Program-made: the position numbers and the translations under genes
Part shown: in pieces, positions 1 to 64,000 of the stretch
Layout: every line of letters starts with the position of its first letter
Position numbering within the stretch: the first letter of the stretch is position 1
The notes under the pieces: model-generated
What the model saw: the letters and a program-made list of their open reading frames with translations, nothing else
What the model was told of the DNA's origin: nothing
The model's database searches: none
Source: Atopobiaceae bacterium
GTDB taxonomy: Bacteria; Actinomycetota; Coriobacteriia; Coriobacteriales; Atopobiaceae
NCBI GenBank assembly: GCA_017545665.1
Contig: JAFWKQ010000034.1
Location: forward strand, 26,302 to 90,301
Direction of reading: 5' to 3'
Length of the DNA: 64,000 nucleotides

Positions 1-38
1 TTGGCTTCCACGCCTGCGCAATCATCGCGCACCAACGA

Positions 39-807
39 CTATATCCCCCAACTCTCAATAAACTCCTTAGCACTCCGATACGCTGAATCATCTAGATCTG
101 GATGACGTTCTAGCACTGCAGACAACCAATCGGTCGCGTGTCCGCCCGCATCGGGAACAAAGTGCTCCAACTCCCCACAGGGGACCGGATAGATGCCTCT
201 GCCTCTCAAACGAATCATCAATGCATCCAAGTTCATACGTTGATCACCACGAACAGCGTCCAGACCCATATCCTTAAGCTTTGACCAAGCACTCTTGCAA
301 CTTATAAGGGTGCGCAAGCTCTTTATCTCTCGCTTGTCCAGCCTTTCACCGTTGTAAGCATCGAGCATTCTCCGCACGTCTTCGCGCTTTGGCATTTTCT
401 TATCTTGCGATTCAAAGTATCGTGAAAGCACGTTGTAATCCGATTCGATCTCTGACCAATCACCACCGCACGACTCATACAAGTTTCTGATCTTTGCTCT
501 TTCGTTGAGTATGTCCAAGTCAGGTATTATGCGCAGGTCGATGCCCATTGGCCGTAGCGCCTTGGCAATCGCTGCCAGGCGGTCCTTGCCACCGCATGGA
601 ATAAACGCTGTTCTTCATATGCGCCCCCATCTTTTGCGAATCATTTCCATAAAGCTGTGAATTATTCTTTATGGTATCATAACTGTATTCAGCTTTCATA
701 AAGATTTCCTCTAGCCCTGCGAACCCCAGAGTCCCATCAATCAAGATCAATTGTTTAACGTCAAGCCCAGATACGCAACACAAATCTGGTAATTGCTGTA
801 AGACCAA
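39..807 (-). pseudogene. Remnant of an OLD-family/Toprim-like (DUF4435-like) nuclease; frameshifted and lacking an ATPase N-terminus
   Basis: Two overlapping minus-strand ORFs (39..548 and 520..807) lie in different frames. Reading across the junction gives ...PCGGKDRLAAIAKALRPMGIDLRIIPDLDILNE..., a Toprim-like G-G-K ... D-x-D pattern. No P-loop module is present upstream of 807. Confidence 0.35.
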
Positions 808-949
808 AACGCTGCCACACGCTCATAAGACGCCTCTGGCGTTGATATAGATACATCTTGCTGAATGCTCGTTGCCAGAAAGAAACGCTGTGGCATCCTG
901 ATTATATTGACAATTTTAATTGTCAACGACTAGCAAGGGGACAGGCCTT

Positions 950-1570
950 ATGGATGCAAAAGAGATTGCTGATACGCTGGAAAGGCATCAATCCTTGCTG
1001 GACTCTGGGGCGCTCAGCCAGGAGGAATTCAACGCTCTTAAGGCCAAACTATTGTCGGATGCCACAGCACATGACGAGACGTCAAAAGAGCAGGATAACC
1101 CGCAAAAGGTAGATGCCAACGCGGAGGTAGCCAACGCGGAGGTAGCCAAAGCGGAGGTAGCCAGCGCGGAGGTAGCCAGCGCGGAAGAGGAACTCCCCCC
1201 ACTTGAGGTCGTTATGTTCAGAGTGGATAAAGGCGATATGTCGACTACAACCGCCAAGATAAAGGACCCTCTTACCAACGAGGAATGGAAATACCCGAAG
1301 AACTACTCCACAAAACTGTCTGAGCATCCAAAGGTCGGATACCATGCGCTGGCAAACATGATAGAGCAGGACACCGGAAGAATAGTAAAAAGGCACTCAT
1401 CATGGGAAAGAGACGACCGACCCGTAGAGGTATTCTTCGAGTGGGGCAAGGATCGCCATCTAAACGCCAGGCTTAGGCTTCCAGAGGCCAGCGAAGAGAT
1501 AAGGTACGGGAAGCACTTTGTTTTTCCTAAAAACACCAACCCGAAAGAATTTTGCCAGGGAGTGGCTTGA
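950..1570 (+). CDS. SHOCT-domain protein with an internal (AEVAx)n repeat; function unknown
   Basis: ATG at 950 is preceded by AAGGGGA (the ORF track starts at TTG 920). The N-terminal motif LLDSGALSQEEFNALKAKLL is SHOCT-like. It is followed by a repeat linker and a ~120-aa C-terminal domain with no recognisable motif. Confidence 0.55.
   Translation: MDAKEIADTLERHQSLLDSGALSQEEFNALKAKLLSDATAHDETSKEQDNPQKVDANAEVANAEVAKAEVASAEVASAEEELPPLEVVMFRVDKGDMSTTTAKIKDPLTNEEWKYPKNYSTKLSEHPKVGYHALANMIEQDTGRIVKRHSSWERDDRPVEVFFEWGKDRHLNARLRLPEASEEIRYGKHFVFPKNTNPKEFCQGVA
1121..1180 (+). repeat. Four tandem copies of the 15-bp unit GCGGAGGTAGCCAAC (in-frame, coding AEVAN/K/S)
   Basis: Read directly: gcggaggtagccaac / gcggaggtagccaaa / gcggaggtagccagc / gcggaggtagccagc, with partial units on both sides. 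Confidence 0.9.
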
Positions 1571-1639
1571 GATATCGAGCGGGATCTTGGCAGGCCTGTA
1601 AGGTGGCACGCGCCTGAGGGCAAGGCTGATAATATAAGT

Positions 1640-2161
1640 ATGGCGAAGATTGTTGCCATCGTGGTTGGATCGGTTGCCGGGTTGCTTGTCGTGGCTCTTG
1701 TTGTGGGATCCATGCTGCTGGCATTGTTAAGTAAGAATGGCTCTTCCAGCAGCCGGAAGACAACCACAGCAACGAGAAATATCGACACGTCTTACGACCC
1801 GGTTGATGCCTACTTGAACGCTAAGGAGTTCGAAACCCTTAAGACCAACATCAAAGTCGCGGGTTCGGATCTAGATAAGATAGTTGCAAACGGCGATACT
1901 TCAGAAATCAAACTTAGAAGATCGCTAGTTTGGAGCGCTCTCCGCGAGTTCGAGGCACTCTCAGCTCCATCAAAATGCAAAACCATGCGAGACAACTACG
2001 TCTATGCATCTGAGAATCTGGTATACGGACTAGATTATTATTACGACTATTTTACGAAGTCGAAAACTAGCGGAATTTGGGCTAATGCAGACGCATGTAT
2101 CAAAGAGGCAACAAACTATTTAAATATAGCTATGGATGAGGAAGAGAATCTGAAGTACTAG
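1640..2161 (+). CDS. Membrane-anchored hypothetical protein
   Basis: 173-aa ORF with one N-terminal hydrophobic helix (IVAIVVGSVAGLLVVALVVGSMLLALL), then a Ser/Thr linker and a soluble helical domain. Confidence 0.5.
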   Translation: MAKIVAIVVGSVAGLLVVALVVGSMLLALLSKNGSSSSRKTTTATRNIDTSYDPVDAYLNAKEFETLKTNIKVAGSDLDKIVANGDTSEIKLRRSLVWSALREFEALSAPSKCKTMRDNYVYASENLVYGLDYYYDYFTKSKTSGIWANADACIKEATNYLNIAMDEEENLKY

Positions 2162-2488
2162 CTGAGACTATCATACGCATCTCTGATACATGTGTATACG
2201 ATACGTCCCGCACCCAAGCGGTTGACGTTCGCCTAGAACAAAGCCCCTGGCCTGTTAATCCACGGGCTCGGTGGCGTTACGCTTGCCGCCATGCAGAAAC
2301 GGACGAATCTACCGCAAACAGGAAAAGAGCTTTTGACGCAAGAACATGACTTGAAATCCGAGCACGCAACAACAATCGCGCTGGACTAGCACACGAGAAC
2401 GATGATTTCCACGCTCACTCTGTCTGGGTAAGCAGTCCGCGGCAAAAACTCTTAACATGTATGCCCTCAGATGTCACTAAAGCAAACC

Positions 2489-5400
2489 TTACGATAAAAG
2501 CCGTACGTTGTCCATCCCGCTCTGTGACTCATCGAATTGAGCGTTTGCATGCTCGAAGACTTCATCGTTCCACACCCTTATAACGTTGGAGTAAAACAGG
2601 CGCTGCACGGAGAGCACGACGTTGGACGGCCTGTACATGAGCATGTCTGTCTTGTGGATCGCTCCCACCACGCTGGCGTCTACCTCCCGCTTCACAAGCG
2701 GTTCCCGCTCGCTCGAGGCATCTTGTAGCAGCATCTCATAGAAGGGCAGAAGGTGACGCGCGTGACTCTTCAGGAGCGAATCGAGGTGATCGTATTCGAT
2801 CCTGTCATCAATGCTTGTCGCGAAATAGAACTTCAGCCTTCCGGTAAAGGGATCCAGATACACATGGTTGAAGAGGTCAATGTCCACTATGCATCCATGT
2901 ACCCTGCCCTCGCCACCGAACGCCCTCACCTCTTCTGCAATTGTGTTGATGGCACTCATGTACGACGAAAACGCTTTCTTGACCAGGCTCACGTACGGAA
3001 TCATGCGCTCAAAGTAGTATTTGGGGTCCTGTTTCTCGATCTTGTTAATCCGGCCGCCTGACAAAAGGTACATGTCTCCCGTCCGCTCCCACTTGAACAG
3101 GAACAAGTACACGGACTCCCGCTTGAGCATGAGAATCTGACCCTTCCGATTAAAGGAACCAATAGGTATGCCCCTGGTCCGGTTGAAGTCAAGGTAGTCG
3201 ACGTGCTCCACCTCATGTATGCCGTCGGACAGACGGCGGAACGGGTCGTAGCGACCCTCCACGTAGAAGCGCTTAAGTCCCGCGACCTGTCTGCTATAAC
3301 CGATCTGGTTGTCCGCATATGCCCTGGCATCGCCCTCCTCCACAAACGTGTTGCGATGCGTATGCCCGCTGACGTATACCCAGCCAGGCTGATAGTCGAG
3401 AGATGACCAGTTCGACATGGGGGTGTGCGTCGCCACTATGACGTTCGCGTCCGGCGCGAGCCTTCGGATTCTCTCGTGCAGCTTAGAAAACTTGTCGGAC
3501 AGAGCAGTGTCTTCTGCTCTGCTCGTGACTACGTCACGGTATAAGCCTTTCTCCGCGTTGTACTCATCGCAGAGCCCCGAAAAGCCGATGCCGCCGAGTA
3601 TGACATAGCTGCTCCGATGCAGATAGCTCGTCAGCTTATTGTCATCCTCATCCCTGAGCTGATCCTCGCTTATGTAATAGGGCTCCATTCCCCTATAAAG
3701 CACAAGCGCTTGGTTCTGGAGAAGACATATGCCCCTAAAGCTACCCAACATTTCGCGATACTTGTCAACGACGTCGCCGACCGCAGGCGTGCGTCTCCCT
3801 TTCGGGCCATCGCCCGACCAATCCCACAGCTCGTGGTTGCCAAGAACGCAGACAATCCTGCCTTCCCAGGCCTTCCTTAGCGCTCTGAAGAATATCTCCG
3901 CCACTTCTATGTTGAACGACGTGTCGCCTAGCACGAGAAGTACGTTCGTACGCTCTGATTCCGGTACGCTCTCGGCCAGCCCGACAGCGATACCTGTGAG
4001 GAAGTCCAATATCTGGCGCTCGGTCGCCTCTGTAGGGAACTTGTTCACGAGCATATGGTTCAAATGAAGATCGCTCACATAGTAGAAAGGGCGCCCAAAT
4101 TCGAACCGCTTGGGTGGGGTCATGTCCCTCACCGCACAAGTCAGAGACACGCATTCACTCGGGTTGCGGACTTCAGGAAAACTAACCCAAGCAGACACGA
4201 GCCTGTAGTATGCTGCGCTGTCGTACGCGCCTATTCGCCTGAGTGTCTCCACGGGAACGTTCACAGACGAGATGTCGTGCCTCGAGGCGTCGTAGTCATC
4301 AAACGAGTAGTCTCTGAACTCAACCATAGAGAGGTCACCGCCCAGCAGCGCGTCGAGTTCGTCCAGACTCTTTGGTCTAGATGTGAAATTGAAGATGTCA
4401 ATATATCCGTCGTCGTTGGCGAATGGACGCATGCTCAAAAAGACGCGCTCACAGTCGCATGAAATTGATTCGGTAACTACGAAGTGAAGGCTCTTCTTTA
4501 TCCATCTTGCGCCGGTCGTCCTTCTCATGCCTAGCCGTCTCATGAGCCGCGCAACGACTGGATCGCGCAGGCAGTCCCTCCCGATGCTCTTCAGCGCCTC
4601 CATCTCTCCTAGCGTCGGTAGCGAGGACTGGTTCCCCTCCGCATCGAGGAACGAGGTAAGCCAGCCGATAAGCATGCTTGTAGTAACCAACTTCCGCGGT
4701 ACGAAAGGGAATGCCTTCGGGTTTCTTGAACACGCCTCTTCGCAGATGTCGCTGGTCTTCTCCTTCTGGGGGAAGTACTGGAGCGCGAGCGGGCACTGCC
4801 CGAACGCCAAATCCAGCAGCTCGCGAGAGGGTCTAGGGACGAAGTGGATGGTCCTCCAATCGCGAGAAACTGCGTCGTACGCGAAATCGTTTAGGAGTCG
4901 TGGTGGTACGTAGCGGATGCATACTGGCTTGTCATCGACGGCTGCCCTGCACATCTCAGGAGTAACCAGTCGGCTCGGGACGCTGCCCAGGGCCTCCCCA
5001 TCGTTGGCAACGGCAATCGCTGCGACCTCTGCATCGATGAGCTTTTCCGGTACGTGCTTCAGAAGCGAGCCGTGTGACGCGACGGCGGCAAGTGCCATCT
5101 CCCTATCGCAGAAACGGCAGGGTATGTACTGAATCGAACGCGCGTCAGATTCGAAAGCGGTTCGCGAAATCTTTTTCGAAATACGCCTCTTAGGCACATA
5201 GCGCAGGGCCAAACCATTGGATTTGACCATAGACAGAAACAGCTCCCTACTTTGCTCGTCCGCCGGCACCAGCTCTATTGCGGCGGGGTTGCTACGGACC
5301 GCATCCTCGTAGATGCCCTCGTATCGGCAGTTGGCAGGAACATAGTGCAGGGCCAGCCCATTACTCTCCACTTCCATCTTGTAGAGACGAGGGTTTCTCC

Positions 5401-5674
5401 TGAGTATCATCTTCGACACGTAGGTCAAGGCACAGCCGTTTTGTCGAAGCGCCGTAACCACTTCTTCTAGCGTTTGCTCAGACTTCTTTATTCCTTTCAA
5501 GGCACAACCGTTCATACTGAGCGCAAGAAGTCGATGCTCCGGACATGACTTCACGACAGTTTTTGCCATGTAGAAATACTCAGACAGGTACTCAACCATC
5601 TGCTCGCTTGTTAGTCCGTTACGATACGCGTCCACGTCGAGCTTTGTCTTTGAAGTCAGTCCCTCTGTTGACAT
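2489..5674 (-). CDS. DUF4116-repeat protein fused to a calcineurin-like metallophosphoesterase
   Basis: 1061-aa ORF with GAGGAA 5 nt upstream of the ATG. The N-terminal half has at least 6 DUF4116-type repeats (NGCALTYVSK, SNGLALHYVP, SNGLALRYVPK, SHGSLLKHVP, NDGEALGSVP). The C-terminal half has the phosphoesterase motif series SDLHLNH / LGDTSFN / LGNHELWD / ATHTP / SGHTHRN. Confidence 0.75.
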   Translation of the reverse strand: MSTEGLTSKTKLDVDAYRNGLTSEQMVEYLSEYFYMAKTVVKSCPEHRLLALSMNGCALKGIKKSEQTLEEVVTALRQNGCALTYVSKMILRRNPRLYKMEVESNGLALHYVPANCRYEGIYEDAVRSNPAAIELVPADEQSRELFLSMVKSNGLALRYVPKRRISKKISRTAFESDARSIQYIPCRFCDREMALAAVASHGSLLKHVPEKLIDAEVAAIAVANDGEALGSVPSRLVTPEMCRAAVDDKPVCIRYVPPRLLNDFAYDAVSRDWRTIHFVPRPSRELLDLAFGQCPLALQYFPQKEKTSDICEEACSRNPKAFPFVPRKLVTTSMLIGWLTSFLDAEGNQSSLPTLGEMEALKSIGRDCLRDPVVARLMRRLGMRRTTGARWIKKSLHFVVTESISCDCERVFLSMRPFANDDGYIDIFNFTSRPKSLDELDALLGGDLSMVEFRDYSFDDYDASRHDISSVNVPVETLRRIGAYDSAAYYRLVSAWVSFPEVRNPSECVSLTCAVRDMTPPKRFEFGRPFYYVSDLHLNHMLVNKFPTEATERQILDFLTGIAVGLAESVPESERTNVLLVLGDTSFNIEVAEIFFRALRKAWEGRIVCVLGNHELWDWSGDGPKGRRTPAVGDVVDKYREMLGSFRGICLLQNQALVLYRGMEPYYISEDQLRDEDDNKLTSYLHRSSYVILGGIGFSGLCDEYNAEKGLYRDVVTSRAEDTALSDKFSKLHERIRRLAPDANVIVATHTPMSNWSSLDYQPGWVYVSGHTHRNTFVEEGDARAYADNQIGYSRQVAGLKRFYVEGRYDPFRRLSDGIHEVEHVDYLDFNRTRGIPIGSFNRKGQILMLKRESVYLFLFKWERTGDMYLLSGGRINKIEKQDPKYYFERMIPYVSLVKKAFSSYMSAINTIAEEVRAFGGEGRVHGCIVDIDLFNHVYLDPFTGRLKFYFATSIDDRIEYDHLDSLLKSHARHLLPFYEMLLQDASSEREPLVKREVDASVVGAIHKTDMLMYRPSNVVLSVQRLFYSNVIRVWNDEVFEHANAQFDESQSGMDNVRLLS

Positions 5675-6120
5675 GGTTGTTCCTCGCCACTTCGTACTAT
5701 GCTGCTAGTAAAATATCATTTTACATTCGAGACATTACTTTCCATATGTATATTTTGGGGCACGAGTATTCTTATGGGCAGCAAGGAGCTACCGCGGAGT
5801 ACCAATCGCCTCAACAGCTGTATGAGCACGACAAAGACGCCGCACGCGAGCGCATTGTGCTGACGATGATTCCTTACTACAAGGAGGCTGCACGATATAA
5901 GTAATCACCCAAGGCAGCGCATACCATAGCAGCTGCTTGATGTCCAACATCTGCACCCCGTCCTCAATAGCCGTTGTCTCCGACTCCCGCACTCCAGGCT
6001 TCACAGCGAGGGCTGATTCGACATGCGTTTACCCAGCTACGAATCCTTGCGAGACAATCACTGCCGGCTCACTTTGTCATTAGCTTTAGCCGCTTGTTGC
6101 TGTAAGCCTATACTCACCTG

Positions 6121-6556
6121 TGATTATTCCAGGCCAAAACGGCCATCGTTCCAAGCCGTCAGTCCACCGTTCCAGGCGTCGGCACCCGTTACGGGCTAAT
6201 GGCCACCCTTTGCTCTGTGTGCGTGCCTACCGCCATCGTAAAATGCCCTCGGGACAACGATGGGCTGGAGTGTCACAGCGTCGCAAGCATTACGAAGGCA
6301 TCGATCTCGGATAGCTGAGTGCCATCATTGCCATCAGATCGAAGTGCGTGCTTTTAAAGTGATGTATCGCTGTCCGTCGAGCGTAAACAATCGTCATCGC
6401 TGTCCAGTCCGAGATCTCGAGGCTTGAAGAAAACTTGCCGTCTAACCTTCAACGAAGATCAGGGCGGACCGATATGACTGGAACAATGGACCGTTTTCGT
6501 TGGAATGGTGGACCGCTGGTTTTTGGAGAGGATGCCGGTTTGCTCTGGAATATTCA
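6121..6556. mobile_element. MITE-like non-autonomous element A (436 bp) with inverted termini, phased subterminal repeats and flanking CACCTG duplication
   Basis: The left tip TGATTATTCCAGG and right tip CTCTGGAATATTCA are inverted repeats. CACCTG occurs at 6115-6120 and 6557-6562. The TTCCA/TGGAA cores recur at about 22-bp spacing (6127, 6149, 6170, 6189 and 6479, 6501, 6524, 6546). No ORF lies inside. Confidence 0.65.
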
Positions 6557-6580
6557 CACCTGGCGGGCAATCAAAACCAA

Positions 6581-7278
6581 CTAGGCATCTACCCTCTCCG
6601 CTAGGCTACCTTTTGCAGGCGTTGCATCGCCTTTAGCGACAAACGAATCATGCTCCACCACAAGACATTGCCCGTCACTTACGGTGATGTACTCATAAAT
6701 ATCGAAGTTCGAATTCTCGAGAATGCCCCCTTTAGAAATGTCAGGACACACACAGAAATAACTGTGGTCGGAAGCTGTAAGCTTGTACTCGCCAGCTGAA
6801 CAGTCTTTTCCAACCCTATAGGTTACGGCAGCATACACTTTGGCCTTCTGCGCCGACTCGCTTATGTCCGAACTGTTCTGCGACGTGGCAGATGCGTTGC
6901 CTTTGGGTTTCGCCGTAGAGCAAGAGCCATCGGAAGTCCGCGTTTTCTTATCATTAAGAGAATCCTTGATTTGGCCTTGCCAATGGTATTGAGCGCATCA
7001 ATCTCCGATTCTGGGATGCCTGACATCGAGACAACCTCTTTGAACGACTCAACTTATCCGCTTTGTGGTTTGACAGACTCGAAAACGGATTTGAACGCTG
7101 GAACAAAGTCGTCGCTTACGGAAGCAAGTGCTTCATCATGCATAATAGTAAATCCGTTTGCGGTTATTAAACAAAGCTCCGAAACGTGAACCTCCAAGGA
7201 GTTTACTTCTTTATTCCAGGAAAATCTCCTAGTCGGAAGGCCATCGACCTCAGTACTTTCGTAGCTTGCGCTACCCAT
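6581..7278 (-). pseudogene. Fragmented hypothetical gene (in-frame stop plus frameshift)
   Basis: ORFs 7054..7278 and 6581..6838 are colinear. The sequence between them reads on after a TAA (…KPQSG*VESFKEVVSMSGIPESEIDALNTIGKAK…) and then shifts frame into …KDSLNDKKTRTSDGS…KAKVYAAVTYRVGKD…. No recognisable domain. Confidence 0.3.
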
Positions 7279-7531
7279 AATTACGCCTTCTTCGACAAGG
7301 ATATTAGAGTAATAAATGTACAGATCGCAGCTTTCGAACGCCTATTCGTGCGCCCGCACGTCCTTCTTCTCCAGATGATGAAGGTACCAGAGTACAGGAA
7401 GGGCAGTTAAAGCAGCTATAGAAAATGTTGACTCACCCGACGTATCAAGCATGCTGGAGCGTGAGTTTATAATTGAAGTTGAGCCTGTTAGCGAATTCCC
7501 TCAAAAGATTTATGGCATTAAGGAGCACATC

Positions 7532-8473
7532 GTGAATACGAAAAACATCTTGGGGTATGTCCTCGGTGTATTTTTGAGCATCCTTCTCCTCTATTTCGTG
7601 TCATCCGATCTGGGCACCAGTTTTGCAAATGCAGTAAACAGCCTTTCTATAACAAGCGCAAAGAGCAATACGAATAGCGCAAAAATTAAGGTGAAGACCG
7701 ACGAACTCAGTAAACTAATTCGTGAATATGAGAGCGATATTGTAATCACGTGCGAAGGAGGCTCCAACGCCAAATACAAAAGCGAAATCAACAAGGCAAA
7801 AGCAATGCTAGACGGCTCAAAAATGACGCAAAAAGAAGTTGAAAGCATGTGCACGTCCCTAGCACACAGCAGGGACGTAGCGCTGGAGGAAACAGCCAAC
7901 CAATTCGCGTTGCCCGAGATTCAAGGTGAATGGCATGGTGTGCGACGAGAAAAGCACGAGGTACACTACGAGGAAATCTACAACGCTCCGAACTCAACAA
8001 GCGGGTATGATGAAGAAATATACAAGACGGACATCGGCAGCTACGCATATGCAGGCGATCTCGATGTACAAGGAACGACGATAATCAACAATGGACCTGA
8101 GTATCATTGGTTTGGAAAGGAACAAGACACTGTATATGGAGCAAGACACGAGATAGATGCCTGCTTCCTCAGGAGGGGTACGGATGTCGTCGACGAAAAA
8201 CTATTCTATTCGGATAGCGAGCAACATGAGTTTAAAGTCAGCTCAAAGTATGACGTGTACGGGTATCGAACAACGATCACACCTAGCGACCAGATAGCAG
8301 AGAAAACCTATCCGTTATCGCAAAGTATGTGGTACCTCATGCGCAGCGGTGATGGAGATCGTCTCGTGTGGATGAGGGTCTTCAAAGACACGAGGAATCA
8401 CGACTCATCATACCAAAAAACAGATTACAAGCGACAATACTATACCGTTGTAAAATACATCTGGACTCGCTAA
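7532..8473 (+). CDS. Membrane-anchored hypothetical protein
   Basis: GTG at 7532 lies 6 nt after AAGGAG, a better start than the ORF-track ATG at 7451. An N-terminal TM helix (ILGYVLGVFLSILLLYFV) precedes a ~280-aa soluble domain with no recognised motif. Confidence 0.5.
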   Translation: MNTKNILGYVLGVFLSILLLYFVSSDLGTSFANAVNSLSITSAKSNTNSAKIKVKTDELSKLIREYESDIVITCEGGSNAKYKSEINKAKAMLDGSKMTQKEVESMCTSLAHSRDVALEETANQFALPEIQGEWHGVRREKHEVHYEEIYNAPNSTSGYDEEIYKTDIGSYAYAGDLDVQGTTIINNGPEYHWFGKEQDTVYGARHEIDACFLRRGTDVVDEKLFYSDSEQHEFKVSSKYDVYGYRTTITPSDQIAEKTYPLSQSMWYLMRSGDGDRLVWMRVFKDTRNHDSSYQKTDYKRQYYTVVKYIWTR

Positions 8474-8520
8474 CCAACGACGAATGGCAGTTTAAATAAG
8501 CGGTAGCGAGTGATGATATC

Positions 8521-9123
8521 TTAACACCGGTCGACTCCCTTCAGCCTGGTCAGCGCGTCAACGTAGGGCTCGGACCTCTCGTTCTCGGAGAGCTCGATGC
8601 ACTTTCGCCTGATTTCGTTGCAGCGGTCGAGTCCGTCGAGCACGCCCTTCAGGTAGAACTTTAGGGTCTGCCTCTCGGTCCCGACGGGCAGTCTGATCGA
8701 CTTGGCCACTTTATGTAGTCCCTGGTCCACGTGGGCCTCAGGTTCCCCATGGGCGTCCTCTCGTTCCAGACGATGCCGTGGCGCAGCAGCATTGCCGAGA
8801 ACCGCGTCTTCAGCCTTGGTCGCCAACACCATGTCGTAGTATGCGCGGCAGAGGTCGCGGGGCGCCTCTGACTCCTCGCTCGGTGCGTATACTGTCTTGC
8901 ATTTGCAACTCGGAGCCGTGACGGCCTCGAAAAGAGACTGCGCATCCCTCCTGTCGTCCTTGAGCCACCTGTCTTCCGTGCTCCTGGGTATGATCGTCAC
9001 GGCTATGATGTCGCAGAATATTCCCATCGCGCGAATCTCGCGCGCAAGCTGGAACCCGCACGGCCCCGACTCGTAGACGAACCTCAGCGGCTTGGTGGCC
9101 CACTTCGCCTGACTAGTAGGCAT
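8521..9123 (-). mobile_element. IS110-family transposase remnant (truncated at both ends, internally frameshifted)
   Basis: …FVYESGPCGFQLAREIRAMGI…DRRDAQSL… matches the IS110 DEDD-domain core. The continuation (RLKTRFSAMLLRHGIVWNERTPMGNLRPTWTRDYIKW) sits in a second frame (ORF 8661..8945). The N-terminal ~60 aa and the C-terminal HhH region are missing. Confidence 0.7.
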
Positions 9124-9223
9124 AGTGGATCAATCGCCGTGATGTGATTCCATGCTATGCTATGTTTTGATTAGTTTTGTATAGCAAATTGTTACTGGGA
9201 GTTTCGGGTTACAGGAGTTACTT

Positions 9224-9967
9224 TTGCGCTATCGCGATATTTCACATAAGAATCCAGCGCCAGGAGTTCAATTACCGGCTTTTGTTGTATCGGAGTATGA
9301 CGGTGGAAACCTACTACTTTACTCACATGGAAGCTTCGACATATGGTGTGTGTACTATGCCATACGATTAGATAGACCGGCGAGGTATATTGGGAAGAGA
9401 GCAGGTGCTTCTTACCCGCTTAGACTTGACACTATCCAAGTCAACGAAATGACCGGAACTCAGACAGATTTCACCGGAAATTTGCTTCCTTCTATTACAC
9501 TCGAATACGATTCAAGAGTAAACAAGTACAGTTTTGATGCACCAGAAGATGTGAAGTACATGCAGGAGATTAGGGACCTGGCAACGAAATACGGCCAGGA
9601 TAGAGTTTGGAATTCATTTCTGACTATTTATGATTCGATTCCACAAGAACGTGGAGTAAGAATTAACAGGAGGATGACCGAGACGGTCACGAGTGTTGCC
9701 TCACAGTATCCCATGGAGACTGGCTTACGCCTAACGCTAGACTGCCTCCTCTGCGCAATGATTGCGGAGAATAATCGATTGCGAAAATATGGCTCAAGTT
9801 ATGACACGAAACTAGGAAAGAAAGTAAAGGCCCTTGGTATTCATCAAGCAATATACGAAACGCAACTTAGCATACGTCAGGTAGCGGACTATTCGAAAGA
9901 CAAATCCTGGAAGTGGATATCAAAGGAATGTCGGAATCGAGATATCTTGACACCCGATTTTAGTTAA
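9224..9967 (+). CDS. Hypothetical protein in an AT-richer segment
   Basis: 247-aa ORF starting at TTG with no recognisable motifs. It lies next to the IS110 remnant in sequence that is visibly AT-richer. Confidence 0.4.
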   Translation: MRYRDISHKNPAPGVQLPAFVVSEYDGGNLLLYSHGSFDIWCVYYAIRLDRPARYIGKRAGASYPLRLDTIQVNEMTGTQTDFTGNLLPSITLEYDSRVNKYSFDAPEDVKYMQEIRDLATKYGQDRVWNSFLTIYDSIPQERGVRINRRMTETVTSVASQYPMETGLRLTLDCLLCAMIAENNRLRKYGSSYDTKLGKKVKALGIHQAIYETQLSIRQVADYSKDKSWKWISKECRNRDILTPDFS

Positions 9968-10115
9968 TTAAGTGTTAAACGCGATGCTTCTCTCACCTGT
10001 TTAATCGTAGTACGCCACTCCATTGAACAATGGAGTGGCGTACTTGTGAACGATAGCGCTCGTCTAACACACTCAGGAATAAACTATATGCTTTCGTGAA
10101 GAATTATAGGAACTC

Positions 10116-11036
10116 CTATACGAACAGCCGCTTGAAGGCACCACCCTCAAGCTCTGCAAGGTTATAGATAGTCTCCATGATTTCAAATGTCTCGCGAAGG
10201 TTGTTGCGAGCGCTCTTCCATCCGCCCCCGTCAGTCACCCACACGAACTGGAAACCATCGATGCGTTCTGATTCCTGAGCCATCTCCTTGTAGGAACGTG
10301 CGGTCTCATTGAGCTTAGACCCGCCACCAGAATAGAAGTTGGTCTCGATGGCAAAGATGCCCCTCGCGGTTCGGACCACGAAGTCGAAACGCTTCTGCAC
10401 AGTGCCGTTGTTGGTAATCTCGGAGAGATCAATGCCCCAGAAACGCTGCATCTGGCTGGTGTAGAGCTCCTTGTAGTAGACGCCTGTCTCGAGAGGGTCG
10501 CCAATGATGGTTTTCTTGCCCTCACTATTACGCCGCTCTAGATTAGCCGTCATGAGGTAGCTCTCTACCAGATTCTCCATGAGGTGTCCACCGCGATTCT
10601 TGCGACCGTTGGAATCGAGGCCTACCTCGACGCCCGTCACGTAGTCCTGGAGATTTGTGATGGTGTGGTCCTCCATGAGGCCAAAGAGTCCGATGGAGCG
10701 CATAAAGTCGACATAGTCTTGTGGGCGCATCGTACCCTTCTTTGCACCGAATTGGAAGTATGCGAGAACTCCTGTTTCGTAAATGGGCACTTCGGTGGCA
10801 CGAACCGCGATGAGCGTTGGAATGACATTGAGCACATCGGGATACTTGCGCATGAGGGCGATGAAGTCAGCCTCGATGTTCTTGGAGCCGAGAAGTGAAT
10901 TCATTAGGTGAAGCTCAGGCTTCCACTTATATGCCTTGGCCACCGCTTTGTCAAAGTCAACGTAGTAGTCGTAGCTGGAGATGGTAGGCTTGAATTGGGC
11001 TAGCCATTCGTCGAAGTCTCTTGTGTTGCGAGCCAT
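10116..11036 (-). CDS. dpnB: DpnII/MboI-family type II restriction endonuclease (GATC)
   Basis: Starts at MARNTRDFDEWLAQFKPTISSYDYYVDFDKAV… (ATG 11036, GGGAGG upstream). The N-terminal region and overall length (306 aa) are typical of the DpnII endonuclease family. It is the third gene of a dpnM-dpnA-dpnB-ordered cassette and overlaps dpnA by 37 nt. Confidence 0.85.
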   Translation of the reverse strand: MARNTRDFDEWLAQFKPTISSYDYYVDFDKAVAKAYKWKPELHLMNSLLGSKNIEADFIALMRKYPDVLNVIPTLIAVRATEVPIYETGVLAYFQFGAKKGTMRPQDYVDFMRSIGLFGLMEDHTITNLQDYVTGVEVGLDSNGRKNRGGHLMENLVESYLMTANLERRNSEGKKTIIGDPLETGVYYKELYTSQMQRFWGIDLSEITNNGTVQKRFDFVVRTARGIFAIETNFYSGGGSKLNETARSYKEMAQESERIDGFQFVWVTDGGGWKSARNNLRETFEIMETIYNLAELEGGAFKRLFV

Positions 11037-11800
11037 ATTGGCACGACCTCCCTCTTGAGTCGTTCTGCTGCTATGGAAAGGTATTCCTCGGATGCGTCTA
11101 TGCCCGTTGACAGGCGACCAAGCCTCTTTGCGGACACGCAAGTAGTGCCGCTACCGACGAACGGGTCGAAAACGTGCTCGCCCTCGCGGGTCGAAGCCTG
11201 GATAATGCGGTCGAGGAGGTACAGTGGCTTCTGCGTTGGGTGTTTACCGCACGCCTTCTCGGACTTTGGGGTGAGCGTGCCCTCCCAGACGTCCTTCATC
11301 TGCTTGCCGCCGTTAATCTCCTTCATGAGTGTGTAGTCGAAGTAGTGCTTGGCCTTCTTGTCGTTCTTCTGCGCCCAGAGGATGGTCTCGGTGGAGTGGG
11401 TGAAACAACGGCACGCCAGGTTGGGCGGAGGATTGAGCTTCTGCCACGTGATGTTGTTGAGGATACGGAAGCCCTCCTGCTCCAAGGCCATGCCGCATGA
11501 GTAGATGTTGTGAAACGATCCGCTTATCCAGATAGTGCCGTTAAGCGTGAGCAGGCGATAGCACTCGCGTATCCAACGACGGTTAAAGTCGTGCTTTTCC
11601 TCGATGCCGTAGCTCCTGTCCCACTCACCCTTATTGACACTAACCTGCTTACCACCCGAGCAAGATATCCCATCGTTCGAGAGAAAATAGGGCGGATCAG
11701 CGAACACCATATCGAAGGAACCGTCTGGTAACTCGCCCATGACCTCGAACGCGTCGCCGTGCAATAGCTTGGACACCTCGTCCTTGTAGAAGGCATCCAT
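11000..11800 (-). CDS. dpnA: DpnA-like N6-adenine/N4-cytosine DNA methyltransferase (beta class)
   Basis: The motif order is catalytic DPPY (MVFADPPYFLSND) followed by the C-terminal SAM-binding FDPFVGSGTT. 266 aa; the stop is 3 nt before dpnM in the same operon. Confidence 0.85.
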   Translation of the reverse strand: MDAFYKDEVSKLLHGDAFEVMGELPDGSFDMVFADPPYFLSNDGISCSGGKQVSVNKGEWDRSYGIEEKHDFNRRWIRECYRLLTLNGTIWISGSFHNIYSCGMALEQEGFRILNNITWQKLNPPPNLACRCFTHSTETILWAQKNDKKAKHYFDYTLMKEINGGKQMKDVWEGTLTPKSEKACGKHPTQKPLYLLDRIIQASTREGEHVFDPFVGSGTTCVSAKRLGRLSTGIDASEEYLSIAAERLKREVVPIWLATQETSTNG

Positions 11801-11802
11801 GG

Positions 11803-12651
11803 TTAACGATCCAAGTAGTTGGTGACGATGACCTCGGTGCCATGGCGCTTGGAAGCGTCCGAGTTGATCGCACGTGCCACGTCAACCACATCGATTCTGT
11901 AGCCCTCGTAAAGCTCGCGGATGAGCGGCGTATTGTGATTGGTAAGCATGAGAAGGGAACCCCGCGCATCAAGATCGCGATAGAGAGCAGCGAGGCGGCG
12001 GTGGTCCTCCTCCAGGAACCCCTCCTTGGTGTACGCCTCGAAGGTTGTCTCTTTAACCGGAACGTAGGGCGAGTCGAAGAACACGAAGTCGCCCGCCTTC
12101 GCATCCGACACAGCAGCCTCGAAGTCGCCACACATGAGCGTTGCGCGGCCAAGAGCCTCGGAAACGGCCCTTGTGTTCTCGGGCTCGAACGATGCCCTCA
12201 GTGAGTTGTTGTATGGAACGTTGAACGCGCCTTTGGCGTTAACACGATACAAGCCGTTGAAGCAATGCTTATTGATGAACACCATGAGCGCCGCCGTCTC
12301 GGTGGTGTAGGTATCCGAGGTAAGCAGCTGGTTGTATTGGTCACGCATGGCGTAGTAGTAAGCCTTCGCTTCTACCTTGTCATGAGGGATGGCCCCGTCT
12401 ATCTCCGAGAGCACTTGAACAAAGACATCATGCTCGTCTCGTACGCGCTCATAGAGGTTGATGAGTGCACGATTGAGATCGTTTACCGTAGCCTCCTTGG
12501 GCTGGAGATGGAAGAAGAGCGCCCCTCCTCCGAGGAACGGTTCGTAGTAGCGACCGTACTTGCTAGGAAGCCGGTCGTCAATGCGGTCGAGTAGCTGGCG
12601 CTTGCCGCCTGCCCATTTTATGAGTGGCGAGGGAATCTCTGTTATGCGCAT
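11803..12651 (-). CDS. dpnM: Dam/DpnM-like GATC N6-adenine DNA methyltransferase (D12 class)
   Basis: From ATG 12651: MRITEIPSPLIKWAGGKRQLL…YYEPFLGGGALFF…FVFFDSPYVP, which are the hallmark Dam-family motifs. Confidence 0.9.
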   Translation of the reverse strand: MRITEIPSPLIKWAGGKRQLLDRIDDRLPSKYGRYYEPFLGGGALFFHLQPKEATVNDLNRALINLYERVRDEHDVFVQVLSEIDGAIPHDKVEAKAYYYAMRDQYNQLLTSDTYTTETAALMVFINKHCFNGLYRVNAKGAFNVPYNNSLRASFEPENTRAVSEALGRATLMCGDFEAAVSDAKAGDFVFFDSPYVPVKETTFEAYTKEGFLEEDHRRLAALYRDLDARGSLLMLTNHNTPLIRELYEGYRIDVVDVARAINSDASKRHGTEVIVTNYLDR

Positions 12652-12789
12652 GTACCACCTATCCTCACTAAATCGATTGTTTACCAATGGTACCAGCAAC
12701 TGTGGACATAATTGCGGCAACATTGGACTCAAGTGCAAAGTCGCGTCTTATTCTGGCGCGATTGTTCCGTTTACGCTTCAAGGAGGATT

Positions 12790-12972
12790 GTGGTGTTCGA
12801 CGGCAAGAAGGCGACCATCAAGCATGATGGCTATAGCGGCGGAGTGCTCTATAAGACCTGTCCTCATTGCGGCAAGAGGAAGCCTATGTCAGATTTCGGA
12901 CTGAGAGCCATGACGCCCGAAGACCCTGTACGGGAGCAATCTTGGTGCAAGTCCTGTCGATCGGGCGGCTAG
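12790..12972 (+). CDS. Small zinc-ribbon protein, divergent from the DpnII cassette
   Basis: AGGAGG at 12781-12786 is followed by GTG GTG (12790/12793). The ~60-aa product has CPHCG…CKSC. The function is unknown and the call is tentative. Confidence 0.3.
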   Translation: MVFDGKKATIKHDGYSGGVLYKTCPHCGKRKPMSDFGLRAMTPEDPVREQSWCKSCRSGG

Positions 12973-14298
12973 ACATCCAAAAAGACATTTTGTTCGCTGT
13001 ATAAAAGCGAGCTAGAATGAAATCGAAAGATTAGTTCACGAGTTTACGTCTCTCCGCGACAGGGATTCCGATGAGCTATCGATTGATTCCGTACGAAAGA
13101 TCGTGCTAACACTCAATCGCTTCCTGTTCATAACACATAAGGAAATAGGCACCGTACGCGCCTCAGTGCCGACTAACCTTACTTCTCTGGCTTCCACAGA
13201 TACTGGGATGATTATCGCGAGGTATTAAACACTACAATTGATGACGAATCCTGTGCGCTCGTGGCCGAAAAGCTTCACGAAGCACATGTGAGGCTAACGG
13301 AAAGGCTTTTGATTCCGTATACGACACCTGCGGCCTATTATCGGAGGATGCGTGCAGGTTGAGACTTCTTACCGCAATCAAGATTTCAGTACGTCATTGG
13401 AGTTTGAGGATATGGCGGCAGCATTCAAGAAGGATTCCTCGATATTTGATGAGAAGCAGATTTACGGCAATCTTGAATCATTCTTGGCTGCGTTAAATTA
13501 GCCAGCCTTTCTCAAAGTGACAAGAGAAGCACATACACAAAGTCAATATCCAGTTTTCTCATCGATCACGATGAGACACCATACCAAATAATCGAACGCT
13601 TCGGAAGCGACGCGGTCGCATTTCGTAAGGCCTTTATCGGATGTGCTATAGCTGGGCACGGAAACAATAAACGGAAATGTACATACGCGACGTGTACGTG
13701 CTAGACATTTAGAAGTACATTGACAACTTTGAGATAGTAAGCGTGGCAAGCGATGCGAACACAATGCATGTTGCCCTGCGCACTGGCATTATTAAGAGCG
13801 TTATACCACTGGCGACGATCTTTCTCGACAGCTTCAGGATTCAATACACTGCGGTAGATAACTCATTGGCAAACGCTTGGAGACGAGAATAAGAGCCTTG
13901 GCGCAAGATAAGGCGACGAATCTAGAGTAAAGACCATCAACCGCATGCTTCCATGCCTTGTGCCGAAAGGCCGACTGGCTATTGAGTACATTGGCTTCTA
14001 TAAATTGTAAATCGTACAGCCAAACTACGGAGTGTGTCTATTTTAGCTATGTGTACGCGACATGACGGTCAGCGGCCTATTCCGCCTAAAACATCAGCAT
14101 CCTTTGATGCGCAAGCTAGAAAGAGGCGTACGTATACTCGGATGCGGATGGTCGAAATCCTTCATCAAAAGGGTTGCTACGCCAAACGCATCTTTAACTG
14201 AAATCAGCTGAATGAAGGGCTGGTCTTCATCAGTTTGATCGCCACTACAAGAACCCTTAGTATGTTCCATAAACGTCCATTCAACTATAGGACACCCA

Positions 14299-17200
14299 AT
14301 GGAACTAGGCCTCTACGAGCAAGTAGTCAACGAGCTTCTCGCTAAACAGCTGACTGAGCTGCCAGCCAACATCAATCCCTCTGTCGCCGACATCGACAAA
14401 GCCGAGGCCAGCACCATCCTTGCTGCCTACATTGCCCAACAGGCGGAGTCCATGCTCGCCCAAGCTTCCGATAAGGGCCTCGACACTCAGGTTGCGCTTG
14501 CCAACAAGATGCTCTCCGTAATCGAAGAGTCCCCGGAGCATGCCATCAATACACCCGCCCGACAGCTTCTCTCGCTAGTAAGTACTACACAAGACAAGGC
14601 AAAGCGCAAAAAGAGCTACATCGTCCGACCCGAGACGTCCATATCGCACAGCTCACTCTTTACCGGCTCGCAGCACGAACCACAGCTGGAAACGGAACTT
14701 AACAAAGAGATTGCATCCGCCGACCGCATCGATATGCTCGTCTCGTTCATAAAATGGAGCGGACTTAGACTCCTTATGCCCCGATTGCAGGCATTCGCTG
14801 GTCGTGGCGGTCGCTTGCGCATCATAACCACTACATACATTGGTGCCACCGATGCCAAGGCCATCGAAGAGCTGTCCAAACTGCCAAACACGCGCATCAA
14901 GGTTTCGTTTGACTCTCAGCATACGCGGCTTCACGCAAAAGCTTATCTCTTCTACCGCAACACCGGCTTTAGCACCGCCTATGTAGGATCGAGCAACATC
15001 TCCATGCCCGCTATCACTAGCGGACTTGAGTGGAACATGAAGATAACCGCCCAAGATCAGCCGACCGTCATGGATAAGATGGCCGCGACGTTTGCAAGCT
15101 ATTGGGAAAGTTCCGACTTCGAAGAATACACCTCACAAATGCGAAATCGCCTTGTAGAGGCAATCGAAGAGGAGCGCAATCCCAAGCATCTACATGTAGA
15201 GATGGATGCCATAACGCATTTCTTAGACGTTCGGCCATATCCCTACCAGCAGGACATTCTCGACAAGCTCCGTGCAGAGCGAGAGGTGGCCAACAGATGG
15301 CACAACCTCGTGGTTGCCGCCACAGGAACGGGTAAGACTGTTATCTCTGCATTGGACTACCGCAGCTGGTGCAGGCTATATAGCAAAGGGCGTAACGCAA
15401 AGCTCCTTTTTGTTGCTCACCGCGAGGAAATCCTCAAGCAGAGTCTTTCGTGCTTCCGCATGGTGCTCAAGGACAACAACTTCGGCGAGTTGCTTGTGGG
15501 GTCATCACGGGTGGACTCGTTTGACCACCTCTTCTGTTCAATACAATCGCTTAACTCACGCAAGCTGACTGAGACTCTGCCCGCCAACCAGTATGACTAT
15601 ATTGTCGTAGACGAGTTCCACCATGCAGCCGCGCCCTCATACCGAAGGCTCCTGAGCTACTTCAAGCCTAAGACGCTGCTCGGTCTTACCGCAACGCCCG
15701 AGCGTCTTGACGGAGAGAGCATCCTGCCCTGGTTCGACAACAGGATAGCTGCCGAGATCCGCTTGCCCGAAGCAATAGATCGCAAGTTGCTATGCCCCTT
15801 CCATTACTTTGGTGTGTCGGACGAGGTGGATCTATCTACCGTCCGCTGGACACGAGGCGGATACGACACAAAGGAGCTCGAGAACGTCTTCGTGTTCAAA
15901 CGCGAGATCGCGCTCAAGCGCGTTCGCATGGTAATCGATGCGGTAGTCAAGTACACCGCAGATGTTAACGACATGTGCGGACTGGGCTTCTGCGTCTCCA
16001 AAGAGCATGCACGCTTTATGGCGGAACAATTCAACGCAGCTGGCATTCCCGCCATCGCTCTTACCAGCGATGATAGCCACGAGGCGCGAATTGCCGCGCG
16101 AGGGCGACTGGAGTCCGGCGAGGTCAAGATCATCTTTGTCGTAGACCTGTACAACGAAGGCGTAGACATTCCTCAGGTAAAAACCGTGCTGTTCCTTCGC
16201 CCCACCGACTCGCTCACCATATTCATCCAGCAGCTCGGCCGCGGCCTTCGCTTGTCTCCCGAAACTGGCAAGGAATGTCTGACGGTGCTGGACTTCATCG
16301 GTCAGGCAAACAAGCTCTACCGCTTCGAGGAGAAGTTCGCCGCACTTCTGCCCGACAAGACGGGCAGCGTGTGCCACGCCATTGACAACGACTTCGCGTT
16401 TTTGCCAAAGGGATGCTACATTCAGCTCGAGCGCAAGGCAAAGGAATACGTGCTGGGCAACATCCGCCAATCGCTTGGCATGAAATCGGGCATCGTGTCG
16501 AGACTTCGCACGTTTGAGGAAGACACGGGCAAAGAGCCCACGCTTGCGAACTTCCTCAACTATTACCACCTGGACATTCGTACCATTCTGGCAAAGAACA
16601 GCTTCTCGCGTCTGTGCGTGGAGGCCGGCGTGCGCGAGGACTTTGGCGACCCGGATGAGAAGGAACTGACAAAGGCGTTGTCGCGCGTCTGCCAGATCGA
16701 TTCGCGGCGCTGGATTCGGTTCATCTTGGGCGTGCTTTTGCTCGAAGACGTTCGTGATGAGGACGAGATGAGTGCTGGCGAGCGTCGAATGCTCAAGATG
16801 TTCCAGATAACGTTGTGGCCCAACTCGTTTAAGGACAATTCTTTTGACTTATACGACAAATGGGTAGAGCGCCTTATGGACAATCCCACTATGCTTGCCG
16901 AGATCATCGGAACGCTTCAATGGCAGCTCGACCACATAGACTTTGTGGATGCGCCCGTGGACTGGGGTTTCGACTGTCCGCTGGACTTGCACTGCTCCTA
17001 CTCGCGTGACCAGATCTTCGCGGCGATAGACCTTGCCAACCCATCGTCGGTTCGCGAGGGCGTACGCTGGATTCCAGACCATAGTGTCGACGTACTCGTG
17101 AACACGCTCAACAAGGCTGAGAAGGACTACTCCCCCACCACCATGTACCAGGACTACTCAATCTCGGACCGATTGTTCCACTGGCAGAGCCAATCCACTA

Positions 17201-17439
17201 CCAGTGAGGCCTCGCCAACAGGACAACGCTACATCCATCACGTCCAGCAAGGGAGCAATGTCGCACTCTTTGTTCGCGAATATAAGAAGGACAGCTTTGG
17301 ACTTACGGCGCCGTTCTGCTTCCTTGGCCTTGTCGACTATCGCTCGCACGAAGGCGAACGGCCCATGTCCATCGTCTGGAGCCTTCGCGAGCCCATCCCC
17401 GCGCGCTACCTCCCCAAGACCAACAAGCTCGCAGGGTAA
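14299..17439 (+). CDS. PLD(HKD)-nuclease / SF2 helicase / DUF3427 fusion protein (defence-island type)
   Basis: 1046 aa. It carries the HKD motif HTRLHAKAYLF…GSSNIS and the helicase motifs VAATGTGKT, VVDEFHH, LTATPER and QQLGRGLR. It ends in a long C-terminal DUF3427-type region. Confidence 0.85.
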   Translation: MELGLYEQVVNELLAKQLTELPANINPSVADIDKAEASTILAAYIAQQAESMLAQASDKGLDTQVALANKMLSVIEESPEHAINTPARQLLSLVSTTQDKAKRKKSYIVRPETSISHSSLFTGSQHEPQLETELNKEIASADRIDMLVSFIKWSGLRLLMPRLQAFAGRGGRLRIITTTYIGATDAKAIEELSKLPNTRIKVSFDSQHTRLHAKAYLFYRNTGFSTAYVGSSNISMPAITSGLEWNMKITAQDQPTVMDKMAATFASYWESSDFEEYTSQMRNRLVEAIEEERNPKHLHVEMDAITHFLDVRPYPYQQDILDKLRAEREVANRWHNLVVAATGTGKTVISALDYRSWCRLYSKGRNAKLLFVAHREEILKQSLSCFRMVLKDNNFGELLVGSSRVDSFDHLFCSIQSLNSRKLTETLPANQYDYIVVDEFHHAAAPSYRRLLSYFKPKTLLGLTATPERLDGESILPWFDNRIAAEIRLPEAIDRKLLCPFHYFGVSDEVDLSTVRWTRGGYDTKELENVFVFKREIALKRVRMVIDAVVKYTADVNDMCGLGFCVSKEHARFMAEQFNAAGIPAIALTSDDSHEARIAARGRLESGEVKIIFVVDLYNEGVDIPQVKTVLFLRPTDSLTIFIQQLGRGLRLSPETGKECLTVLDFIGQANKLYRFEEKFAALLPDKTGSVCHAIDNDFAFLPKGCYIQLERKAKEYVLGNIRQSLGMKSGIVSRLRTFEEDTGKEPTLANFLNYYHLDIRTILAKNSFSRLCVEAGVREDFGDPDEKELTKALSRVCQIDSRRWIRFILGVLLLEDVRDEDEMSAGERRMLKMFQITLWPNSFKDNSFDLYDKWVERLMDNPTMLAEIIGTLQWQLDHIDFVDAPVDWGFDCPLDLHCSYSRDQIFAAIDLANPSSVREGVRWIPDHSVDVLVNTLNKAEKDYSPTTMYQDYSISDRLFHWQSQSTTSEASPTGQRYIHHVQQGSNVALFVREYKKDSFGLTAPFCFLGLVDYRSHEGERPMSIVWSLREPIPARYLPKTNKLAG

Positions 17440-17757
17440 CATCGTTTGCGCATAATCGTTCGTCGGTATGTGGTTCGCAACAACGAAAAGGGAGCAGGCA
17501 CTCCGCTGACCCCACTCTCGCTTACTACGCCGCTCACGCACAGGGTGCGCAGCATCCACTGCAAACGTCGAGCTCTCGCAGCTGCTGCGCAAGCGGTTCA
17601 TGTACTGCTCCACAAATCATGGGAAGACCACGCTCAACCACACTCTTCTCGTCCCAGTGTACGGAAGCATTCAACATGCACATTCGTGATCCGTGCTATA
17701 GTTTTCGACACGGTCGGCGATGCTCATGATCGCTAAGCTCTCGCAGCTGCTACTGAG

Positions 17758-17814
17758 CGGTAGGGTGTCGTGGTACCGCAAATCCGATACGAGCGGTACC
17801 ACGACACCCTACCG
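17758..17814. repeat. Perfect 22-bp inverted repeat (hairpin, 13-nt loop)
   Basis: CGGTAGGGTGTCGTGGTACCGC (17758-17779) and GCGGTACCACGACACCCTACCG (17793-17814). There is no U-tract on either side. A 26-nt direct repeat AGCTCTCGCAGCTGCT…GCGGT (17571 and 17735) abuts it. Confidence 0.85.
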
Positions 17815-18063
17815 GTCAGTTAGCAAGCAATCTAACATTGTAATTTGGCAGAATAGAAATGTATCATTGAGCTAGTGTAGCTCAGTCGATATTTGTCTAG
17901 TTAGTATCTTTTGCGAGCCTCTGGCTCATCATTCGTTGACAGTTTGTTAGATTGTCGAATGATTTGTACCCTGTTTTGGTACTGCAATTCTAATTGGTTT
18001 GGGTTCCGTCGTTGGAAGCAGCCACAAAGATAAATACAGCTATGCAGCTACCAACACAACGAA

Positions 18064-19761
18064 ATGGAGACTACGGTGCCAAAAAAACTCACCATTACGC
18101 AAGAGGCGGTTCAAGACTATATCAGCGGCGAAAAGGACAGATACGGCACGGTGCTAACCGACAGTGAAGTGTTCGAGCGCATCGCCTCACAGCAAGTGTT
18201 GAAACAATACGCAATAGACGATGACGAGACGGAAAGGGGTATAGTTGGAGGGGGCAACGATGGTGGGTATGACGGAATCTTCGTTTTTTCGAATGAGGTA
18301 TTAGTGTCTGGGGAGGATACTAATTCGCTGGAGATTCAAAACCGTTCAGCAATCGATATCTATTTCATCCAAGCAAAAAACTCCTACGGTTTTTCCGAAT
18401 CGATAGTGCAGAACTGGAAAACTTCATTTCCAAACCTTATCGAGAATCCGAGAGGTGATGCCCAAAGATATAACACCGACGTAATCGAAGCTTTCACGCT
18501 CATCAGGAGCATACTAAAAAAGACTGTTGTATCACATCTTTGCGTAACATTAAACTTTGTAGCTGTGTCACTTGCAGAAGAGACGCACATCAATCTTGAG
18601 AAGCAAGCTGAAGAGCTTACCAGTATCGTCTATAACATAATACCAAGCCAAAACGCAAAGGTTACCACTGCATTCATTAATGTGCGCAAACTATATGAGC
18701 TTATTGAGCAGGCTCCCGATGAGACTAGATCGATTCGTGCCACAAAAGAGCCTTTATGTCCGGATGAGTCAAGTGCGATTCTTGTAGTCGAATTGGGAGA
18801 ATACTATAAATTCATTACAGACGATAACGGTTTGTTGATTAAAGACCTCTTTGAATCAAATATTAGAGACTACCAAGGCAACATCGAAGTGAACAAAGCA
18901 ATAAGGGCAACACTTGAAAAACAAAATAATATTGATTTCTGGTGGTTAAACAATGGCATCACGATTGTTGCAGAAACAGTTACTCGAGATATGGGTAGCA
19001 CTATAACAATGAAGAACCCACGAATAGTGAACGGATTACAGACTTCCAATGAAATTCGACGCTACTGTCACAATAACACCGAAGTCAACGAACATAGAAA
19101 GGTACTTGTAAAGTGCATTGCAACATCGAGCCAAGAGAATCGCTCGGCGATTATTGAAGCAACAAATAAACAAAGCACAATTCCACCTGCTTTTCTCCGA
19201 TCTCTCGATACCATTCAGTTGCAAATTGAACGTTACTTTACAAATCACAATCTTCACTACGACAGGAGAAAAAGCTCGTGTAGGAATGCGGGTATTCCTG
19301 CAAAAGAGATCATTTCTTTGCCTTTCCTTGGTCAATGCTTGATTTCGATACTCTTACAACAACCTGACTATGCTCGCGCTCGACCAGCTCAAGTTTTAAA
19401 TGATGATAAGAAGTATCAGACAATATTTAATGAATCAATATCTCTGGAGGCTTATTTACGTGTCGGATCTCTTGCATTGTATACACGTCAGTGGCTGAAA
19501 GAGTCGTCATACTCCCGAGGCGCACAAAATGACATAATGTTTTATGTATTACTCTTTATTTGCATCAAACAAGTTGGTCATGAAAACATCAGTCCTTCAG
19601 ATCTTCTATGTCTTGAAATCCCATCAGAATGGGCAATCGAAGATTATGCGTGTCAAACACATAACGCTTACGTACGACTGGGCGGTAATCCCACAGTCGC
19701 AAAGGGGCGTGGTCTTGTTCGCGAAGTAGTACAACTGGCTATGGCGGAAAAGGCTAACTAG
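18064..19761 (+). CDS. AIPR-family abortive-infection protein
   Basis: 565 aa with the N-terminal motif GGGNDGGYDGIFVF…IYFIQAKNS and the central RIVNGLQTSNEI (the xNGxQT motif of AIPR). The gene is markedly AT-richer than its neighbours. Confidence 0.75.
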   Translation: METTVPKKLTITQEAVQDYISGEKDRYGTVLTDSEVFERIASQQVLKQYAIDDDETERGIVGGGNDGGYDGIFVFSNEVLVSGEDTNSLEIQNRSAIDIYFIQAKNSYGFSESIVQNWKTSFPNLIENPRGDAQRYNTDVIEAFTLIRSILKKTVVSHLCVTLNFVAVSLAEETHINLEKQAEELTSIVYNIIPSQNAKVTTAFINVRKLYELIEQAPDETRSIRATKEPLCPDESSAILVVELGEYYKFITDDNGLLIKDLFESNIRDYQGNIEVNKAIRATLEKQNNIDFWWLNNGITIVAETVTRDMGSTITMKNPRIVNGLQTSNEIRRYCHNNTEVNEHRKVLVKCIATSSQENRSAIIEATNKQSTIPPAFLRSLDTIQLQIERYFTNHNLHYDRRKSSCRNAGIPAKEIISLPFLGQCLISILLQQPDYARARPAQVLNDDKKYQTIFNESISLEAYLRVGSLALYTRQWLKESSYSRGAQNDIMFYVLLFICIKQVGHENISPSDLLCLEIPSEWAIEDYACQTHNAYVRLGGNPTVAKGRGLVREVVQLAMAEKAN

Positions 19762-19889
19762 CAATACCGAACTTTTCCTAAAAGCCCTTCCCACAACTCT
19801 TACTCTACATTAGAAGGCGGTGTTCAGGAGGGACCATTTCAAGGTCGAGGACTATCGCCCAAGTCGAATGCACACGTCAAGGAGGGCCC

Positions 19890-20927
19890 ATGACAGATCA
19901 AAGGAACAGGCACTCCCCCGACCCAACCCTCGCCTACTACGCCGCACACGCTCAAGAGTTCGCCGACTCCACCGTGGGCGTCGAGTTCTCGCATACGCAG
20001 CACAAGTTCGAAGAGCTCCTCCCGCCCGGCGCGCGCATTCTGGACTTCGGCTGCGGGTCTGGTCGCGACACCAAGCACTTCCTCGAGGCCGGCTACGACG
20101 TCGTTGCCATAGACGGGTCCCCCGAGCTCTGCCAATACGCCCATGAGCTCACGGGGATCCCCCATCCGAAACGAGCGGTTCCAGGACCTTGTCGACGTCG
20201 AGGCATACGACGGAATCTGGGCGTGCTCGTCCATACTCCACCTTCCCAAGGCGGAGCTCCCCGGCGTCCTTGCGCTCATGGTTCGGGCGCTCAGGCTCCA
20301 CGGCATTATCTACACCTCGTTCAAGCTCGGTGGCTTCGATGGCATGCGCAACGGCCGCTACTTCTCCGACTTCACGGAGCCGGAGCTGCGCGACCTCATC
20401 GGCTCGATCCCGCAGCTCGCCTGATTATTCCGACGTAAACCATCAGTCCTTCCAAGATTTGCCGGCACCCGTTCCAAACTGAGACGGCACCCGTTCCAGA
20501 GCGTCGGCACCTGTTTCGCCCCAGCCTAATCTCAGCCATCATGCCGGTTGGTGCAGAATCGCATAACGTGTGCCAGCTCCATATCCGGAAGCTAGAGAAA
20601 CTAAATCTCTCGCGTGGATAGACACATTTCGACCGTCCCAGATTCGCTGTGAGGGCGTCCGATGGCCAATCTCTATGCCAATGGGTGGTCGATGCTGGCT
20701 TCGATGATTCCCCGCTTGTCTCAGTAGTGAATAGTGGGTGCCGATGCTCTGGAAAGGGTGCCGGTGCCCGTAATGGGTGCCGGCACCCGGAACACCTGAC
20801 CGATGATCTGGAACAGCCGCCGTTATGGCTTGGAATAATCACCGTCGAGGAGCTCTGGACGTCTGGCGACGTGCGCCCCGGAAGGGAGAGCGAGCAGTGG
20901 TTGAACGTGCTCCTGCGCAAGGCATAG
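19890..20927 (+). pseudogene. Class I SAM-dependent methyltransferase, inactivated by a +1 frameshift in a C5 run and by insertion of MITE-like element B
   Basis: Frame 1 reads …ARILDFGCGSGRDTKHFLEAGYDVVAIDGSPELCQYAHELTGIP. After the C-run at 20159-20163, frame 2 continues IRNERFQDLVDVEAYDGIWACSSILHL…DFTEPELRDLIGSIPQLA. A TGA supplied by the first 3 nt of the element (20422) ends it. The conserved family C-terminus (T)VEELWTSGDVRPGRESEQWLNVLLRKA* resumes at 20841-20927. Confidence 0.75.
20422..20841. mobile_element. MITE-like non-autonomous element B (420 bp), same family as element A
   Basis: The tips are TGATTATTCCG … TGGAATAATCA. The left-end cores lie at 20428, 20450, 20472, 20494 and 20514 (22-bp phasing) within CGGCACCCGTTCCA units. 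Inverted units lie at 20750, 20770, 20788, 20809 and 20831. The element interrupts the methyltransferase reading frame. Confidence 0.7.
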
Positions 20928-23419
20928 CGCTCCCCGCCCCGCTCGACGGGTTCGTGCTGCGCGAGTCGGTCGCCTACCCAAACGGCGGCCGGAGCCTGTT
21001 CTATGTGTGCGACGGCGACGCGCTCATCCTTGGTGACGGCATCTGCCAGGTTACCGATGACCGCATGCTGTTCGACTACTCCCTCATCACCAGCATGCAG
21101 AACGCCTACGCAGCGCGGTATCGGCGAGTGTTTCGCTTTTTGCGCGAGGACGTGGGCCAGGCCGAAAGGTTCCTGAGGTACGACATCGAGTACGGCGAAG
21201 CGATTCCTAAGAGAATGCCTGCCGACCAGGCGAACATCGCCGAAGCCACGCCTCTCGAACGTGCCTTCGAGGAGCACTTCGCCAACGTCTACGGCGCAAA
21301 CAGCACGCAATGCCTGTGGCGCGAGTACGGCATAACGGACGCGGAGGGGCACACGCGCTACATCGACTACGTCGTCAGGACGAGGAACGGTCTTCTCGGC
21401 GTGGAGGAGAACGGCGTCTCCTACCACCATCCCCAGATCATCGGCAGGCACCGCTACCGGGAGCAGCTGCTCAAGCAGAACTCCTGCCAGCAGCTCGGCA
21501 TCAAGCCCTTTCGCTTCTCGACCGAGGACTGCAGATTCGCCGAACGGTTTGAAGACGACATCCGCTCCTACTTCGGCAACGACAGGAAGTCGTTTCTGGA
21601 TCCCGGCCTTGTCTTGGACAGGCCCTTCGAGCTGTACGAGCACCAGGAGGGCGCCCTGGACGAGATCGACCGACGTCGGGCCGAGGGCACCAAGAGCTTC
21701 CTTGCCGTGCTGCCCACCGCGAGCGGCAAGTCGCGTATCGTGGAGGAAGACCTTGCTCGGTTCGCGTACGCGCATCCCGATTGCCGTGCCCTCATACTCG
21801 CGCCCAGCACCGCGATCGTCGATGACTGGAAACATCGCATACGATCTTCTTTTCCTGCACTTGCCAATCGCACGCTCGTTTGCACGTATGGCTTCATGAC
21901 CAGACGATACACGCAGTATGCGCCCGACGACTTCGATTACATCGTGGTAGACGAGGCCCACCATGCGGTCGCGCCGGCGCTCAAGCGCACGATTCAGTAC
22001 TTCGACCCCGCGTTTCTCATCGGCCTCACGGCAACGGACCAGCGCCCGGACAAGAAGAGCCTGAGCGCGGTTTTCGGCTCGTACCGCGCGGGCTTGTCTC
22101 TTACCGACGCCATGGAGAAGGGCATCGTGGCGACGGCGCGCGCGTTTAGGATCGAGACCAACGTAGACCTGAGCAACGTGCGCATAAACGGCCGAGACTA
22201 CGTAAACGCCGACCTAGAGAAGACGGTGCGCGTGACCTCCCGGAACGACCTCATCGTGGACGTGCTGCGCGAGTACTTTTGCGAGGGAGACGCAGGGCGG
22301 TGCCAGGGCGTCGCGTTCTGCGCCAACGTCCGGCACGCAAAGGAGATGAAGCGGCTGCTTTGCGCCGCCTGCAAACGCGCGCGGGCGATATACGGGCAGA
22401 GCAAGGGAAGGACCGCGCAGGCGATGCGGGACTTTCGCGACGGCAAAATCCGCTTCCTCTGCAGCTGCCAGATGATATCGCAGGGCTGGGACTACCCCGA
22501 GCTCGGCATCCTCGTGATGACGCGGCCCACCCTCTTGCGCGTGCTGTACCTGCAGCAGCTCGGGCGCGGCCTGCGAAGGACCCCCTCGAAGAGGGACGTG
22601 TTCGTGATCGACGTGGTGGACGAGTACGGCAGCATGGCCGCTCCGTGCTCGCTGCACTCCATCTTCCAGAACCCCTACTACGTGCCGTTCGGGAGCATCC
22701 TTCGCCGCGACTACGAGCCTGGGGAGTGGGTGGAGGTCGACGGCGTCCGCGAGCGGATAGAGCGCATCGTCGAGGTCGACGTCGCGTCGTTCGCGGAGAG
22801 GTACGAGGGGTACCTGAGCGTGGAGCAGGTCGCGCGCGAGTTCTTCGTGAGCACGGGCACCTTTGGCGGCTGGGTCAGGCGCGGCCGCCTGGCACCGACC
22901 GTCACCTTCGAGTTCGGCAGCAGGCGCATCCACATGTTCAGCCCCGAGGACGTGGAGGCGGCGCGCGTGCGCCTGGGCATTCCCGTCCACGACGACACGA
23001 CCATACGCGATGACTTCCTCGCCTTCCTGGAGGCGCGCGACTACTCGCTCTCGTACAAGATGCCATTCATGCTCTCGTTCCTCGACCACATGGACTCCGC
23101 CACGGGCGCGGCGCAGATCGACGACGTGCTGGACGACTACATCGCGTTCTACGCGGACCGCCTCCGGCGAGGTCTGCGGGTCGACCGCGCGACGTGCCCC
23201 TACGACGAGGCCAGGCTCGCCAACCGCAAGTTCGTAAGGAGCAGCATGCTCACCAACCCGTTCGAGAAGTTCGAGCGCAAGCGGTTCATGTACTACTCCA
23301 AGGACCTCGGGCAGATCTCGCTCAACCACGCCCTTCTCGCCAGCCTGAGCGACGCCGACTACGAGGCGATCCGCGCACAGATGCGCGCCGACCTGGAGGA
23401 CTACTACGCCAAGCTGTGA
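20825..23419 (+). CDS. Vsr/DUF559-like endonuclease domain + SF2 (DEAH) helicase + HTH + C-terminal uncharacterised domain
   Basis: The N-terminal segment has YIDYVVRTRNGLLGVEENGVSYHHP…FRFSTED (D…E-x-G-x-x-H nuclease pattern). The helicase motifs are LPTASGKS, VVDEAHH, LTATDQR and QQLGRGLRR. A MerR/excisionase-like HTH (LSVEQVAREFFVSTGTFGGWVRRGRL) follows. The ORF-track start at 20825 lies inside element B, so the real start is probably downstream (GTG 20954 or later). Confidence 0.75.
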   Translation: MAWNNHRRGALDVWRRAPRKGERAVVERAPAQGIALPAPLDGFVLRESVAYPNGGRSLFYVCDGDALILGDGICQVTDDRMLFDYSLITSMQNAYAARYRRVFRFLREDVGQAERFLRYDIEYGEAIPKRMPADQANIAEATPLERAFEEHFANVYGANSTQCLWREYGITDAEGHTRYIDYVVRTRNGLLGVEENGVSYHHPQIIGRHRYREQLLKQNSCQQLGIKPFRFSTEDCRFAERFEDDIRSYFGNDRKSFLDPGLVLDRPFELYEHQEGALDEIDRRRAEGTKSFLAVLPTASGKSRIVEEDLARFAYAHPDCRALILAPSTAIVDDWKHRIRSSFPALANRTLVCTYGFMTRRYTQYAPDDFDYIVVDEAHHAVAPALKRTIQYFDPAFLIGLTATDQRPDKKSLSAVFGSYRAGLSLTDAMEKGIVATARAFRIETNVDLSNVRINGRDYVNADLEKTVRVTSRNDLIVDVLREYFCEGDAGRCQGVAFCANVRHAKEMKRLLCAACKRARAIYGQSKGRTAQAMRDFRDGKIRFLCSCQMISQGWDYPELGILVMTRPTLLRVLYLQQLGRGLRRTPSKRDVFVIDVVDEYGSMAAPCSLHSIFQNPYYVPFGSILRRDYEPGEWVEVDGVRERIERIVEVDVASFAERYEGYLSVEQVAREFFVSTGTFGGWVRRGRLAPTVTFEFGSRRIHMFSPEDVEAARVRLGIPVHDDTTIRDDFLAFLEARDYSLSYKMPFMLSFLDHMDSATGAAQIDDVLDDYIAFYADRLRRGLRVDRATCPYDEARLANRKFVRSSMLTNPFEKFERKRFMYYSKDLGQISLNHALLASLSDADYEAIRAQMRADLEDYYAKL

Positions 23420-23597
23420 TTTTTTAAAAGGACGCACTCTAAGCCAAACCCCACGTCAGTCAGCGTAAGTGTGCTGAGTGTCTCGCCGCCTCGACGACGC
23501 CCTTGTCAGCATACCGACAAGACGGAGAGGGGCTGTGCAGACGCCACTCCGTTAATCGATTGGCGACCAGAGAGAGTTACGGCTTCGCACACGGTCT

Positions 23598-23638
23598 CCT
23601 TCGCAAGCCCATCCCCGCGCGCTACCTCCCCAAGACCA
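23598..23638 (+). repeat. Vestigial copy 1 of the 3-prime end of the DUF3427 helicase gene
   Basis: 41 nt CCTTCGCAAGCCCATCCCCGCGCGCTACCTCCCCAAGACCA match 17382-17422 with one mismatch. Confidence 0.85.
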
Positions 23639-23757
23639 GTCGTATCGCAGAGAACTATACAGAGTGATGGTTTCCAACCTGGATGATTTGCCCAAGCCGT
23701 ACGTCTGTGGCTAAGAATGTGGTATAAAAAGGTTAGTGGCTAATGCTACTTTCAAGA

Positions 23758-23786
23758 GCCGGGGGCTTTCCCCCGGCATTCTTTTT
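23758..23786 (+). terminator. Rho-independent terminator
   Basis: GCCGGGGG-CTTT-CCCCCGGC followed by ATTCTTTTT. Confidence 0.7.
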
Positions 23787-23814
23787 CTAAACAGCATGTG
23801 CGATTGGAGGTGGC

Positions 23815-24489
23815 ATGAAAGAGCTCTCTGTGTTCGTCGACGAGTCTGGTGAGTTCGGCTCAAGCTCAAAGTATTATCTGGTGACACTGCTCTTCCATGA
23901 TTAAAGCCTGGACGTTACCTCCATTATTGACGGTCATGCTCAAGCTCTGAGACAGTCGTCATTGGACGATGTGCAATTTCATATGACGCCACTTTTGCGA
24001 GGTCACGATCATTACGCGAGTATGGAACTCGGAGATCGAAAGCGCCATCTAGCACGGTTCTTGGCTTTCTATCGCAGGCTACCTGTTACCACGTTTACCT
24101 TGTCGTATAGGAAGTCGGAGTTCCCATCATACGAGCGAATGCTGCAGCGTATGAAACGGGACCTTACGATGTATCTCCTTGACCATCTTGATCACCTCCA
24201 ACAGTTCGATCGTGTAAAGGTCTATTACGATGGCGGACAGCGCGAAGTAAGCGACATGTTGCATGCCGCAATTGAATACTCGCTTGCTCGCGAGGCGATT
24301 ATGTTTCGCAATGCATTGCCATCAAACTATCGCCTTGCGCAAGCTGCTGATTTCGTTTGCAGTATAGAGTTGGCTGCGCTCCGCTACTCATCCCATGAGA
24401 ACACGCAAACGGATGCGATCTTCTTTGGCGGCTCAAATGCCTTCAAGAAGAATTGGCTAAAGCACATTCGAAGGAAGCGCTTGAAGTAA
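23815..24489 (+). pseudogene. DUF3800-family gene with an in-frame TAA at codon 30
   Basis: GGAGG is followed by ATG 23815 and MKELSVFVDESGEFGSSSKYYLVTLLFHD*S…. The paralogue at 32665 reads …LVLHDQS, so this is a CAA->TAA change at 23902-23904. The same frame continues to 24489. Confidence 0.7.
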
Positions 24490-24540
24490 GCAGGTGGGGC
24501 AGGTTTATCGTCATACGCAAGGGTGTGCGCTTGGTGCCCG

Positions 24541-24692
24541 ACAACGTCGCGCTGTTCGTGCGCGAGTACAAGAAGGACGGCTTCGGCCTCACTGCGCCGT
24601 TTTGCCTCCTCGGCCTTGTCGACTACCGCTCGCACGAGGGCGAGCGTCCCGTGTCCATCATCTGGAGCCTCCGCAAGCCCATCCCCGTGCGC
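24541..24692 (+). repeat. Vestigial copy 2 of the DUF3427 helicase C-terminal coding region (~150 bp, diverged)
   Basis: Translates as NVALFVREYKKDGFGLTAPFCLLGLVDYRSHEGERPVSIIWSLRKPIP. The intact gene (17256-17410) reads NVALFVREYKKDSFGLTAPFCFLGLVDYRSHEGERPMSIVWSLREPIP. Confidence 0.85.
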
Positions 24693-24771
24693 GTTGCCCC
24701 ACGGGTACCCAAAAGCGGCCTCCGGTATCATCGACCGAGCCCGTTTCCTCCCACGCCGATCGGAGTCCCCG

Positions 24772-25500
24772 ATGCATAACCATACGCCCTCTCCGCTCCC
24801 CGACCCCGCCGCCCTTGTCCCCGTGCCGGACGAGCTCTTCTCGGCCACGACTGGCTCCCAGCTCCTGTTCGAAATGCGAGACATGACCGACGAGACCATG
24901 GAGGAGTTCAACGGCCTGCACGACACCCGCGGCAACCGGAACTGGGCGGGCTGCGTCGAGCTCGTGGCGCAGGAGGGCATCGAGCCCACCTTCATTGGAT
25001 GCAAGAGCGAGGCGATGGAGGACAACCTCTTCTGCATCCGAGAGTCTATGGCAGACATCCTTGCCTGGATGTACAGTGAGCGCCTGCTCGTCGACACGAA
25101 GACAAAAGGCGTTGCGACGCTCTGCGCGCACATGGCGCACGTCAATCCCCTGGGTTGGCGACGGCCCCGCCTGTACGAGAAAGTGGTGAAGGACTTTCTC
25201 TTCGCATCCTTCTCCGGCATGACGGGGTCGCGCCCCTGGGACGGGTCGGAGCAGGTTAATGGTGGCTACGTGGTGGTGCTTCCCGATGGCGAGGTTCTCT
25301 GCTACCACGCGAGCGACCGGGAGCGGTTCCGCGACTACCTGTTCCACAACACGTTCATCGAATACGTGAGCTGCAAGAAGTTCCGATGGGGCTACGTGGA
25401 GAAGGACGACCAGGGTCGCTACGTGCTGCCGCTCAACGCTGCCGTGCGATTCAACAAGGTCACCCAGCTACGTTATGCGCGAGAGTATGGTGGCGGATAG
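24772..25500 (+). pseudogene. HpaII-family type II restriction endonuclease, N-terminally truncated; no cognate methyltransferase nearby
   Basis: The C-terminal region GGYVVVLPDGEVLCYHASDRERFRDYLFHNTFIEYVSCKKFRWGYV…YVLPLNAAVRFNK resembles the HpaII endonuclease C-terminus as I recall it. Only 242 aa remain from the first ATG, which is shorter than I recall for this family. No C5-methyltransferase gene is in the window. Confidence 0.55.
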
Positions 25501-25583
25501 CCGATGGGTCTAAATCCAAAAAAGAATGCCTAAAGGCTCGGCAGCATCAAGGCGTTCGACCCCTGCAGTAGGCCAAATTCTCC

Positions 25584-25614
25584 TTGACTGCGATCCTGTG
25601 GATGTGGGTATAAT
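25584..25614 (+). promoter_or_regulatory. Candidate sigma70-type promoter for a short RNA antisense to the peptide gene 25689..25808
   Basis: TTGACT (25584-25589), a 19-nt spacer, then TATAAT (25609-25614) inside the 11-mer TGGGTATAATG, which recurs at 26209-26219. Confidence 0.4.
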
Positions 25615-25670
25615 GGGGTCGACGGCGCAGCCCGCGTTGCTGCTCGGGCGACGCCTCGAGCTATCTTAAG

Positions 25671-25699
25671 AAGGCCCTAGGTTGCAGCCTAGCGGCCTT
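25671..25699. terminator. Bidirectional hairpin shared by the peptide mRNA and the putative antisense RNA
   Basis: AAGGCCCTAGG-TTGCAG-CCTAG(C)GGCCTT. It overlaps the TAG stop of the peptide ORF and is followed on the plus strand by the T/C-rich CCTCCTTCTCTTT. Confidence 0.45.
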
Positions 25700-25808
25700 C
25701 CTCCTTCTCTTTGCTGTCGTCCGCGATCACGGTATGGTCCCTCTTGAGCAATGCAGCCAGCGTGGCAATAGCCGTCACCAGCTTGATTATCTCCGTCAAC
25801 AGTTCCAT
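25689..25808 (-). CDS. 39-aa hydrophobic peptide, candidate type I toxin
   Basis: MELLTEIIKLVTAIATLAALLKRDHTVIADDSKEKEEGR. The SD GGGAGG lies 8-9 nt upstream. Just 5-prime of it, the mRNA carries CCUCCC, which can pair with the SD (GCCUCCC-GGGA-GGGAGGU). Confidence 0.5.
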   Translation of the reverse strand: MELLTEIIKLVTAIATLAALLKRDHTVIADDSKEKEEGR

Positions 25809-26184
25809 GGGCTTTCACCTCCCTCCCGGGAGGCGTCGCCCGATCGCGGGGCTTACGCGCCGCCGACCTTGTCGAAAACTATAGCACTTCGCGTCCTGAA
25901 TTTGTTGATAATTCACCTCGCTTTTCTTCATCAATGATGATGTAAGCCGTCGCAACTGCACCGCCACGGCCTTTACCGCATGCAATAGTTTTGACCACAA
26001 TGAGGACCCGGTGGCCGCCGGGTCTTCCCATGTTTATCCAACGTCATCCATTCACTCGCGCTTATGTTTCTTCCACCGTCCGCAGGTCCCCAGGGCGAGC
26101 TTGGCGAGCAGTCGGATCACGGTCACGGTCGACTGGTTTCCCAACCTCTCAGCACTCTCAACCGATCAACGATTGCCAATTCAG

Positions 26185-26343
26185 TTACGTTTGACGTCCT
26201 CGTCCATATGGGTATAATGAAGGCAAACGGTGATGCCCGTCGGGCTGGCTGGGCCGCGCCGTTCTAGCTTTTCGGGTCGGGGTCCTGTGGGTGGGACATA
26301 CGAAGGCTGTTGCGAGCTTGAGGAACTCCCTCAGCGTATCCAT
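26185..26343 (-). CDS. 52-aa paralogue of the hydrophobic peptide (divergent basic tail)
   Basis: MDTLREFLKLATAFVCPTHRTPTRKART… aligns at its N-terminus with MELLTEIIKLVTAIA. The SD GAGGAGG lies 9 nt upstream of ATG 26343. Confidence 0.35.
   Translation of the reverse strand: MDTLREFLKLATAFVCPTHRTPTRKARTARPSQPDGHHRLPSLYPYGRGRQT
26191..26218 (+). promoter_or_regulatory. Second candidate antisense promoter
   Basis: TTGACG (26191-26196), a 16-nt spacer, then TATAAT (26213-26218). It points into the 3-prime part of the peptide ORF 26185..26343. Confidence 0.35.
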
Positions 26344-26466
26344 GGGGCACCACCTCCTCTTCGAGGCACGGCCCAGCGGAACGGGACTTACACACCGCTT
26401 ACCGGAATCCCAGTGTATCACGTCTTATCTATTTTGGAGTGTCTATTTGCTTACATAAGGCCCCCG

Positions 26467-26607
26467 CTATCTTGCGCCTCGTCCCCAGAGGCCCTCGTCC
26501 TCTTTCGCGCGGTCATCGTCCGCGATCGTGGGATGGTCCCTCTTGAGCAATGCCGCCAGCGTGGCGAGAGCCGTCACCAGCTTGATTATCTCCGTCAACA
26601 GTTCCTT
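26467..26607 (-). pseudogene. Third copy of the peptide gene with its start codon destroyed
   Basis: (K)ELLTEIIKLVTALATLAALLKRDHPTIADD… keeps the same upstream CCTCCCGGGAGG/SD block, but ATG is replaced by TAAG (CCCTAAGGAACTG versus CCCATGGAACTG). Confidence 0.45.
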
Positions 26608-26723
26608 AGGGCTTTCGCCTCCCTCCCGGGAGGCGTCGCCCGATCGCAGGGCGATCGCGGGGCTTACGCGCTTTTTACTCGTATAACTGTGTCACTTTGA
26701 GACACCTCATATCAAACACTCTG

Positions 26724-28958
26724 CTATAAAAAGTCAGAGTAGTACTTAACCAACAGCTCAGGCGGTGCGTCCATATAGCGTATGTACAGTCGCTTGCGCG
26801 CTCTTGTAAAATGAACGTAGCGAAGCCTCTTCTCCTCATCTTCGTCTTCGCTCGCCCTCTTCGTGTAGTCCACAACTACATTGTCGAACTCAAGGCCTTT
26901 GCCCATCCATTCGGAAATTACGTACAACCCGGGCTCAAAATAGTCCTCAGTCCCTGAGCCCTTAAAACTCACACCCGCGTCGTTAAGACGCCTGTACCAG
27001 GTAGTACGTCTTCCGCTGATGAGCACGGTCGTCTCGTTCCTATTTGGCTCAGAGAGTTTCTTGAGCAGCCCTACGACCCTGTCATCGTCCGCATCCTGAA
27101 CGTAGACCATGTGCTTTGCTTCCTCATGCGACGACGAGCTACCCCAAAGCCTGTCGCTAAAGCAGCGGATCGCGTCAGAGTTTCGCTTGTTCTCCCTAAG
27201 CGTTATTGTGTGACCCTTCAGGCCCTCGTCGAGCTCCTTCCACGTGAAGTCTCGTTGGTATATCTTTTGATTCTCGTCCCCAGACAGGTACACGCGCGAC
27301 TGTTCGCTGCGGCGGAATCGCAAGAGCAGCCGTATGGAGGCAAGCGAGAAGTCCTGCACCTCATCGATTGCGATTACGTCATACGACGGGAGGCTACTCG
27401 ACGACATCAACCGTTTTGTTGCCTGCTCAATGGTGTACCTATCGTTGACGTCCAGCAGGCGGTTTAGTTCCGCGCGCACTTCTAGGATGATGCGACGGAT
27501 GTCCGCGCTAGGCCTTCGCCTGGTGCCACGACCAACTCGCTCTGCATTTGGGTATCTTCTCTCGGCGTCCCTGTCATCCAAAAAACGATCCTCGATCCAA
27601 CGCAGCTCATCCTTCAGCCATTCAAAGCCCTCATCGTCTTCCGAATCCAGGTAGTATTCACCCGCACGTTCCGGATGCCGCTCTGCGACGGTCTTTTGTG
27701 CCGTCTCCAGAAGACTGCCATAGAAGTCGTCAAACCCATAGATAATGCGAGACCGCTCGTATCGAACGTCCCCAGCGTAGTCCTCCAGGTATTCGTAACC
27801 CCTCTTTGGTTTTTTGCGAACCAGCTGGTTAATGAACTCGTCGTAATGGGTAACTGTAATACCTTTTACGTCTCCCTCATATCCAGCGAGGATTCCTCGC
27901 ACATAGGACGCAAGCCTCTTGTTAAAGCATATGAACAACGCGTTCTTGCGCTGATCTTCGAACAGGGTCGTTTGTCCGCCGGCATCGACTTCTGCAATTA
28001 TCTTGGCCAGAAGGCAAAGCGTTTTTCCTGTGCCAGCGCCACCGGCAATCTGTAGGATGTTGGTAACGGCGTTTGAGCCTCTTGGAAAGGCCATTACGTC
28101 AAACTGCCTGTCCGTCGCGCGCTTGTCTCCCTTAAGCAGCTTCTTTATGAAGTCGTGCTCGCTCAGTATCTCGGTGATCTGGGCATTGACCTCATCCACC
28201 TTGCTCTGAATAGGCTTTCTCTCCACCTTGAGCATCTCTAGGTTTTTGTCACACTGGGTAAGGAGCGTGTCGATGGCTTTCGCCGCGTGGTCCCTTTGGT
28301 GAGCTTCAACCGTTGCGCCGATCTCCTGGGCACGCGCTATGAGCGATGCCATCTCTGCCAGGCTGTCCTTGCTCGACTCATCGTACGCAGCGGCTTGCTT
28401 CCTGACCTTTTGAGCCTTCCTCTGAATATCCTTGTCGTTTGCCAACGATGACGCGAGCTTTGCCTTCTTGGACATAGAGGCAGCCTCCGCGTTCGGCATT
28501 ACGATGAATATGGGGTCATCTGCGGCCACCACCTCGTTTGTGCTCTTTGGAATAAACCCAAGCCTCTCCGCATTCCACCGAAGAAAGTCATCCAACATGT
28601 CAAGCGACATCTGCGCGTCAATTGCCTTTACGGACTCGTGATCGTGGGCGCCCTTGTTCCCCTTCACACGGATCTCGTGGCACTTTAGGGCCATAGGCCC
28701 ATCAAGAATTCCATCGTCTTCCGCGCAGTCGATGAGCTCCACAAGCTTCAAATAATCGTTTGGAGGCAGACCCACAAGCACTTTGAGCGCCTTTTCCACA
28801 ACACCCCTGCATCCAACAAGTGCGACTTCGGGATGATCCATACCAGTGCGTCGCCAATAATCGATTTCACTCGAAAGATCGCTTAGGCCCAGCTCGCGCT
28901 CCAAGTCGACCGCATGCTCCACCAGGTAGTCAAAATGCCTGATTTTTGTGTTTGCCAT
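26724..28958 (-). CDS. DUF4145-domain protein fused to a UvrD/Rep-like SF1 helicase/ATPase
   Basis: 744 aa. The N-terminus has …CHEIRVKGNKGAHD (the DUF4145 GN-x-x-AH signature), followed by a coiled-coil linker. The SF1 motifs are GGAGTGKTLCLL, AIDEVQDF, LSGDENQKIY, GLEFDNVVV and HFTRARKRLYI. Confidence 0.8.
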   Translation of the reverse strand: MANTKIRHFDYLVEHAVDLERELGLSDLSSEIDYWRRTGMDHPEVALVGCRGVVEKALKVLVGLPPNDYLKLVELIDCAEDDGILDGPMALKCHEIRVKGNKGAHDHESVKAIDAQMSLDMLDDFLRWNAERLGFIPKSTNEVVAADDPIFIVMPNAEAASMSKKAKLASSLANDKDIQRKAQKVRKQAAAYDESSKDSLAEMASLIARAQEIGATVEAHQRDHAAKAIDTLLTQCDKNLEMLKVERKPIQSKVDEVNAQITEILSEHDFIKKLLKGDKRATDRQFDVMAFPRGSNAVTNILQIAGGAGTGKTLCLLAKIIAEVDAGGQTTLFEDQRKNALFICFNKRLASYVRGILAGYEGDVKGITVTHYDEFINQLVRKKPKRGYEYLEDYAGDVRYERSRIIYGFDDFYGSLLETAQKTVAERHPERAGEYYLDSEDDEGFEWLKDELRWIEDRFLDDRDAERRYPNAERVGRGTRRRPSADIRRIILEVRAELNRLLDVNDRYTIEQATKRLMSSSSLPSYDVIAIDEVQDFSLASIRLLLRFRRSEQSRVYLSGDENQKIYQRDFTWKELDEGLKGHTITLRENKRNSDAIRCFSDRLWGSSSSHEEAKHMVYVQDADDDRVVGLLKKLSEPNRNETTVLISGRRTTWYRRLNDAGVSFKGSGTEDYFEPGLYVISEWMGKGLEFDNVVVDYTKRASEDEDEEKRLRYVHFTRARKRLYIRYMDAPPELLVKYYSDFL

Positions 28959-29223
28959 TGTATTGTCAGCAACCCCTCATGACTAAAGTGCAAGTGCAAC
29001 CTTGTTTGGTCAAAGAACGGAATCTGCATATGCATTTCAATCAATAATAGCCTAGGGCTTTTCTTGCGGGCTATGCCACCGCCAATCGGTCGTTTTACGA
29101 GGCTTTAGAAGCACGCTACTTGGGTTGCCTGGTCCTTAGGCGCACCATATCCGCCCCGTTTATCTTAAAAATCCAAATCGTGCTAGAGTATCCATGTATC
29201 CAATAGCGACCCAGGAGATTCTT

Positions 29224-32200
29224 ATGGGTTCCGTCACACGCGACATTTTTAAGGCCATTCACGAGCAAAAGTGTCTTAGTGTTGAGTACCGCAACAAGCA
29301 GGAACAGGTCACCCGCTATTGGATAGGCATCAACGACCTTAGCCCCCAAACGGGCAAAATCGACGGCGACGGGCTGCATCTGGGCACCTATACGCAACGA
29401 GGGCTCACCCTCTACGTGGATTCGATTCTCTCCTCTTCCGTTGTCGAAGGCTCTTTTCACAAAACGCCCGACCGTCTGCTCAGGGCCATCGAGGAGGACG
29501 AACGATACGAGAGGGTCTTTGGGTCTGTGCCCAACCTCAAGGTGCTCGACTATCTCTTTGATTGTGCAAAGCTCAACAATACCCCCTATGTTAGGGATTT
29601 TGCCCTCATATCGCGTGTGGACGAGCAGTCGTTTGCCAATCATGCCATACGACTTGATGACGAGCAATACGGACAAATGATTCGCCTCCTACAGGGCAAC
29701 GCTAGTAAGAGCGCATCCAAGAAGTCCATGGCATCAAGCAAGCAGATCGCCCTCAATGCCTTGAGCATCCATACGCGTCAGGGCCTCTACGTACTCGCCT
29801 ACCGTGAGCTTCGACTCGATGTAAAGGAGCGCGTCCTGGCCATAGGCAACAACGTCTTACTTTGTCGAGAGTTCACGGTTGTAAACGGTAGGGCACACGA
29901 GCAGCACTCCATAACCCGGTACTTGGACGAAACCGAACTTCATCTGCTCGACGACTACCAAACAAACAAAGAAGCAATCAAAGACAGCATAATGGAGCGT
30001 TGCGGCGATTCGGTACGTGTGGATGACGAGCCACACGTATACTCAATCAGACGTCGTGTACCCGAGTACCTGCAGGGTGAGTACGACGCAATAGCACACA
30101 TGTGCAACACTGGAAAGCCCACGCAACCCATCAAGGCCTTCTTCGGAAACCTCATACGGAGGCCAATCCGCCGCAAGGAATATCCTCTCTCGCTTGTGGA
30201 CCAACATGCGAATCTCGACCAACTGCTGGCCATAAACCAAGCAATTAAGTACCCGCTCACCTACGTGCAAGGACCACCGGGGACGGGAAAGACCAGCACG
30301 ATCGTGAATACCATAGTCAACGCGTACTGCAATAGGCGAACGGTCCTATTCGCCTCGTTCAACAACCATCCCGTTGACGGGGTGTTCCAGCAACTTACCT
30401 CGATTAGATACGGAGACCTCAACATCCCTTTCCCCGTTTTGCGGCTCGGGAACAAGGAGGTCGTCGCCCAGGCGCTTGACTACATCCGGGACCTCTATCT
30501 GCAGGTCAAGGATATGAACGCCCCACGTACAGAACCAATGTTGGGTAACGAAGAGAGCATCAACCGCGCCCAAACCCTAACCTCCTTGCTCAAGGAGTAT
30601 GAGGCACAGGTTGACTTGCTCGAACGCCAAGATTGCATCAAGGCGCTTGCGGCCACCAATAGCAACCTCAACTTTAAGGTGGAACTCGAGAGCAAGCAGT
30701 TGCCCGCGGTCACAAGGCAAATTGACGCAATGCCCTTTTTGGACGAGCTTCTGGTACGCGCGCAGCAACTAACAACGGGTGACTACGACGTACTCATGAA
30801 GTTTTTGCTTGGTGATTCGCTTTATAGAATCCAGGAACTTGGGAAGCCACGTTACGCCAACCTGCTCGACATCGTTATGTCCAACGGAAGTGACGAGGAA
30901 CGCATGCAAAGGTTCAACGCATATGTGGCCGACCAAAAAGGCCTGCGCATGCTGCAGAGAATCTTTCCCGTAATCGCAACCACCTGCATCTCCGCACGCC
31001 TGCTCGGACCAGCCGAGCCCTCGTTTGACATTACCATCATCGACGAGGCGAGCCAATGCGATACCGCAACAGCACTCGTTCCCATTCTGCGCGGCAAGAA
31101 TCTCCTGCTGGTTGGCGATCCCCAGCAACTGAATCCTGTTGTCTTGCTGGACAAAAGCGACAACATGGCATTGCGTCGCGCCTACAACGTGGGCGACGAG
31201 TACGACTACATAGAGAACTCGGTATATAAAACGTTCTTGGCGTGCGATTCCATAAGCAACGAGATCTTGTTGCACGCGCACTATAGATGCGACGAGCGCA
31301 TTATCGAATTCAATAACAAAAAGTATTACGGAAGCAAGCTTCAGATTAAATCCGGGCGAAAGCTTCCCGAGGCGCTCGAATTCATCGACGTCGAGTACGA
31401 TCCCACCTCAATCAAAAACGCCGCACCCGCAGAGGCCGACGAAATCGTGCGCTATGCCAAAGAGCATCCCCAACAGAGCATAGGGGTAATAACTCCCTTC
31501 GCAAACCAGCGTGCCACCATCCAGCAGGCCCTCGAACGATCGGGCGTTGCAAACGCAACATGCGGGACGGTGCACGCATTTCAAGGTGACGAAAAAGACG
31601 TTGTGCTTTTTTCTCTGGCGCTGACCAACCGCACGTCATCGGGAACATACAAGTGGCTCACGGAAAACCGGCAGCTCATTAACGTCGCAACTTCCCGTGC
31701 CCGCAACAAACTCGTCATAGTCTCGAACAGGGAAGCGCTCAAACGTTTGCACGCCACACGCGAGGATACCGACGACATCTATGAGCTTGCGGAATACGTC
31801 CGAACGAACGGCGTGTCTCGCGTTACGCCGCGTGGGGTTTCGTCACGCGCGCTCGGGGTAAAGCCATATAGCACCAAGACTGAGGATGCATTCCTCGAGT
31901 TGCTCAATCACGCGCTGGGCAACATCTTTGTTTCCGGGGCAAAGCATACCGTTCAGCACGAGGTTCCCATTGCAGCCGTATTTGACGAGGACATGCCTCC
32001 TGAATCCCTGTTCTACAGCGGGCGATTCGACTTTGTGGTGTACGAGACACAACCCGACAAGTCGGAGCTGCCCGTCTTGGCCATAGAGCTCGACGGCAAG
32101 GAGCATATCTCTGACGAGGCAGTACGTGCGCGCGACCGCAAGAAGGAGGCCATTTGCGAACGCCACGGGTTCCAGCTCATTCGCGTAGAGAATTCCTATG

Positions 32201-32259
32201 CCCGTCGATACCACTACATAAAAGAAATACTGGTCGAATACTTCAGGGGAAACCGTTAA
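29224..32259 (+). CDS. Upf1/DNA2-like SF1 helicase with a C-terminal DUF2726/Vsr-like endonuclease domain
   Basis: AGGAG lies 6 nt before ATG 29224 (the ORF track starts at 29194). The motifs are VQGPPGTGKTS, IIDEASQ, LVGDPQQLNPVV, HYRC, TVHAFQGDEKDVV and NVATSRARNKLVIV. The C-terminus has FDFVVYE…LAIELDGKEH…RDRKKEAICERHGFQLIRV. The N-terminal ~90 aa (LSVEYRNKQEQVTRYWIGINDL) is possibly WYL-like. Confidence 0.8.
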   Translation: MGSVTRDIFKAIHEQKCLSVEYRNKQEQVTRYWIGINDLSPQTGKIDGDGLHLGTYTQRGLTLYVDSILSSSVVEGSFHKTPDRLLRAIEEDERYERVFGSVPNLKVLDYLFDCAKLNNTPYVRDFALISRVDEQSFANHAIRLDDEQYGQMIRLLQGNASKSASKKSMASSKQIALNALSIHTRQGLYVLAYRELRLDVKERVLAIGNNVLLCREFTVVNGRAHEQHSITRYLDETELHLLDDYQTNKEAIKDSIMERCGDSVRVDDEPHVYSIRRRVPEYLQGEYDAIAHMCNTGKPTQPIKAFFGNLIRRPIRRKEYPLSLVDQHANLDQLLAINQAIKYPLTYVQGPPGTGKTSTIVNTIVNAYCNRRTVLFASFNNHPVDGVFQQLTSIRYGDLNIPFPVLRLGNKEVVAQALDYIRDLYLQVKDMNAPRTEPMLGNEESINRAQTLTSLLKEYEAQVDLLERQDCIKALAATNSNLNFKVELESKQLPAVTRQIDAMPFLDELLVRAQQLTTGDYDVLMKFLLGDSLYRIQELGKPRYANLLDIVMSNGSDEERMQRFNAYVADQKGLRMLQRIFPVIATTCISARLLGPAEPSFDITIIDEASQCDTATALVPILRGKNLLLVGDPQQLNPVVLLDKSDNMALRRAYNVGDEYDYIENSVYKTFLACDSISNEILLHAHYRCDERIIEFNNKKYYGSKLQIKSGRKLPEALEFIDVEYDPTSIKNAAPAEADEIVRYAKEHPQQSIGVITPFANQRATIQQALERSGVANATCGTVHAFQGDEKDVVLFSLALTNRTSSGTYKWLTENRQLINVATSRARNKLVIVSNREALKRLHATREDTDDIYELAEYVRTNGVSRVTPRGVSSRALGVKPYSTKTEDAFLELLNHALGNIFVSGAKHTVQHEVPIAAVFDEDMPPESLFYSGRFDFVVYETQPDKSELPVLAIELDGKEHISDEAVRARDRKKEAICERHGFQLIRVENSYARRYHYIKEILVEYFRGNR

Positions 32260-32618
32260 GGGAGGACGAGCAGTGGACAAACTTCATCCTGCGGAAAATG
32301 GCACAGTTATACCAAATATAAGTATGCCATTCGTTGGTCTCCGGTATCATCGATCACCCATCTCTAGAGCTTCAATGGCAGGCGCATAACCGTGCCTGGC
32401 CCCTTCGGTCCGCAACGCGAGTTAATGGAATACCACAACGAAGGTGTTTAGGGGATGTAGGCGTCGTCTTTGTCGCGAGGATCCGACACTATACATAACC
32501 GTGCCATTTGGCGACCCCACTTGGAGACCATGAGCACCAAGTCGCATAAAATAACGGAATAAGTACACCTCCGTTGTGGCATAAATGTATTGCCGAGGCG
32601 TAAGCTGAGGTTCCAAGA

Positions 32619-32650
32619 GCCAGGGGCAATCCCCTGGCACTTTCTTTATC
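32619..32650 (+). terminator. Hairpin terminator homologous to the one at 23758
   Basis: GCCAGGGG-CAAT-CCCCTGGC followed by ACTTTCTTTATC. The flanking TTCCAAGAGCC matches TTCAAGAGCC at 23751. Confidence 0.5.
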
Positions 32651-32664
32651 GGGAGGTGCTTCTA

Positions 32665-32955
32665 TTGCCGTCTCTCTCCGTGTTTTGTGACGAAGCAGGC
32701 CTTCAGAATATGTCAGCAGGCTTCTACATCCTCACTCTCGTCCTGCACGACCAGTCACATTCTATTGCATCTTTTATTTCCGACTATGAGACGCACCTTG
32801 AGCAAAACAAATTGCACAACATACCATTCCACATGAAGGACCTCCTGCACGGTCACGGTGATTACGAAGGAATTGAACAATCGGTACTTTGGTCTCAAGG
32901 GCGATTTCAAGCGCAACTATTTCAAGCAGGCACGAAGAAAGGCTATGTAGCCTAA
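32665..32955 (+). pseudogene. DUF3800-family gene remnant with a large internal deletion
   Basis: GGGAGG is followed by TTG 32665 and LPSLSVFCDEAGLQNMSAGFYILTLVLHDQSHSI…IPFHMKDLLHGHGDYEG, colinear with 23815..24489 for about 75 aa. The sequence then jumps to the last ~17 codons in another frame (GDFKRNYFKQARRKAM* versus NAFKKNWLKHIRRKRLK*). Confidence 0.6.
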
Positions 32956-32974
32956 CGAGCAATGGGGTTGACTG

Positions 32975-33139
32975 CTAAACGCCCTGCATGACCGTGCGCT
33001 TTTGACCAAGGACACGTACCTGGTTCTTCCACCATCCTCGTACGGCCAGGGCGAGCCTGGCGAGCAGTCGGATCACGGTCGTCGAGTCTGCGGCCAGTGC
33101 CGCGACCGACAGTGCAACAAGAATTTCGTGTATAGGCAT
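32975..33139 (-). CDS. 54-aa hydrophobic/basic peptide (second small-peptide family)
   Basis: AGGAGG lies 6 nt before ATG 33139. The product is MPIHEILVALSVAALAADSTTVIRLLARLALAVRGWWKNQ…. A 22-nt identical block (GGCGAGCAGTCGGATCACGGTC) and a homologous peptide tail (…TVTVIRLLAKLALGTCGRWKKHKRE*) recur at about 26046-26135. Confidence 0.35.
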   Translation of the reverse strand: MPIHEILVALSVAALAADSTTVIRLLARLALAVRGWWKNQVRVLGQKRTVMQGV

Positions 33140-33649
33140 GTTCGCCCTCCTTTCGAAGAACGCCGCCCGCGCGCGGACTCTGCAGGCACGTGCTTGGCAT
33201 TCTATCGATGCGGCGGGCGTCGGGAGCGCGCCCTTTTCGCACCACTGGCGCAAGACAACGGTGTAGTTAAGCCAGGTATAGGTGCGCCACTTCGAGACAC
33301 CCCGCCCCAGCGAAAACCTTTCGGACGGCCGCATGCCAACTGGTAACTACGCACAACGCATTTCATTGTGCATAGTTCCTCGAAGAAGCCCAGTTGGCTA
33401 ATCGCCGCGAACGTCAAATTACGCACCGTACTGCGTTGTGCGTAATTGGGCGTCCCGCACCGGCCGAGCAGTCACGTGCCCTTCTCACCCCTTCTATGCC
33501 TTTGCCCAAAGCGCATCGTTTGACTTCAGCATTACGGGATCTTCTCGCCACAGGGCAGCAGTCCACAACGGATGCCCCATCTCGGGCGCCCCCGCAACGC
33601 GCTCGGACCCAGCCCGCGCCCAGCGTCCCATTCCCCGAGCGACTTCATT

Positions 33650-33756
33650 ACATAAACAATGCAATCTGCACACAAAACGCGACGTAAGAAGGACTTCGTG
33701 TACATTACCTGCCTCGGAGTGTACACATGTTCGTTTTCGTGTCACGCTTTTTTAGG
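33650..33756. repeat. Nested-palindrome intergenic repeat, copy 1 (degenerate right arm)
   Basis: ATCTGCACACAAAACGCGACG … GTGTACA … GAGTGTACAC … CGTTTTCGTGTCACG followed by TTTTTT. It is the same family as 35686 and 39155. Confidence 0.7.
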
Positions 33757-34902
33757 TTGACTTTTTGATACGCTCTGAACTCCGATGCACATCCTTCTGC
33801 CTGTCCGCAGGAGTTAAAAGGTCGCTGCGTTGCCGGTTTATATTGCTATGGGGTACGCACAATGCTTTTCATTGGGTTGAATCCCGAGGTCATCCGTATG
33901 AGCGCCGCACTGGGGACGGACGGCGCGGGCTGACGGGGTGCGGAGTGCGCTGCGAGCATGCGCGCCTGGCACCCAAAATCCGTCCCGTTATTGTCTCATT
34001 TCTCGAATAATTTCTATTCTATCCATGTGTTTTTGCTGAGTGCATACACATTACGGGGCGTTTTTTTGTATGCGTTTCGGCCGCACGGGACAATCTTGCC
34101 CCGCAAAGCACAAGGTCAGAGGCAACGTTTTTTGGTGCCGTATCCGCCGTGTGCGGAATGCTGCCCCACTTTTGAGGCCGCCTAGCTGGGGATTTGCCGG
34201 GCTCGTTATGCCACCGGCGGAACACCGCACCCCACAACAGCTTGCCCCCGCAGGAGGATCCCACAAAAACGACCCGTCTAGCTGGGCAAACTCTCCAGAG
34301 CCATTCTGAGGCCCGCTTTTCCGCCATAAGGTGTCCTGTGCCGTCGATGCGGCAAAGGCAGCGTCATACGTCCTTCTGGGGTGTCGCCTGTTCTGCGCGA
34401 CAGCGTCTGCTGGGATTCTGCGCGACAACGTCTGGTTGGGGCGTGCTGCCGCTTGCGTCGCGAACGCCCAGATGGCGAGACGGAAGAGCGCTGCAGGAAC
34501 GAGGCTGCGTCCCCCGTAGGTGTTATAGCCGTTGAAAAACAATTTTAGGCACGCACTCCCTCGTCTCTTCCCCGTCAGCCTCGAATCCTTTCGCTCGTGC
34601 GGACCAGATGTCCGCCGCCCGCAGAAGCATAGCCGTCACATCAGGCATCTTACAGACGCGATGTTCGCTTTCCCCCGGTTCACTGGGCGTGTTGCTCACG
34701 CCTGGTGCAATGCCTGTTCTTCCGCATCGCACAAGCTCTTCTCGGAGTCAAGTGTCCTCAAGCTCTAAAACGCGACGACCCAACTGTGCCAACAAAGTCG
34801 AGCATTGTGGCCGCTCCCGAGGCGTGTCATGCATATACTTGTCTCGCCATAGCACGTCAACAGTAGGCAAATCAGCCAAAGGCACCGAGCAAGAGGGTAA
34901 CC

Positions 34903-35505
34903 ATGCAGTTTGAGCAAATAGAGAATCGTCTTAGGGCTCACCACGCCAATGGGAACATGCCACGTGAGGCAGCGGTACTCATTCCGCTGTTCGAGGGTCC
35001 TTCTGGCATCGAGGTTCTGCTCGAGGTGCGAGCAAAGTCGCTTTCCGTGCAACCTGGTGAGGTTTGTCTGCCGGGCGGGGGCATTGAGCACGGGGAAACG
35101 CCACGTGAGGCCGCGGTGCGCGAAACGTGTGAGGAGCTGCTCGTCTCTCCCACCCAAATCGAAGTGTTGGGGTCGATGGGAGCGGAGTCGGGGCCGGGCG
35201 GCATGCCACTCCACGTGTTCGTGGGAAAGCTAAGTGGCTACGAGGGAGGTTTCTCGGCCGACGAAGTAGACCACACCTTTTCGCTGTCCCTCTGTTGGCT
35301 CATGAGCCATGAGCCGCAGCTCTACGACGTGCGTATGCAACCGTCGTACCCTGCCAACTTTCCTTGGGAGTTGGTCCCAGGCGGCAGGGAGTATTCCTGG
35401 CGCACGCCATCCAGCACCGTTCCGTTCTACGCAGAAACCCACCCCGTGGTGTGGGGCGCCACCGCGCGCGTGCTCTGGCGGTTCATAGGCATCCTGCGCG
35501 GGTAG
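34903..35505 (+). CDS. NUDIX hydrolase, CoA pyrophosphatase-like
   Basis: 200 aa with AVLIPLF… and the Nudix box LPGGGIEHGETPREAAVRETCEEL. The length and the upstream region are typical of the NudL/CoAse subgroup. Confidence 0.75.
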   Translation: MQFEQIENRLRAHHANGNMPREAAVLIPLFEGPSGIEVLLEVRAKSLSVQPGEVCLPGGGIEHGETPREAAVRETCEELLVSPTQIEVLGSMGAESGPGGMPLHVFVGKLSGYEGGFSADEVDHTFSLSLCWLMSHEPQLYDVRMQPSYPANFPWELVPGGREYSWRTPSSTVPFYAETHPVVWGATARVLWRFIGILRG

Positions 35506-35685
35506 CTCCAGCATGGCTTCGCAAAGCCGCACAATGGCAAGCAAGCGCCCCGTCGCCCTGCTGGATTCAAAAACCGGCAGCCGACGAGCACGAGCGCACA
35601 CGCGATAAATGCCATCACTGCCAGCCAATACTCGGCCGCACGATTTGCGAGAGTGTGGCAGCGAGTGGCCCATGCGCCGCCTCGA

Positions 35686-35806
35686 ATCAAATATGAAATC
35701 TGCACACAAAACGCGACGCAAAAAGGGCCTTGTGTACACTCTCGGCCTCGGAGTGCACACAGGTCCGCTTTCGCGTCGCGTTTTGTGTGCAGATTGTTTT
35801 TTATAC
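35686..35806. repeat. Nested-palindrome intergenic repeat, copy 2 (best preserved)
   Basis: The outer arms are ATCTGCACACAAAACGCGACGC (35698-35719) and GCGTCGCGTTTTGTGTGCAGAT (35772-35793). The inner arms are GTGTACACTC and GAGTGCACAC. A TCAAATATGAAA leader precedes it and TTGTTTTTT trails it. Confidence 0.85.
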
Positions 35807-35983
35807 GCTCGCCCAAACCGTCAGCGAGGGCGCATCGCGCATCGCCGTCACACTCAAGCCGACCGCGCGCAGGCCGTCTCCCGCTGTTGTTCGCCGTTGG
35901 GCAAGCACTCGCCCTTCTCACCCAAAATCGCCTACAATGCACAGTCGAACAATCCGCTCAAGAAGTTCAGTGGGGAGCGCCGC

Positions 35984-36376
35984 ATGAAGACCTACCACGT
36001 CGTAGCCGCAATCATCAAAAAAGGCGACAAGATCTTTGCCACACAGCGCGGCTATGGCGACTACAAGGACGGCTGGGAGTTTCCAGGCGGAAAGATAGAG
36101 CCTGGCGAGACTCCCGAGCAGGCTCTCGTGCGCGAGATTACGGAAGAGCTTGGCATGACGATCGCCATCGACCGCCACGTGGTTAGCATCTCGTACGACT
36201 ACCCCGAATTCCACCTAGAGATGGGTAGCTACCTCTGCTCCATTGCGGAAGGCACCCCTCGCCTGCTCGAGCACGAGGCGGCCAAATGGCTCCGGGCCAG
36301 CGAGATCGATTCCGTCAACTGGCTGCCGGCAGACGTGCTCGTGGTGGATGCCCTCAAGGAGCAGGGAATCGCGTAG
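35984..36376 (+). CDS. mutT: MutT-type NUDIX hydrolase (8-oxo-dGTP / (d)CTP pyrophosphohydrolase-like)
   Basis: 130 aa from ATG 35984: VVAAIIKKGDKIFATQR…WEFPGGKIEPGETPEQALVREITEELG. The ORF-track extension back to 35609 runs through the palindromic repeat and is not credible. Confidence 0.8.
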   Translation: MKTYHVVAAIIKKGDKIFATQRGYGDYKDGWEFPGGKIEPGETPEQALVREITEELGMTIAIDRHVVSISYDYPEFHLEMGSYLCSIAEGTPRLLEHEAAKWLRASEIDSVNWLPADVLVVDALKEQGIA

Positions 36377-36390
36377 GCTCTTAAAAGCGG

Positions 36391-36460
36391 GACAAAGGGG
36401 ACAGTCCCCTTTGTCTCTTTCAGCTTATTTTGGGGCCAAAGGGGACTGTCCCCTTTGGCC
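36391..36460. terminator. Two tandem GGGGAC(A/T)GTCCCC-core hairpins between convergent genes (bidirectional terminators)
   Basis: GACAAAGGGGAC-A-GTCCCCTTTGTC (36391-36415) is followed by TCTTTCAGCTTATTTT. The second hairpin is GGCCAAAGGGGAC-T-GTCCCCTTTGGCC (36434-36460). Confidence 0.7.
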
Positions 36461-36466
36461 CACTTG

Positions 36467-37741
36467 TTAGCTCTTCAGCTGGAAGCCGACGTCGCTCAGG
36501 GTACCGCCAGCGGCAATCCGCCCGTTGTAGCTTTCGTTGGAAATCACCAGCGTAGTGCCCCGCACCTCGTACTTTCCGTCCGCCGGCCACGAGTTCTTCT
36601 CCTTAAGTGCATACGAGAAGGACCCCGGCTCCCGCACGGCAGGCTGCTCTGATTTGGGCAGCCGCGAATCGTCGCCCAGCAGCGTGGCGCGAAGCCAGCG
36701 TCCCGCGAAGCTCAGATCGTCGTCAACGAACCCCGACACCTTGGAGCACGCGGCGGAAATGGCAGACGATGACTCGTCCTTGTTCGACAAGTTCCACATC
36801 ACATAGCTCACGCCCAGCTCGTCCATGGCATCGATCCACGCCGCAGCCGACTGCTCGTCGATATCACCATTACCGCTTGCGTCGCATATGCCAAACTCGC
36901 TCACGAACACGGGAAGGCCGCTCGCATGCACCTCCCTCAGACGATTGCGCAGGTCGTCCTTGTGGGTCGCCGCGTAGAAGTGCAGCGTGTACATGACGTT
37001 CTTGTCGGCCAGCGGGTCTGCGGCGGCCTGGTCGATGCGCTGGGACCACTCGGGCGTTCCCACCAGAATTACGGCGTCAGGGTTGTTCGCACGAATCACG
37101 GGAATGATGCGCTCGGCATAGGCCTTCACGTCCGCCCAGCTCGTGGAACCGTTGGGCTCGTTGCAAATCTCGTACAGCACGTTGGTGTGGTCGGCAAGTG
37201 CAGCAGACACGTTCGCGAAGAATTCCTGTGCCTCGTCGGCATGGTCGAGCGGGTTGTTGTCGGAGAGTATGTGCCAGTCCACAATTGCGTAGAGGCCCGC
37301 GTCGGTTGCGTACCCAACGCCATCGAGCACAAGCTGGCGGAGCTGCTCCTTGTTTCCGTCCGTGCAGTATCCGCCGCTCTCAGCCGTGTACATGGCGAGC
37401 CTCACGGTGTTGGCGCCCCAATCGCGCGCCAACTCGCCAAAGAGCTCGGCGTTCACGTACTGCGGAAACCACGACAGCCCATGCGTCGAGATTCCCTTGA
37501 GCTGCACAGTCTTGCCCTCGTTGTTTACCAGCCGCGTGCCCTCAACACGCAGCGGCACCAGGGCGTGGGTTGCCGCAACGTCTTGCGCGTCTTTTTTAGA
37601 AGACGCGGCGGAACTCGACGCGCCGCTCGCCTGCTCGCGCATGGGCTGTTCCGTCGGCTCCTGGGCGGGCGCTCCTCCACAACCAACAAGCGCAACCACA
37701 CACACGACAACCATTGCCAGAAGACAATACCTTACCTTCAT
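36467..37741 (-). CDS. GH5 endoglucanase (cellulase) lipoprotein with a C-terminal beta-rich (CBM-like) domain
   Basis: From ATG 37741 the signal/lipobox is MKVRYCLLAMVVVCVVALVGC. The GH5 motifs are GISTHGLSWF, NTVRLAMY, AIVDWHIL, LYEICNEPNG (acid/base Glu), TLHFYAATH and VFVSEFG (nucleophile Glu). Confidence 0.88.
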   Translation of the reverse strand: MKVRYCLLAMVVVCVVALVGCGGAPAQEPTEQPMREQASGASSSAASSKKDAQDVAATHALVPLRVEGTRLVNNEGKTVQLKGISTHGLSWFPQYVNAELFGELARDWGANTVRLAMYTAESGGYCTDGNKEQLRQLVLDGVGYATDAGLYAIVDWHILSDNNPLDHADEAQEFFANVSAALADHTNVLYEICNEPNGSTSWADVKAYAERIIPVIRANNPDAVILVGTPEWSQRIDQAAADPLADKNVMYTLHFYAATHKDDLRNRLREVHASGLPVFVSEFGICDASGNGDIDEQSAAAWIDAMDELGVSYVMWNLSNKDESSSAISAACSKVSGFVDDDLSFAGRWLRATLLGDDSRLPKSEQPAVREPGSFSYALKEKNSWPADGKYEVRGTTLVISNESYNGRIAAGGTLSDVGFQLKS

Positions 37742-37976
37742 GCCCAGCCCTTTCCCAGCCGAATGCCACAACCCAAGTATAGGCAATCAAAATAGCCGAC
37801 AAGCGGCCTGTGGCTTGTTTGCTTGTTTGCTTGTCAGCTATTTGCGGAAGCCGTGTTTGCATTTAGCATTCTGTAAATACAGCAAAGAAGGGCGCGAAAC
37901 CGTTGCTGGTCTCAACGCCCTTCTCTCCATAGTTTGCGCTATGCACTAAAGCGAATGGCTCTGCTAGGCAACTATC

Positions 37977-38837
37977 TTACTTGGCTTCCTTTGACACTTC
38001 GTTAATAAACTGTTCGGCCTGATTAGCAACATCGCCGCCAGTTACAGGCTTAAGCTCAACCTCGCCGTAGCCATCTATGTTAAGCTTCTGCGAGCCGCCC
38101 TTGTCGTCAGAGGACACCACGGTAAAGGTGATGGTCTTCTTCGACTCGCCGTCCGTGATGGTAGACTTGCCATTCTCCACCGTGACCTTGCCAGACCACG
38201 CCTTGACATCAGACAAGTCTGCGTTGGTTACGGAAAGGGTGGCTTCCTTGTTTTCGGCGTCATCCATGTAGTTGACAGTCGAACCGTTGGAGAGCGTGCC
38301 CTCCCAGTACATGGTGGTCTTGGAGATGGCGTCGGCTGCCTCGGCAGCGGCCTCAGCGGCGGCAGCAGTGATATAGCCCTCGGCCGCCTTGCTAAACTCG
38401 CCCTGGGTAATCGGCTTCATGTTGACGTCGCCGTAGCCCTCAATATTGACCTTAAGGGAGGTGCCGTCGGGAGCGGTTTCCACTACGGTATAGGTTATGG
38501 CCTTGCTGGTCGAATCATCCTTAATGGTGATCTTGTTGTCGGCTTCTATGGTCTTTCCGGACCATGCCTGGCCATCAGAAGCGTCGCTCTTAACAATCAC
38601 CAAAGACGCCGTTTTGGTGTTCTCGTCGTTTGAGTACACGACCTCCTGGCCGTCGGAAGTCGTACCCTGCCAATAGAGAATCTTGGCGGCTTCGGCAGCT
38701 TCCTTTGCCTGTTCGGCCGCACTTGAACTAGCCTTGGACTCTGAGCTGGCGGCAGGCTGGTTTCCGCAAGCCACAAGTCCAGCGGACATGGTGAGTGCAG
38801 CGGTTAGGCCAACGGCAACGATCTTGTTCTTTAGCAT
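37977..38837 (-). CDS. Lipoprotein with two ~120-aa internal repeats
   Basis: The lipobox is LTMSAGLVAC. The duplicated module is (YWQGTTSDGQEVVYSND…AWSGKTIEADNKITIKDD…VNIEGYGDVNMKPIT) versus (YWEGTLSNGSTVNYMDD…AWSGKVTVENGKSTITDG…LNIDGYGEVELKPVT). Confidence 0.75.
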   Translation of the reverse strand: MLKNKIVAVGLTAALTMSAGLVACGNQPAASSESKASSSAAEQAKEAAEAAKILYWQGTTSDGQEVVYSNDENTKTASLVIVKSDASDGQAWSGKTIEADNKITIKDDSTSKAITYTVVETAPDGTSLKVNIEGYGDVNMKPITQGEFSKAAEGYITAAAAEAAAEAADAISKTTMYWEGTLSNGSTVNYMDDAENKEATLSVTNADLSDVKAWSGKVTVENGKSTITDGESKKTITFTVVSSDDKGGSQKLNIDGYGEVELKPVTGGDVANQAEQFINEVSKEAK

Positions 38838-39154
38838 AACTTTCCCTTCTGATAGAGATGAAGTCCCTTGTCACGAGATTGTATAACAGTTTTAGCGGAA
38901 ACGCTGCTGGCAGTATGCGCATACTTACAGAAAGCAAACGAGAGGCGCTTGGCCCGCCCGGTCGCTTTCGCCTTATCGCCAATTCCGTGGGTTAATCATC
39001 TTTCTCGTCATTTCTCCTGCGGCACCTTGCCCCCCCCTACGTCGTTGCCATTAACTGCGCGTCGTGGGCGGGCGCGTCCCACGCATCCTACGGACGTGGA
39101 GAGCCTTTGAGCGCGCCAAGCGGGCAAGGCCCCGCGCCCATGCCCGTGCTTCTT

Positions 39155-39275
39155 ATCAAATATGAAACCTGTACACAAAACGCGACGCTAAAAAGCCTCC
39201 GTGTACACTCCGAGACCAAGAGTGTACACAAGGCCGATTCCACGTCACGTTTTGTGTGCAGATTGACCTTTTTAT
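39155..39275. repeat. Nested-palindrome intergenic repeat, copy 3
   Basis: TCAAATATGAAACCTGTACACAAAACGCGACGC … GTGTACACTC … GAGTGTACAC … CGTCACGTTTTGTGTGCAGAT followed by TGACCTTTTT. Confidence 0.8.
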
Positions 39276-39341
39276 GAACACGGGAGACAAGAGCTGCGCA
39301 AGTTCCTAGCACCAACCGAACCAGACAAGGGAAAAGCGGGC

Positions 39342-39459
39342 CAAAGGGGACAGTCCCCTTTGTCCCGCCTACCTGTCCCCTTGGTAGCTTTTAGGACCTC
39401 TACGAGCGCAGCTTGAGCAGACGCTTAGCTGACAAGTGACCTGTCCCCTTGTCAGCTTT
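39342..39459. repeat. Cluster of three GGGGACAG-core hairpins at the 3-prime end of the large minus-strand operon
   Basis: The three hairpins are CAAAGGGGACAGTCCCCTTTG (39342-39362), CTACC-TGTCCCCTT-GGTAG and AGCTGACAAG-…CTGTCCC…-CTTGTCAGCT (39427-39459). They have the same core as the hairpins at 36391-36460. Confidence 0.6.
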
Positions 39460-39468
39460 TCAGCAAAA

Positions 39469-40059
39469 TCAGAGGTCCAATATCTCGGAGATCACCCGCA
39501 CAACGATCTTTGCCACGGGTCCCTTTATCAGCTCGACAAAAAAGAGAACGATAAGGATAATGACGAAGAGCAAACCCCACATATCCTTCGAACGCTGCGC
39601 TATACCCATAGCAAACAGCCCTATGAGGATATATATGGACGCAATAATGAAGCGCAGCACATACTCAAATATGCTTGCACCAGTTGATCCCGTCGTTTTT
39701 GCGCGGCCAATCTTCCAGGAGTGCCCGCAGTTATTGCAGACACCATACGATGCGTAATGGTTGCGCCGCATGTTAAGGCCGTTGAGCGCAAACCCAAGGA
39801 GACCCGACTTCGCGTCCGACCGCTTTGTCATATACAGGTTGTTGCCGGACTTCCTAAGCGACGCCCTGCAGTTGGTGCTTCCGCAGCTTGGGCACACCAT
39901 GCCGCCGCCACCGCCCTGGTAGCCGCCACCGCCACTCTGACGACCAGATCCGCCTCCATTCATGCCATTCCCGCCACCAGAACTGCCCCCAGAGTAGCCC
40001 CCAGAAAAACCGCCGCCACTTTGCTGCGGCATTCCGCCACCCGAATAGCCGAAACCCAT
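39469..40059 (-). CDS. Glycine-rich / zinc-ribbon / C-terminal double-TM protein (paralogue 2)
   Basis: GGGAG lies 6 nt before ATG 40059. The product has MGFGYSGGGMPQQSGGGFSGGYSGG…GGGGYQGGGGGMVCPSCGSTNC…CNNCGHSWKIGR followed by two hydrophobic helices. A ~90-nt block (39707-39796) is identical to 40318-40407. Confidence 0.65.
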   Translation of the reverse strand: MGFGYSGGGMPQQSGGGFSGGYSGGSSGGGNGMNGGGSGRQSGGGGYQGGGGGMVCPSCGSTNCRASLRKSGNNLYMTKRSDAKSGLLGFALNGLNMRRNHYASYGVCNNCGHSWKIGRAKTTGSTGASIFEYVLRFIIASIYILIGLFAMGIAQRSKDMWGLLFVIILIVLFFVELIKGPVAKIVVRVISEILDL

Positions 40060-40080
40060 GGCCAACTCCCATCTTCACTA

Positions 40081-40626
40081 TCACCAAATACCAATGACCC
40101 TAAGAATTGCTTTGGATATGAATCCCGTGATTATGCTTACGAATGCAACGAGACTTATGACCACGCAAATTACGTATGTTTCGGACCAATGTGGGAGAAA
40201 TGCATAGTTGACGGCCGCAAGCGCCATGAAAATCACGATTCGCAGCGCTATTTCTATTGCAACCACGCCTCCGCTATGATCACTCGCGCCACCGCCGCCT
40301 CCGCCTCTTCCTGTCCTGCCAATCTTCCAGGAGTGCCCGCAGTTATTGCAGACACCATACGATGCGTAATGGTTGCGCCGCATGTTAAGGCCGTTGAGCG
40401 CAAACCCTAGGAGACCAGACTTCGCGTTCGGACGCTTTGTCATATACAGGTTGTCGCCGGACTTCCTGAGCGACGCCCTGCAGTTGGTGCTTCCGCAGCT
40501 TGGGCACACCATGCCGCCGCCACCGCCCTGGTAGCCGCCACCGCCCTGGTAGCCGCCACCTCCGCTGGAAAAGCCACCGCCGCTGTTTTGCCGTTGTGCG
40601 CTTCCACCCGTAGAGCCAAATCCCAT
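40081..40626 (-). CDS. Glycine-rich / zinc-ribbon / C-terminal double-TM protein (paralogue 1)
   Basis: GGAGG lies 6 nt before ATG 40626. The product has MGFGSTGGSAQRQNSGGGFSSGGGGYQGGGGYQGGGGGMVCPSCGSTNC…CNNCGHSWKIGR and C-terminal TM helices. Confidence 0.65.
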   Translation of the reverse strand: MGFGSTGGSAQRQNSGGGFSSGGGGYQGGGGYQGGGGGMVCPSCGSTNCRASLRKSGDNLYMTKRPNAKSGLLGFALNGLNMRRNHYASYGVCNNCGHSWKIGRTGRGGGGGGASDHSGGVVAIEIALRIVIFMALAAVNYAFLPHWSETYVICVVISLVAFVSIITGFISKAILRVIGIW

Positions 40627-40795
40627 GAGATACCTCCTTCGCCTGAACAGCGTTCGAGTTACCATTCTTCGCAGAACACTTTGAAATACTTTATGTGCAT
40701 CTGGGCTGGTGTGTTCCGCTGCGCATCAATATATCAAGCTGCGAACATAATCTGTTGTACAACGTATTCTTCTGTCCAGCAACTTGCACAGGAGG

Positions 40796-42439
40796 TTATT
40801 TTTTGTTCTCCTTACTCGCAGCGGCAGCGGCAGCCGCATCGGCCACCTGCTGTCGCGACCCCGCGAAGTTGTGCATCCATGAGGCGTAGTAATAGTCGTA
40901 TCGAATTGTTGCTCCCGCAGAGTCTGTTGCACGCACAACAAGGTGATCGGCCTGTATGGGTAAGTTGGACTCGCCAACGGGAAGAGGCGTCTTTGGCGCC
41001 ACTACCTCTCCAAAGGCATTTACCCACTCGTACGTCGCCCCCGTTATGGGATTGCTCTCTCTTGCGGCGGAAAGCGTCGTCTTTACGTTGTCAGCGGCAG
41101 GCGTAGTCTTAACGTTCACGCTGGTGTGCATCGATAGCACGCAGAGCAAAGCGACGCAGCAACATACCACAGTATCCCATTTTCTTGGCGCCGGAACATC
41201 TCCGGCACGATGCTTGTTCAATATCAAGAGCGTGGCAATGCCAAACACGAGTATTGCAGCCATCCGCACATACTCAATCGCCAAGTTGTGCCGCACGCCC
41301 AGCCATGCAACGGCTTCCACCACAAACGCGACGACTAAAAACACCCATACATTGGCATTCGCAAGGTACTTCCCCCTCTTGTCCCTAAGCACATATGCGG
41401 CCAAAAGGATTACGCAGGTAACAATGGCCGAGGGTACAAGGCCTGAACCGAGCATGCTCGAAAGCACGATGAAAACCACAAGCTCCACCGCAAAGCATGT
41501 GAGGGTGTCGAAGCCAAACGTCGTCTTGCCGGACTTTTCGTTGAATATGCATCTGTACACCGCCACCACGAGAGCCAGCATGAAGGCCCAGCTAAAGATG
41601 AAGTAGTAATCCATGAGCACTCGTATGCCAAGCACCAGTACGATGCAACCAAACAGCACAATGGAATCCGTGCTCCACCATATGGCCCCTGTGCTCCTTC
41701 GGTTCGAAAGAGCATATGCCATGCCCCCCAGCACGATGGCACACACAAGTACGCGCCACCACGCGAAGCCCTCCACTGGAAGGGCATACATGTTCTTAGC
41801 GATCTCAGGCGCTATGGCATTCGTGTAGGCCGAGCACCCAACTGCAATGAATACCGAAACCGCAAGCACAATAAGAGACAAGATCTTATCGAGCGTCTTG
41901 CGTTTGGGTTGAAGCATCTCGCTCATATACAGGCAAAGGGTCCAGAACGCGGCGCTAAAAACGTACACGGTGAAAACGATCTTGCCATTTCCCGCAAACT
42001 CAATGTGCTTGAATCCACCCGTGGCGAACGTGCCCAAAACGAGGGCCGATCCAACGCATCCGCCACCGACGCCCATCAGCCAAGGTTTCCATATGAAGCC
42101 AGCAATTAGGAGACCCACGCCAATCATCAGAAGGATGCCAAAGTCGTTCGTCGAAATCTTTTCGAACATCGTGCCGATTGCCTTGGCATCGTAGGCCGCG
42201 ATTATCTTATCGAACCACAGGGCAACATATGCCACCAGGTCCACGCACACATATGTGGCGATGTCCTCCATCACGCAGCTGGCCTTCCCCTTATACACAA
42301 GAAGGAACCCTGCCGCCGCCAGTACTACGCACACGCGCAATGCCCCAATGGGCTCCATGTGTCCCAGCATCATTATGAGTACCACAAGTGCGTTGGCACC
42401 AAACAACACCCCACGCCTTGCCATATTTAAAAGCTGCAT
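40796..42439 (-). CDS. Polytopic membrane protein (about 12 or more TM helices) with a ~110-aa extracytoplasmic C-terminal domain
   Basis: 547 aa, almost entirely successive hydrophobic helices up to about residue 430. It then has a soluble tail (…TTPAADNVKTTLSAARESNPITGATYEWVNAFGEVV…). ATG 42439 is preceded by GGGAAGGG. Confidence 0.7.
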   Translation of the reverse strand: MQLLNMARRGVLFGANALVVLIMMLGHMEPIGALRVCVVLAAAGFLLVYKGKASCVMEDIATYVCVDLVAYVALWFDKIIAAYDAKAIGTMFEKISTNDFGILLMIGVGLLIAGFIWKPWLMGVGGGCVGSALVLGTFATGGFKHIEFAGNGKIVFTVYVFSAAFWTLCLYMSEMLQPKRKTLDKILSLIVLAVSVFIAVGCSAYTNAIAPEIAKNMYALPVEGFAWWRVLVCAIVLGGMAYALSNRRSTGAIWWSTDSIVLFGCIVLVLGIRVLMDYYFIFSWAFMLALVVAVYRCIFNEKSGKTTFGFDTLTCFAVELVVFIVLSSMLGSGLVPSAIVTCVILLAAYVLRDKRGKYLANANVWVFLVVAFVVEAVAWLGVRHNLAIEYVRMAAILVFGIATLLILNKHRAGDVPAPRKWDTVVCCCVALLCVLSMHTSVNVKTTPAADNVKTTLSAARESNPITGATYEWVNAFGEVVAPKTPLPVGESNLPIQADHLVVRATDSAGATIRYDYYYASWMHNFAGSRQQVADAAAAAAASKENKK

Positions 42440-42452
42440 AATACCCTTCCCG

Positions 42453-43496
42453 TTAGATCAATGAGCTTATTGCCATCGATATGGTCCAAAGGACGAATAT
42501 GGCAACAGGAAATACGTACACATCGTCATAAGGTGACTTGCGAAAGTGCATGAACCCAAGTGCCAACACCGCAGCGCTGGCCAAGGAAAACAGAATGCCA
42601 AGCACGATGTTTGCCCCAAACCCAAATAGCGCAGCCAAGAGCATGAGCGCAAGCATACCAGCACTCAATATGAGCGTTTTTGAGTTGGCGCTCTTGCGGT
42701 TTAGGATGGTAAGTATGTTCGTTTGTCGCTCCGAGCTCAACGCAAGGGCGCCAAGACCCGTGTAGCACTCATACGCTTGAGTCCACGAACCAGTTCCCAG
42801 GCAGTAGTAATAGTCTCCAAGCTCCGCCATTGCTTGGGTGTTGCCCGCCGCGGCTGCCTCCGAAAGGAGCGTGATGCCGGTATTTTGGGTTGAGGCATCA
42901 TCGGACCCATGGAGCAGACAATACCCCATATAATGCTTTGCCAAGGGAATGCCCATCTCCACAAGCGGTTCGATGGGTTTAAAATCCAGCTCCAGCAGGG
43001 GCGATCCGTTATACACAGCCTTCCCCAGACTATTGCCAAAGCTCTGGAGCTCATTGTTGTAAAGCGACTCTGGGACCACGAACGCGCGTTCCTGCACAAG
43101 CGAGTCAGATGGCGGAGATGGCTCCCCATATTCGTATGCGATACCCGCAGCCAGCGAGAACGCTCGCAGGAATCTAACGATCTCGTACCTATTGAGTCCA
43201 GACTGCAGCTCTGCATTAGACGCAAAGCGGTCCAGATCGGCTTGGGCGCAGAATCCGCTATTGGTTACGAGCTCGCCAAAGCCATCTACCTTTGCCAACA
43301 GCAATGCCTTGCGTATATCGAGCTCGCTTACCCCACACTCCCCCATGAGCACGCGAAACCGATCCTCGTCCAACATCGCCTCGGCTCCGTGCTCAGACAC
43401 AATGCGCTGCATCGCCACATCAAGGTCTGTCGGCGAGTCATCTTCCAATCCCGCGTATTCGACCAGATCATTGCGAATGTCATCTACAAGACTCAC
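42453..43496 (-). CDS. Sel1/TPR-like repeat protein with a C-terminal membrane anchor
   Basis: GTG 43496 overlaps the TGA of the upstream gene (GTGA). The Sel1-like segment is AKHYMGYCLLHGSDDASTQNTGITLLSEAAAAGNTQAMAELGDYYY. Three hydrophobic helices lie at the C-terminus. Confidence 0.6.
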   Translation of the reverse strand: MSLVDDIRNDLVEYAGLEDDSPTDLDVAMQRIVSEHGAEAMLDEDRFRVLMGECGVSELDIRKALLLAKVDGFGELVTNSGFCAQADLDRFASNAELQSGLNRYEIVRFLRAFSLAAGIAYEYGEPSPPSDSLVQERAFVVPESLYNNELQSFGNSLGKAVYNGSPLLELDFKPIEPLVEMGIPLAKHYMGYCLLHGSDDASTQNTGITLLSEAAAAGNTQAMAELGDYYYCLGTGSWTQAYECYTGLGALALSSERQTNILTILNRKSANSKTLILSAGMLALMLLAALFGFGANIVLGILFSLASAAVLALGFMHFRKSPYDDVYVFPVAIFVLWTISMAISSLI

Positions 43497-44605
43497 GCCG
43501 CATCTTCCTCTCGTTCGTCCAGCCATCCGACTTCTTTGAACACGCGCAACCACGTCCTCGGTGACGGATTGCAGGTATCGTTCTCCCTCTTGGCATTTTT
43601 CTCCGCAAGCGTATACGCAAACAGCTCCTTTACCTGCTCGGGGCTCTCTTTCCATAGCGATATGATCGCCTCGTCTTCCGCAAAGAGGCCAAGCGTGTTT
43701 CTGGAGTCGTTTTCGTCAAAAATGAAAACTGGCATCTGATGGTATTTGCGGAACTTGTCATAGTGCTGGATCAGCGAATCGTCGGTCTCGCCAATGAGCA
43801 ACCTGCCGTCATAGGCGTAGTTCCCATACAACACATAGAACAAGAAGGCGGCGAGCGCATAGTTTTGCGTATGGAAGTCCATGCGGTCCACCAATCCCTG
43901 AACGTAGGCAGGTTCCATGAACTCAACCGGATATTCTCCCTGCTCAGGGGCACAAGCCCACAAGTCATTCGTGCCTCGCAAGCCATCGATGCTATACACA
44001 AGATTGGAGTAGTCCAACAACACGTTTCCCCGGGCGTTTACAAACATCCGAGAAAGGCTCATGTCCAAATAGGAGTATCCACAAAGGTTGAGGTTGTGAA
44101 TGGTGCGAACCGCCTCAACCGCAAGCGTGCGTACGGACTCCTCCTTCCACGAAGGCTCTTGCATGGCACCGTACACCACTTCCGCTCTGAGGATTTTGGG
44201 ATAGTCCCCATAGGGAAACAAGAGCGCATATGCGCCGCCCAGTTGGACAGGCTCTTTTGGCATGTCGGTATATTGGTTGTGGACGTAGGCCAAAAAGCCC
44301 TCCTGGTACTCGTGCAGTTCCACAAGATCGCTTGGCCAAAGAATCGAGTCGATTGCAGGAGGCCTGAGTATTTGCGCACGATACCGGCCGATCTCATTTG
44401 TAAAGCAGCGCAACCGCCGGGCGAAGAAACGCTCGCCGGTAATCGCGTTCTGCAAAAGAGGACACGCCTCCTTTTGGCCATTCGCGCCACCCACCGGGTC
44501 CTCTACGGTCTCCCCTGTCCACCTGTAAAGGCCATTACCGTACACGAGACTGTAATACATCTCGGTCTCCGTGTACTCCTTTGCAATATAACCGTCGAGT
44601 ATCAA
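43493..44605 (-). CDS. Protein-kinase-fold protein with atypical catalytic motifs
   Basis: TTG 44605 lies directly after GGAGGAGG and overlaps the upstream TGA (TTGA). The kinase-like order is GERFFARRL (VAIK-like), HNLNLCGYSYLDMSLSRMFVN (catalytic loop, no HRD), LLDYSNLV (DFG position), FMEPAYVQG (APE-like) and DFHTQNYALAAFLFYVLYGNYAY (helix F). Confidence 0.55.
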   Translation of the reverse strand: MILDGYIAKEYTETEMYYSLVYGNGLYRWTGETVEDPVGGANGQKEACPLLQNAITGERFFARRLRCFTNEIGRYRAQILRPPAIDSILWPSDLVELHEYQEGFLAYVHNQYTDMPKEPVQLGGAYALLFPYGDYPKILRAEVVYGAMQEPSWKEESVRTLAVEAVRTIHNLNLCGYSYLDMSLSRMFVNARGNVLLDYSNLVYSIDGLRGTNDLWACAPEQGEYPVEFMEPAYVQGLVDRMDFHTQNYALAAFLFYVLYGNYAYDGRLLIGETDDSLIQHYDKFRKYHQMPVFIFDENDSRNTLGLFAEDEAIISLWKESPEQVKELFAYTLAEKNAKRENDTCNPSPRTWLRVFKEVGWLDEREEDAA

Positions 44606-46596
44606 CGGCCTCCTCCAAACACTCTTGAGACTCTTGAGAAGATGCCTTTCTTCTGCTTGGGCTCATTTTTTCTCGGCGTCGCAGGTTCGTCGTCTCGACC
44701 TCGCTGCTGCGGAGCCTCTTGCTCCTGGTCTTGCGTTTGCGCGCTCGGCAGCGGCGCGTCAACTTCGGCTTCCCTTCTTCGCTGCCCAAAGCCAAAGCCG
44801 CCGCCCTTCTTTTTTTTCGGACGCAAAATGGCAAGCCATTCCTTTACGATGCTTTTGGTTTCCCTCGTTCCAATGTCACGCGAGCTTACATACTGCTTTG
44901 CAGATGCCACATACGATTCCTTCTGCAACAGCTTGGAATGCAGCACCGCCTCCGTTGGGTCATCGAGCATCAGCACTCGCAAGTCGTTGAACTCGTCAAA
45001 TATCTCGAAAGTGCTCCGCGAGCAGAGGTCGCCACCCACGATCAGCCATACGTCAATTGGGGTCACGTACTCTTGGTCGTGCCTCTCGCGTTCGATGCTG
45101 CAGGCACAAACGAGTTCCGCAACCTCCACTACCGTCTCTTTCGTAGCGCCAATGCCCCAGTGCCTATGCAGTTCCCCGTAGCATTGAACCAGCTCGTTGG
45201 CGTCTCCCTCATATAGCGTGCGACGCACTTCCGCCACTACGCTCAGCATGTCCGCTGACTTTGCGTTCGCAGCGATTTTGAGCCAATCCGCAAAGTAACG
45301 ATCGTCGCCCGTATAGCATTCTTTTGCATACGCGCAAAGCTTCTCTATAGCTAGCTCGCGCTCACTCATGCCTTCCGCGCCCAGAGGCTCGGCTGCGAAC
45401 GAAGACTCGTTCCTCTGGAAGAACTCGAATGTGTCGCCAAAGAAGTCCTCCTCGGAAATGGCCCCGTCCAGCTTGCGCCCAAGATAGGCAATGTCCGTAA
45501 TCATCTTGCAGCGCTGCGATTCATCGGCCATGTCCAGGTACGTCTGCAATGCATTGAAATCAAACGTGGCAATATCCACGCAATTCCAGTATGCACGCAG
45601 AGCATCCTTGCGACGGATGGGCACCATCTCGGGATTGCTCTCCCCATATAGGCGCTTCATAAGTAGCATATAGCTCTCGAAGTTCGGAACTATGGCAGAG
45701 ATGTCTTTGAGCGCATCCCCATATAGCCCATTGGCCATGTCGTCCACACGACTAACCATGCGCTCGCAATAGGGTAGCTCGCTCACGGCATCCAAGCCCT
45801 TGTTTGCAAGCTCCCAAGAGGGTTCATGCGAAGGCAAGACGATGTCTGCATAGTAACAATCCAGTATTTGGGCGCCCTTATGCGTCTGCTTGAGCCTGTT
45901 GCGATACCGCGCGCGCATCGACTTGTCCAAGCGCGCCAAACTCTGCGCCGCATCCTCAACCGGAAGCGCACTAAAGCGCTGAATGCGATACTGCTCGTCT
46001 ATGTTCTCAAGCTCGTCCAGCTTCGTAGCGGCTACTTTGTCGGCAAGATACGCCTCGCTCTCCTCCGTAAGCACCATGCTGCGACGAACGATCTCGGTCA
46101 TCAAAGCCACGATATAGGAATCCATACGCTCGGAACCCAAGGGGCGCGAACGCAAAACGTCGCTCAGCCGCTCCTCCAGCGTGGCGTCATCCAAGTCGCT
46201 CACGTCTGGCTGCACAATAAGGGTGTGGGCGATCTTGAGCACAAGAGGGTCGGATGCCGTTTGGTCACCGAGCTCCATGGCGGTTTGCTCCAGCTGCTCA
46301 AAGTATGCGTCCTCATCCAGGTCATACAAGTGAATCACGGCGTAGTCGGCAAAGCCATAGCGGTTGATCTTACGCTCAAGGCGCTTGTTGAGCACGTTGC
46401 TCTGGCCAGTCCTTGGATCAATGTAGAAGGGCTTTGACGTCGCGTTTACGCTAAATACCAACGTCTTGGTCTCGGCACCGTTGGAAGGGGCGGACGCCAC
46501 GCTCAAGCGCTTGCGAAGGAAGTACGGTATGCCCCAATAGATGCAATACAGAATGCTTCGCATATGGTCATCGGTACCATCGTATTGCACGTACAA
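44602..46596 (-). CDS. Large uncharacterised protein, distal part; in frame with 46630..47130 across a single TAG
   Basis: 664-aa ORF whose track start is a TTG only 11 sense codons after the TAG at 46630-46632. No SD precedes it, so it is most simply the continuation of the upstream ORF. Helical, with a C-terminal basic/Gly-rich tail (…KKKKGGGFGFGQRRREAE…). Confidence 0.55.
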   Translation of the reverse strand: MYVQYDGTDDHMRSILYCIYWGIPYFLRKRLSVASAPSNGAETKTLVFSVNATSKPFYIDPRTGQSNVLNKRLERKINRYGFADYAVIHLYDLDEDAYFEQLEQTAMELGDQTASDPLVLKIAHTLIVQPDVSDLDDATLEERLSDVLRSRPLGSERMDSYIVALMTEIVRRSMVLTEESEAYLADKVAATKLDELENIDEQYRIQRFSALPVEDAAQSLARLDKSMRARYRNRLKQTHKGAQILDCYYADIVLPSHEPSWELANKGLDAVSELPYCERMVSRVDDMANGLYGDALKDISAIVPNFESYMLLMKRLYGESNPEMVPIRRKDALRAYWNCVDIATFDFNALQTYLDMADESQRCKMITDIAYLGRKLDGAISEEDFFGDTFEFFQRNESSFAAEPLGAEGMSERELAIEKLCAYAKECYTGDDRYFADWLKIAANAKSADMLSVVAEVRRTLYEGDANELVQCYGELHRHWGIGATKETVVEVAELVCACSIERERHDQEYVTPIDVWLIVGGDLCSRSTFEIFDEFNDLRVLMLDDPTEAVLHSKLLQKESYVASAKQYVSSRDIGTRETKSIVKEWLAILRPKKKKGGGFGFGQRRREAEVDAPLPSAQTQDQEQEAPQQRGRDDEPATPRKNEPKQKKGIFSRVSRVFGGGR

Positions 46597-46629
46597 AGGC
46601 TTGCTAAACCCGCGTTCCGTCGTCTTCGC

Positions 46630-47130
46630 CTACACGCAACGCACGAGCGCAAGGTAGGATTCGTGACTTATGCCGGCCTTTGCCATGGCAGCATCGATGT
46701 CCAGGGGCGTCTCTCTTGCAAGTGGCGGCTTAAGCGCCTCGGCTTCTTCCTGGCTTCCCTTGAAGTTTTCGCTTGAGAGCCCAAGGAACACGTTAGGATC
46801 GGTTATGGAGCCGCTCTTCTGGAAGTCAAAGATAAGAGCATGCGAGAACATGTTCGCACGTCCAAGCCTGTCAAGCAGGCCATACTTACTTCGAATGGCA
46901 TACACGTACGCGCCGTCGCCATATAGCTCATAAAGGTCCAACACGTTGCCCTGCTCGTCGGTCATGGCACCCTGAATCGTTGAGTTGACGTTCTGCAGTT
47001 TGGTGCAAGTGCCAAGAACGTCCGACGGAATGCCAGGACTCACCGCAACAGCCTGCCAGCCAGAGCTCACCGTTCCGCCAAGGTTCACCTCAGCGTTCGT
47101 ATAGCAGCATTGAAAGTATTCGTTCGTCAT
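46630..47130 (-). CDS. Uncharacterised protein, proximal part (166 aa) ending at an in-frame TAG
   Basis: GGGGAG lies 7 nt before ATG 47130. The product MTNEYFQCCYTNAEVNLGG…SGWQAVAVSPGIP… has the same frame as 44602..46596. Confidence 0.55.
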   Translation of the reverse strand: MTNEYFQCCYTNAEVNLGGTVSSGWQAVAVSPGIPSDVLGTCTKLQNVNSTIQGAMTDEQGNVLDLYELYGDGAYVYAIRSKYGLLDRLGRANMFSHALIFDFQKSGSITDPNVFLGLSSENFKGSQEEAEALKPPLARETPLDIDAAMAKAGISHESYLALVRCV

Positions 47131-47171
47131 ATGACTACTCCCCTTTTAGGCTATCCTGCATCTTGATTGAC

Positions 47172-48725
47172 TCACTCTTCGGGCGTGTGATACCACTTGT
47201 AACCACATGCAAGGCACTCGCGGTTAACCGGCTCCTGCTTTTTGAAGATGAACGACCCCGTGGTGATGGTGGATCCCTCGGGAAGCTCGTCAGTATCCTC
47301 ACTTTGGCACATTGGGCATATCACCGGAGCTTTTCCTGGCTCAAAAAGACGCTCGTTCGTATCGATGTAGCCCAACCTGTGGAAGAGCCACAAAAGCGGT
47401 TCCTCCACGCGTCTGGGAACAATTGGACCCTCGGGATACTGCGTTTCAATCCCGTTCACGACGCCCGTGGTCACATTGCACCCAAGTGCGGTAAAGGCAA
47501 AGTACGAATACGTGCTGTAATTGTCGGCAAGGTGCTGGGCGAGCTCGATCTCGTTGCTGCCAACCCAGTCGTTGAGCTCGCGTACGATGGGATTGTATTG
47601 TTGCGCGTTGAAGATGGGCCTATATAGGCGATTTGGCGCGCGTACGCCAGAGACGTCCTCCAGGAGCATGGAGGCAAGCGTGGGGCTGAGCACGTTTTGC
47701 ACTGCCTCCGTATCGACCTTGGATATGCACACCGCGCAGGGAACATCGCAGAGCTGATCGACCGACCCCTCAATGATGCCGTGGATGGCCCCGAGTGCCT
47801 GCGAGGCGTCGAGGAGCGTCTGCCCACCCTGGACGCCCATGCTCACCGCCTCGAACTGCATGGGGTCAATTAGGAGAATCAAACCGTCGGAATGGCCAAT
47901 AAACGGTGCAAAACCCTTTACCATCTGGGCATCCTTAAACACCTCGCCGGCCACGTCGTAGAGCACGAACGTCTCGGTAACCTTTCTTCCGTCATGCGTG
48001 CCGTGAACCAGCTCATAGAACAGCGGCTGCTGCAGACGCTTGGCGGGAGTCGATCCCGGAAGCGGCTTGCCCGCCTCAATGCGATTGTTCTCCAAGAAGG
48101 TAACCGTGCTGCTGTTCTTTACGATGGCGGTCAGGCCAACCTTCGCGGTGTAGGTCTTCATGTTGCGCAAAAGCTGCGAGAGGTACACGGTTTTGCCGGC
48201 GCCGGTAATGCCAATAATGGAGGCGAACTTAACCGGGCTCTTGCCGTAGTTGTCGGGCAGCGGATTGTGGCAATGCCTGCATACGCGCCGTCCGCAACGC
48301 TCCCCCGTCTTGAGCTCGATTTGCGTAACCATGCCATCGTGGTCACGAATAAACCAGCTGCCGTCCGGTTGCTTCTTGAGGTAGTTTGTGTGATAGGCCT
48401 TGTTTGGGTCAATGACGCACCTATGGTAGGCCTTCACCCCCAAGAGGTCGTCGGCAGGGTTGTTCTCGGTTGTCCCGTCATACCTCTCCCACCAGCTGGT
48501 GTATATGGGATCCTCCCTTTCCTGGAAGAACTCCCACTCCTGGATCTTGTTTAGAATCGCGTCCTTGTCGGCACCGCGATAGCGGGCAATGAAGTCTTCC
48601 GTATCGTCGTAGTCGTCGGGTATGGGAGCATCCATGGGAGAAAGAACCCGTTCCGACCTAAAGCACACCTGATCATCATTCATCTCTTCAAAGCAATAAG
48701 GACACACAATCTTGTACATAATCAC
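47172..48725 (-). CDS. Zinc-ribbon-flanked P-loop GTPase
   Basis: The N-terminus has CPYC…, followed by CRHCHNPL. The GTPase motifs are G1 GITGAGKTVYLSQLL, G3 LYDVAGE and G4-like CISKVD. The C-terminus has CPMCQ…CLACGYKW. The start is GTG 48725 or ATG 48719. Confidence 0.75.
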   Translation of the reverse strand: MIMYKIVCPYCFEEMNDDQVCFRSERVLSPMDAPIPDDYDDTEDFIARYRGADKDAILNKIQEWEFFQEREDPIYTSWWERYDGTTENNPADDLLGVKAYHRCVIDPNKAYHTNYLKKQPDGSWFIRDHDGMVTQIELKTGERCGRRVCRHCHNPLPDNYGKSPVKFASIIGITGAGKTVYLSQLLRNMKTYTAKVGLTAIVKNSSTVTFLENNRIEAGKPLPGSTPAKRLQQPLFYELVHGTHDGRKVTETFVLYDVAGEVFKDAQMVKGFAPFIGHSDGLILLIDPMQFEAVSMGVQGGQTLLDASQALGAIHGIIEGSVDQLCDVPCAVCISKVDTEAVQNVLSPTLASMLLEDVSGVRAPNRLYRPIFNAQQYNPIVRELNDWVGSNEIELAQHLADNYSTYSYFAFTALGCNVTTGVVNGIETQYPEGPIVPRRVEEPLLWLFHRLGYIDTNERLFEPGKAPVICPMCQSEDTDELPEGSTITTGSFIFKKQEPVNRECLACGYKWYHTPEE

Positions 48726-48739
48726 CCTACTCCTATTCG

Positions 48740-49411
48740 TTACACCAGTCGGATGCCCGCATTTCGCGAAAGCACTTCGATCCTCTTGTCCGTCTTTACG
48801 TATATGCCGTCATGCCCAACCGCATAGTCAATGGCGTCCTGCGTAAGAGGCACCTCTATGTTGCCCACGCGATAGTACAAGTCACCTGTGGTGTAGCCCT
48901 CCCCGACGGAGCGAGAGAAGCTCATGCGCCAAAAGCCCGTGTCCACCGTTTGCTTGCGAAAACGCCCCTGCACGCGCGTGACCTTTTGCAACTGCACGTG
49001 TATCTCTACGGGAATGTCTTGCCACGCGCGAATCATGCCCTTTGTGCGTGACTCGAAGACTTTGTAGGTATCTCCCAGGCGCTGGAGGGCGAACACCGTA
49101 TACGTGCAGGCCTCGCCGTTAAGCGGGCAACCGCCGATCTCGGTGGCGGGCACAATGCGCGCATAGACGCCTTCCATGACTTCCGTGTAGCTACCAACTA
49201 CCGGTTCGTTTTGGTTGCAAGCGCTCACGAGGGCGGAGCTGCCCGACTCGTCGGGATCGAGCAAGCCCATTGCGGGAGTTCCAAAGGGAGTCTGGACTAC
49301 AAGCGTTTCCATTCCCGCAGGATGCTCCCACGCCAGCTTTCGCGTCCGGGAGTCCCTGTGCAGGTTCGTTGCGTAGAACACCCCGTCATAGGGCGCGTAT
49401 TCAAATCGCAT
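48740..49411 (-). CDS. Uncharacterised beta-rich 223-aa protein
   Basis: GAGGGAAGG lies upstream of ATG 49411, only 4 nt after the stop of the preceding gene. No recognisable motif. Confidence 0.55.
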   Translation of the reverse strand: MRFEYAPYDGVFYATNLHRDSRTRKLAWEHPAGMETLVVQTPFGTPAMGLLDPDESGSSALVSACNQNEPVVGSYTEVMEGVYARIVPATEIGGCPLNGEACTYTVFALQRLGDTYKVFESRTKGMIRAWQDIPVEIHVQLQKVTRVQGRFRKQTVDTGFWRMSFSRSVGEGYTTGDLYYRVGNIEVPLTQDAIDYAVGHDGIYVKTDKRIEVLSRNAGIRLV

Positions 49412-49415
49412 GCGA

Positions 49416-51299
49416 TCACCTTCCCTCGTCGGTAAGGATGTTCTGGGACAACACGTCGTGCACGTTCAAAACCTCAACCGCATTGCCGTAACCCGTGTCG
49501 TAGTAATAGGTGGAGGGCGAGAGGTCGTGCTTGAGGTTCTCGCTGAGCTTGGTTCCCTCCTTCAGCAGCACCGACTTAAGTGGCGTGGAGTTCAAGGAGA
49601 GGTTTACCTGCAAATACGTCTCCAAGTTTTCGCCGGTGAGCTTTTGTCGAATGTACTGCTGTGCGGTTTGCGCGTGGACGTCGCGACTCAGCCTGCTCTC
49701 CTGCTCGTCCTCATACGATGCCGTAAACACGGGATCGCTTTGGATGATGTCGTCAATTGCGTCAAAGAGGAACTTGCGAAGCTCGTCCAACGACGACACG
49801 TCTCTAAAGCTGCGCTTGAGCTCGAACCCATGCCTGTCCAAATAGTTGCGCACCTTTCCCTGATAGAACGCAACCAGATTGGTGTCGTGGACCTCGTGCA
49901 GCTCAAGGGTGGACCTGCACAGTTCCTTCCACACTTCCCTGAACTCGTTCGAGTATCGTGCTTGGTCGTCAATGGCATCCGCAAACAGTTCCGCAATCTC
50001 CTTGTTTGAAGACAATAGCACGCGCATCTTACGCTTGGCGTATTCGAGCACGTTGCCAGTTGCCGTCGGTTCGCTGGCATTCCTGAACATCTTGCGAATA
50101 TCGTCCGAATGAAGTGCCAGCGACACGAGCTCACCAACCTTGAACTCCTCGCTGAGCATGCGCTTGTATTCGTCAGACCACTGCTTGCGACGCATGCCAT
50201 CGGTGCGGACGCGCTCGAGTATGCCATTCACGAGCCCCTCAAGAACGGCGCTCCACGTTCCCATGGTGAGATTGTCAAGATCGTCGGCAGCATAGCCGCT
50301 AATGTCGCCAAAGTCGTCACTCGTCCAGCGGGGGAAGAGGTTTATCTGCTCCGGCGTCGGCAGCAAAGGTACCAATTGCTTTTCCACATAGTCGTCAAGC
50401 AGGGACAAGGTCCCATGGTCGTTGAAGCCCAGGCGCTGAGCCAGGCTCATGTCCTCAAAGTCGAGCACGTACGATATCTCGTCGTCGCCGCCCAAGTAGT
50501 CCACCAACGACCTCACAACAACCTGGCCAATGTCGTTTACCGGCTTCTCGTCGTGCACGTAGCTCACGGTGGCTACGCCGTCATGGAACAGCGTGTCCGC
50601 TATGTTCGTGTCGTCGTTGTTGGAGAGTGCCATCAAAGAGGCGCATATGCGATAGTGGCTGTCCCAGCCGTGCAGGAGCTTGCTCGTACTCAGGCGGTTG
50701 CTTAGAAGGAACATCCTGTATCGCTCATTGGCTCCGCCTTCGCAGTATTCGCTCATGGCATTGCGAATGCGCCTGGATTGGCGACGCCTGCGCTTGCCCT
50801 CGTCAAACAGGACGAAAAGCATCTGCATGATGTCGTTCTCGTAGATGTCCAGCTCGTCCTTTACGGCCTCGATGGTGCTTATCCATGCGTGCAAATCCTC
50901 AGCCGTTTGAATTGACGTGGCGTCGAGCACATAGTACAGGAGGTCACTGGTGTAGTCCTTAAAGTGATTGCGTGCATCGTCAAGTTCGTCAAGAACCTTT
51001 GCTACCTCATCGGTGGTCATGGGCGATTGCTGCCCATGCTCGAGCTTCACGAATTCCGGCGACTCACTAGGGCTCTTTACGCCTATGAACTTGAGCTCCT
51101 CCCTAAACTGTGGCCAAGCCAGCAGCAGGTTGCGAGAAATCGATTCATAGCCCTTCATCGATTCTTCGCCCAAAAAGAGCACGAGCATAGGGAAATAGGG
51201 CTCTTTCCCATGAACAGCACCCAACGAGTCCCTGTCTATGCTTTCGAGTCTCCTTGCGTAGTACTCGATGAGCTCCGCAGTCGTTATTTCCGCACTCAT
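49416..51299 (-). CDS. Uncharacterised 627-aa protein, possibly a degenerate (non-GTP-binding) tubulin-like paralogue
   Basis: From ATG 51299. The strand-loop segments PMLVLFLGEES, MQMLFVLFDEGKRRR and YRMFLLSNRL sit in the same order and spacing as LLIGLGGTG, VHIFSGLSGGTGSG and IFGYFFLPDV of the adjacent tubulin-like protein. The glycine signatures are lost. This resemblance is judged by eye only. Confidence 0.5.
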   Translation of the reverse strand: MSAEITTAELIEYYARRLESIDRDSLGAVHGKEPYFPMLVLFLGEESMKGYESISRNLLLAWPQFREELKFIGVKSPSESPEFVKLEHGQQSPMTTDEVAKVLDELDDARNHFKDYTSDLLYYVLDATSIQTAEDLHAWISTIEAVKDELDIYENDIMQMLFVLFDEGKRRRRQSRRIRNAMSEYCEGGANERYRMFLLSNRLSTSKLLHGWDSHYRICASLMALSNNDDTNIADTLFHDGVATVSYVHDEKPVNDIGQVVVRSLVDYLGGDDEISYVLDFEDMSLAQRLGFNDHGTLSLLDDYVEKQLVPLLPTPEQINLFPRWTSDDFGDISGYAADDLDNLTMGTWSAVLEGLVNGILERVRTDGMRRKQWSDEYKRMLSEEFKVGELVSLALHSDDIRKMFRNASEPTATGNVLEYAKRKMRVLLSSNKEIAELFADAIDDQARYSNEFREVWKELCRSTLELHEVHDTNLVAFYQGKVRNYLDRHGFELKRSFRDVSSLDELRKFLFDAIDDIIQSDPVFTASYEDEQESRLSRDVHAQTAQQYIRQKLTGENLETYLQVNLSLNSTPLKSVLLKEGTKLSENLKHDLSPSTYYYDTGYGNAVEVLNVHDVLSQNILTDEGR

Positions 51300-51387
51300 A
51301 TTAAATCTACCCGCCTTCAACGGTGGCACCGACGTTGCGCACATCATCGATGCCACCAGTCTTTGTTTCGGCTACCCCTCTTGGCAC

Positions 51388-54300
51388 CTAGATTCCGTTT
51401 TCCATGCAGAACAGTCTGAACTTGTCGTTAAACGTACCCACGAACTCCAATATCTCGGCACTCTCGGGGAAGGTGTTGGCAATCTGCGCCCAAGCGTTAA
51501 TACGGTTTTCGTCGATATTGCCCTTCAACGTGGTTCCCGTTTCGATTATCTGGGGCGAGTCCGCATTGTACAGATCCTCAACCTTCTTCTTTATGGCAGC
51601 CTTGTCGGCGGGATCGAGCTCCTTGTAGTTGAGGAAAGCCTGGTAGATGGGAATCCTGCCATAGGGGAACTCCGGGCCGAACTTCGAGAGCGTGATGTCG
51701 GTAGTAATGCCATGCTCAATGCGATGGTAGATTACCAAACGTCCTCCATAGGAAATGACGCCTGTGAAGAGTGCCTCGCAGAAGTCGGCCGCGTCCTGGT
51801 TTCCAACGCCCACGGCTTGGATGCGATCCTCGAGCGCCTTCTTCGCGGCGGCTGCTGCGTTGCGCACCTCGTCAATCTGATCGAGTATCTGGCTAACCAG
51901 AATCTGATAGGCCGGGGCATATACGAAGTGGTCCACGAACATGCGACGCTTGACCTCTGGATCGGTTGGTCCGTCGTCCATGAAGCTCGAGCCGCTGTAC
52001 TCCATTTGCAGATTGGACGCGGCATCAAGCGCAGACAGCGCCTGTTGGGCGTCGGCAATTTGATTGGGACGCTGTAGCTGCCCAACAAGCTGCTCGCACG
52101 TTGCGACGGCATTCCTCAACGCTTCGAGCGACTCGTCCGTCGGCTTGAGGATCCTGCGCGTGGAGTCAAACAATCCGGCGGCTTCCGCCCGATCAAAGAG
52201 CTCGCGGGCTGCCATTACGTTTTCCCGCACTTGGTGCGGAACCATGTCAAGACGCACCAAGCTCTGCGGAGTCAGCGGCGGAAGCTTGCGCCAATCGTCA
52301 AACACCATGCCCGGTATTGGCTTGCCCTCATAGAAATGTGTGCCGGGAACGGGCGTCACCTCAAAGTAGGAGTTCTCGTACTCATTGCAGTTGTTGTAGG
52401 CCGAAAGAGGCAACGCCGCAGAGCACGACATTACGTAGATGCGATCCGTAAGCGCACTCACCTTGATCTTGTAGTCCTCATCCACCGCATTGAGCCTCTC
52501 GGCTGCCTTGCGGACGGGCTCAGACGTATCTGGGACAGAGAGGAACGCCATGGTAGAGGCCTGATCCTCGCTCCACACGGTGCCGTTGAAGTGGAACAGG
52601 GGACGAGCGCGTTCCTTGAGCTTTACCATCCAGTCGCTGTACACGCGATTGGTAAGCTCCTCGTTGTTGTCCGTGTCATACTTGTCCTTGAGGAACGAGG
52701 TGATGGAGCGGCTGGCAAACTCGCCAAACGCCGTCTCGACGAAGAACTTCGTCACGGCCCTGCAGATTCTGTTCTCGTCCTCTTGCAGCCACTCCGCATC
52801 GTCTGCGAGAAGTGCACCCATAAGCGCACTGAACATGCCGGGCACGCTCACGTTCGCAATCTGAGTGTCCATGGAGGCCTTGAGCTCGTCGATGCTCATG
52901 AGCGGCATTGCGAACGCATCCTCAACCGTCGCCTGTCGCTCCGACGCAAGTACGTCCGCGTTCTCCTTAAACGTATCGATGAGGTTCGACGTCACGCGTG
53001 CAAGGCGTGCGTAGTACCGAGCGTCCACATCCTCGATCTGCGACTTAAGAACACGCAGGGTCTTGTCCATCATGGCATAGCAATCCAAGGCGAGCAGGTG
53101 GATCTCCCAGGCATTGAACTCTTTCTTGTAGTCCTCGAACCGCTTCCGGTCGTTATCCATAAACCCGCGCTTTATGCGGCTGTGGAAGGTGTTCTTCGCG
53201 TTTTCGTAGTTCTGGCGGAAGACGTCGTCGTTGTAGTTCTCCGTATCCCAGCTGCGCTGGTTCTCGGTTATGAGTCCGTCTACGATATTAAGCATGTTGT
53301 GGCTCATGGCCGCAGAGAGCATACCGTGCGCAAAGATGGGCCCAAGCTCGACGTTTCGAATGATATCCACCATCGCATTGCGAATGCGGTTTATGAGCGA
53401 GTTCTCGTTGTCCTCACTCTGCATGCTGAGGGCGTTCTTCTCGGCAATGCCCTTCTTGTTTGCGGCGAGTCCGGCATAGTGCCTCACCATGCCTGCGCTG
53501 CCATCGCTGAGTGCGAGCTTGAAGTCGTCGCCCCAGTCTTCGAACATGAAGTCAAACCCCTGCTGCATCTCGGTCGTAAGACGGTTGTACAGCTGAGATA
53601 TGTCTCCTTCCCTGCTGTTGCCAAGGGAGGCCATGGCAAACACCTCGATGTCCCTCTTCGTGGGAAGGTTTTTGCCAACACCGCTAAACTTCCCAAACAG
53701 TTCCGAGGCAAGATAGGTGTTAACCTCGCGCAAGGGCAGACTCGCGCAGGCGGCTCCGATGACGCAGTAATTGAGATTGACACCGTAGCGCTTGGTGCCA
53801 TCGCCCATGTTTACGCAGTTCGTGAAATTGGAGAGCTGCGACTCCATGGTAAAGCCCTCGCTCTTGGTGAGGAAGTCCATAACGTACTCCGCCGTAACGT
53901 TCATGGCGTATTCGTACGCCTTGGGCACGACGTTGTTGTTCGTATCGGTGGCGCACACCAGGTGGCAAAGGTCGACGGGCATCGTATCCCACTCGATCTG
54001 GGTGCCCTGGTAGTTCTGGACGAACGCACCGCCGTTCTCCTTAAGCTGCATGCAGTAGTCGAGCTCCTGCATGGCAGCATAGCCGTTGCGGGGGATGTAT
54101 GCGCGAACCTTACCGTTTGAGTACGGGATGCGAGAGAGGTTTACGTCAGGTAAGAAAAAGTAGCCAAAAATGGTTACGTTCCCTACCTTCTGCGCAATGT
54201 GGCGGACTATGTAGCACACATCCAGGAAGGTGCCCGAACCCGTGCCACCGCTCAGGCCACTGAAGATGTGCACGTAAACCGTGGGGTTGGTGAGCCCGCT

Positions 54301-54825
54301 CTTGGCAGCATTGATCTCCTGCTCGATCCTGTTTGCAAACCGGTTGGACTTTGTCATGAGCATGTAGCGACCAACCTGGCGAATGCCGCCAGCGCCAGCC
54401 ACGGTGAGGTCGCCCGCCTTGATGTCCTCATAGCGCAGCCAGTTGAGCTCCCTGAGGTCGGCCAGGGCGAGCTTGTTGGAAAGGTCCCTCTTAACGTGAC
54501 CGTTGGCAATGGAGAAGTACTCGGTGTCGCTCAGCGCGAGGAGCGAGTCGGCACGCCCCTCCTCTTCGGATCCGGAGATGCCACGGCTCTTCTGGTCGGT
54601 GTCTACGCCAAGAAAGCGGATGTGGTCGTATGTGGGAACAATGGCATCCGGGTCGTCGGGCTTCAGGCGAGAGTGAACCTGCGTCTTAATGGTTCGAAGA
54701 CAATCGACGCCCGTACCGCCCAAACCGATGAGCAGATTGGCCGCATTGGGCTCCTGATCGGCCTGCTGCTGCAAGGAGACTATTCCTCCACCCGCGCTCA
54801 GCAAAAGCTTTGAGTAAACTGCCAT
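51388..54825 (-). CDS. Giant tubulin/FtsZ-superfamily protein (FtsZl-1 / Pfam 'Tubulin like' type)
   Basis: 1145 aa. The N-terminal GTPase domain has LLIGLGGTGVD (T1-like), GAGGIRQVGR and the tubulin signature SGLSGGTGSGTFLD. About 800 aa of helical extension follows. GAGGAAGG lies upstream of ATG 54825. Confidence 0.8.
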   Translation of the reverse strand: MAVYSKLLLSAGGGIVSLQQQADQEPNAANLLIGLGGTGVDCLRTIKTQVHSRLKPDDPDAIVPTYDHIRFLGVDTDQKSRGISGSEEEGRADSLLALSDTEYFSIANGHVKRDLSNKLALADLRELNWLRYEDIKAGDLTVAGAGGIRQVGRYMLMTKSNRFANRIEQEINAAKSGLTNPTVYVHIFSGLSGGTGSGTFLDVCYIVRHIAQKVGNVTIFGYFFLPDVNLSRIPYSNGKVRAYIPRNGYAAMQELDYCMQLKENGGAFVQNYQGTQIEWDTMPVDLCHLVCATDTNNNVVPKAYEYAMNVTAEYVMDFLTKSEGFTMESQLSNFTNCVNMGDGTKRYGVNLNYCVIGAACASLPLREVNTYLASELFGKFSGVGKNLPTKRDIEVFAMASLGNSREGDISQLYNRLTTEMQQGFDFMFEDWGDDFKLALSDGSAGMVRHYAGLAANKKGIAEKNALSMQSEDNENSLINRIRNAMVDIIRNVELGPIFAHGMLSAAMSHNMLNIVDGLITENQRSWDTENYNDDVFRQNYENAKNTFHSRIKRGFMDNDRKRFEDYKKEFNAWEIHLLALDCYAMMDKTLRVLKSQIEDVDARYYARLARVTSNLIDTFKENADVLASERQATVEDAFAMPLMSIDELKASMDTQIANVSVPGMFSALMGALLADDAEWLQEDENRICRAVTKFFVETAFGEFASRSITSFLKDKYDTDNNEELTNRVYSDWMVKLKERARPLFHFNGTVWSEDQASTMAFLSVPDTSEPVRKAAERLNAVDEDYKIKVSALTDRIYVMSCSAALPLSAYNNCNEYENSYFEVTPVPGTHFYEGKPIPGMVFDDWRKLPPLTPQSLVRLDMVPHQVRENVMAARELFDRAEAAGLFDSTRRILKPTDESLEALRNAVATCEQLVGQLQRPNQIADAQQALSALDAASNLQMEYSGSSFMDDGPTDPEVKRRMFVDHFVYAPAYQILVSQILDQIDEVRNAAAAAKKALEDRIQAVGVGNQDAADFCEALFTGVISYGGRLVIYHRIEHGITTDITLSKFGPEFPYGRIPIYQAFLNYKELDPADKAAIKKKVEDLYNADSPQIIETGTTLKGNIDENRINAWAQIANTFPESAEILEFVGTFNDKFRLFCMENGI

Positions 54826-54909
54826 TTTTTAAAATCCTTCCTCGTCTGTTGTCATCGGACGTCAACTACCAATGGAAATGCTTGGGGCTGTCCCTTCTCG
54901 GCCGTCTTC

Positions 54910-57099
54910 CTAGGTTCCAGGCCTACGGGGAGGACGCCTTTGCGCTCCCTGTCCTCCGCCAAAGCCACCACCGGATTTCTGCGATCCCTGCTGATTCATG
55001 CGACCTGCGCCTCCGCCGAAGCCACCGGCAGAACGGTTCTGCGCACCCTGCGTGTGCTTGACGCCACCGCCGAAGCCACCAGCACCGCCAGTGCCCGCCC
55101 GCATGACGCTTTCAAAGCGGATGTTCAAAGTCTTTCCAGGCTCCACGACCACTACCACGGGGGCGCCGCTGTCGATGCGCACCTCTTTGGTCGAATTGCC
55201 GTTGCACGACACGGGGTTGTTCGTGCGGAGGAGTACGTAGCGATCTCCCGTTGCCTGGAAATACGACTTTACGTAGTCGAGGCCCGTGGGGCTGAGCTCA
55301 AAGCGACTGAGCGGGAGACGGCCGCGGCTTCCCTTTACCGTCTTGGGTGCAGAATGGACGCCATCCACCGCGGATTCCACGGTAATCTCGCCGCGGAATG
55401 GCTTCCTCAGAGCGATCCTAAAGAGGATGATGAGCACAATGATGGCAACTATTGCCGCCACGCCTATACCAATGAGCGCCATCAGACCAACGTTGTGGCT
55501 GGTAACGACAATCTCCACGTCGCAATACTTGCCTAGGCTGTCCACCGCACGCACGGTAAAGCCGCCCTTGCTCATGCTGAATTTGGACAAGGTGAGCTTG
55601 TTTCCGTCTACGGTGTAATCGCCATCCATGAACGAGCTGGAGATTACCTTGTACTGCAACGCGTCACCCTGCTCATCGGTTGCGAGCTTTCCAAGATCGA
55701 TCGTAAGGGAGTTGTCCTTGAAGGGCCATATCATAACGGTCTCTTCAACCGGATTGGCAACCGGGACGGGAGCGGTGTTGTTCTTCTCGGCTTCGGTGGA
55801 GGCCTTAGAGCTTACGGCCATGCTGCCGATGATGTCGGAGGTGCGGTCGAGGTGGTTCCCCGTTACGTGAACCCTGAAGTTGTATGCTCCCTCGGGAAGC
55901 TTATGCGCCACCTCGAAGTGATCGCCCTCTAGCTTCATGGGCACGGACTCAACCGGGGCGTTGAACGAGTCCAGAACCTCCAGAGCCGCCTCATAGCCCA
56001 CGTATTGGTCCGTCTTCGCCCTGCCGGCCTTCCCCGCCGTAAGGAACGCCCTCACCGTAAGGGGATCATTGGGGTTGATGGGACCTTCCGCGGGCTGCAA
56101 TTCGCTCTCCACGCCCAAGTCGCTGTTGAACACCATGTTGATCTTCACGGCATCGCCTGGCACGCCTTCGGTTACGAGCTTCCACGTACCTGGCACAACG
56201 TCTGCTATCTTAAGGAGCGTGAACGTATTTGACTCAACGGCCTCGGGCGTCGACGCGCTCCCGTCCGGCCGAGTCACCGTAAACGACTTTGCCTTGCCAT
56301 AGATAACGATGTTTATCTCTTCGACGCCGATGCCCGGTACGTCAAAGGTTGTCTCGAGCTTGCCGTCGGCGGAAAACTTCCCATCGCCAATGGACACGGT
56401 GGAGGTCCCGTATATGAGATTGTAGAAGGTGTTGAATACGTCCTGCAGATCTTCAGCCTTTTTTACCTCGGCAAACTCGCCGCCCGTGGCACCAGATATC
56501 TGTTGCATCTCCGAAATATCCGCGGTATTGTCGGCATTCAGGCACACGCTATATATTTTGATCTTATTGTCACGCGCCGCCTGCACGCTTTCTGCCTTCT
56601 TGTCCAAAGAGGCTTTTAGATCGTCCGCATTGGGCAGGTCCGTGTTACCGTCGCTCAGAAGCAGGATTACGGATGGCAGGTTTTTGTCTCCGTCCTTTTT
56701 GATCATGTTTACGGCAGTGTCGAGCCCCGCGCCAATGTTTGTGTCACCGCGGGCCTCCACGGAGGCAAGCTTGTCCACGACTGCCCTCTTGTCGGCTTGG
56801 CTCTTTACGGGCGCGAGGTCCTGCTGCGCCTCCACGGCAGTCGTAAACACGACTCCACCAAGTTCGTTACCGCTATTTGCCAATAAGTTCGTAAACTGAT
56901 TTATGGCCTCGAATCTTAGGCCATCAGGATCGGTTGTTTTCATGGAACCACTGGCATCGAGCACCATAACAACGTTAAACCTATTGTTCGCAGGTGCAGA
57001 CCCTCCCTCCGCACGGGCTAGCGCTAGCGGTAGCATCACCAACGAAAGCGTTGCCGCGACCACGGCACATAGGAACTTACGCAACGTTTTTGTTCTCAT
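54910..57099 (-). CDS. Secreted/transmembrane von Willebrand factor A protein with Ig-like spacers, a single TM and a cytoplasmic FHA-like segment plus Gly-rich tail
   Basis: GGAGGAAG lies 5 nt before ATG 57099. The signal peptide is KFLCAVVAATLSLVMLPLALARA. The vWA MIDAS motif is VVMVLDASGSM…GDTNIG…LLLSDGNTD. The TM is LMALIGIGVAAIVAIIVLIILF. The tail is …GGAGGFGGGVKHTQ…GGFGGGAGRMNQQGSQKSGGGFGGGQGAQRRPPRRPGT. Confidence 0.82.
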   Translation of the reverse strand: MRTKTLRKFLCAVVAATLSLVMLPLALARAEGGSAPANNRFNVVMVLDASGSMKTTDPDGLRFEAINQFTNLLANSGNELGGVVFTTAVEAQQDLAPVKSQADKRAVVDKLASVEARGDTNIGAGLDTAVNMIKKDGDKNLPSVILLLSDGNTDLPNADDLKASLDKKAESVQAARDNKIKIYSVCLNADNTADISEMQQISGATGGEFAEVKKAEDLQDVFNTFYNLIYGTSTVSIGDGKFSADGKLETTFDVPGIGVEEINIVIYGKAKSFTVTRPDGSASTPEAVESNTFTLLKIADVVPGTWKLVTEGVPGDAVKINMVFNSDLGVESELQPAEGPINPNDPLTVRAFLTAGKAGRAKTDQYVGYEAALEVLDSFNAPVESVPMKLEGDHFEVAHKLPEGAYNFRVHVTGNHLDRTSDIIGSMAVSSKASTEAEKNNTAPVPVANPVEETVMIWPFKDNSLTIDLGKLATDEQGDALQYKVISSSFMDGDYTVDGNKLTLSKFSMSKGGFTVRAVDSLGKYCDVEIVVTSHNVGLMALIGIGVAAIVAIIVLIILFRIALRKPFRGEITVESAVDGVHSAPKTVKGSRGRLPLSRFELSPTGLDYVKSYFQATGDRYVLLRTNNPVSCNGNSTKEVRIDSGAPVVVVVEPGKTLNIRFESVMRAGTGGAGGFGGGVKHTQGAQNRSAGGFGGGAGRMNQQGSQKSGGGFGGGQGAQRRPPRRPGT

Positions 57100-57584
57100 C
57101 GTTCTTCCTCCATCGCTCCCATGAAGCCTGCCACGGAGGCAGGAATAACGGCAATTTGCGTAGCACGTGAGCTGCAGCGGCAAATATGTGCGTCTTAGCT
57201 GCGTTTATTGCTACTTTTAGGTGTGAGATTCCGTACCTGTTGCAAACCACAAACACGCATTATTGTTTAACGCAAAACCAAAGTAAACTAAAAGTAGGCT
57301 TAAGGGTTGTACAACGTCTGCCAATGACACGCGCTTGCAATAATAGGGTCAAGACTAATATCGTGTATACATAGGATATCATATACTTTACAATATCATT
57401 CTACTATGCATAATACTTATCACATCATGCGAACGCCATTGCGCGCCTCTTCTTGAATTATATTTGAATCGATCCTCACCTTTCGTCCGCAAACACGTTG
57501 TGCAACGAGTACACGTTATTTTTTGCATAGTATACGTATTGATATACCATTTATAGCGGGCAACCAGTAAGGGAAAGGATCAGC

Positions 57585-58754
57585 ATGGGTATTGAGAACT
57601 TTATGAGAGTCTCGTACGCAGCAACCACCAACAAGGGAAACGTGTTTGTTCGCGTTTTCTCTGCCATTGTCTACGACGATAAGCGGCCTTCGTTTCTTAG
57701 CCTGCATTACCAGGGGGAGCCGATTCCTCTAGAAAAAGTGCAGTCCGCATCCGAGGACCTCATGCGACTTTCCTTTAGCTATGGAGAATGGATCGTCTTC
57801 GAACTGCTTTCGCTTGATGAGCTCCTTGACAAATTATGGGAGCAGGGCGTAGGCCAAGGCCTCGTATACCATAACCCCAAAACCATCACTGCCTCCGACT
57901 TGGGAAAGTGGTATTACGGCACTACCCTACGCTACGTTAATGACGGCGAGCCGATAACGCTCAATGGCTTAAAGATCGCTTTCAACGAGGTGCTTGACGG
58001 TAACGCATGGACTCGCGGCGACTCATACATGTGCGTAAATGGCGAATCGGGGCTAGCGGGAATCGTGTATGGCACCGACAACGAGGATGACGATGCCGTA
58101 CGGCTTGCGGCATACATTAACGATTTGCATGGAACCGGTTTTGGTGAGCCTGGATTTGCTGGCGTGGACGACATTGGTTGCAGCGGCGGCACGGGAAGCA
58201 GGAGCCAATTCGACATGAGCGTTTTGACCCACGCCGTTCTGTCGCGCACCTCCCCCAACTCCCCTTGGTTCATAACAGCGGCTCTTGCGAACGAGAGGTA
58301 TGCCCAAATCGTGAGGTCTTTCCGCGAGGAGGAGGGCCGCGAGGCAATAGTCGTAAGAATCGGCACAAAAGCGGCACCGAGTATGCCGCGTGGCGTTGAC
58401 GTCCCACACTATAAACTCGTCGTAAAGCTCATTCCCGAAAGCATCCAAGGCAGGGAGCACCTGCAAGAGTATATGGCAACGCAGGTATCGGCCCTAATTA
58501 AGACCGCCAAGTCAAAGGGCCTGGACGTCATCCCCAATCCGAGCGACCCCATTGTGGGGCAACGACTAATCGATTCCGAGAATCCGCACGCCTATATGTA
58601 TCGCGTGCTCTCCACATTGCCATACGAGACGCTCGTCAATCTATACGAGGCATCGCTTGCCGTTGGCATGAACGAGCTAACGAACAAACATGCCATGGAA
58701 GCGGTCTTTGCTTCGGCAAGAGCGCTCATCGGCTTGATGTCTGACGACGAATAG
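57585..58754 (+). CDS. Uncharacterised 389-aa protein, first gene of the divergent plus-strand operon
   Basis: ATG 57585 lies after AAGGGAAAGGA. No recognisable motif. A 485-bp AT-rich region precedes it. Confidence 0.55.
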   Translation: MGIENFMRVSYAATTNKGNVFVRVFSAIVYDDKRPSFLSLHYQGEPIPLEKVQSASEDLMRLSFSYGEWIVFELLSLDELLDKLWEQGVGQGLVYHNPKTITASDLGKWYYGTTLRYVNDGEPITLNGLKIAFNEVLDGNAWTRGDSYMCVNGESGLAGIVYGTDNEDDDAVRLAAYINDLHGTGFGEPGFAGVDDIGCSGGTGSRSQFDMSVLTHAVLSRTSPNSPWFITAALANERYAQIVRSFREEEGREAIVVRIGTKAAPSMPRGVDVPHYKLVVKLIPESIQGREHLQEYMATQVSALIKTAKSKGLDVIPNPSDPIVGQRLIDSENPHAYMYRVLSTLPYETLVNLYEASLAVGMNELTNKHAMEAVFASARALIGLMSDDE

Positions 58755-58843
58755 TTTCTCCAATGCGCAACCGTCCTTAGGGGCGCCCCACGTTCAAAGG
58801 AAATGCATGCAAGCCGAAGAAGACAACGTCCAAGGAGGCAAGG

Positions 58844-59518
58844 GTGGCTAAGAGATGCGTCTGTCCACACTGTGGAAAACCGAATGAGAGCGGACTCTTC
58901 TTCTGCAGCACATGTGGAGCGCCAATTGGCTTTGACGACGACGCCAAGGATTTCGTAGCCTTGGCGAACGAGCCTGTGCCCGGCAAAAGGAAACGTGCGC
59001 GGATTGACGGAATACCGTTCGCCCTCATCGTTGTTTTGACGATCGTCGGACTCTTCTGTTTGTATGAGCTGCTCTTACGTCCTAAGGCACAGCCCGCAAA
59101 TATGACGAGTGGCAGTCAAGTCCAAGAGAGCGAGGCCCGAGGTTCCTCCGTTGGCAATTCTTTTGACATCGCATGCATACAAGGCTTCTGGGGTTCGAAG
59201 CCCTTGGGAAATGGAGCATACGATGAGGTCCTTGTGGTGAAGAAGGACGAAATCTATGTGGCGCGTGGCAATGGCAATGTCCAGAAGGCAATACCGGTCG
59301 TGTCCAGAAACCAATGCGAGTACTGCCCCAACGGCATAGAAGGGTCAAATGGAAGGCCAGGCTGGCTCATCCACGGCCTCGACTGCTTTTTGTACGACAA
59401 CGATCAGAGGACGCTCTACAAAGTGGACGCATACAAAGACGAGCCTTCCCTACAAGACGATTCCCCATACGTGCGACTCGAAAACGAGCCCATGTGGACA
59501 ACGGAGGTACGCAAGTAA
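58844..59518 (+). CDS. Zinc-ribbon / single-TM / extracytoplasmic-domain protein
   Basis: AGGAGG lies 5 nt before GTG 58844. The product has CVCPHCG…CSTCG, the TM FALIVVLTIVGLFCLYELLL, and an outer domain (IQGFWGSKPLGNGAYDEVLVVKKDEIYV…) paralogous to that of the ORF at 63556. Confidence 0.62.
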   Translation: MAKRCVCPHCGKPNESGLFFCSTCGAPIGFDDDAKDFVALANEPVPGKRKRARIDGIPFALIVVLTIVGLFCLYELLLRPKAQPANMTSGSQVQESEARGSSVGNSFDIACIQGFWGSKPLGNGAYDEVLVVKKDEIYVARGNGNVQKAIPVVSRNQCEYCPNGIEGSNGRPGWLIHGLDCFLYDNDQRTLYKVDAYKDEPSLQDDSPYVRLENEPMWTTEVRK

Positions 59519-60069
59519 TGCACATAGTCAGATTGTTCATTGCCTCATCCATCGTTGAGTTCAAGCACGAGCGCAAGCGCATTGGCGCGCTCGTATCGGA
59601 TGCCAACAGTCTTTGCATGCCATATGGCACCGTGCTCGTTGCCGACTTTTGCGAGGACCAATCCAGCGCGCTTGCCCTTTCGCGCAAGCAGGAGGAGTAC
59701 AACCAGCTCATTCGCCAAGATCAGCTCTTCGTGCTCCTCGTGGGAAGCACCGTGGGAACATACACCATGGAAGAGCTCGTGGTGGCGCTAGATTCGCAGG
59801 AAAACAACGGGATTCCGCAAGGGGTGCTCGCCCTCTGCGGCCCGGCAGTAGGCCACCTCGCAAGCGCATCGAGCAATCGCATGCTACGTGTGGAGAATAC
59901 CCCGGGCGCCGAAGTCGCCTCCCTGCTCGACGGGCAAAGAGGGTGTACGCTTAAGCGCTTCCAAAATGCAGACGAGGCCGTTGCCCATATATTCGATTGC
60001 TTGCACGAAATGGGTCTTGTGCAGCCGAAGCTCTGCATCGAAGGTGGAAGGGTGCGACAAGGAGCATGA
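59518..60069 (+). CDS. Stand-alone TIR-like / DUF4062-like domain protein (183 aa)
   Basis: ATG 59518 overlaps the upstream TAA (TAATG). MHIVRLFIASSIVEFKHERKRIGALV…QEEYNQLIRQDQLFVLLVGSTVGTYTMEEL follows the DUF4062 pattern (FISS…ER…, then …cD.f..l.G..yG). Confidence 0.55.
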   Translation: MHIVRLFIASSIVEFKHERKRIGALVSDANSLCMPYGTVLVADFCEDQSSALALSRKQEEYNQLIRQDQLFVLLVGSTVGTYTMEELVVALDSQENNGIPQGVLALCGPAVGHLASASSNRMLRVENTPGAEVASLLDGQRGCTLKRFQNADEAVAHIFDCLHEMGLVQPKLCIEGGRVRQGA

Positions 60070-62429
60070 ATGTAATCCATATCCACATTGCAGCTGACGT
60101 CGTTGAGCTCGGTGCCGACATAGAGGAGCTCCGTTCCTTTGCGAACACCCTCTCCGCACGATTCGCAGCTCTAGGATTCGTCTTCTCGATTACGGTGGAG
60201 GGCGAATCGGATGAGCCTCTCTCGCAATGCGAGCATTTGTATGTGCTCATGGGCCACAACGCAACCAACGCCACAATAGATGCGTTCAACAGGGGTAACA
60301 ACCTGTTCAGGCAGGCGGGCGCGCCTTTTGTCCACACATACTTTAGCCAGCTCGCACAAGATGACCAACCTACCGAGCGCGTGCGAGCCTTCATGGACCG
60401 CCTCGCAACGGAGCTTGGGCACTACTGGTCCACCTATACGCACATCGACACCGTAAAGCTCAACATGCTCTTTGAGCTGAGCGCGGGCTCTCACTCCGAC
60501 GCGCTTTCCATAGAGGATGGAAAAGCCAGACTGTTCGGAGCTGATGTTTTGGACCTGGGCCGCACTCCCTTGTACGCAAACAACGTCGAGCTCAAAAGCA
60601 TGCGTGGGGAGCTGGATGAGCTCAACGCGCAATTTGTGGAGCTAGCAGCGCAAGCTCCGCACGACCATCTAAGGAAACGCGATCTTATTGCGCTTGACCA
60701 AAGACGCAATGAGCTGCTGGACGCCATTCATCAAACAGAAAGGGACGTTCTTGACCTTGGTGCTAGCATGTCGCAAATGCGCAAGAGCGCCTCGGCAACA
60801 TGGCGCGTTCAAAGGGCATCCGAGCTTCTTGATGCAGGTGCGTACGAAAGGGCGCAGGACATTCTTCAGGACAAGACGCGCGAGGACGGCCTAAGGCCCA
60901 AAACCGGCGCAGGCACGCACACAGACTCCCTCAAAGACGACCTTGGGCGTGGAGAGGCGCTTTCCCTCAGCGGGGCACGTCAACTTGAGGGATGGATGGC
61001 AGAGCAGCGACTGCTCATACACACCATATTGTCGCAAGGCCGCACGCCTCCAAACGTCCAGAAGGTGTGCGACCTTTACGAGCAGGCAGTGGCGCGATCG
61101 GTTAGGCGCAGGGTCGACACTCGAATCGTATTCGAGTACGGCACCTTCTTGCAGCAAATAAACAGGCACTCGCAAGCCAAGGCAATGTTTTCCCTCTACC
61201 TTCGGATTCTTCTTGCCAACAAGAATCCACGCGATCGTCGACCGGCCTACGTTCTCCTCAGCTTGGCCAATACGTTGGTGGATGGCCGCGAGTACACGGA
61301 GGCACTGCCAATCTTGGACGAGGTAATACAAGAGCGCAGGAAAGAGGCGTGCATCGACCCCTCTCCCGGCAATCGAAGTGACTTGGCAACCGTCCTCATG
61401 GCACAGGCGGAGCAACTCAGAGCCATGGCCAGCCACAAGCAGGCGCTCGAAATCATAGACGAGGCATCGGAACTGCTGCATACGCTGTATGACAAGAGCC
61501 ACGATGCCTACATAGACGACTTGGTTCAGGCTCTCATTGCCAAGGCGAGCACACTCAGAACACTCAATAGGGCTAACGAAGCACTCGGCGTCGGCAACGA
61601 GGCCGTCACCCTCTACAAGCCACACGCAAAGGCGAACCCACACAATACGCACGCTCAAGCGGTGTACGCGCTGGCCATGTCCGAGCTCGCCGAATCCTAC
61701 CATTACGCAGGATTCGAAGATGAGCGATTCCACAAGCAGTCTGAGGACTTGTATTACCAGGCGCTTTCCATCCTGCGTGAACTTGCGGCGAAGGAGCCCG
61801 CCACTCATCAACCGCAACTCTGCGTCATCCTAAACAGGTTGGCGGCCGTGCTTAAGGACGACGAGAAGGATGCGGAGGCAGAGGGCCTTCTTCGTGAACA
61901 CGTACGCCTTTCGCGCGCGTTGGCACTAGCCGAGCCCAAGGCATATTTGCATTCCTACGCCGCCTCTCTTGCCTCTTACGTCAACCTCCTTACCGACTCG
62001 CTCGATTCAAAGACGGGACAGAAGAACCTGCTGCTGCGCCGTGACGAAGCACGAGGATGTGGAAACGAGGCATTAATGGTGTATAGGCGCCTCTCTCGCG
62101 AGCAGCCAGGGGCATATTTGCCCGAGCTCGCCAATACGCTCACGTCATGCGCCAAATGCGCACCCATCTATTCGTTCCAACATCAAGTCTACAACGACCT
62201 CAATCGCGAGGCCCTGAGCATATATGAGAAGCTCGCGCAAAGGGAGCCCCTAGCGTACCTGCCCATGGTAATTGACACAATCGATGCGATCCTCCAAAAA
62301 GATCTGCTCGTGCCGCTAACGCCCTCCCGTATCCCACAGGTCGTACGTGAGGTAGGGTATCTCCGCTCCCAAAGGGCTACGGCACGCAATTGCTATAGGG
62401 AGCTTCTGGCACAGGACTCAAAGGAGTAG
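60066..62429 (+). CDS. TIR-like/DUF4062-like N-domain + coiled coil + KLC-type TPR repeat protein (787 aa)
   Basis: ATG 60066 overlaps the upstream TGA (ATGA). The N-domain is MNVIHIHIAADVVELGADIEELRSFANTLS…CEHLYVLMGHN…HYWSTYTHIDTVKLNMLFEL. The C-terminal ~450 aa are repeated TPR_12-like units (…EALMVYRRLSREQPGAYLPELANTL…, …EALSIYEKLAQREPLAYLPMVIDTI…). Confidence 0.72.
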   Translation: MNVIHIHIAADVVELGADIEELRSFANTLSARFAALGFVFSITVEGESDEPLSQCEHLYVLMGHNATNATIDAFNRGNNLFRQAGAPFVHTYFSQLAQDDQPTERVRAFMDRLATELGHYWSTYTHIDTVKLNMLFELSAGSHSDALSIEDGKARLFGADVLDLGRTPLYANNVELKSMRGELDELNAQFVELAAQAPHDHLRKRDLIALDQRRNELLDAIHQTERDVLDLGASMSQMRKSASATWRVQRASELLDAGAYERAQDILQDKTREDGLRPKTGAGTHTDSLKDDLGRGEALSLSGARQLEGWMAEQRLLIHTILSQGRTPPNVQKVCDLYEQAVARSVRRRVDTRIVFEYGTFLQQINRHSQAKAMFSLYLRILLANKNPRDRRPAYVLLSLANTLVDGREYTEALPILDEVIQERRKEACIDPSPGNRSDLATVLMAQAEQLRAMASHKQALEIIDEASELLHTLYDKSHDAYIDDLVQALIAKASTLRTLNRANEALGVGNEAVTLYKPHAKANPHNTHAQAVYALAMSELAESYHYAGFEDERFHKQSEDLYYQALSILRELAAKEPATHQPQLCVILNRLAAVLKDDEKDAEAEGLLREHVRLSRALALAEPKAYLHSYAASLASYVNLLTDSLDSKTGQKNLLLRRDEARGCGNEALMVYRRLSREQPGAYLPELANTLTSCAKCAPIYSFQHQVYNDLNREALSIYEKLAQREPLAYLPMVIDTIDAILQKDLLVPLTPSRIPQVVREVGYLRSQRATARNCYRELLAQDSKE

Positions 62430-62432
62430 GCC

Positions 62433-63521
62433 ATGAACCTAGTGGAAATACGCATTGCCACCTCCGAAGAGGAACTCGGAGCCGACCTGGATGAGCTTCG
62501 CGCGTTTGCGAACCAGCTTACCGCTCGCCATGCAAGCAAAGGCGTTGTCTTCAACGTGCGCTTGCTCGGCGAGGATGAGGACCCTGCGACGTATGAGCAG
62601 CTGTACGTTTTGGTTGGCAACAGCATGCCTCAAGCGCTACGTACCGAATTCAATAGCTCATACGACGCGTTCTGCACTATGGGCAGCCCATGCATCCATA
62701 CGTATTTCAAAGACGTGGATGCACGCGAGCCTGTCGAAACAGCAGTGCGCGACTTCATGCGCATGCTAGACGAGGACATAAGCCACTACTGGTCCACGTA
62801 CAGCAATGTGGACACAATCAAGCTGGACATCCTTATGGAATATGCGCGCTCCACAGACTCCGCGGCGATCTCGTTCCGCGATGGATCCGCCAAGCTCTAC
62901 GATGAGGAGGCGCTGGAGCTCTCGCACGTACCTCTGTATGCAAACAACAACGACCTGCAAGCATTGCGCGCGGAGCTCGATGGTTTGCAGTCAGAGTACG
63001 ATGAGGCCCTCGCTCTTGGCACACGCGAGCAGCCCTCGCCTTCCCTCGTACAAATCAACCAGCGCCTGGATGAGCTAAGGGAGCAGCTCCATCAAATTGA
63101 GGACGATGTCTTCGGGCTGAGCAGCCGCATAGTGGAGCTTCGCTACAATCCTCGAGCCACCTGGCGCGTTCGCGAGGCATCGCGCCTGCTTGACGCCGGC
63201 GACTATAAGGGCGCACAGGCCATATTGTCTGATTCGACAAGGGCCATGGAAGCCGACCATGCCGAGGAGCTCATGAAGGCAGGCTCTAGAATCATCGAAA
63301 GTTGGATTGAGAGCCAACGTCACCTGGCTCAAGAGTCAAAACTGGAAGAGGCGCTTTTGCTCTACGAGAAGGCATGCAGGGTTTCCGAGGAACACCTCGT
63401 TGGCACCGAAGTGCTCATCGAGTATGCGGAGCTGCTTCAAAACGTCAATGGACGAAAAGACGAGGCAGCGTATTGGAGCGATGCCTACAAGAGAATCACG
63501 AGCTCGATGCAAACGGATTAG
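62433..63521 (+). CDS. Paralogue of the preceding protein: same N-domain and coiled coil, short TPR remnant (362 aa)
   Basis: AAGGAG lies 6 nt before ATG 62433. MNLVEIRIATSEEELGADLDELRAFANQLT…YEQLYVLVGNS…HYWSTYSNVDTIKLDILMEY aligns residue-for-residue with 60066..62429 over about 300 aa. Confidence 0.7.
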   Translation: MNLVEIRIATSEEELGADLDELRAFANQLTARHASKGVVFNVRLLGEDEDPATYEQLYVLVGNSMPQALRTEFNSSYDAFCTMGSPCIHTYFKDVDAREPVETAVRDFMRMLDEDISHYWSTYSNVDTIKLDILMEYARSTDSAAISFRDGSAKLYDEEALELSHVPLYANNNDLQALRAELDGLQSEYDEALALGTREQPSPSLVQINQRLDELREQLHQIEDDVFGLSSRIVELRYNPRATWRVREASRLLDAGDYKGAQAILSDSTRAMEADHAEELMKAGSRIIESWIESQRHLAQESKLEEALLLYEKACRVSEEHLVGTEVLIEYAELLQNVNGRKDEAAYWSDAYKRITSSMQTD

Positions 63522-63555
63522 CCTACACCACTCATCCTGGAGGAAGGACCAAGTC

Positions 63556-64000
63556 ATGCCCAACAATCAAAACAGCCAAGATCAGCCTTCGAGCCCCACC
63601 CACAACGTGCGCACCGACTTCTCTTCCTACGATGCGGCGCGAATGGCGCATAAGGCAAGTGCGCAGACCTTTTCCGAACGCCATGGGCGCCTGGGAGGTA
63701 AAAAGGCCCTTGTGATTGCCGTCATGGCGGTTGTTTGCGTTGTGGCCATCGTGCTATGCACAACCGTCCTGCATAGGCCAGCCGGCTTAACCAATTCCTC
63801 CGCCGACACTCTGTCATCCCAAATGTCAACCGAGTCTCTGAGCACAAGTCCTGGGGTTCTTAACCCAAAGGCCCTCGACGGATGGTGGGCAAGCAGGGAA
63901 ATCATGGTGGATGGGACGGAGGGCGACTATACGACCGCCTTCCTTATTAAAGACGGCGTGGTGTACGAAGGAGGGCCAAATGGACTGTCGGGTGCCAGCT
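63556..64000 (+). CDS. Membrane-anchored protein, partial (runs off the window end)
   Basis: GGAGGAAGG lies 7 nt before ATG 63556. The open frame runs to position 64000, so it is absent from the ORF track, which needs a stop. The TM is ALVIAVMAVVCVVAIVLCTTVL. The outer segment LDGWWASREIMVDGTEGDYTTAFLIKDGVVY resembles 58844..59518. Confidence 0.5.
   Translation, partial: MPNNQNSQDQPSSPTHNVRTDFSSYDAARMAHKASAQTFSERHGRLGGKKALVIAVMAVVCVVAIVLCTTVLHRPAGLTNSSADTLSSQMSTESLSTSPGVLNPKALDGWWASREIMVDGTEGDYTTAFLIKDGVVYEGGPNGLSGAS

What the first reader, a model, noticed from the sequence alone, without database searches (positions are those of the whole stretch)
57100..64000. Divergent operon with three consecutive TIR-like/DUF4062-like N-domain proteins (two with TPR arrays) and zinc-ribbon membrane proteins
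A 485-bp AT-rich spacer lies across from the vWA gene. Beyond it, six plus-strand genes are chained by overlapping stops and starts (TAATG at 59516-59520, ATGA at 60066-60069, a 3-nt gap at 62430-62432).

Three successive products (183, 787 and 362 aa) begin with a related ~140-aa flavodoxin/TIR-like domain: strand-(A/S)(A/S)-x-x-E…, then an acidic patch, then …L(Y/F)VL(M/V)G…. The two larger ones add a coiled coil and kinesin-light-chain-type TPR repeats, but no NTPase (STAND) module. Two single-pass membrane proteins with a shared outer domain flank them (58844..59518 and 63556..>64000).

TIR-like/DUF4062 + TPR proteins are typical sensor/effector scaffolds of conflict systems. Their divergent pairing with the tubulin/vWA/GTPase operon suggests one larger functional locus.
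Basis: partly seen in the sequence, partly recalled or inferred. Interest (0 to 1): 0.68.

Follow-up and report, generated by a model that had tools for sequence, protein, structure and literature searches.

The report
Split NADase-type phage-defence gene cluster
Three neighbouring genes encode one small enzyme of the recently described DUF4062/NIR family of TIR-like NAD-degrading anti-phage proteins plus two larger paralogous scaffold proteins whose copy of that domain has lost its conserved active-site residues. This points to a phage-defence system in which enzyme and sensor are separate proteins, and it is probably not part of the tubulin/vWA operon next door.

Summary
Six plus-strand genes follow a 485-bp AT-rich spacer, with the stated overlaps (TAATG, ATGA, 3-nt gap).

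The 183-, 787- and 362-aa products (g3, g4, g5) share an N-terminal domain. This is invisible pairwise for g3 (BLASTP E>0.5) but clear through a family profile (g3 E=7e-27; g4 and g5 about 1e-74).

The domain is a divergent DUF4062/NIR domain. Three 2026 preprints showed DUF4062 to be a TIR-like NADase effector of anti-phage systems.
- The family consensus passes Pfam's DUF4062 threshold.
- 25 of 29 relatives match DUF4062.
- The g3 model (pLDDT 84.6) matches TIR-APAZ, DNPH1, BcmB and nucleoside deoxyribosyltransferases.

g3 keeps all six conserved residues scored, including the putative catalytic Glu86. g4 keeps 0 of 6 and g5 keeps 2 of 6, and both lack a 13-residue segment.

In related loci, every scaffold with a degenerate domain and enough flanking DNA (10 of 10) sits beside an intact short NIR gene. 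Four proteins fuse the two. Intact single-gene relatives have no such partner.

The family is large: 894 clusters, from gut Firmicutes and Coriobacteriaceae, with a coiled coil and TPR array but no STAND NTPase.

None of about 55 related loci carries tubulin, vWA or GTPase homologues, so "one larger locus" is not supported. The window is a defence island. This is a new variant of a known kind.

The parts
57100..57584 (.). 485-bp AT-rich intergenic spacer between the divergent vWA gene and g1. It holds promoter-like hexamers on both strands.
   Evidence: GC is 42.5% against 54.3% for the window. Promoter-like sites lie at 57366-57414 (+) and at 57369-57340 and 57287-57259 (-). These are consensus matches only.
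57585..58754 (+). g1, 389 aa, first gene of the plus-strand run. Its function is unknown and its membership of the system is uncertain.
   Evidence: No hit in Pfam, NCBIfam, PHROGs, PADLOC or by PDB sequence. No homologue by tblastn in related loci L006-L027. An 89-bp gap separates it from g2.
58844..59518 (+). g2, 224 aa: N-terminal cytoplasmic zinc ribbon, one transmembrane helix (about residues 57-78) and an outer domain of about 140 aa shared with g6. Its stop overlaps the g3 start (TAATG).
   Evidence: Zn-ribbon families match at E 6e-5 to 3e-3, all below Pfam cut-offs. CPHC and CSTC motifs and a hydrophobic peak are present. Outer domain versus g6: E=1e-14. Not conserved next to family genes elsewhere.
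59518..60069 (+). g3, 183 aa: stand-alone, intact DUF4062/NIR-type TIR-like domain and the predicted catalytic subunit. The putative catalytic Glu86 is encoded at 59773-59775.
   Evidence: Family profile 80 bits, E=7e-27. Pfam DUF4062 E=0.005, below threshold. The AF2 model has pLDDT 84.6 and a five-stranded alpha/beta fold. Foldseek matches TIR-APAZ, DNPH1, BcmB and NDTs. 6 of 6 key residues are kept. 40% identical to the N-terminal extra domain of fusion protein P0014, E=2e-20.
60066..62429 (+). g4, 787 aa: degenerate NIR-like domain (about residues 1-105, nt 60066-60380), conserved linker and coiled-coil stalk (about residues 106-275), then a divergent KLC-type TPR array (about residues 330-787). 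Predicted sensor/scaffold.
   Evidence: Family profile E=1e-74. 0 of 6 key residues, with a 13-residue deletion of the CED...RKQEEYN segment. TPR_12 and TPR_10 hits are weak. No Walker A.
62433..63521 (+). g5, 362 aa: a truncated paralogue of g4 with degenerate NIR-like domain, stalk and about 80 helical residues, but no TPR array. Predicted adaptor or regulator.
   Evidence: 37% identity to g4 residues 1-381, E=3e-75. 2 of 6 key residues, with the Glu86 equivalent kept.
63556..64000 (+). g6 (cut by the window end; 232 aa in L001): a single-pass membrane protein with the g2-type outer domain and no zinc ribbon. Last gene of the run.
   Evidence: It ends convergently against a minus-strand zinc-ribbon gene (L001 11819-12532).

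Best explanation
g3, g4 and g5 form a split member of a large, uncharacterised branch of the DUF4062/NIR family of TIR-like NADases. The typical protein of this branch is NIR domain, helical or coiled-coil stalk, then TPR array, with no STAND NTPase.

Here the functions are divided among three proteins.
- g3 is the free catalytic NIR domain.
- g4 is a TPR sensor whose own NIR-like domain is a pseudo-enzyme.
- g5 is a TPR-less copy of the g4 N-terminal half.

Proposed mechanism. The pseudo-NIR domains of g4 and g5 dock g3, by analogy with the NIR-NIR dimers of Swarozyc, and keep it inactive. A phage protein binding the g4 TPR array reorganises the stalks, and g3 assembles into an active oligomer. 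This depletes NAD+ and aborts the infection.

Shown here: domain identity and fold; which copies keep the conserved residues; the strict co-occurrence and fusion of intact and degenerate copies; the defence-island context.

Inferred: NADase chemistry (taken from characterised DUF4062 proteins), physical g3-g4/g5 interaction, the trigger, and abortive infection.

g1, g2 and g6 are co-transcribed neighbours that are not conserved with the family. They are probably lineage-specific accessories or unrelated genes.
For: Family size and architecture. A full HMMER search with the g4/g5 N-terminal 280 aa found 894 cluster representatives at E<=1e-3 and 539 at E<=1e-10. Most are 650-1000 aa with strong TPR_10/TPR_12 arrays.

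Domain identity.
- The family consensus matches Pfam DUF4062 at 25.1 bits (gathering threshold 24.7), E=2e-5.
- 25 of 29 relatives match DUF4062, best E=3.9e-7, and no other family recurs.
- The g3 model has pLDDT 84.6.
- It hits TIR-APAZ/SPARTA (TMq 0.51-0.58), DNPH1, BcmB CMP N-glycosidase (TMt 0.70-0.74) and viral nucleoside deoxyribosyltransferases. This is the same spectrum reported for DUF4062 in bioRxiv 10.64898/2026.09.04.749371.

Function of DUF4062. It is an experimentally shown anti-phage NADase with a catalytic Glu (KpSwz E97, PsAvs2 E108, Vulcan E98) and, in Eva01, a putative catalytic Glu E87-Y88 plus F11. g3 has the matching F7 and E86.

Intact versus degenerate copies.
- Key-residue scores are g3 6/6, g4 0/6 and g5 2/6.
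- In fusion proteins P0014, P0016, P0081 and P0094 the first domain is intact and the second degenerate.
- Ten of 10 loci with a degenerate scaffold and usable flanks have an adjacent intact NIR gene: the window, L006, L010, L025, L028, L029, L030, L031, L039 and L058.
- About 35 loci with an intact single gene have no second NIR gene.

Defence context. Family neighbours or fusions include TIR_2, CAP12-PCTIR_TIR, Pkinase+Card1_endonuc, Abi_2 and SLFN_AlbA_2. The window itself carries DpnII, a PLD-helicase-DUF3427 protein, AIPR, DUF4145-UvrD, a DUF2726 helicase and a GAP1-N2 system.
Against: - g3 alone is below Pfam's DUF4062 threshold (17.4 bits against 24.7).
- No profile search matched a solved DUF4062 structure by sequence.
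- The top Foldseek hits are generic flavodoxin-like azoreductases, and TM-scores are moderate at about 0.5.
- This branch has its own conserved residues (C45-E46, K57-Q58, Y61-N62), so the substrate could differ from NAD+.
- Some DUF4062 proteins (NWD1, NWD2, NPHP3) showed no NADase activity.
- No interaction, expression or phage data exist.
- PADLOC models find nothing.
- Two degenerate relatives (L062, L015) showed no partner, but both lie on short or truncated contigs.
- Related loci are not phylogenetically independent, so the 10/10 count overstates the statistical weight.
Confidence: 0.55

Rival explanations
1. The six plus-strand genes and the divergent tubulin/vWA/DO-GTPase/GAP1 operon are one functional system, with the NIR/TPR proteins acting as its effectors or sensors.
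For: The two are divergently arranged across one 485-bp AT-rich spacer with promoter-like sites on both strands. Both are conflict-system-like. GAP1-N2 systems are described as having variable linked components, often membrane-associated. g2 and g6 are membrane proteins.
Against: None of the 22 related family loci searched by tblastn (L006-L027) contains a homologue of vWA, Tubulin_2, the 646-aa and 223-aa proteins, DO-GTPase2 or GAP1-N2. The minus-strand operon matches the described actinobacterial tubulin theme of GAP1-N2 systems on its own. DUF4062 does not occur in that paper. The rest of the window is a string of unrelated defence genes, so adjacency is expected without a functional link.
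Confidence: 0.08
2. g3 is an autonomous single-gene DUF4062 defence protein of the Evangelion or Vesta type. g4 and g5 are non-enzymatic TPR/coiled-coil proteins with a separate role, so the adjacency reflects gene duplication and decay, not a complex.
For: Short DUF4062 proteins with small auxiliary regions defend on their own (Evangelion; VstA). Stand-alone g3-like genes exist. g3 matches the family profile only over residues 1-101.
Against: 10 of 10 degenerate scaffolds keep an intact NIR gene beside them, often overlapping or translationally coupled. The same pair occurs as fusions in four proteins. Intact single-gene scaffolds never have an extra NIR gene. The degenerate domains are still well conserved as a fold-level match (E about 1e-74), which argues for a retained structural role.
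Confidence: 0.15
3. The intact domain is a glycohydrolase or transferase acting on another nucleotide (CMP or dNMP hydrolase, deoxyribosyltransferase), or it makes a signalling nucleotide that activates a separate effector. It does not deplete NAD+.
For: The structural matches to DNPH1, BcmB CMP N-glycosidase and NDTs are as good as those to TIR-APAZ. This branch has its own invariant residues. PsAvs2's domain was first annotated as a CMP hydrolase.
Against: Every DUF4062 domain with demonstrated activity hydrolyses NAD+ (or NADP+) to ADPR and nicotinamide. No obvious signal-receiving effector gene is conserved next to the family.
Confidence: 0.17
4. The cluster has a housekeeping or signalling function unrelated to defence, for example a TPR scaffold for cell-envelope processes acting with the g2/g6 membrane proteins.
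For: g2 is translationally coupled to g3. Many zinc-ribbon membrane proteins surround the cluster. There is no PADLOC hit and no hit in viral contigs.
Against: g2 and g6 are not conserved with the family. The distribution is patchy and paralogue copy number varies. There are TIR_2 fusions and Abi, TIR and Card1 neighbours, and the cluster lies in a defence island.
Confidence: 0.05

Closest known systems
Vulcan (NIR/DUF4062 fused directly to HEAT repeats; Le Mouellic et al., bioRxiv 10.64898/2026.09.04.749371)
   Same: An N-terminal DUF4062/NIR domain joined to an alpha-helical repeat sensor without a STAND NTPase. It is an anti-phage NAD+ depletion system dependent on a catalytic Glu (E98), which matches E86 in g3 and in intact family members.
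   Different: Vulcan is a single protein with HEAT repeats. This family has a conserved linker and coiled-coil stalk and KLC-type TPR (or Sel1) repeats. In this locus the catalytic domain is a separate gene and the scaffolds carry degenerate domains. Sequence relationship to Vulcan was not tested, because no sequence was at hand.
Swarozyc (KpSwz; Osinski et al., bioRxiv 10.64898/2026.05.01.722283)
   Same: A DUF4062 TIR-like domain followed by a helical stalk and a C-terminal sensing (AUX) domain. NIR-NIR dimers are held inactive and are activated when the sensor binds a phage protein. This provides the mechanistic template used here.
   Different: The KpSwz AUX domain is an HTH/winged fold that binds the portal. 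Here the sensor is a TPR array. Swarozyc is a homo-oligomer of one protein. Here an intact and two degenerate NIR domains lie on three proteins.
Evangelion (Eva01) and Vesta (VstA): short DUF4062 proteins
   Same: Their size and layout resemble g3: a DUF4062 core with N-terminal aromatic residue and E-Y/F motif, plus a short C-terminal extension.
   Different: They work alone or with a dispensable phosphatase. g3-type genes in this family are tied to pseudo-NIR scaffolds.
NIR-containing Avs/NLR-like proteins, and eukaryotic NPHP3, NWD1/2 and TEP1
   Same: DUF4062 plus C-terminal repeats. Family members give weak hits to the NPHP3 domain (PF25022) and TPR_NPHP3.
   Different: Those proteins have a central NACHT/STAND NTPase. 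g3, g4 and g5 and their family have none.
Paired sensor/executor TIR proteins (for example plant RRS1/RPS4 NLR pairs); comparison from general knowledge
   Same: A catalytically dead domain paralogue regulates or presents an active one.
   Different: The protein families are unrelated. This is an analogy only and was not tested.

Membership tests
DUF4062 / NIR (Pfam PF13271) | Sequence match to the Pfam model at or above the gathering score (24.7 bits) | tested here: inconclusive
   g3 alone scores 17.4 bits, E=0.005, below the cut-off. g4 and g5 give no hit. The consensus of the family to which g3, g4 and g5 belong scores 25.1 bits, E=2e-5. 25 of 29 relatives match at E<=0.01, best 3.9e-7. 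Several relatives carry precomputed PF13271 hits.
DUF4062 / NIR (Pfam PF13271) | TIR-like/NDT-like alpha/beta fold with a five-stranded parallel sheet | tested here: met
   The g3 AF2 model has pLDDT 84.6 and pTM 0.81, with alternating beta and alpha elements. Foldseek hits TIR-APAZ 8i88/8isy/8ffi (TMq 0.51-0.58), DNPH1, BcmB (TMt 0.70-0.74) and viral NDTs. Generic flavodoxin-like folds score similarly. g4 and g5 were not modelled.
DUF4062 / NIR (Pfam PF13271) | Conserved catalytic Glu (E-Y/F motif at the start of helix C) and N-terminal aromatic residue | tested here: met
   Met for g3: F7, and E85-E86 within 'YTMEEL'. E86 and F7 are invariant in alignment A2. Not met for g4 (H at position 7, D-A at positions 85-86). 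Partly met for g5 (R at position 7, T-E at positions 85-86). The mapping to Eva01 F11/E87 and KpSwz E97 rests on motif and position, not on a direct alignment.
DUF4062 / NIR (Pfam PF13271) | NAD+ glycohydrolase activity | not testable with these tools
   This needs biochemistry.
Canonical TIR domains (PF01582, PF13676) | Sequence match to TIR models | tested here: not met
   g3, g4 and g5 give no TIR or TIR_2 hit. Only the structural resemblance exists. One relative (P0150) carries a separate genuine TIR_2 domain in front of the NIR-like domain.
Avs / NLR-like STAND defence proteins | Central STAND (NACHT/NB-ARC) NTPase with a Walker A motif | tested here: not met
   g1-g5 have no P-loop motif. 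Neither they nor ten relatives give NTPase Pfam hits.
Swarozyc | C-terminal HTH/winged AUX domain that binds the phage portal | tested here: not met
   The C-terminal regions of g4 and its relatives are TPR_10/TPR_12 arrays. Direct sequence comparison with KpSwz was not possible.
Vulcan | Single protein with an NIR domain fused to HEAT repeats | not tested
   No reference sequence was available. The architecture differs (TPR, coiled coil, split genes), but the logic is the same.
GAP1-N2-type GTPase-centric conflict system, tubulin theme (Kaur et al. 2020) | Co-occurrence of the component with DO-GTPase, GAP1-N2, tubulin and vWA genes | tested here: not met
   The neighbouring operon is such a system (description). 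None of the 22 related NIR-TPR loci searched by tblastn (L006-L027) contains any of its genes.

The most novel reading that the evidence does not exclude
A "one enzyme, several sensors" immune complex. A free NIR NADase is inert alone and is activated only by heterotypic assembly on the pseudo-NIR domains of paralogous repeat-bearing scaffolds (TPR, Sel1). This lets a cell swap or multiply sensors around a single executioner subunit, a bacterial counterpart of sensor/helper pairs in plant NLR immunity.

In this locus the TPR-less g5 would act as a brake or adaptor. The translationally coupled membrane proteins g2 and g6 might feed envelope signals into the complex.
Probability: 0.3. Interest if true: 0.65.

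Novelty: new variant of a known kind. Interest (0 to 1): 0.5.

Why it matters
DUF4062/NIR was recognised as an anti-phage NADase only in 2026, and the characterised systems are single proteins or STAND-containing proteins.

This locus points to a large STAND-less NIR-stalk-TPR branch in gut anaerobes (about 900 clusters at 50% identity). No studied member turned up in the three DUF4062 preprints read here or in PADLOC.

Within that branch there is a recurrent split form, in which the catalytic domain is a separate subunit and the sensor keeps a dead copy. If the heteromeric model is right, it gives a simple, testable case of pseudo-enzyme-mediated control of a TIR-like NADase. It would also explain how sensor paralogues (TPR, Sel1) can diversify around one effector.

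It also gives annotation pipelines a rule: a degenerate NIR-TPR protein predicts an adjacent intact NIR gene.

Tried and rejected
- Word-index homologue searches with g5 and g3 returned only themselves or a 94% copy. This wrongly suggested orphans. The full HMMER scan found 894 relatives.
- Single-sequence AF2 of g3 failed with pLDDT 32. It succeeded only with the family alignment.
- Profile searches of PDB sequences with A1 and A2 gave only chance hits: coiled coils, and a short vWF A1 stretch at E about 0.7.
- PADLOC, NCBIfam and PHROGs gave nothing meaningful for g1-g6.
- g1 has no match by PDB sequence.
- A viral-contig scan for the family found none.
- The organism could not be named. Only the sample origin is suggestive: the contig labels resemble those of ruminant gut MAGs.
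- Rejected: "TPR-S" and Csx1/Csm6 hints for g5 (E 0.15 and 0.03), a REase_II hint for g2 (zinc-ribbon region only), and an MliC hint for g1 (E=0.13).
- Considered whether g3 is a decayed fragment. Rejected because it has an intact ORF, a ribosome-binding site, 6 of 6 conserved residues, a confident fold and conserved counterparts in other loci.

Full report
**Observation**

The plus-strand run is as described. A 485-bp spacer (57100-57584) has GC 42.5%, against 54.3% for the window. It separates the vWA gene, whose real start is at 57099, from g1 (57585-58754, 389 aa). The following genes are:
- g2, 58844-59518, 224 aa
- g3, 59518-60069, 183 aa
- g4, 60066-62429, 787 aa
- g5, 62433-63521, 362 aa
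- g6, 63556 to the window end

The junctions TAATG (59516-59520), ATGA (60066-60069) and the 3-nt gap GCC (62430-62432) are confirmed, and each start has a GGAGG-like ribosome-binding site. The same contig was found in public assemblies. Locus L001 extends 10 kb further and shows g6 to be 232 aa and the last gene of the run. No terminator-like site beyond chance lies inside the run. Promoter-like hexamers occur on both strands of the spacer.

**Are the three N-domains related?**

g4 and g5 are obvious paralogues: 37% identity over about 380 residues, E=3e-75. g5 is in effect the first 381 residues of g4 without the TPR array.

The word-index protein search found nothing but the queries themselves. 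A full HMMER scan of 1.84 billion cluster representatives with the aligned g4/g5 N-terminal 280 residues found 894 relatives at E<=1e-3 and 539 at E<=1e-10. A profile built from 109 of these, leaving out g3, g4 and g5, matches g3 residues 1-101 without gaps at 80 bits, E=7e-27. It matches g4 and g5 at about 1e-74. The three proteins do share one domain. g3 is the copy closest to the family consensus.

**What is the domain?**

- The family consensus passes Pfam's DUF4062 threshold: 25.1 bits against 24.7, E=2e-5.
- 25 of 29 aligned relatives hit DUF4062 (best 3.9e-7), and nothing else recurs.
- g3 alone is sub-threshold at 17.4 bits.
- With the family alignment, AlphaFold2 gives a confident g3 model: pLDDT 84.6, pTM 0.81, five beta-alpha units plus a C-terminal hairpin. 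The single-sequence run had failed.
- Foldseek against the PDB returns flavodoxin-like azoreductases, TIR-APAZ of SPARTA (TMq 0.51-0.58), DNPH1 and the CMP N-glycosidase BcmB (TMt 0.70-0.74).
- Against viral models it returns mostly nucleoside 2-deoxyribosyltransferases.

This is the hit spectrum that Le Mouellic et al. report for DUF4062.

Three 2026 preprints bear on DUF4062 (renamed NIR); two demonstrate directly that it is a TIR-like NADase with a catalytic Glu that acts as the effector of anti-phage systems, and the Evangelion preprint proposes the same model. The systems are Swarozyc, Evangelion, NIR-Avs, Vulcan and Vesta. The N-terminal aromatic residue and the E-Y/F motif described there correspond to F7 and E86 of g3. 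Both are invariant in the alignment.

**Intact and degenerate copies**

I scored six conserved positions, in g3 numbering: F7, S11, R19, E46, Q58 and E86.
- g3 scores 6/6.
- g4 scores 0/6.
- g5 scores 2/6 and keeps the Glu.

g4 and g5 also lack 13 residues of the conserved "CED..S....RKQEEYN" segment. In the g3 model this segment is the loop after strand 2 and the start of helix B.

Of 157 domain instances among the representatives, 96 are 6/6 and about 45 are degenerate. Four proteins (P0014, P0016, P0081, P0094) carry two copies: an intact g3-like domain first, then a degenerate domain with stalk and TPRs. g3 is 40% identical to the first domain of P0014, E=2e-20.

Genomic contexts show the same pairing in trans. 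An intact short NIR gene (about 165-206 aa, or an NIR-coiled-coil gene) lies beside a degenerate scaffold in L006, L010/L027, L025/L026, L028, L029, L030, L031, L039 and L058. It is often overlapping or a few bases away. With the window this makes 10 of 10 cases with usable flanks.

Some clusters resemble this one closely.
- L029 has a 172-aa intact gene followed by 780- and 773-aa degenerate ones.
- L025 has four family genes, one of them with Sel1 instead of TPR repeats.

About 35 loci whose single family gene has an intact domain show no second NIR gene in the fetched flanks. Two degenerate relatives without a visible partner (L062, L015) lie on short or truncated contigs.

The loci are not independent samples, but the direction is uniform. 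It matches the fusions.

**Most likely mechanism**

The family layout is NIR domain, conserved linker, coiled-coil stalk and repeat sensor. This parallels Swarozyc, in which NIR dimers sit on helical stalks and are released from autoinhibition when the C-terminal sensor binds a phage protein. It also parallels Vulcan, an NIR-HEAT fusion.

I therefore read g3 as the catalytic subunit, g4 as a TPR sensor whose pseudo-NIR domain docks and controls g3, and g5 as a sensor-less adaptor or brake. The output would be NAD+ depletion and abortive infection.

Fold, residue conservation, pairing and context are shown here. Chemistry, interaction and trigger are inferred. Another nucleotide substrate cannot be excluded, because DNPH1, BcmB and NDT matches are as good as the TIR matches and this branch has its own invariant residues.

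**Surroundings and the "one larger locus" idea**

The minus-strand operon holds vWA, Tubulin_2 with a long helical tail, two unknown proteins, DO-GTPase2 and GAP1-N2. It fits the tubulin theme of GAP1-N2 GTPase-centric conflict systems described by Kaur et al. 2020, in its actinobacterial form. That paper does not mention DUF4062.

No homologue of any gene of that operon was found by tblastn in the 22 related loci searched (L006-L027), nor any homologue of g1, g2 or g6. The later loci (L028-L062) were screened only with the N-domain profile.

The rest of the window is a defence island. It holds DpnII, a PLD-helicase-DUF3427 protein, AIPR, a ResIII helicase, DUF4145-UvrD and an AAA_11/12-DUF2726 protein. 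Neighbours of family members elsewhere include TIR_2, CAP12-PCTIR_TIR, Pkinase+Card1_endonuc, Abi_2 and SLFN_AlbA_2. One relative has a TIR_2 domain fused in front. Adjacency of two independent systems is the economical reading.

g2 and g6 share an outer domain (E=1e-14), but only g2 has a zinc ribbon. g1 has no detectable relatives or domains. Their role in the system, if any, is open.

**Distribution**

Family loci come from MAGs of Lachnospiraceae, Ruminococcus, Oscillospiraceae, Eubacterium, Blautia, Faecousia, Marvinbryantia, Anaerovoracaceae and Coriobacteriaceae, and from human-gut and other metagenome assemblies. None was found in viral contigs. The window's own organism was not identified.

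**Verdict**

The domain interpretation is supported and sharpened. The link to the tubulin operon is not supported.

The domain family and its defence role are already known from 2026 preprints. New here are the large STAND-less NIR-stalk-TPR branch and, above all, the regular pairing of an intact NIR subunit with pseudo-NIR scaffolds. This is a new variant of a known kind, of moderate interest.

Noticed in passing
window 10116-32259: A string of defence-type genes upstream. DpnII restriction endonuclease (10116-11141, E=3e-95). PLD nuclease + ResIII helicase + DUF3427 (14299-17439). AIPR abortive-infection protein (18064-19761). ResIII helicase (20825-23419). DUF4145 + UvrD helicase (26724-28958). 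AAA_11/AAA_12 helicase + DUF2726 nuclease-like domain (29194-32259). The window is a defence island.
   Followed up: partly
window 40796-57099, minus strand: A complete-looking GAP1-N2-type GTPase-centric conflict system. It holds GAP1-N2 (46630-47130), DO-GTPase2 (47172-48725), 223-aa and 646-aa unknown proteins, Tubulin_2 with a roughly 750-aa helical tail (51388-54825), and a membrane vWA protein with a Gly-rich tail (54910-57099). Further unknown proteins and a Sel1-like protein lie upstream. It matches the actinobacterial tubulin theme of Kaur et al. 2020.
   Followed up: partly
L001 11819-14218 (just past the window end): Three more small proteins with an N-terminal zinc ribbon, like g2. 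Their lengths are 237 aa (minus strand), 291 aa and 179 aa. The 179-aa one is almost entirely PEPK repeats before a C-terminal hydrophobic segment. Function unknown.
   Followed up: no
L001 14344-20199; L022 8611-9780; L014 3010-4911: Downstream lie a 1144-aa TPR-like protein and a 750-aa protein with N-terminal membrane helices and no Pfam hit. Homologues of the 750-aa protein lie directly upstream of the NIR-TPR family gene in a Coriobacteriaceae MAG (L022, E=3e-12) and 5 kb from it in a Ruminococcus MAG (L014, E=5e-22). A RyR-domain protein lies near the family cluster in L029. This may be a further recurrent neighbour.
   Followed up: partly
L008 and L009, 8478-8480: An in-frame TAG interrupts an otherwise continuous NIR-stalk-TPR gene (the profile continues from position 154 to 157 across the stop). 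The truncated 159-aa product (P0154) has 24 member sequences and was seen on 4 contigs, inside a conjugative-element-like region with T4SS coupling proteins. It could be a pseudogene, read-through or recoding.
   Followed up: no
P0150 (957 aa); L011 5952-8504: Other architectures of the same NIR-like domain occur. One is a genuine TIR_2 domain (E=7e-21) fused in front of NIR-stalk-TPR. Another is an NIR-like ORF immediately after a fragmented LRR-Roc-COR gene. Several short relatives are named "internalin A", and one (P0214) carries a precomputed COR-B hit.
   Followed up: no
window 2489-5674 (-) and 36467-37786 (-): A 1061-aa protein with DUF4116 and a calcineurin-like phosphoesterase domain, and a GH5 cellulase (E=5e-65). 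The cellulase fits a fibre-degrading gut organism. Sample and contig labels (XIEF21-1; relatives from goat and buffalo stomach MAGs) suggest a ruminant gut origin.
   Followed up: no
method note (versus 26): The word-index homologue search returned only the query itself for g5 and did not even list its 37%-identical neighbour g4. The exhaustive HMMER scan found 894 relatives. Apparent orphan status from the first tool is unreliable for coiled-coil or TPR proteins.
   Followed up: yes
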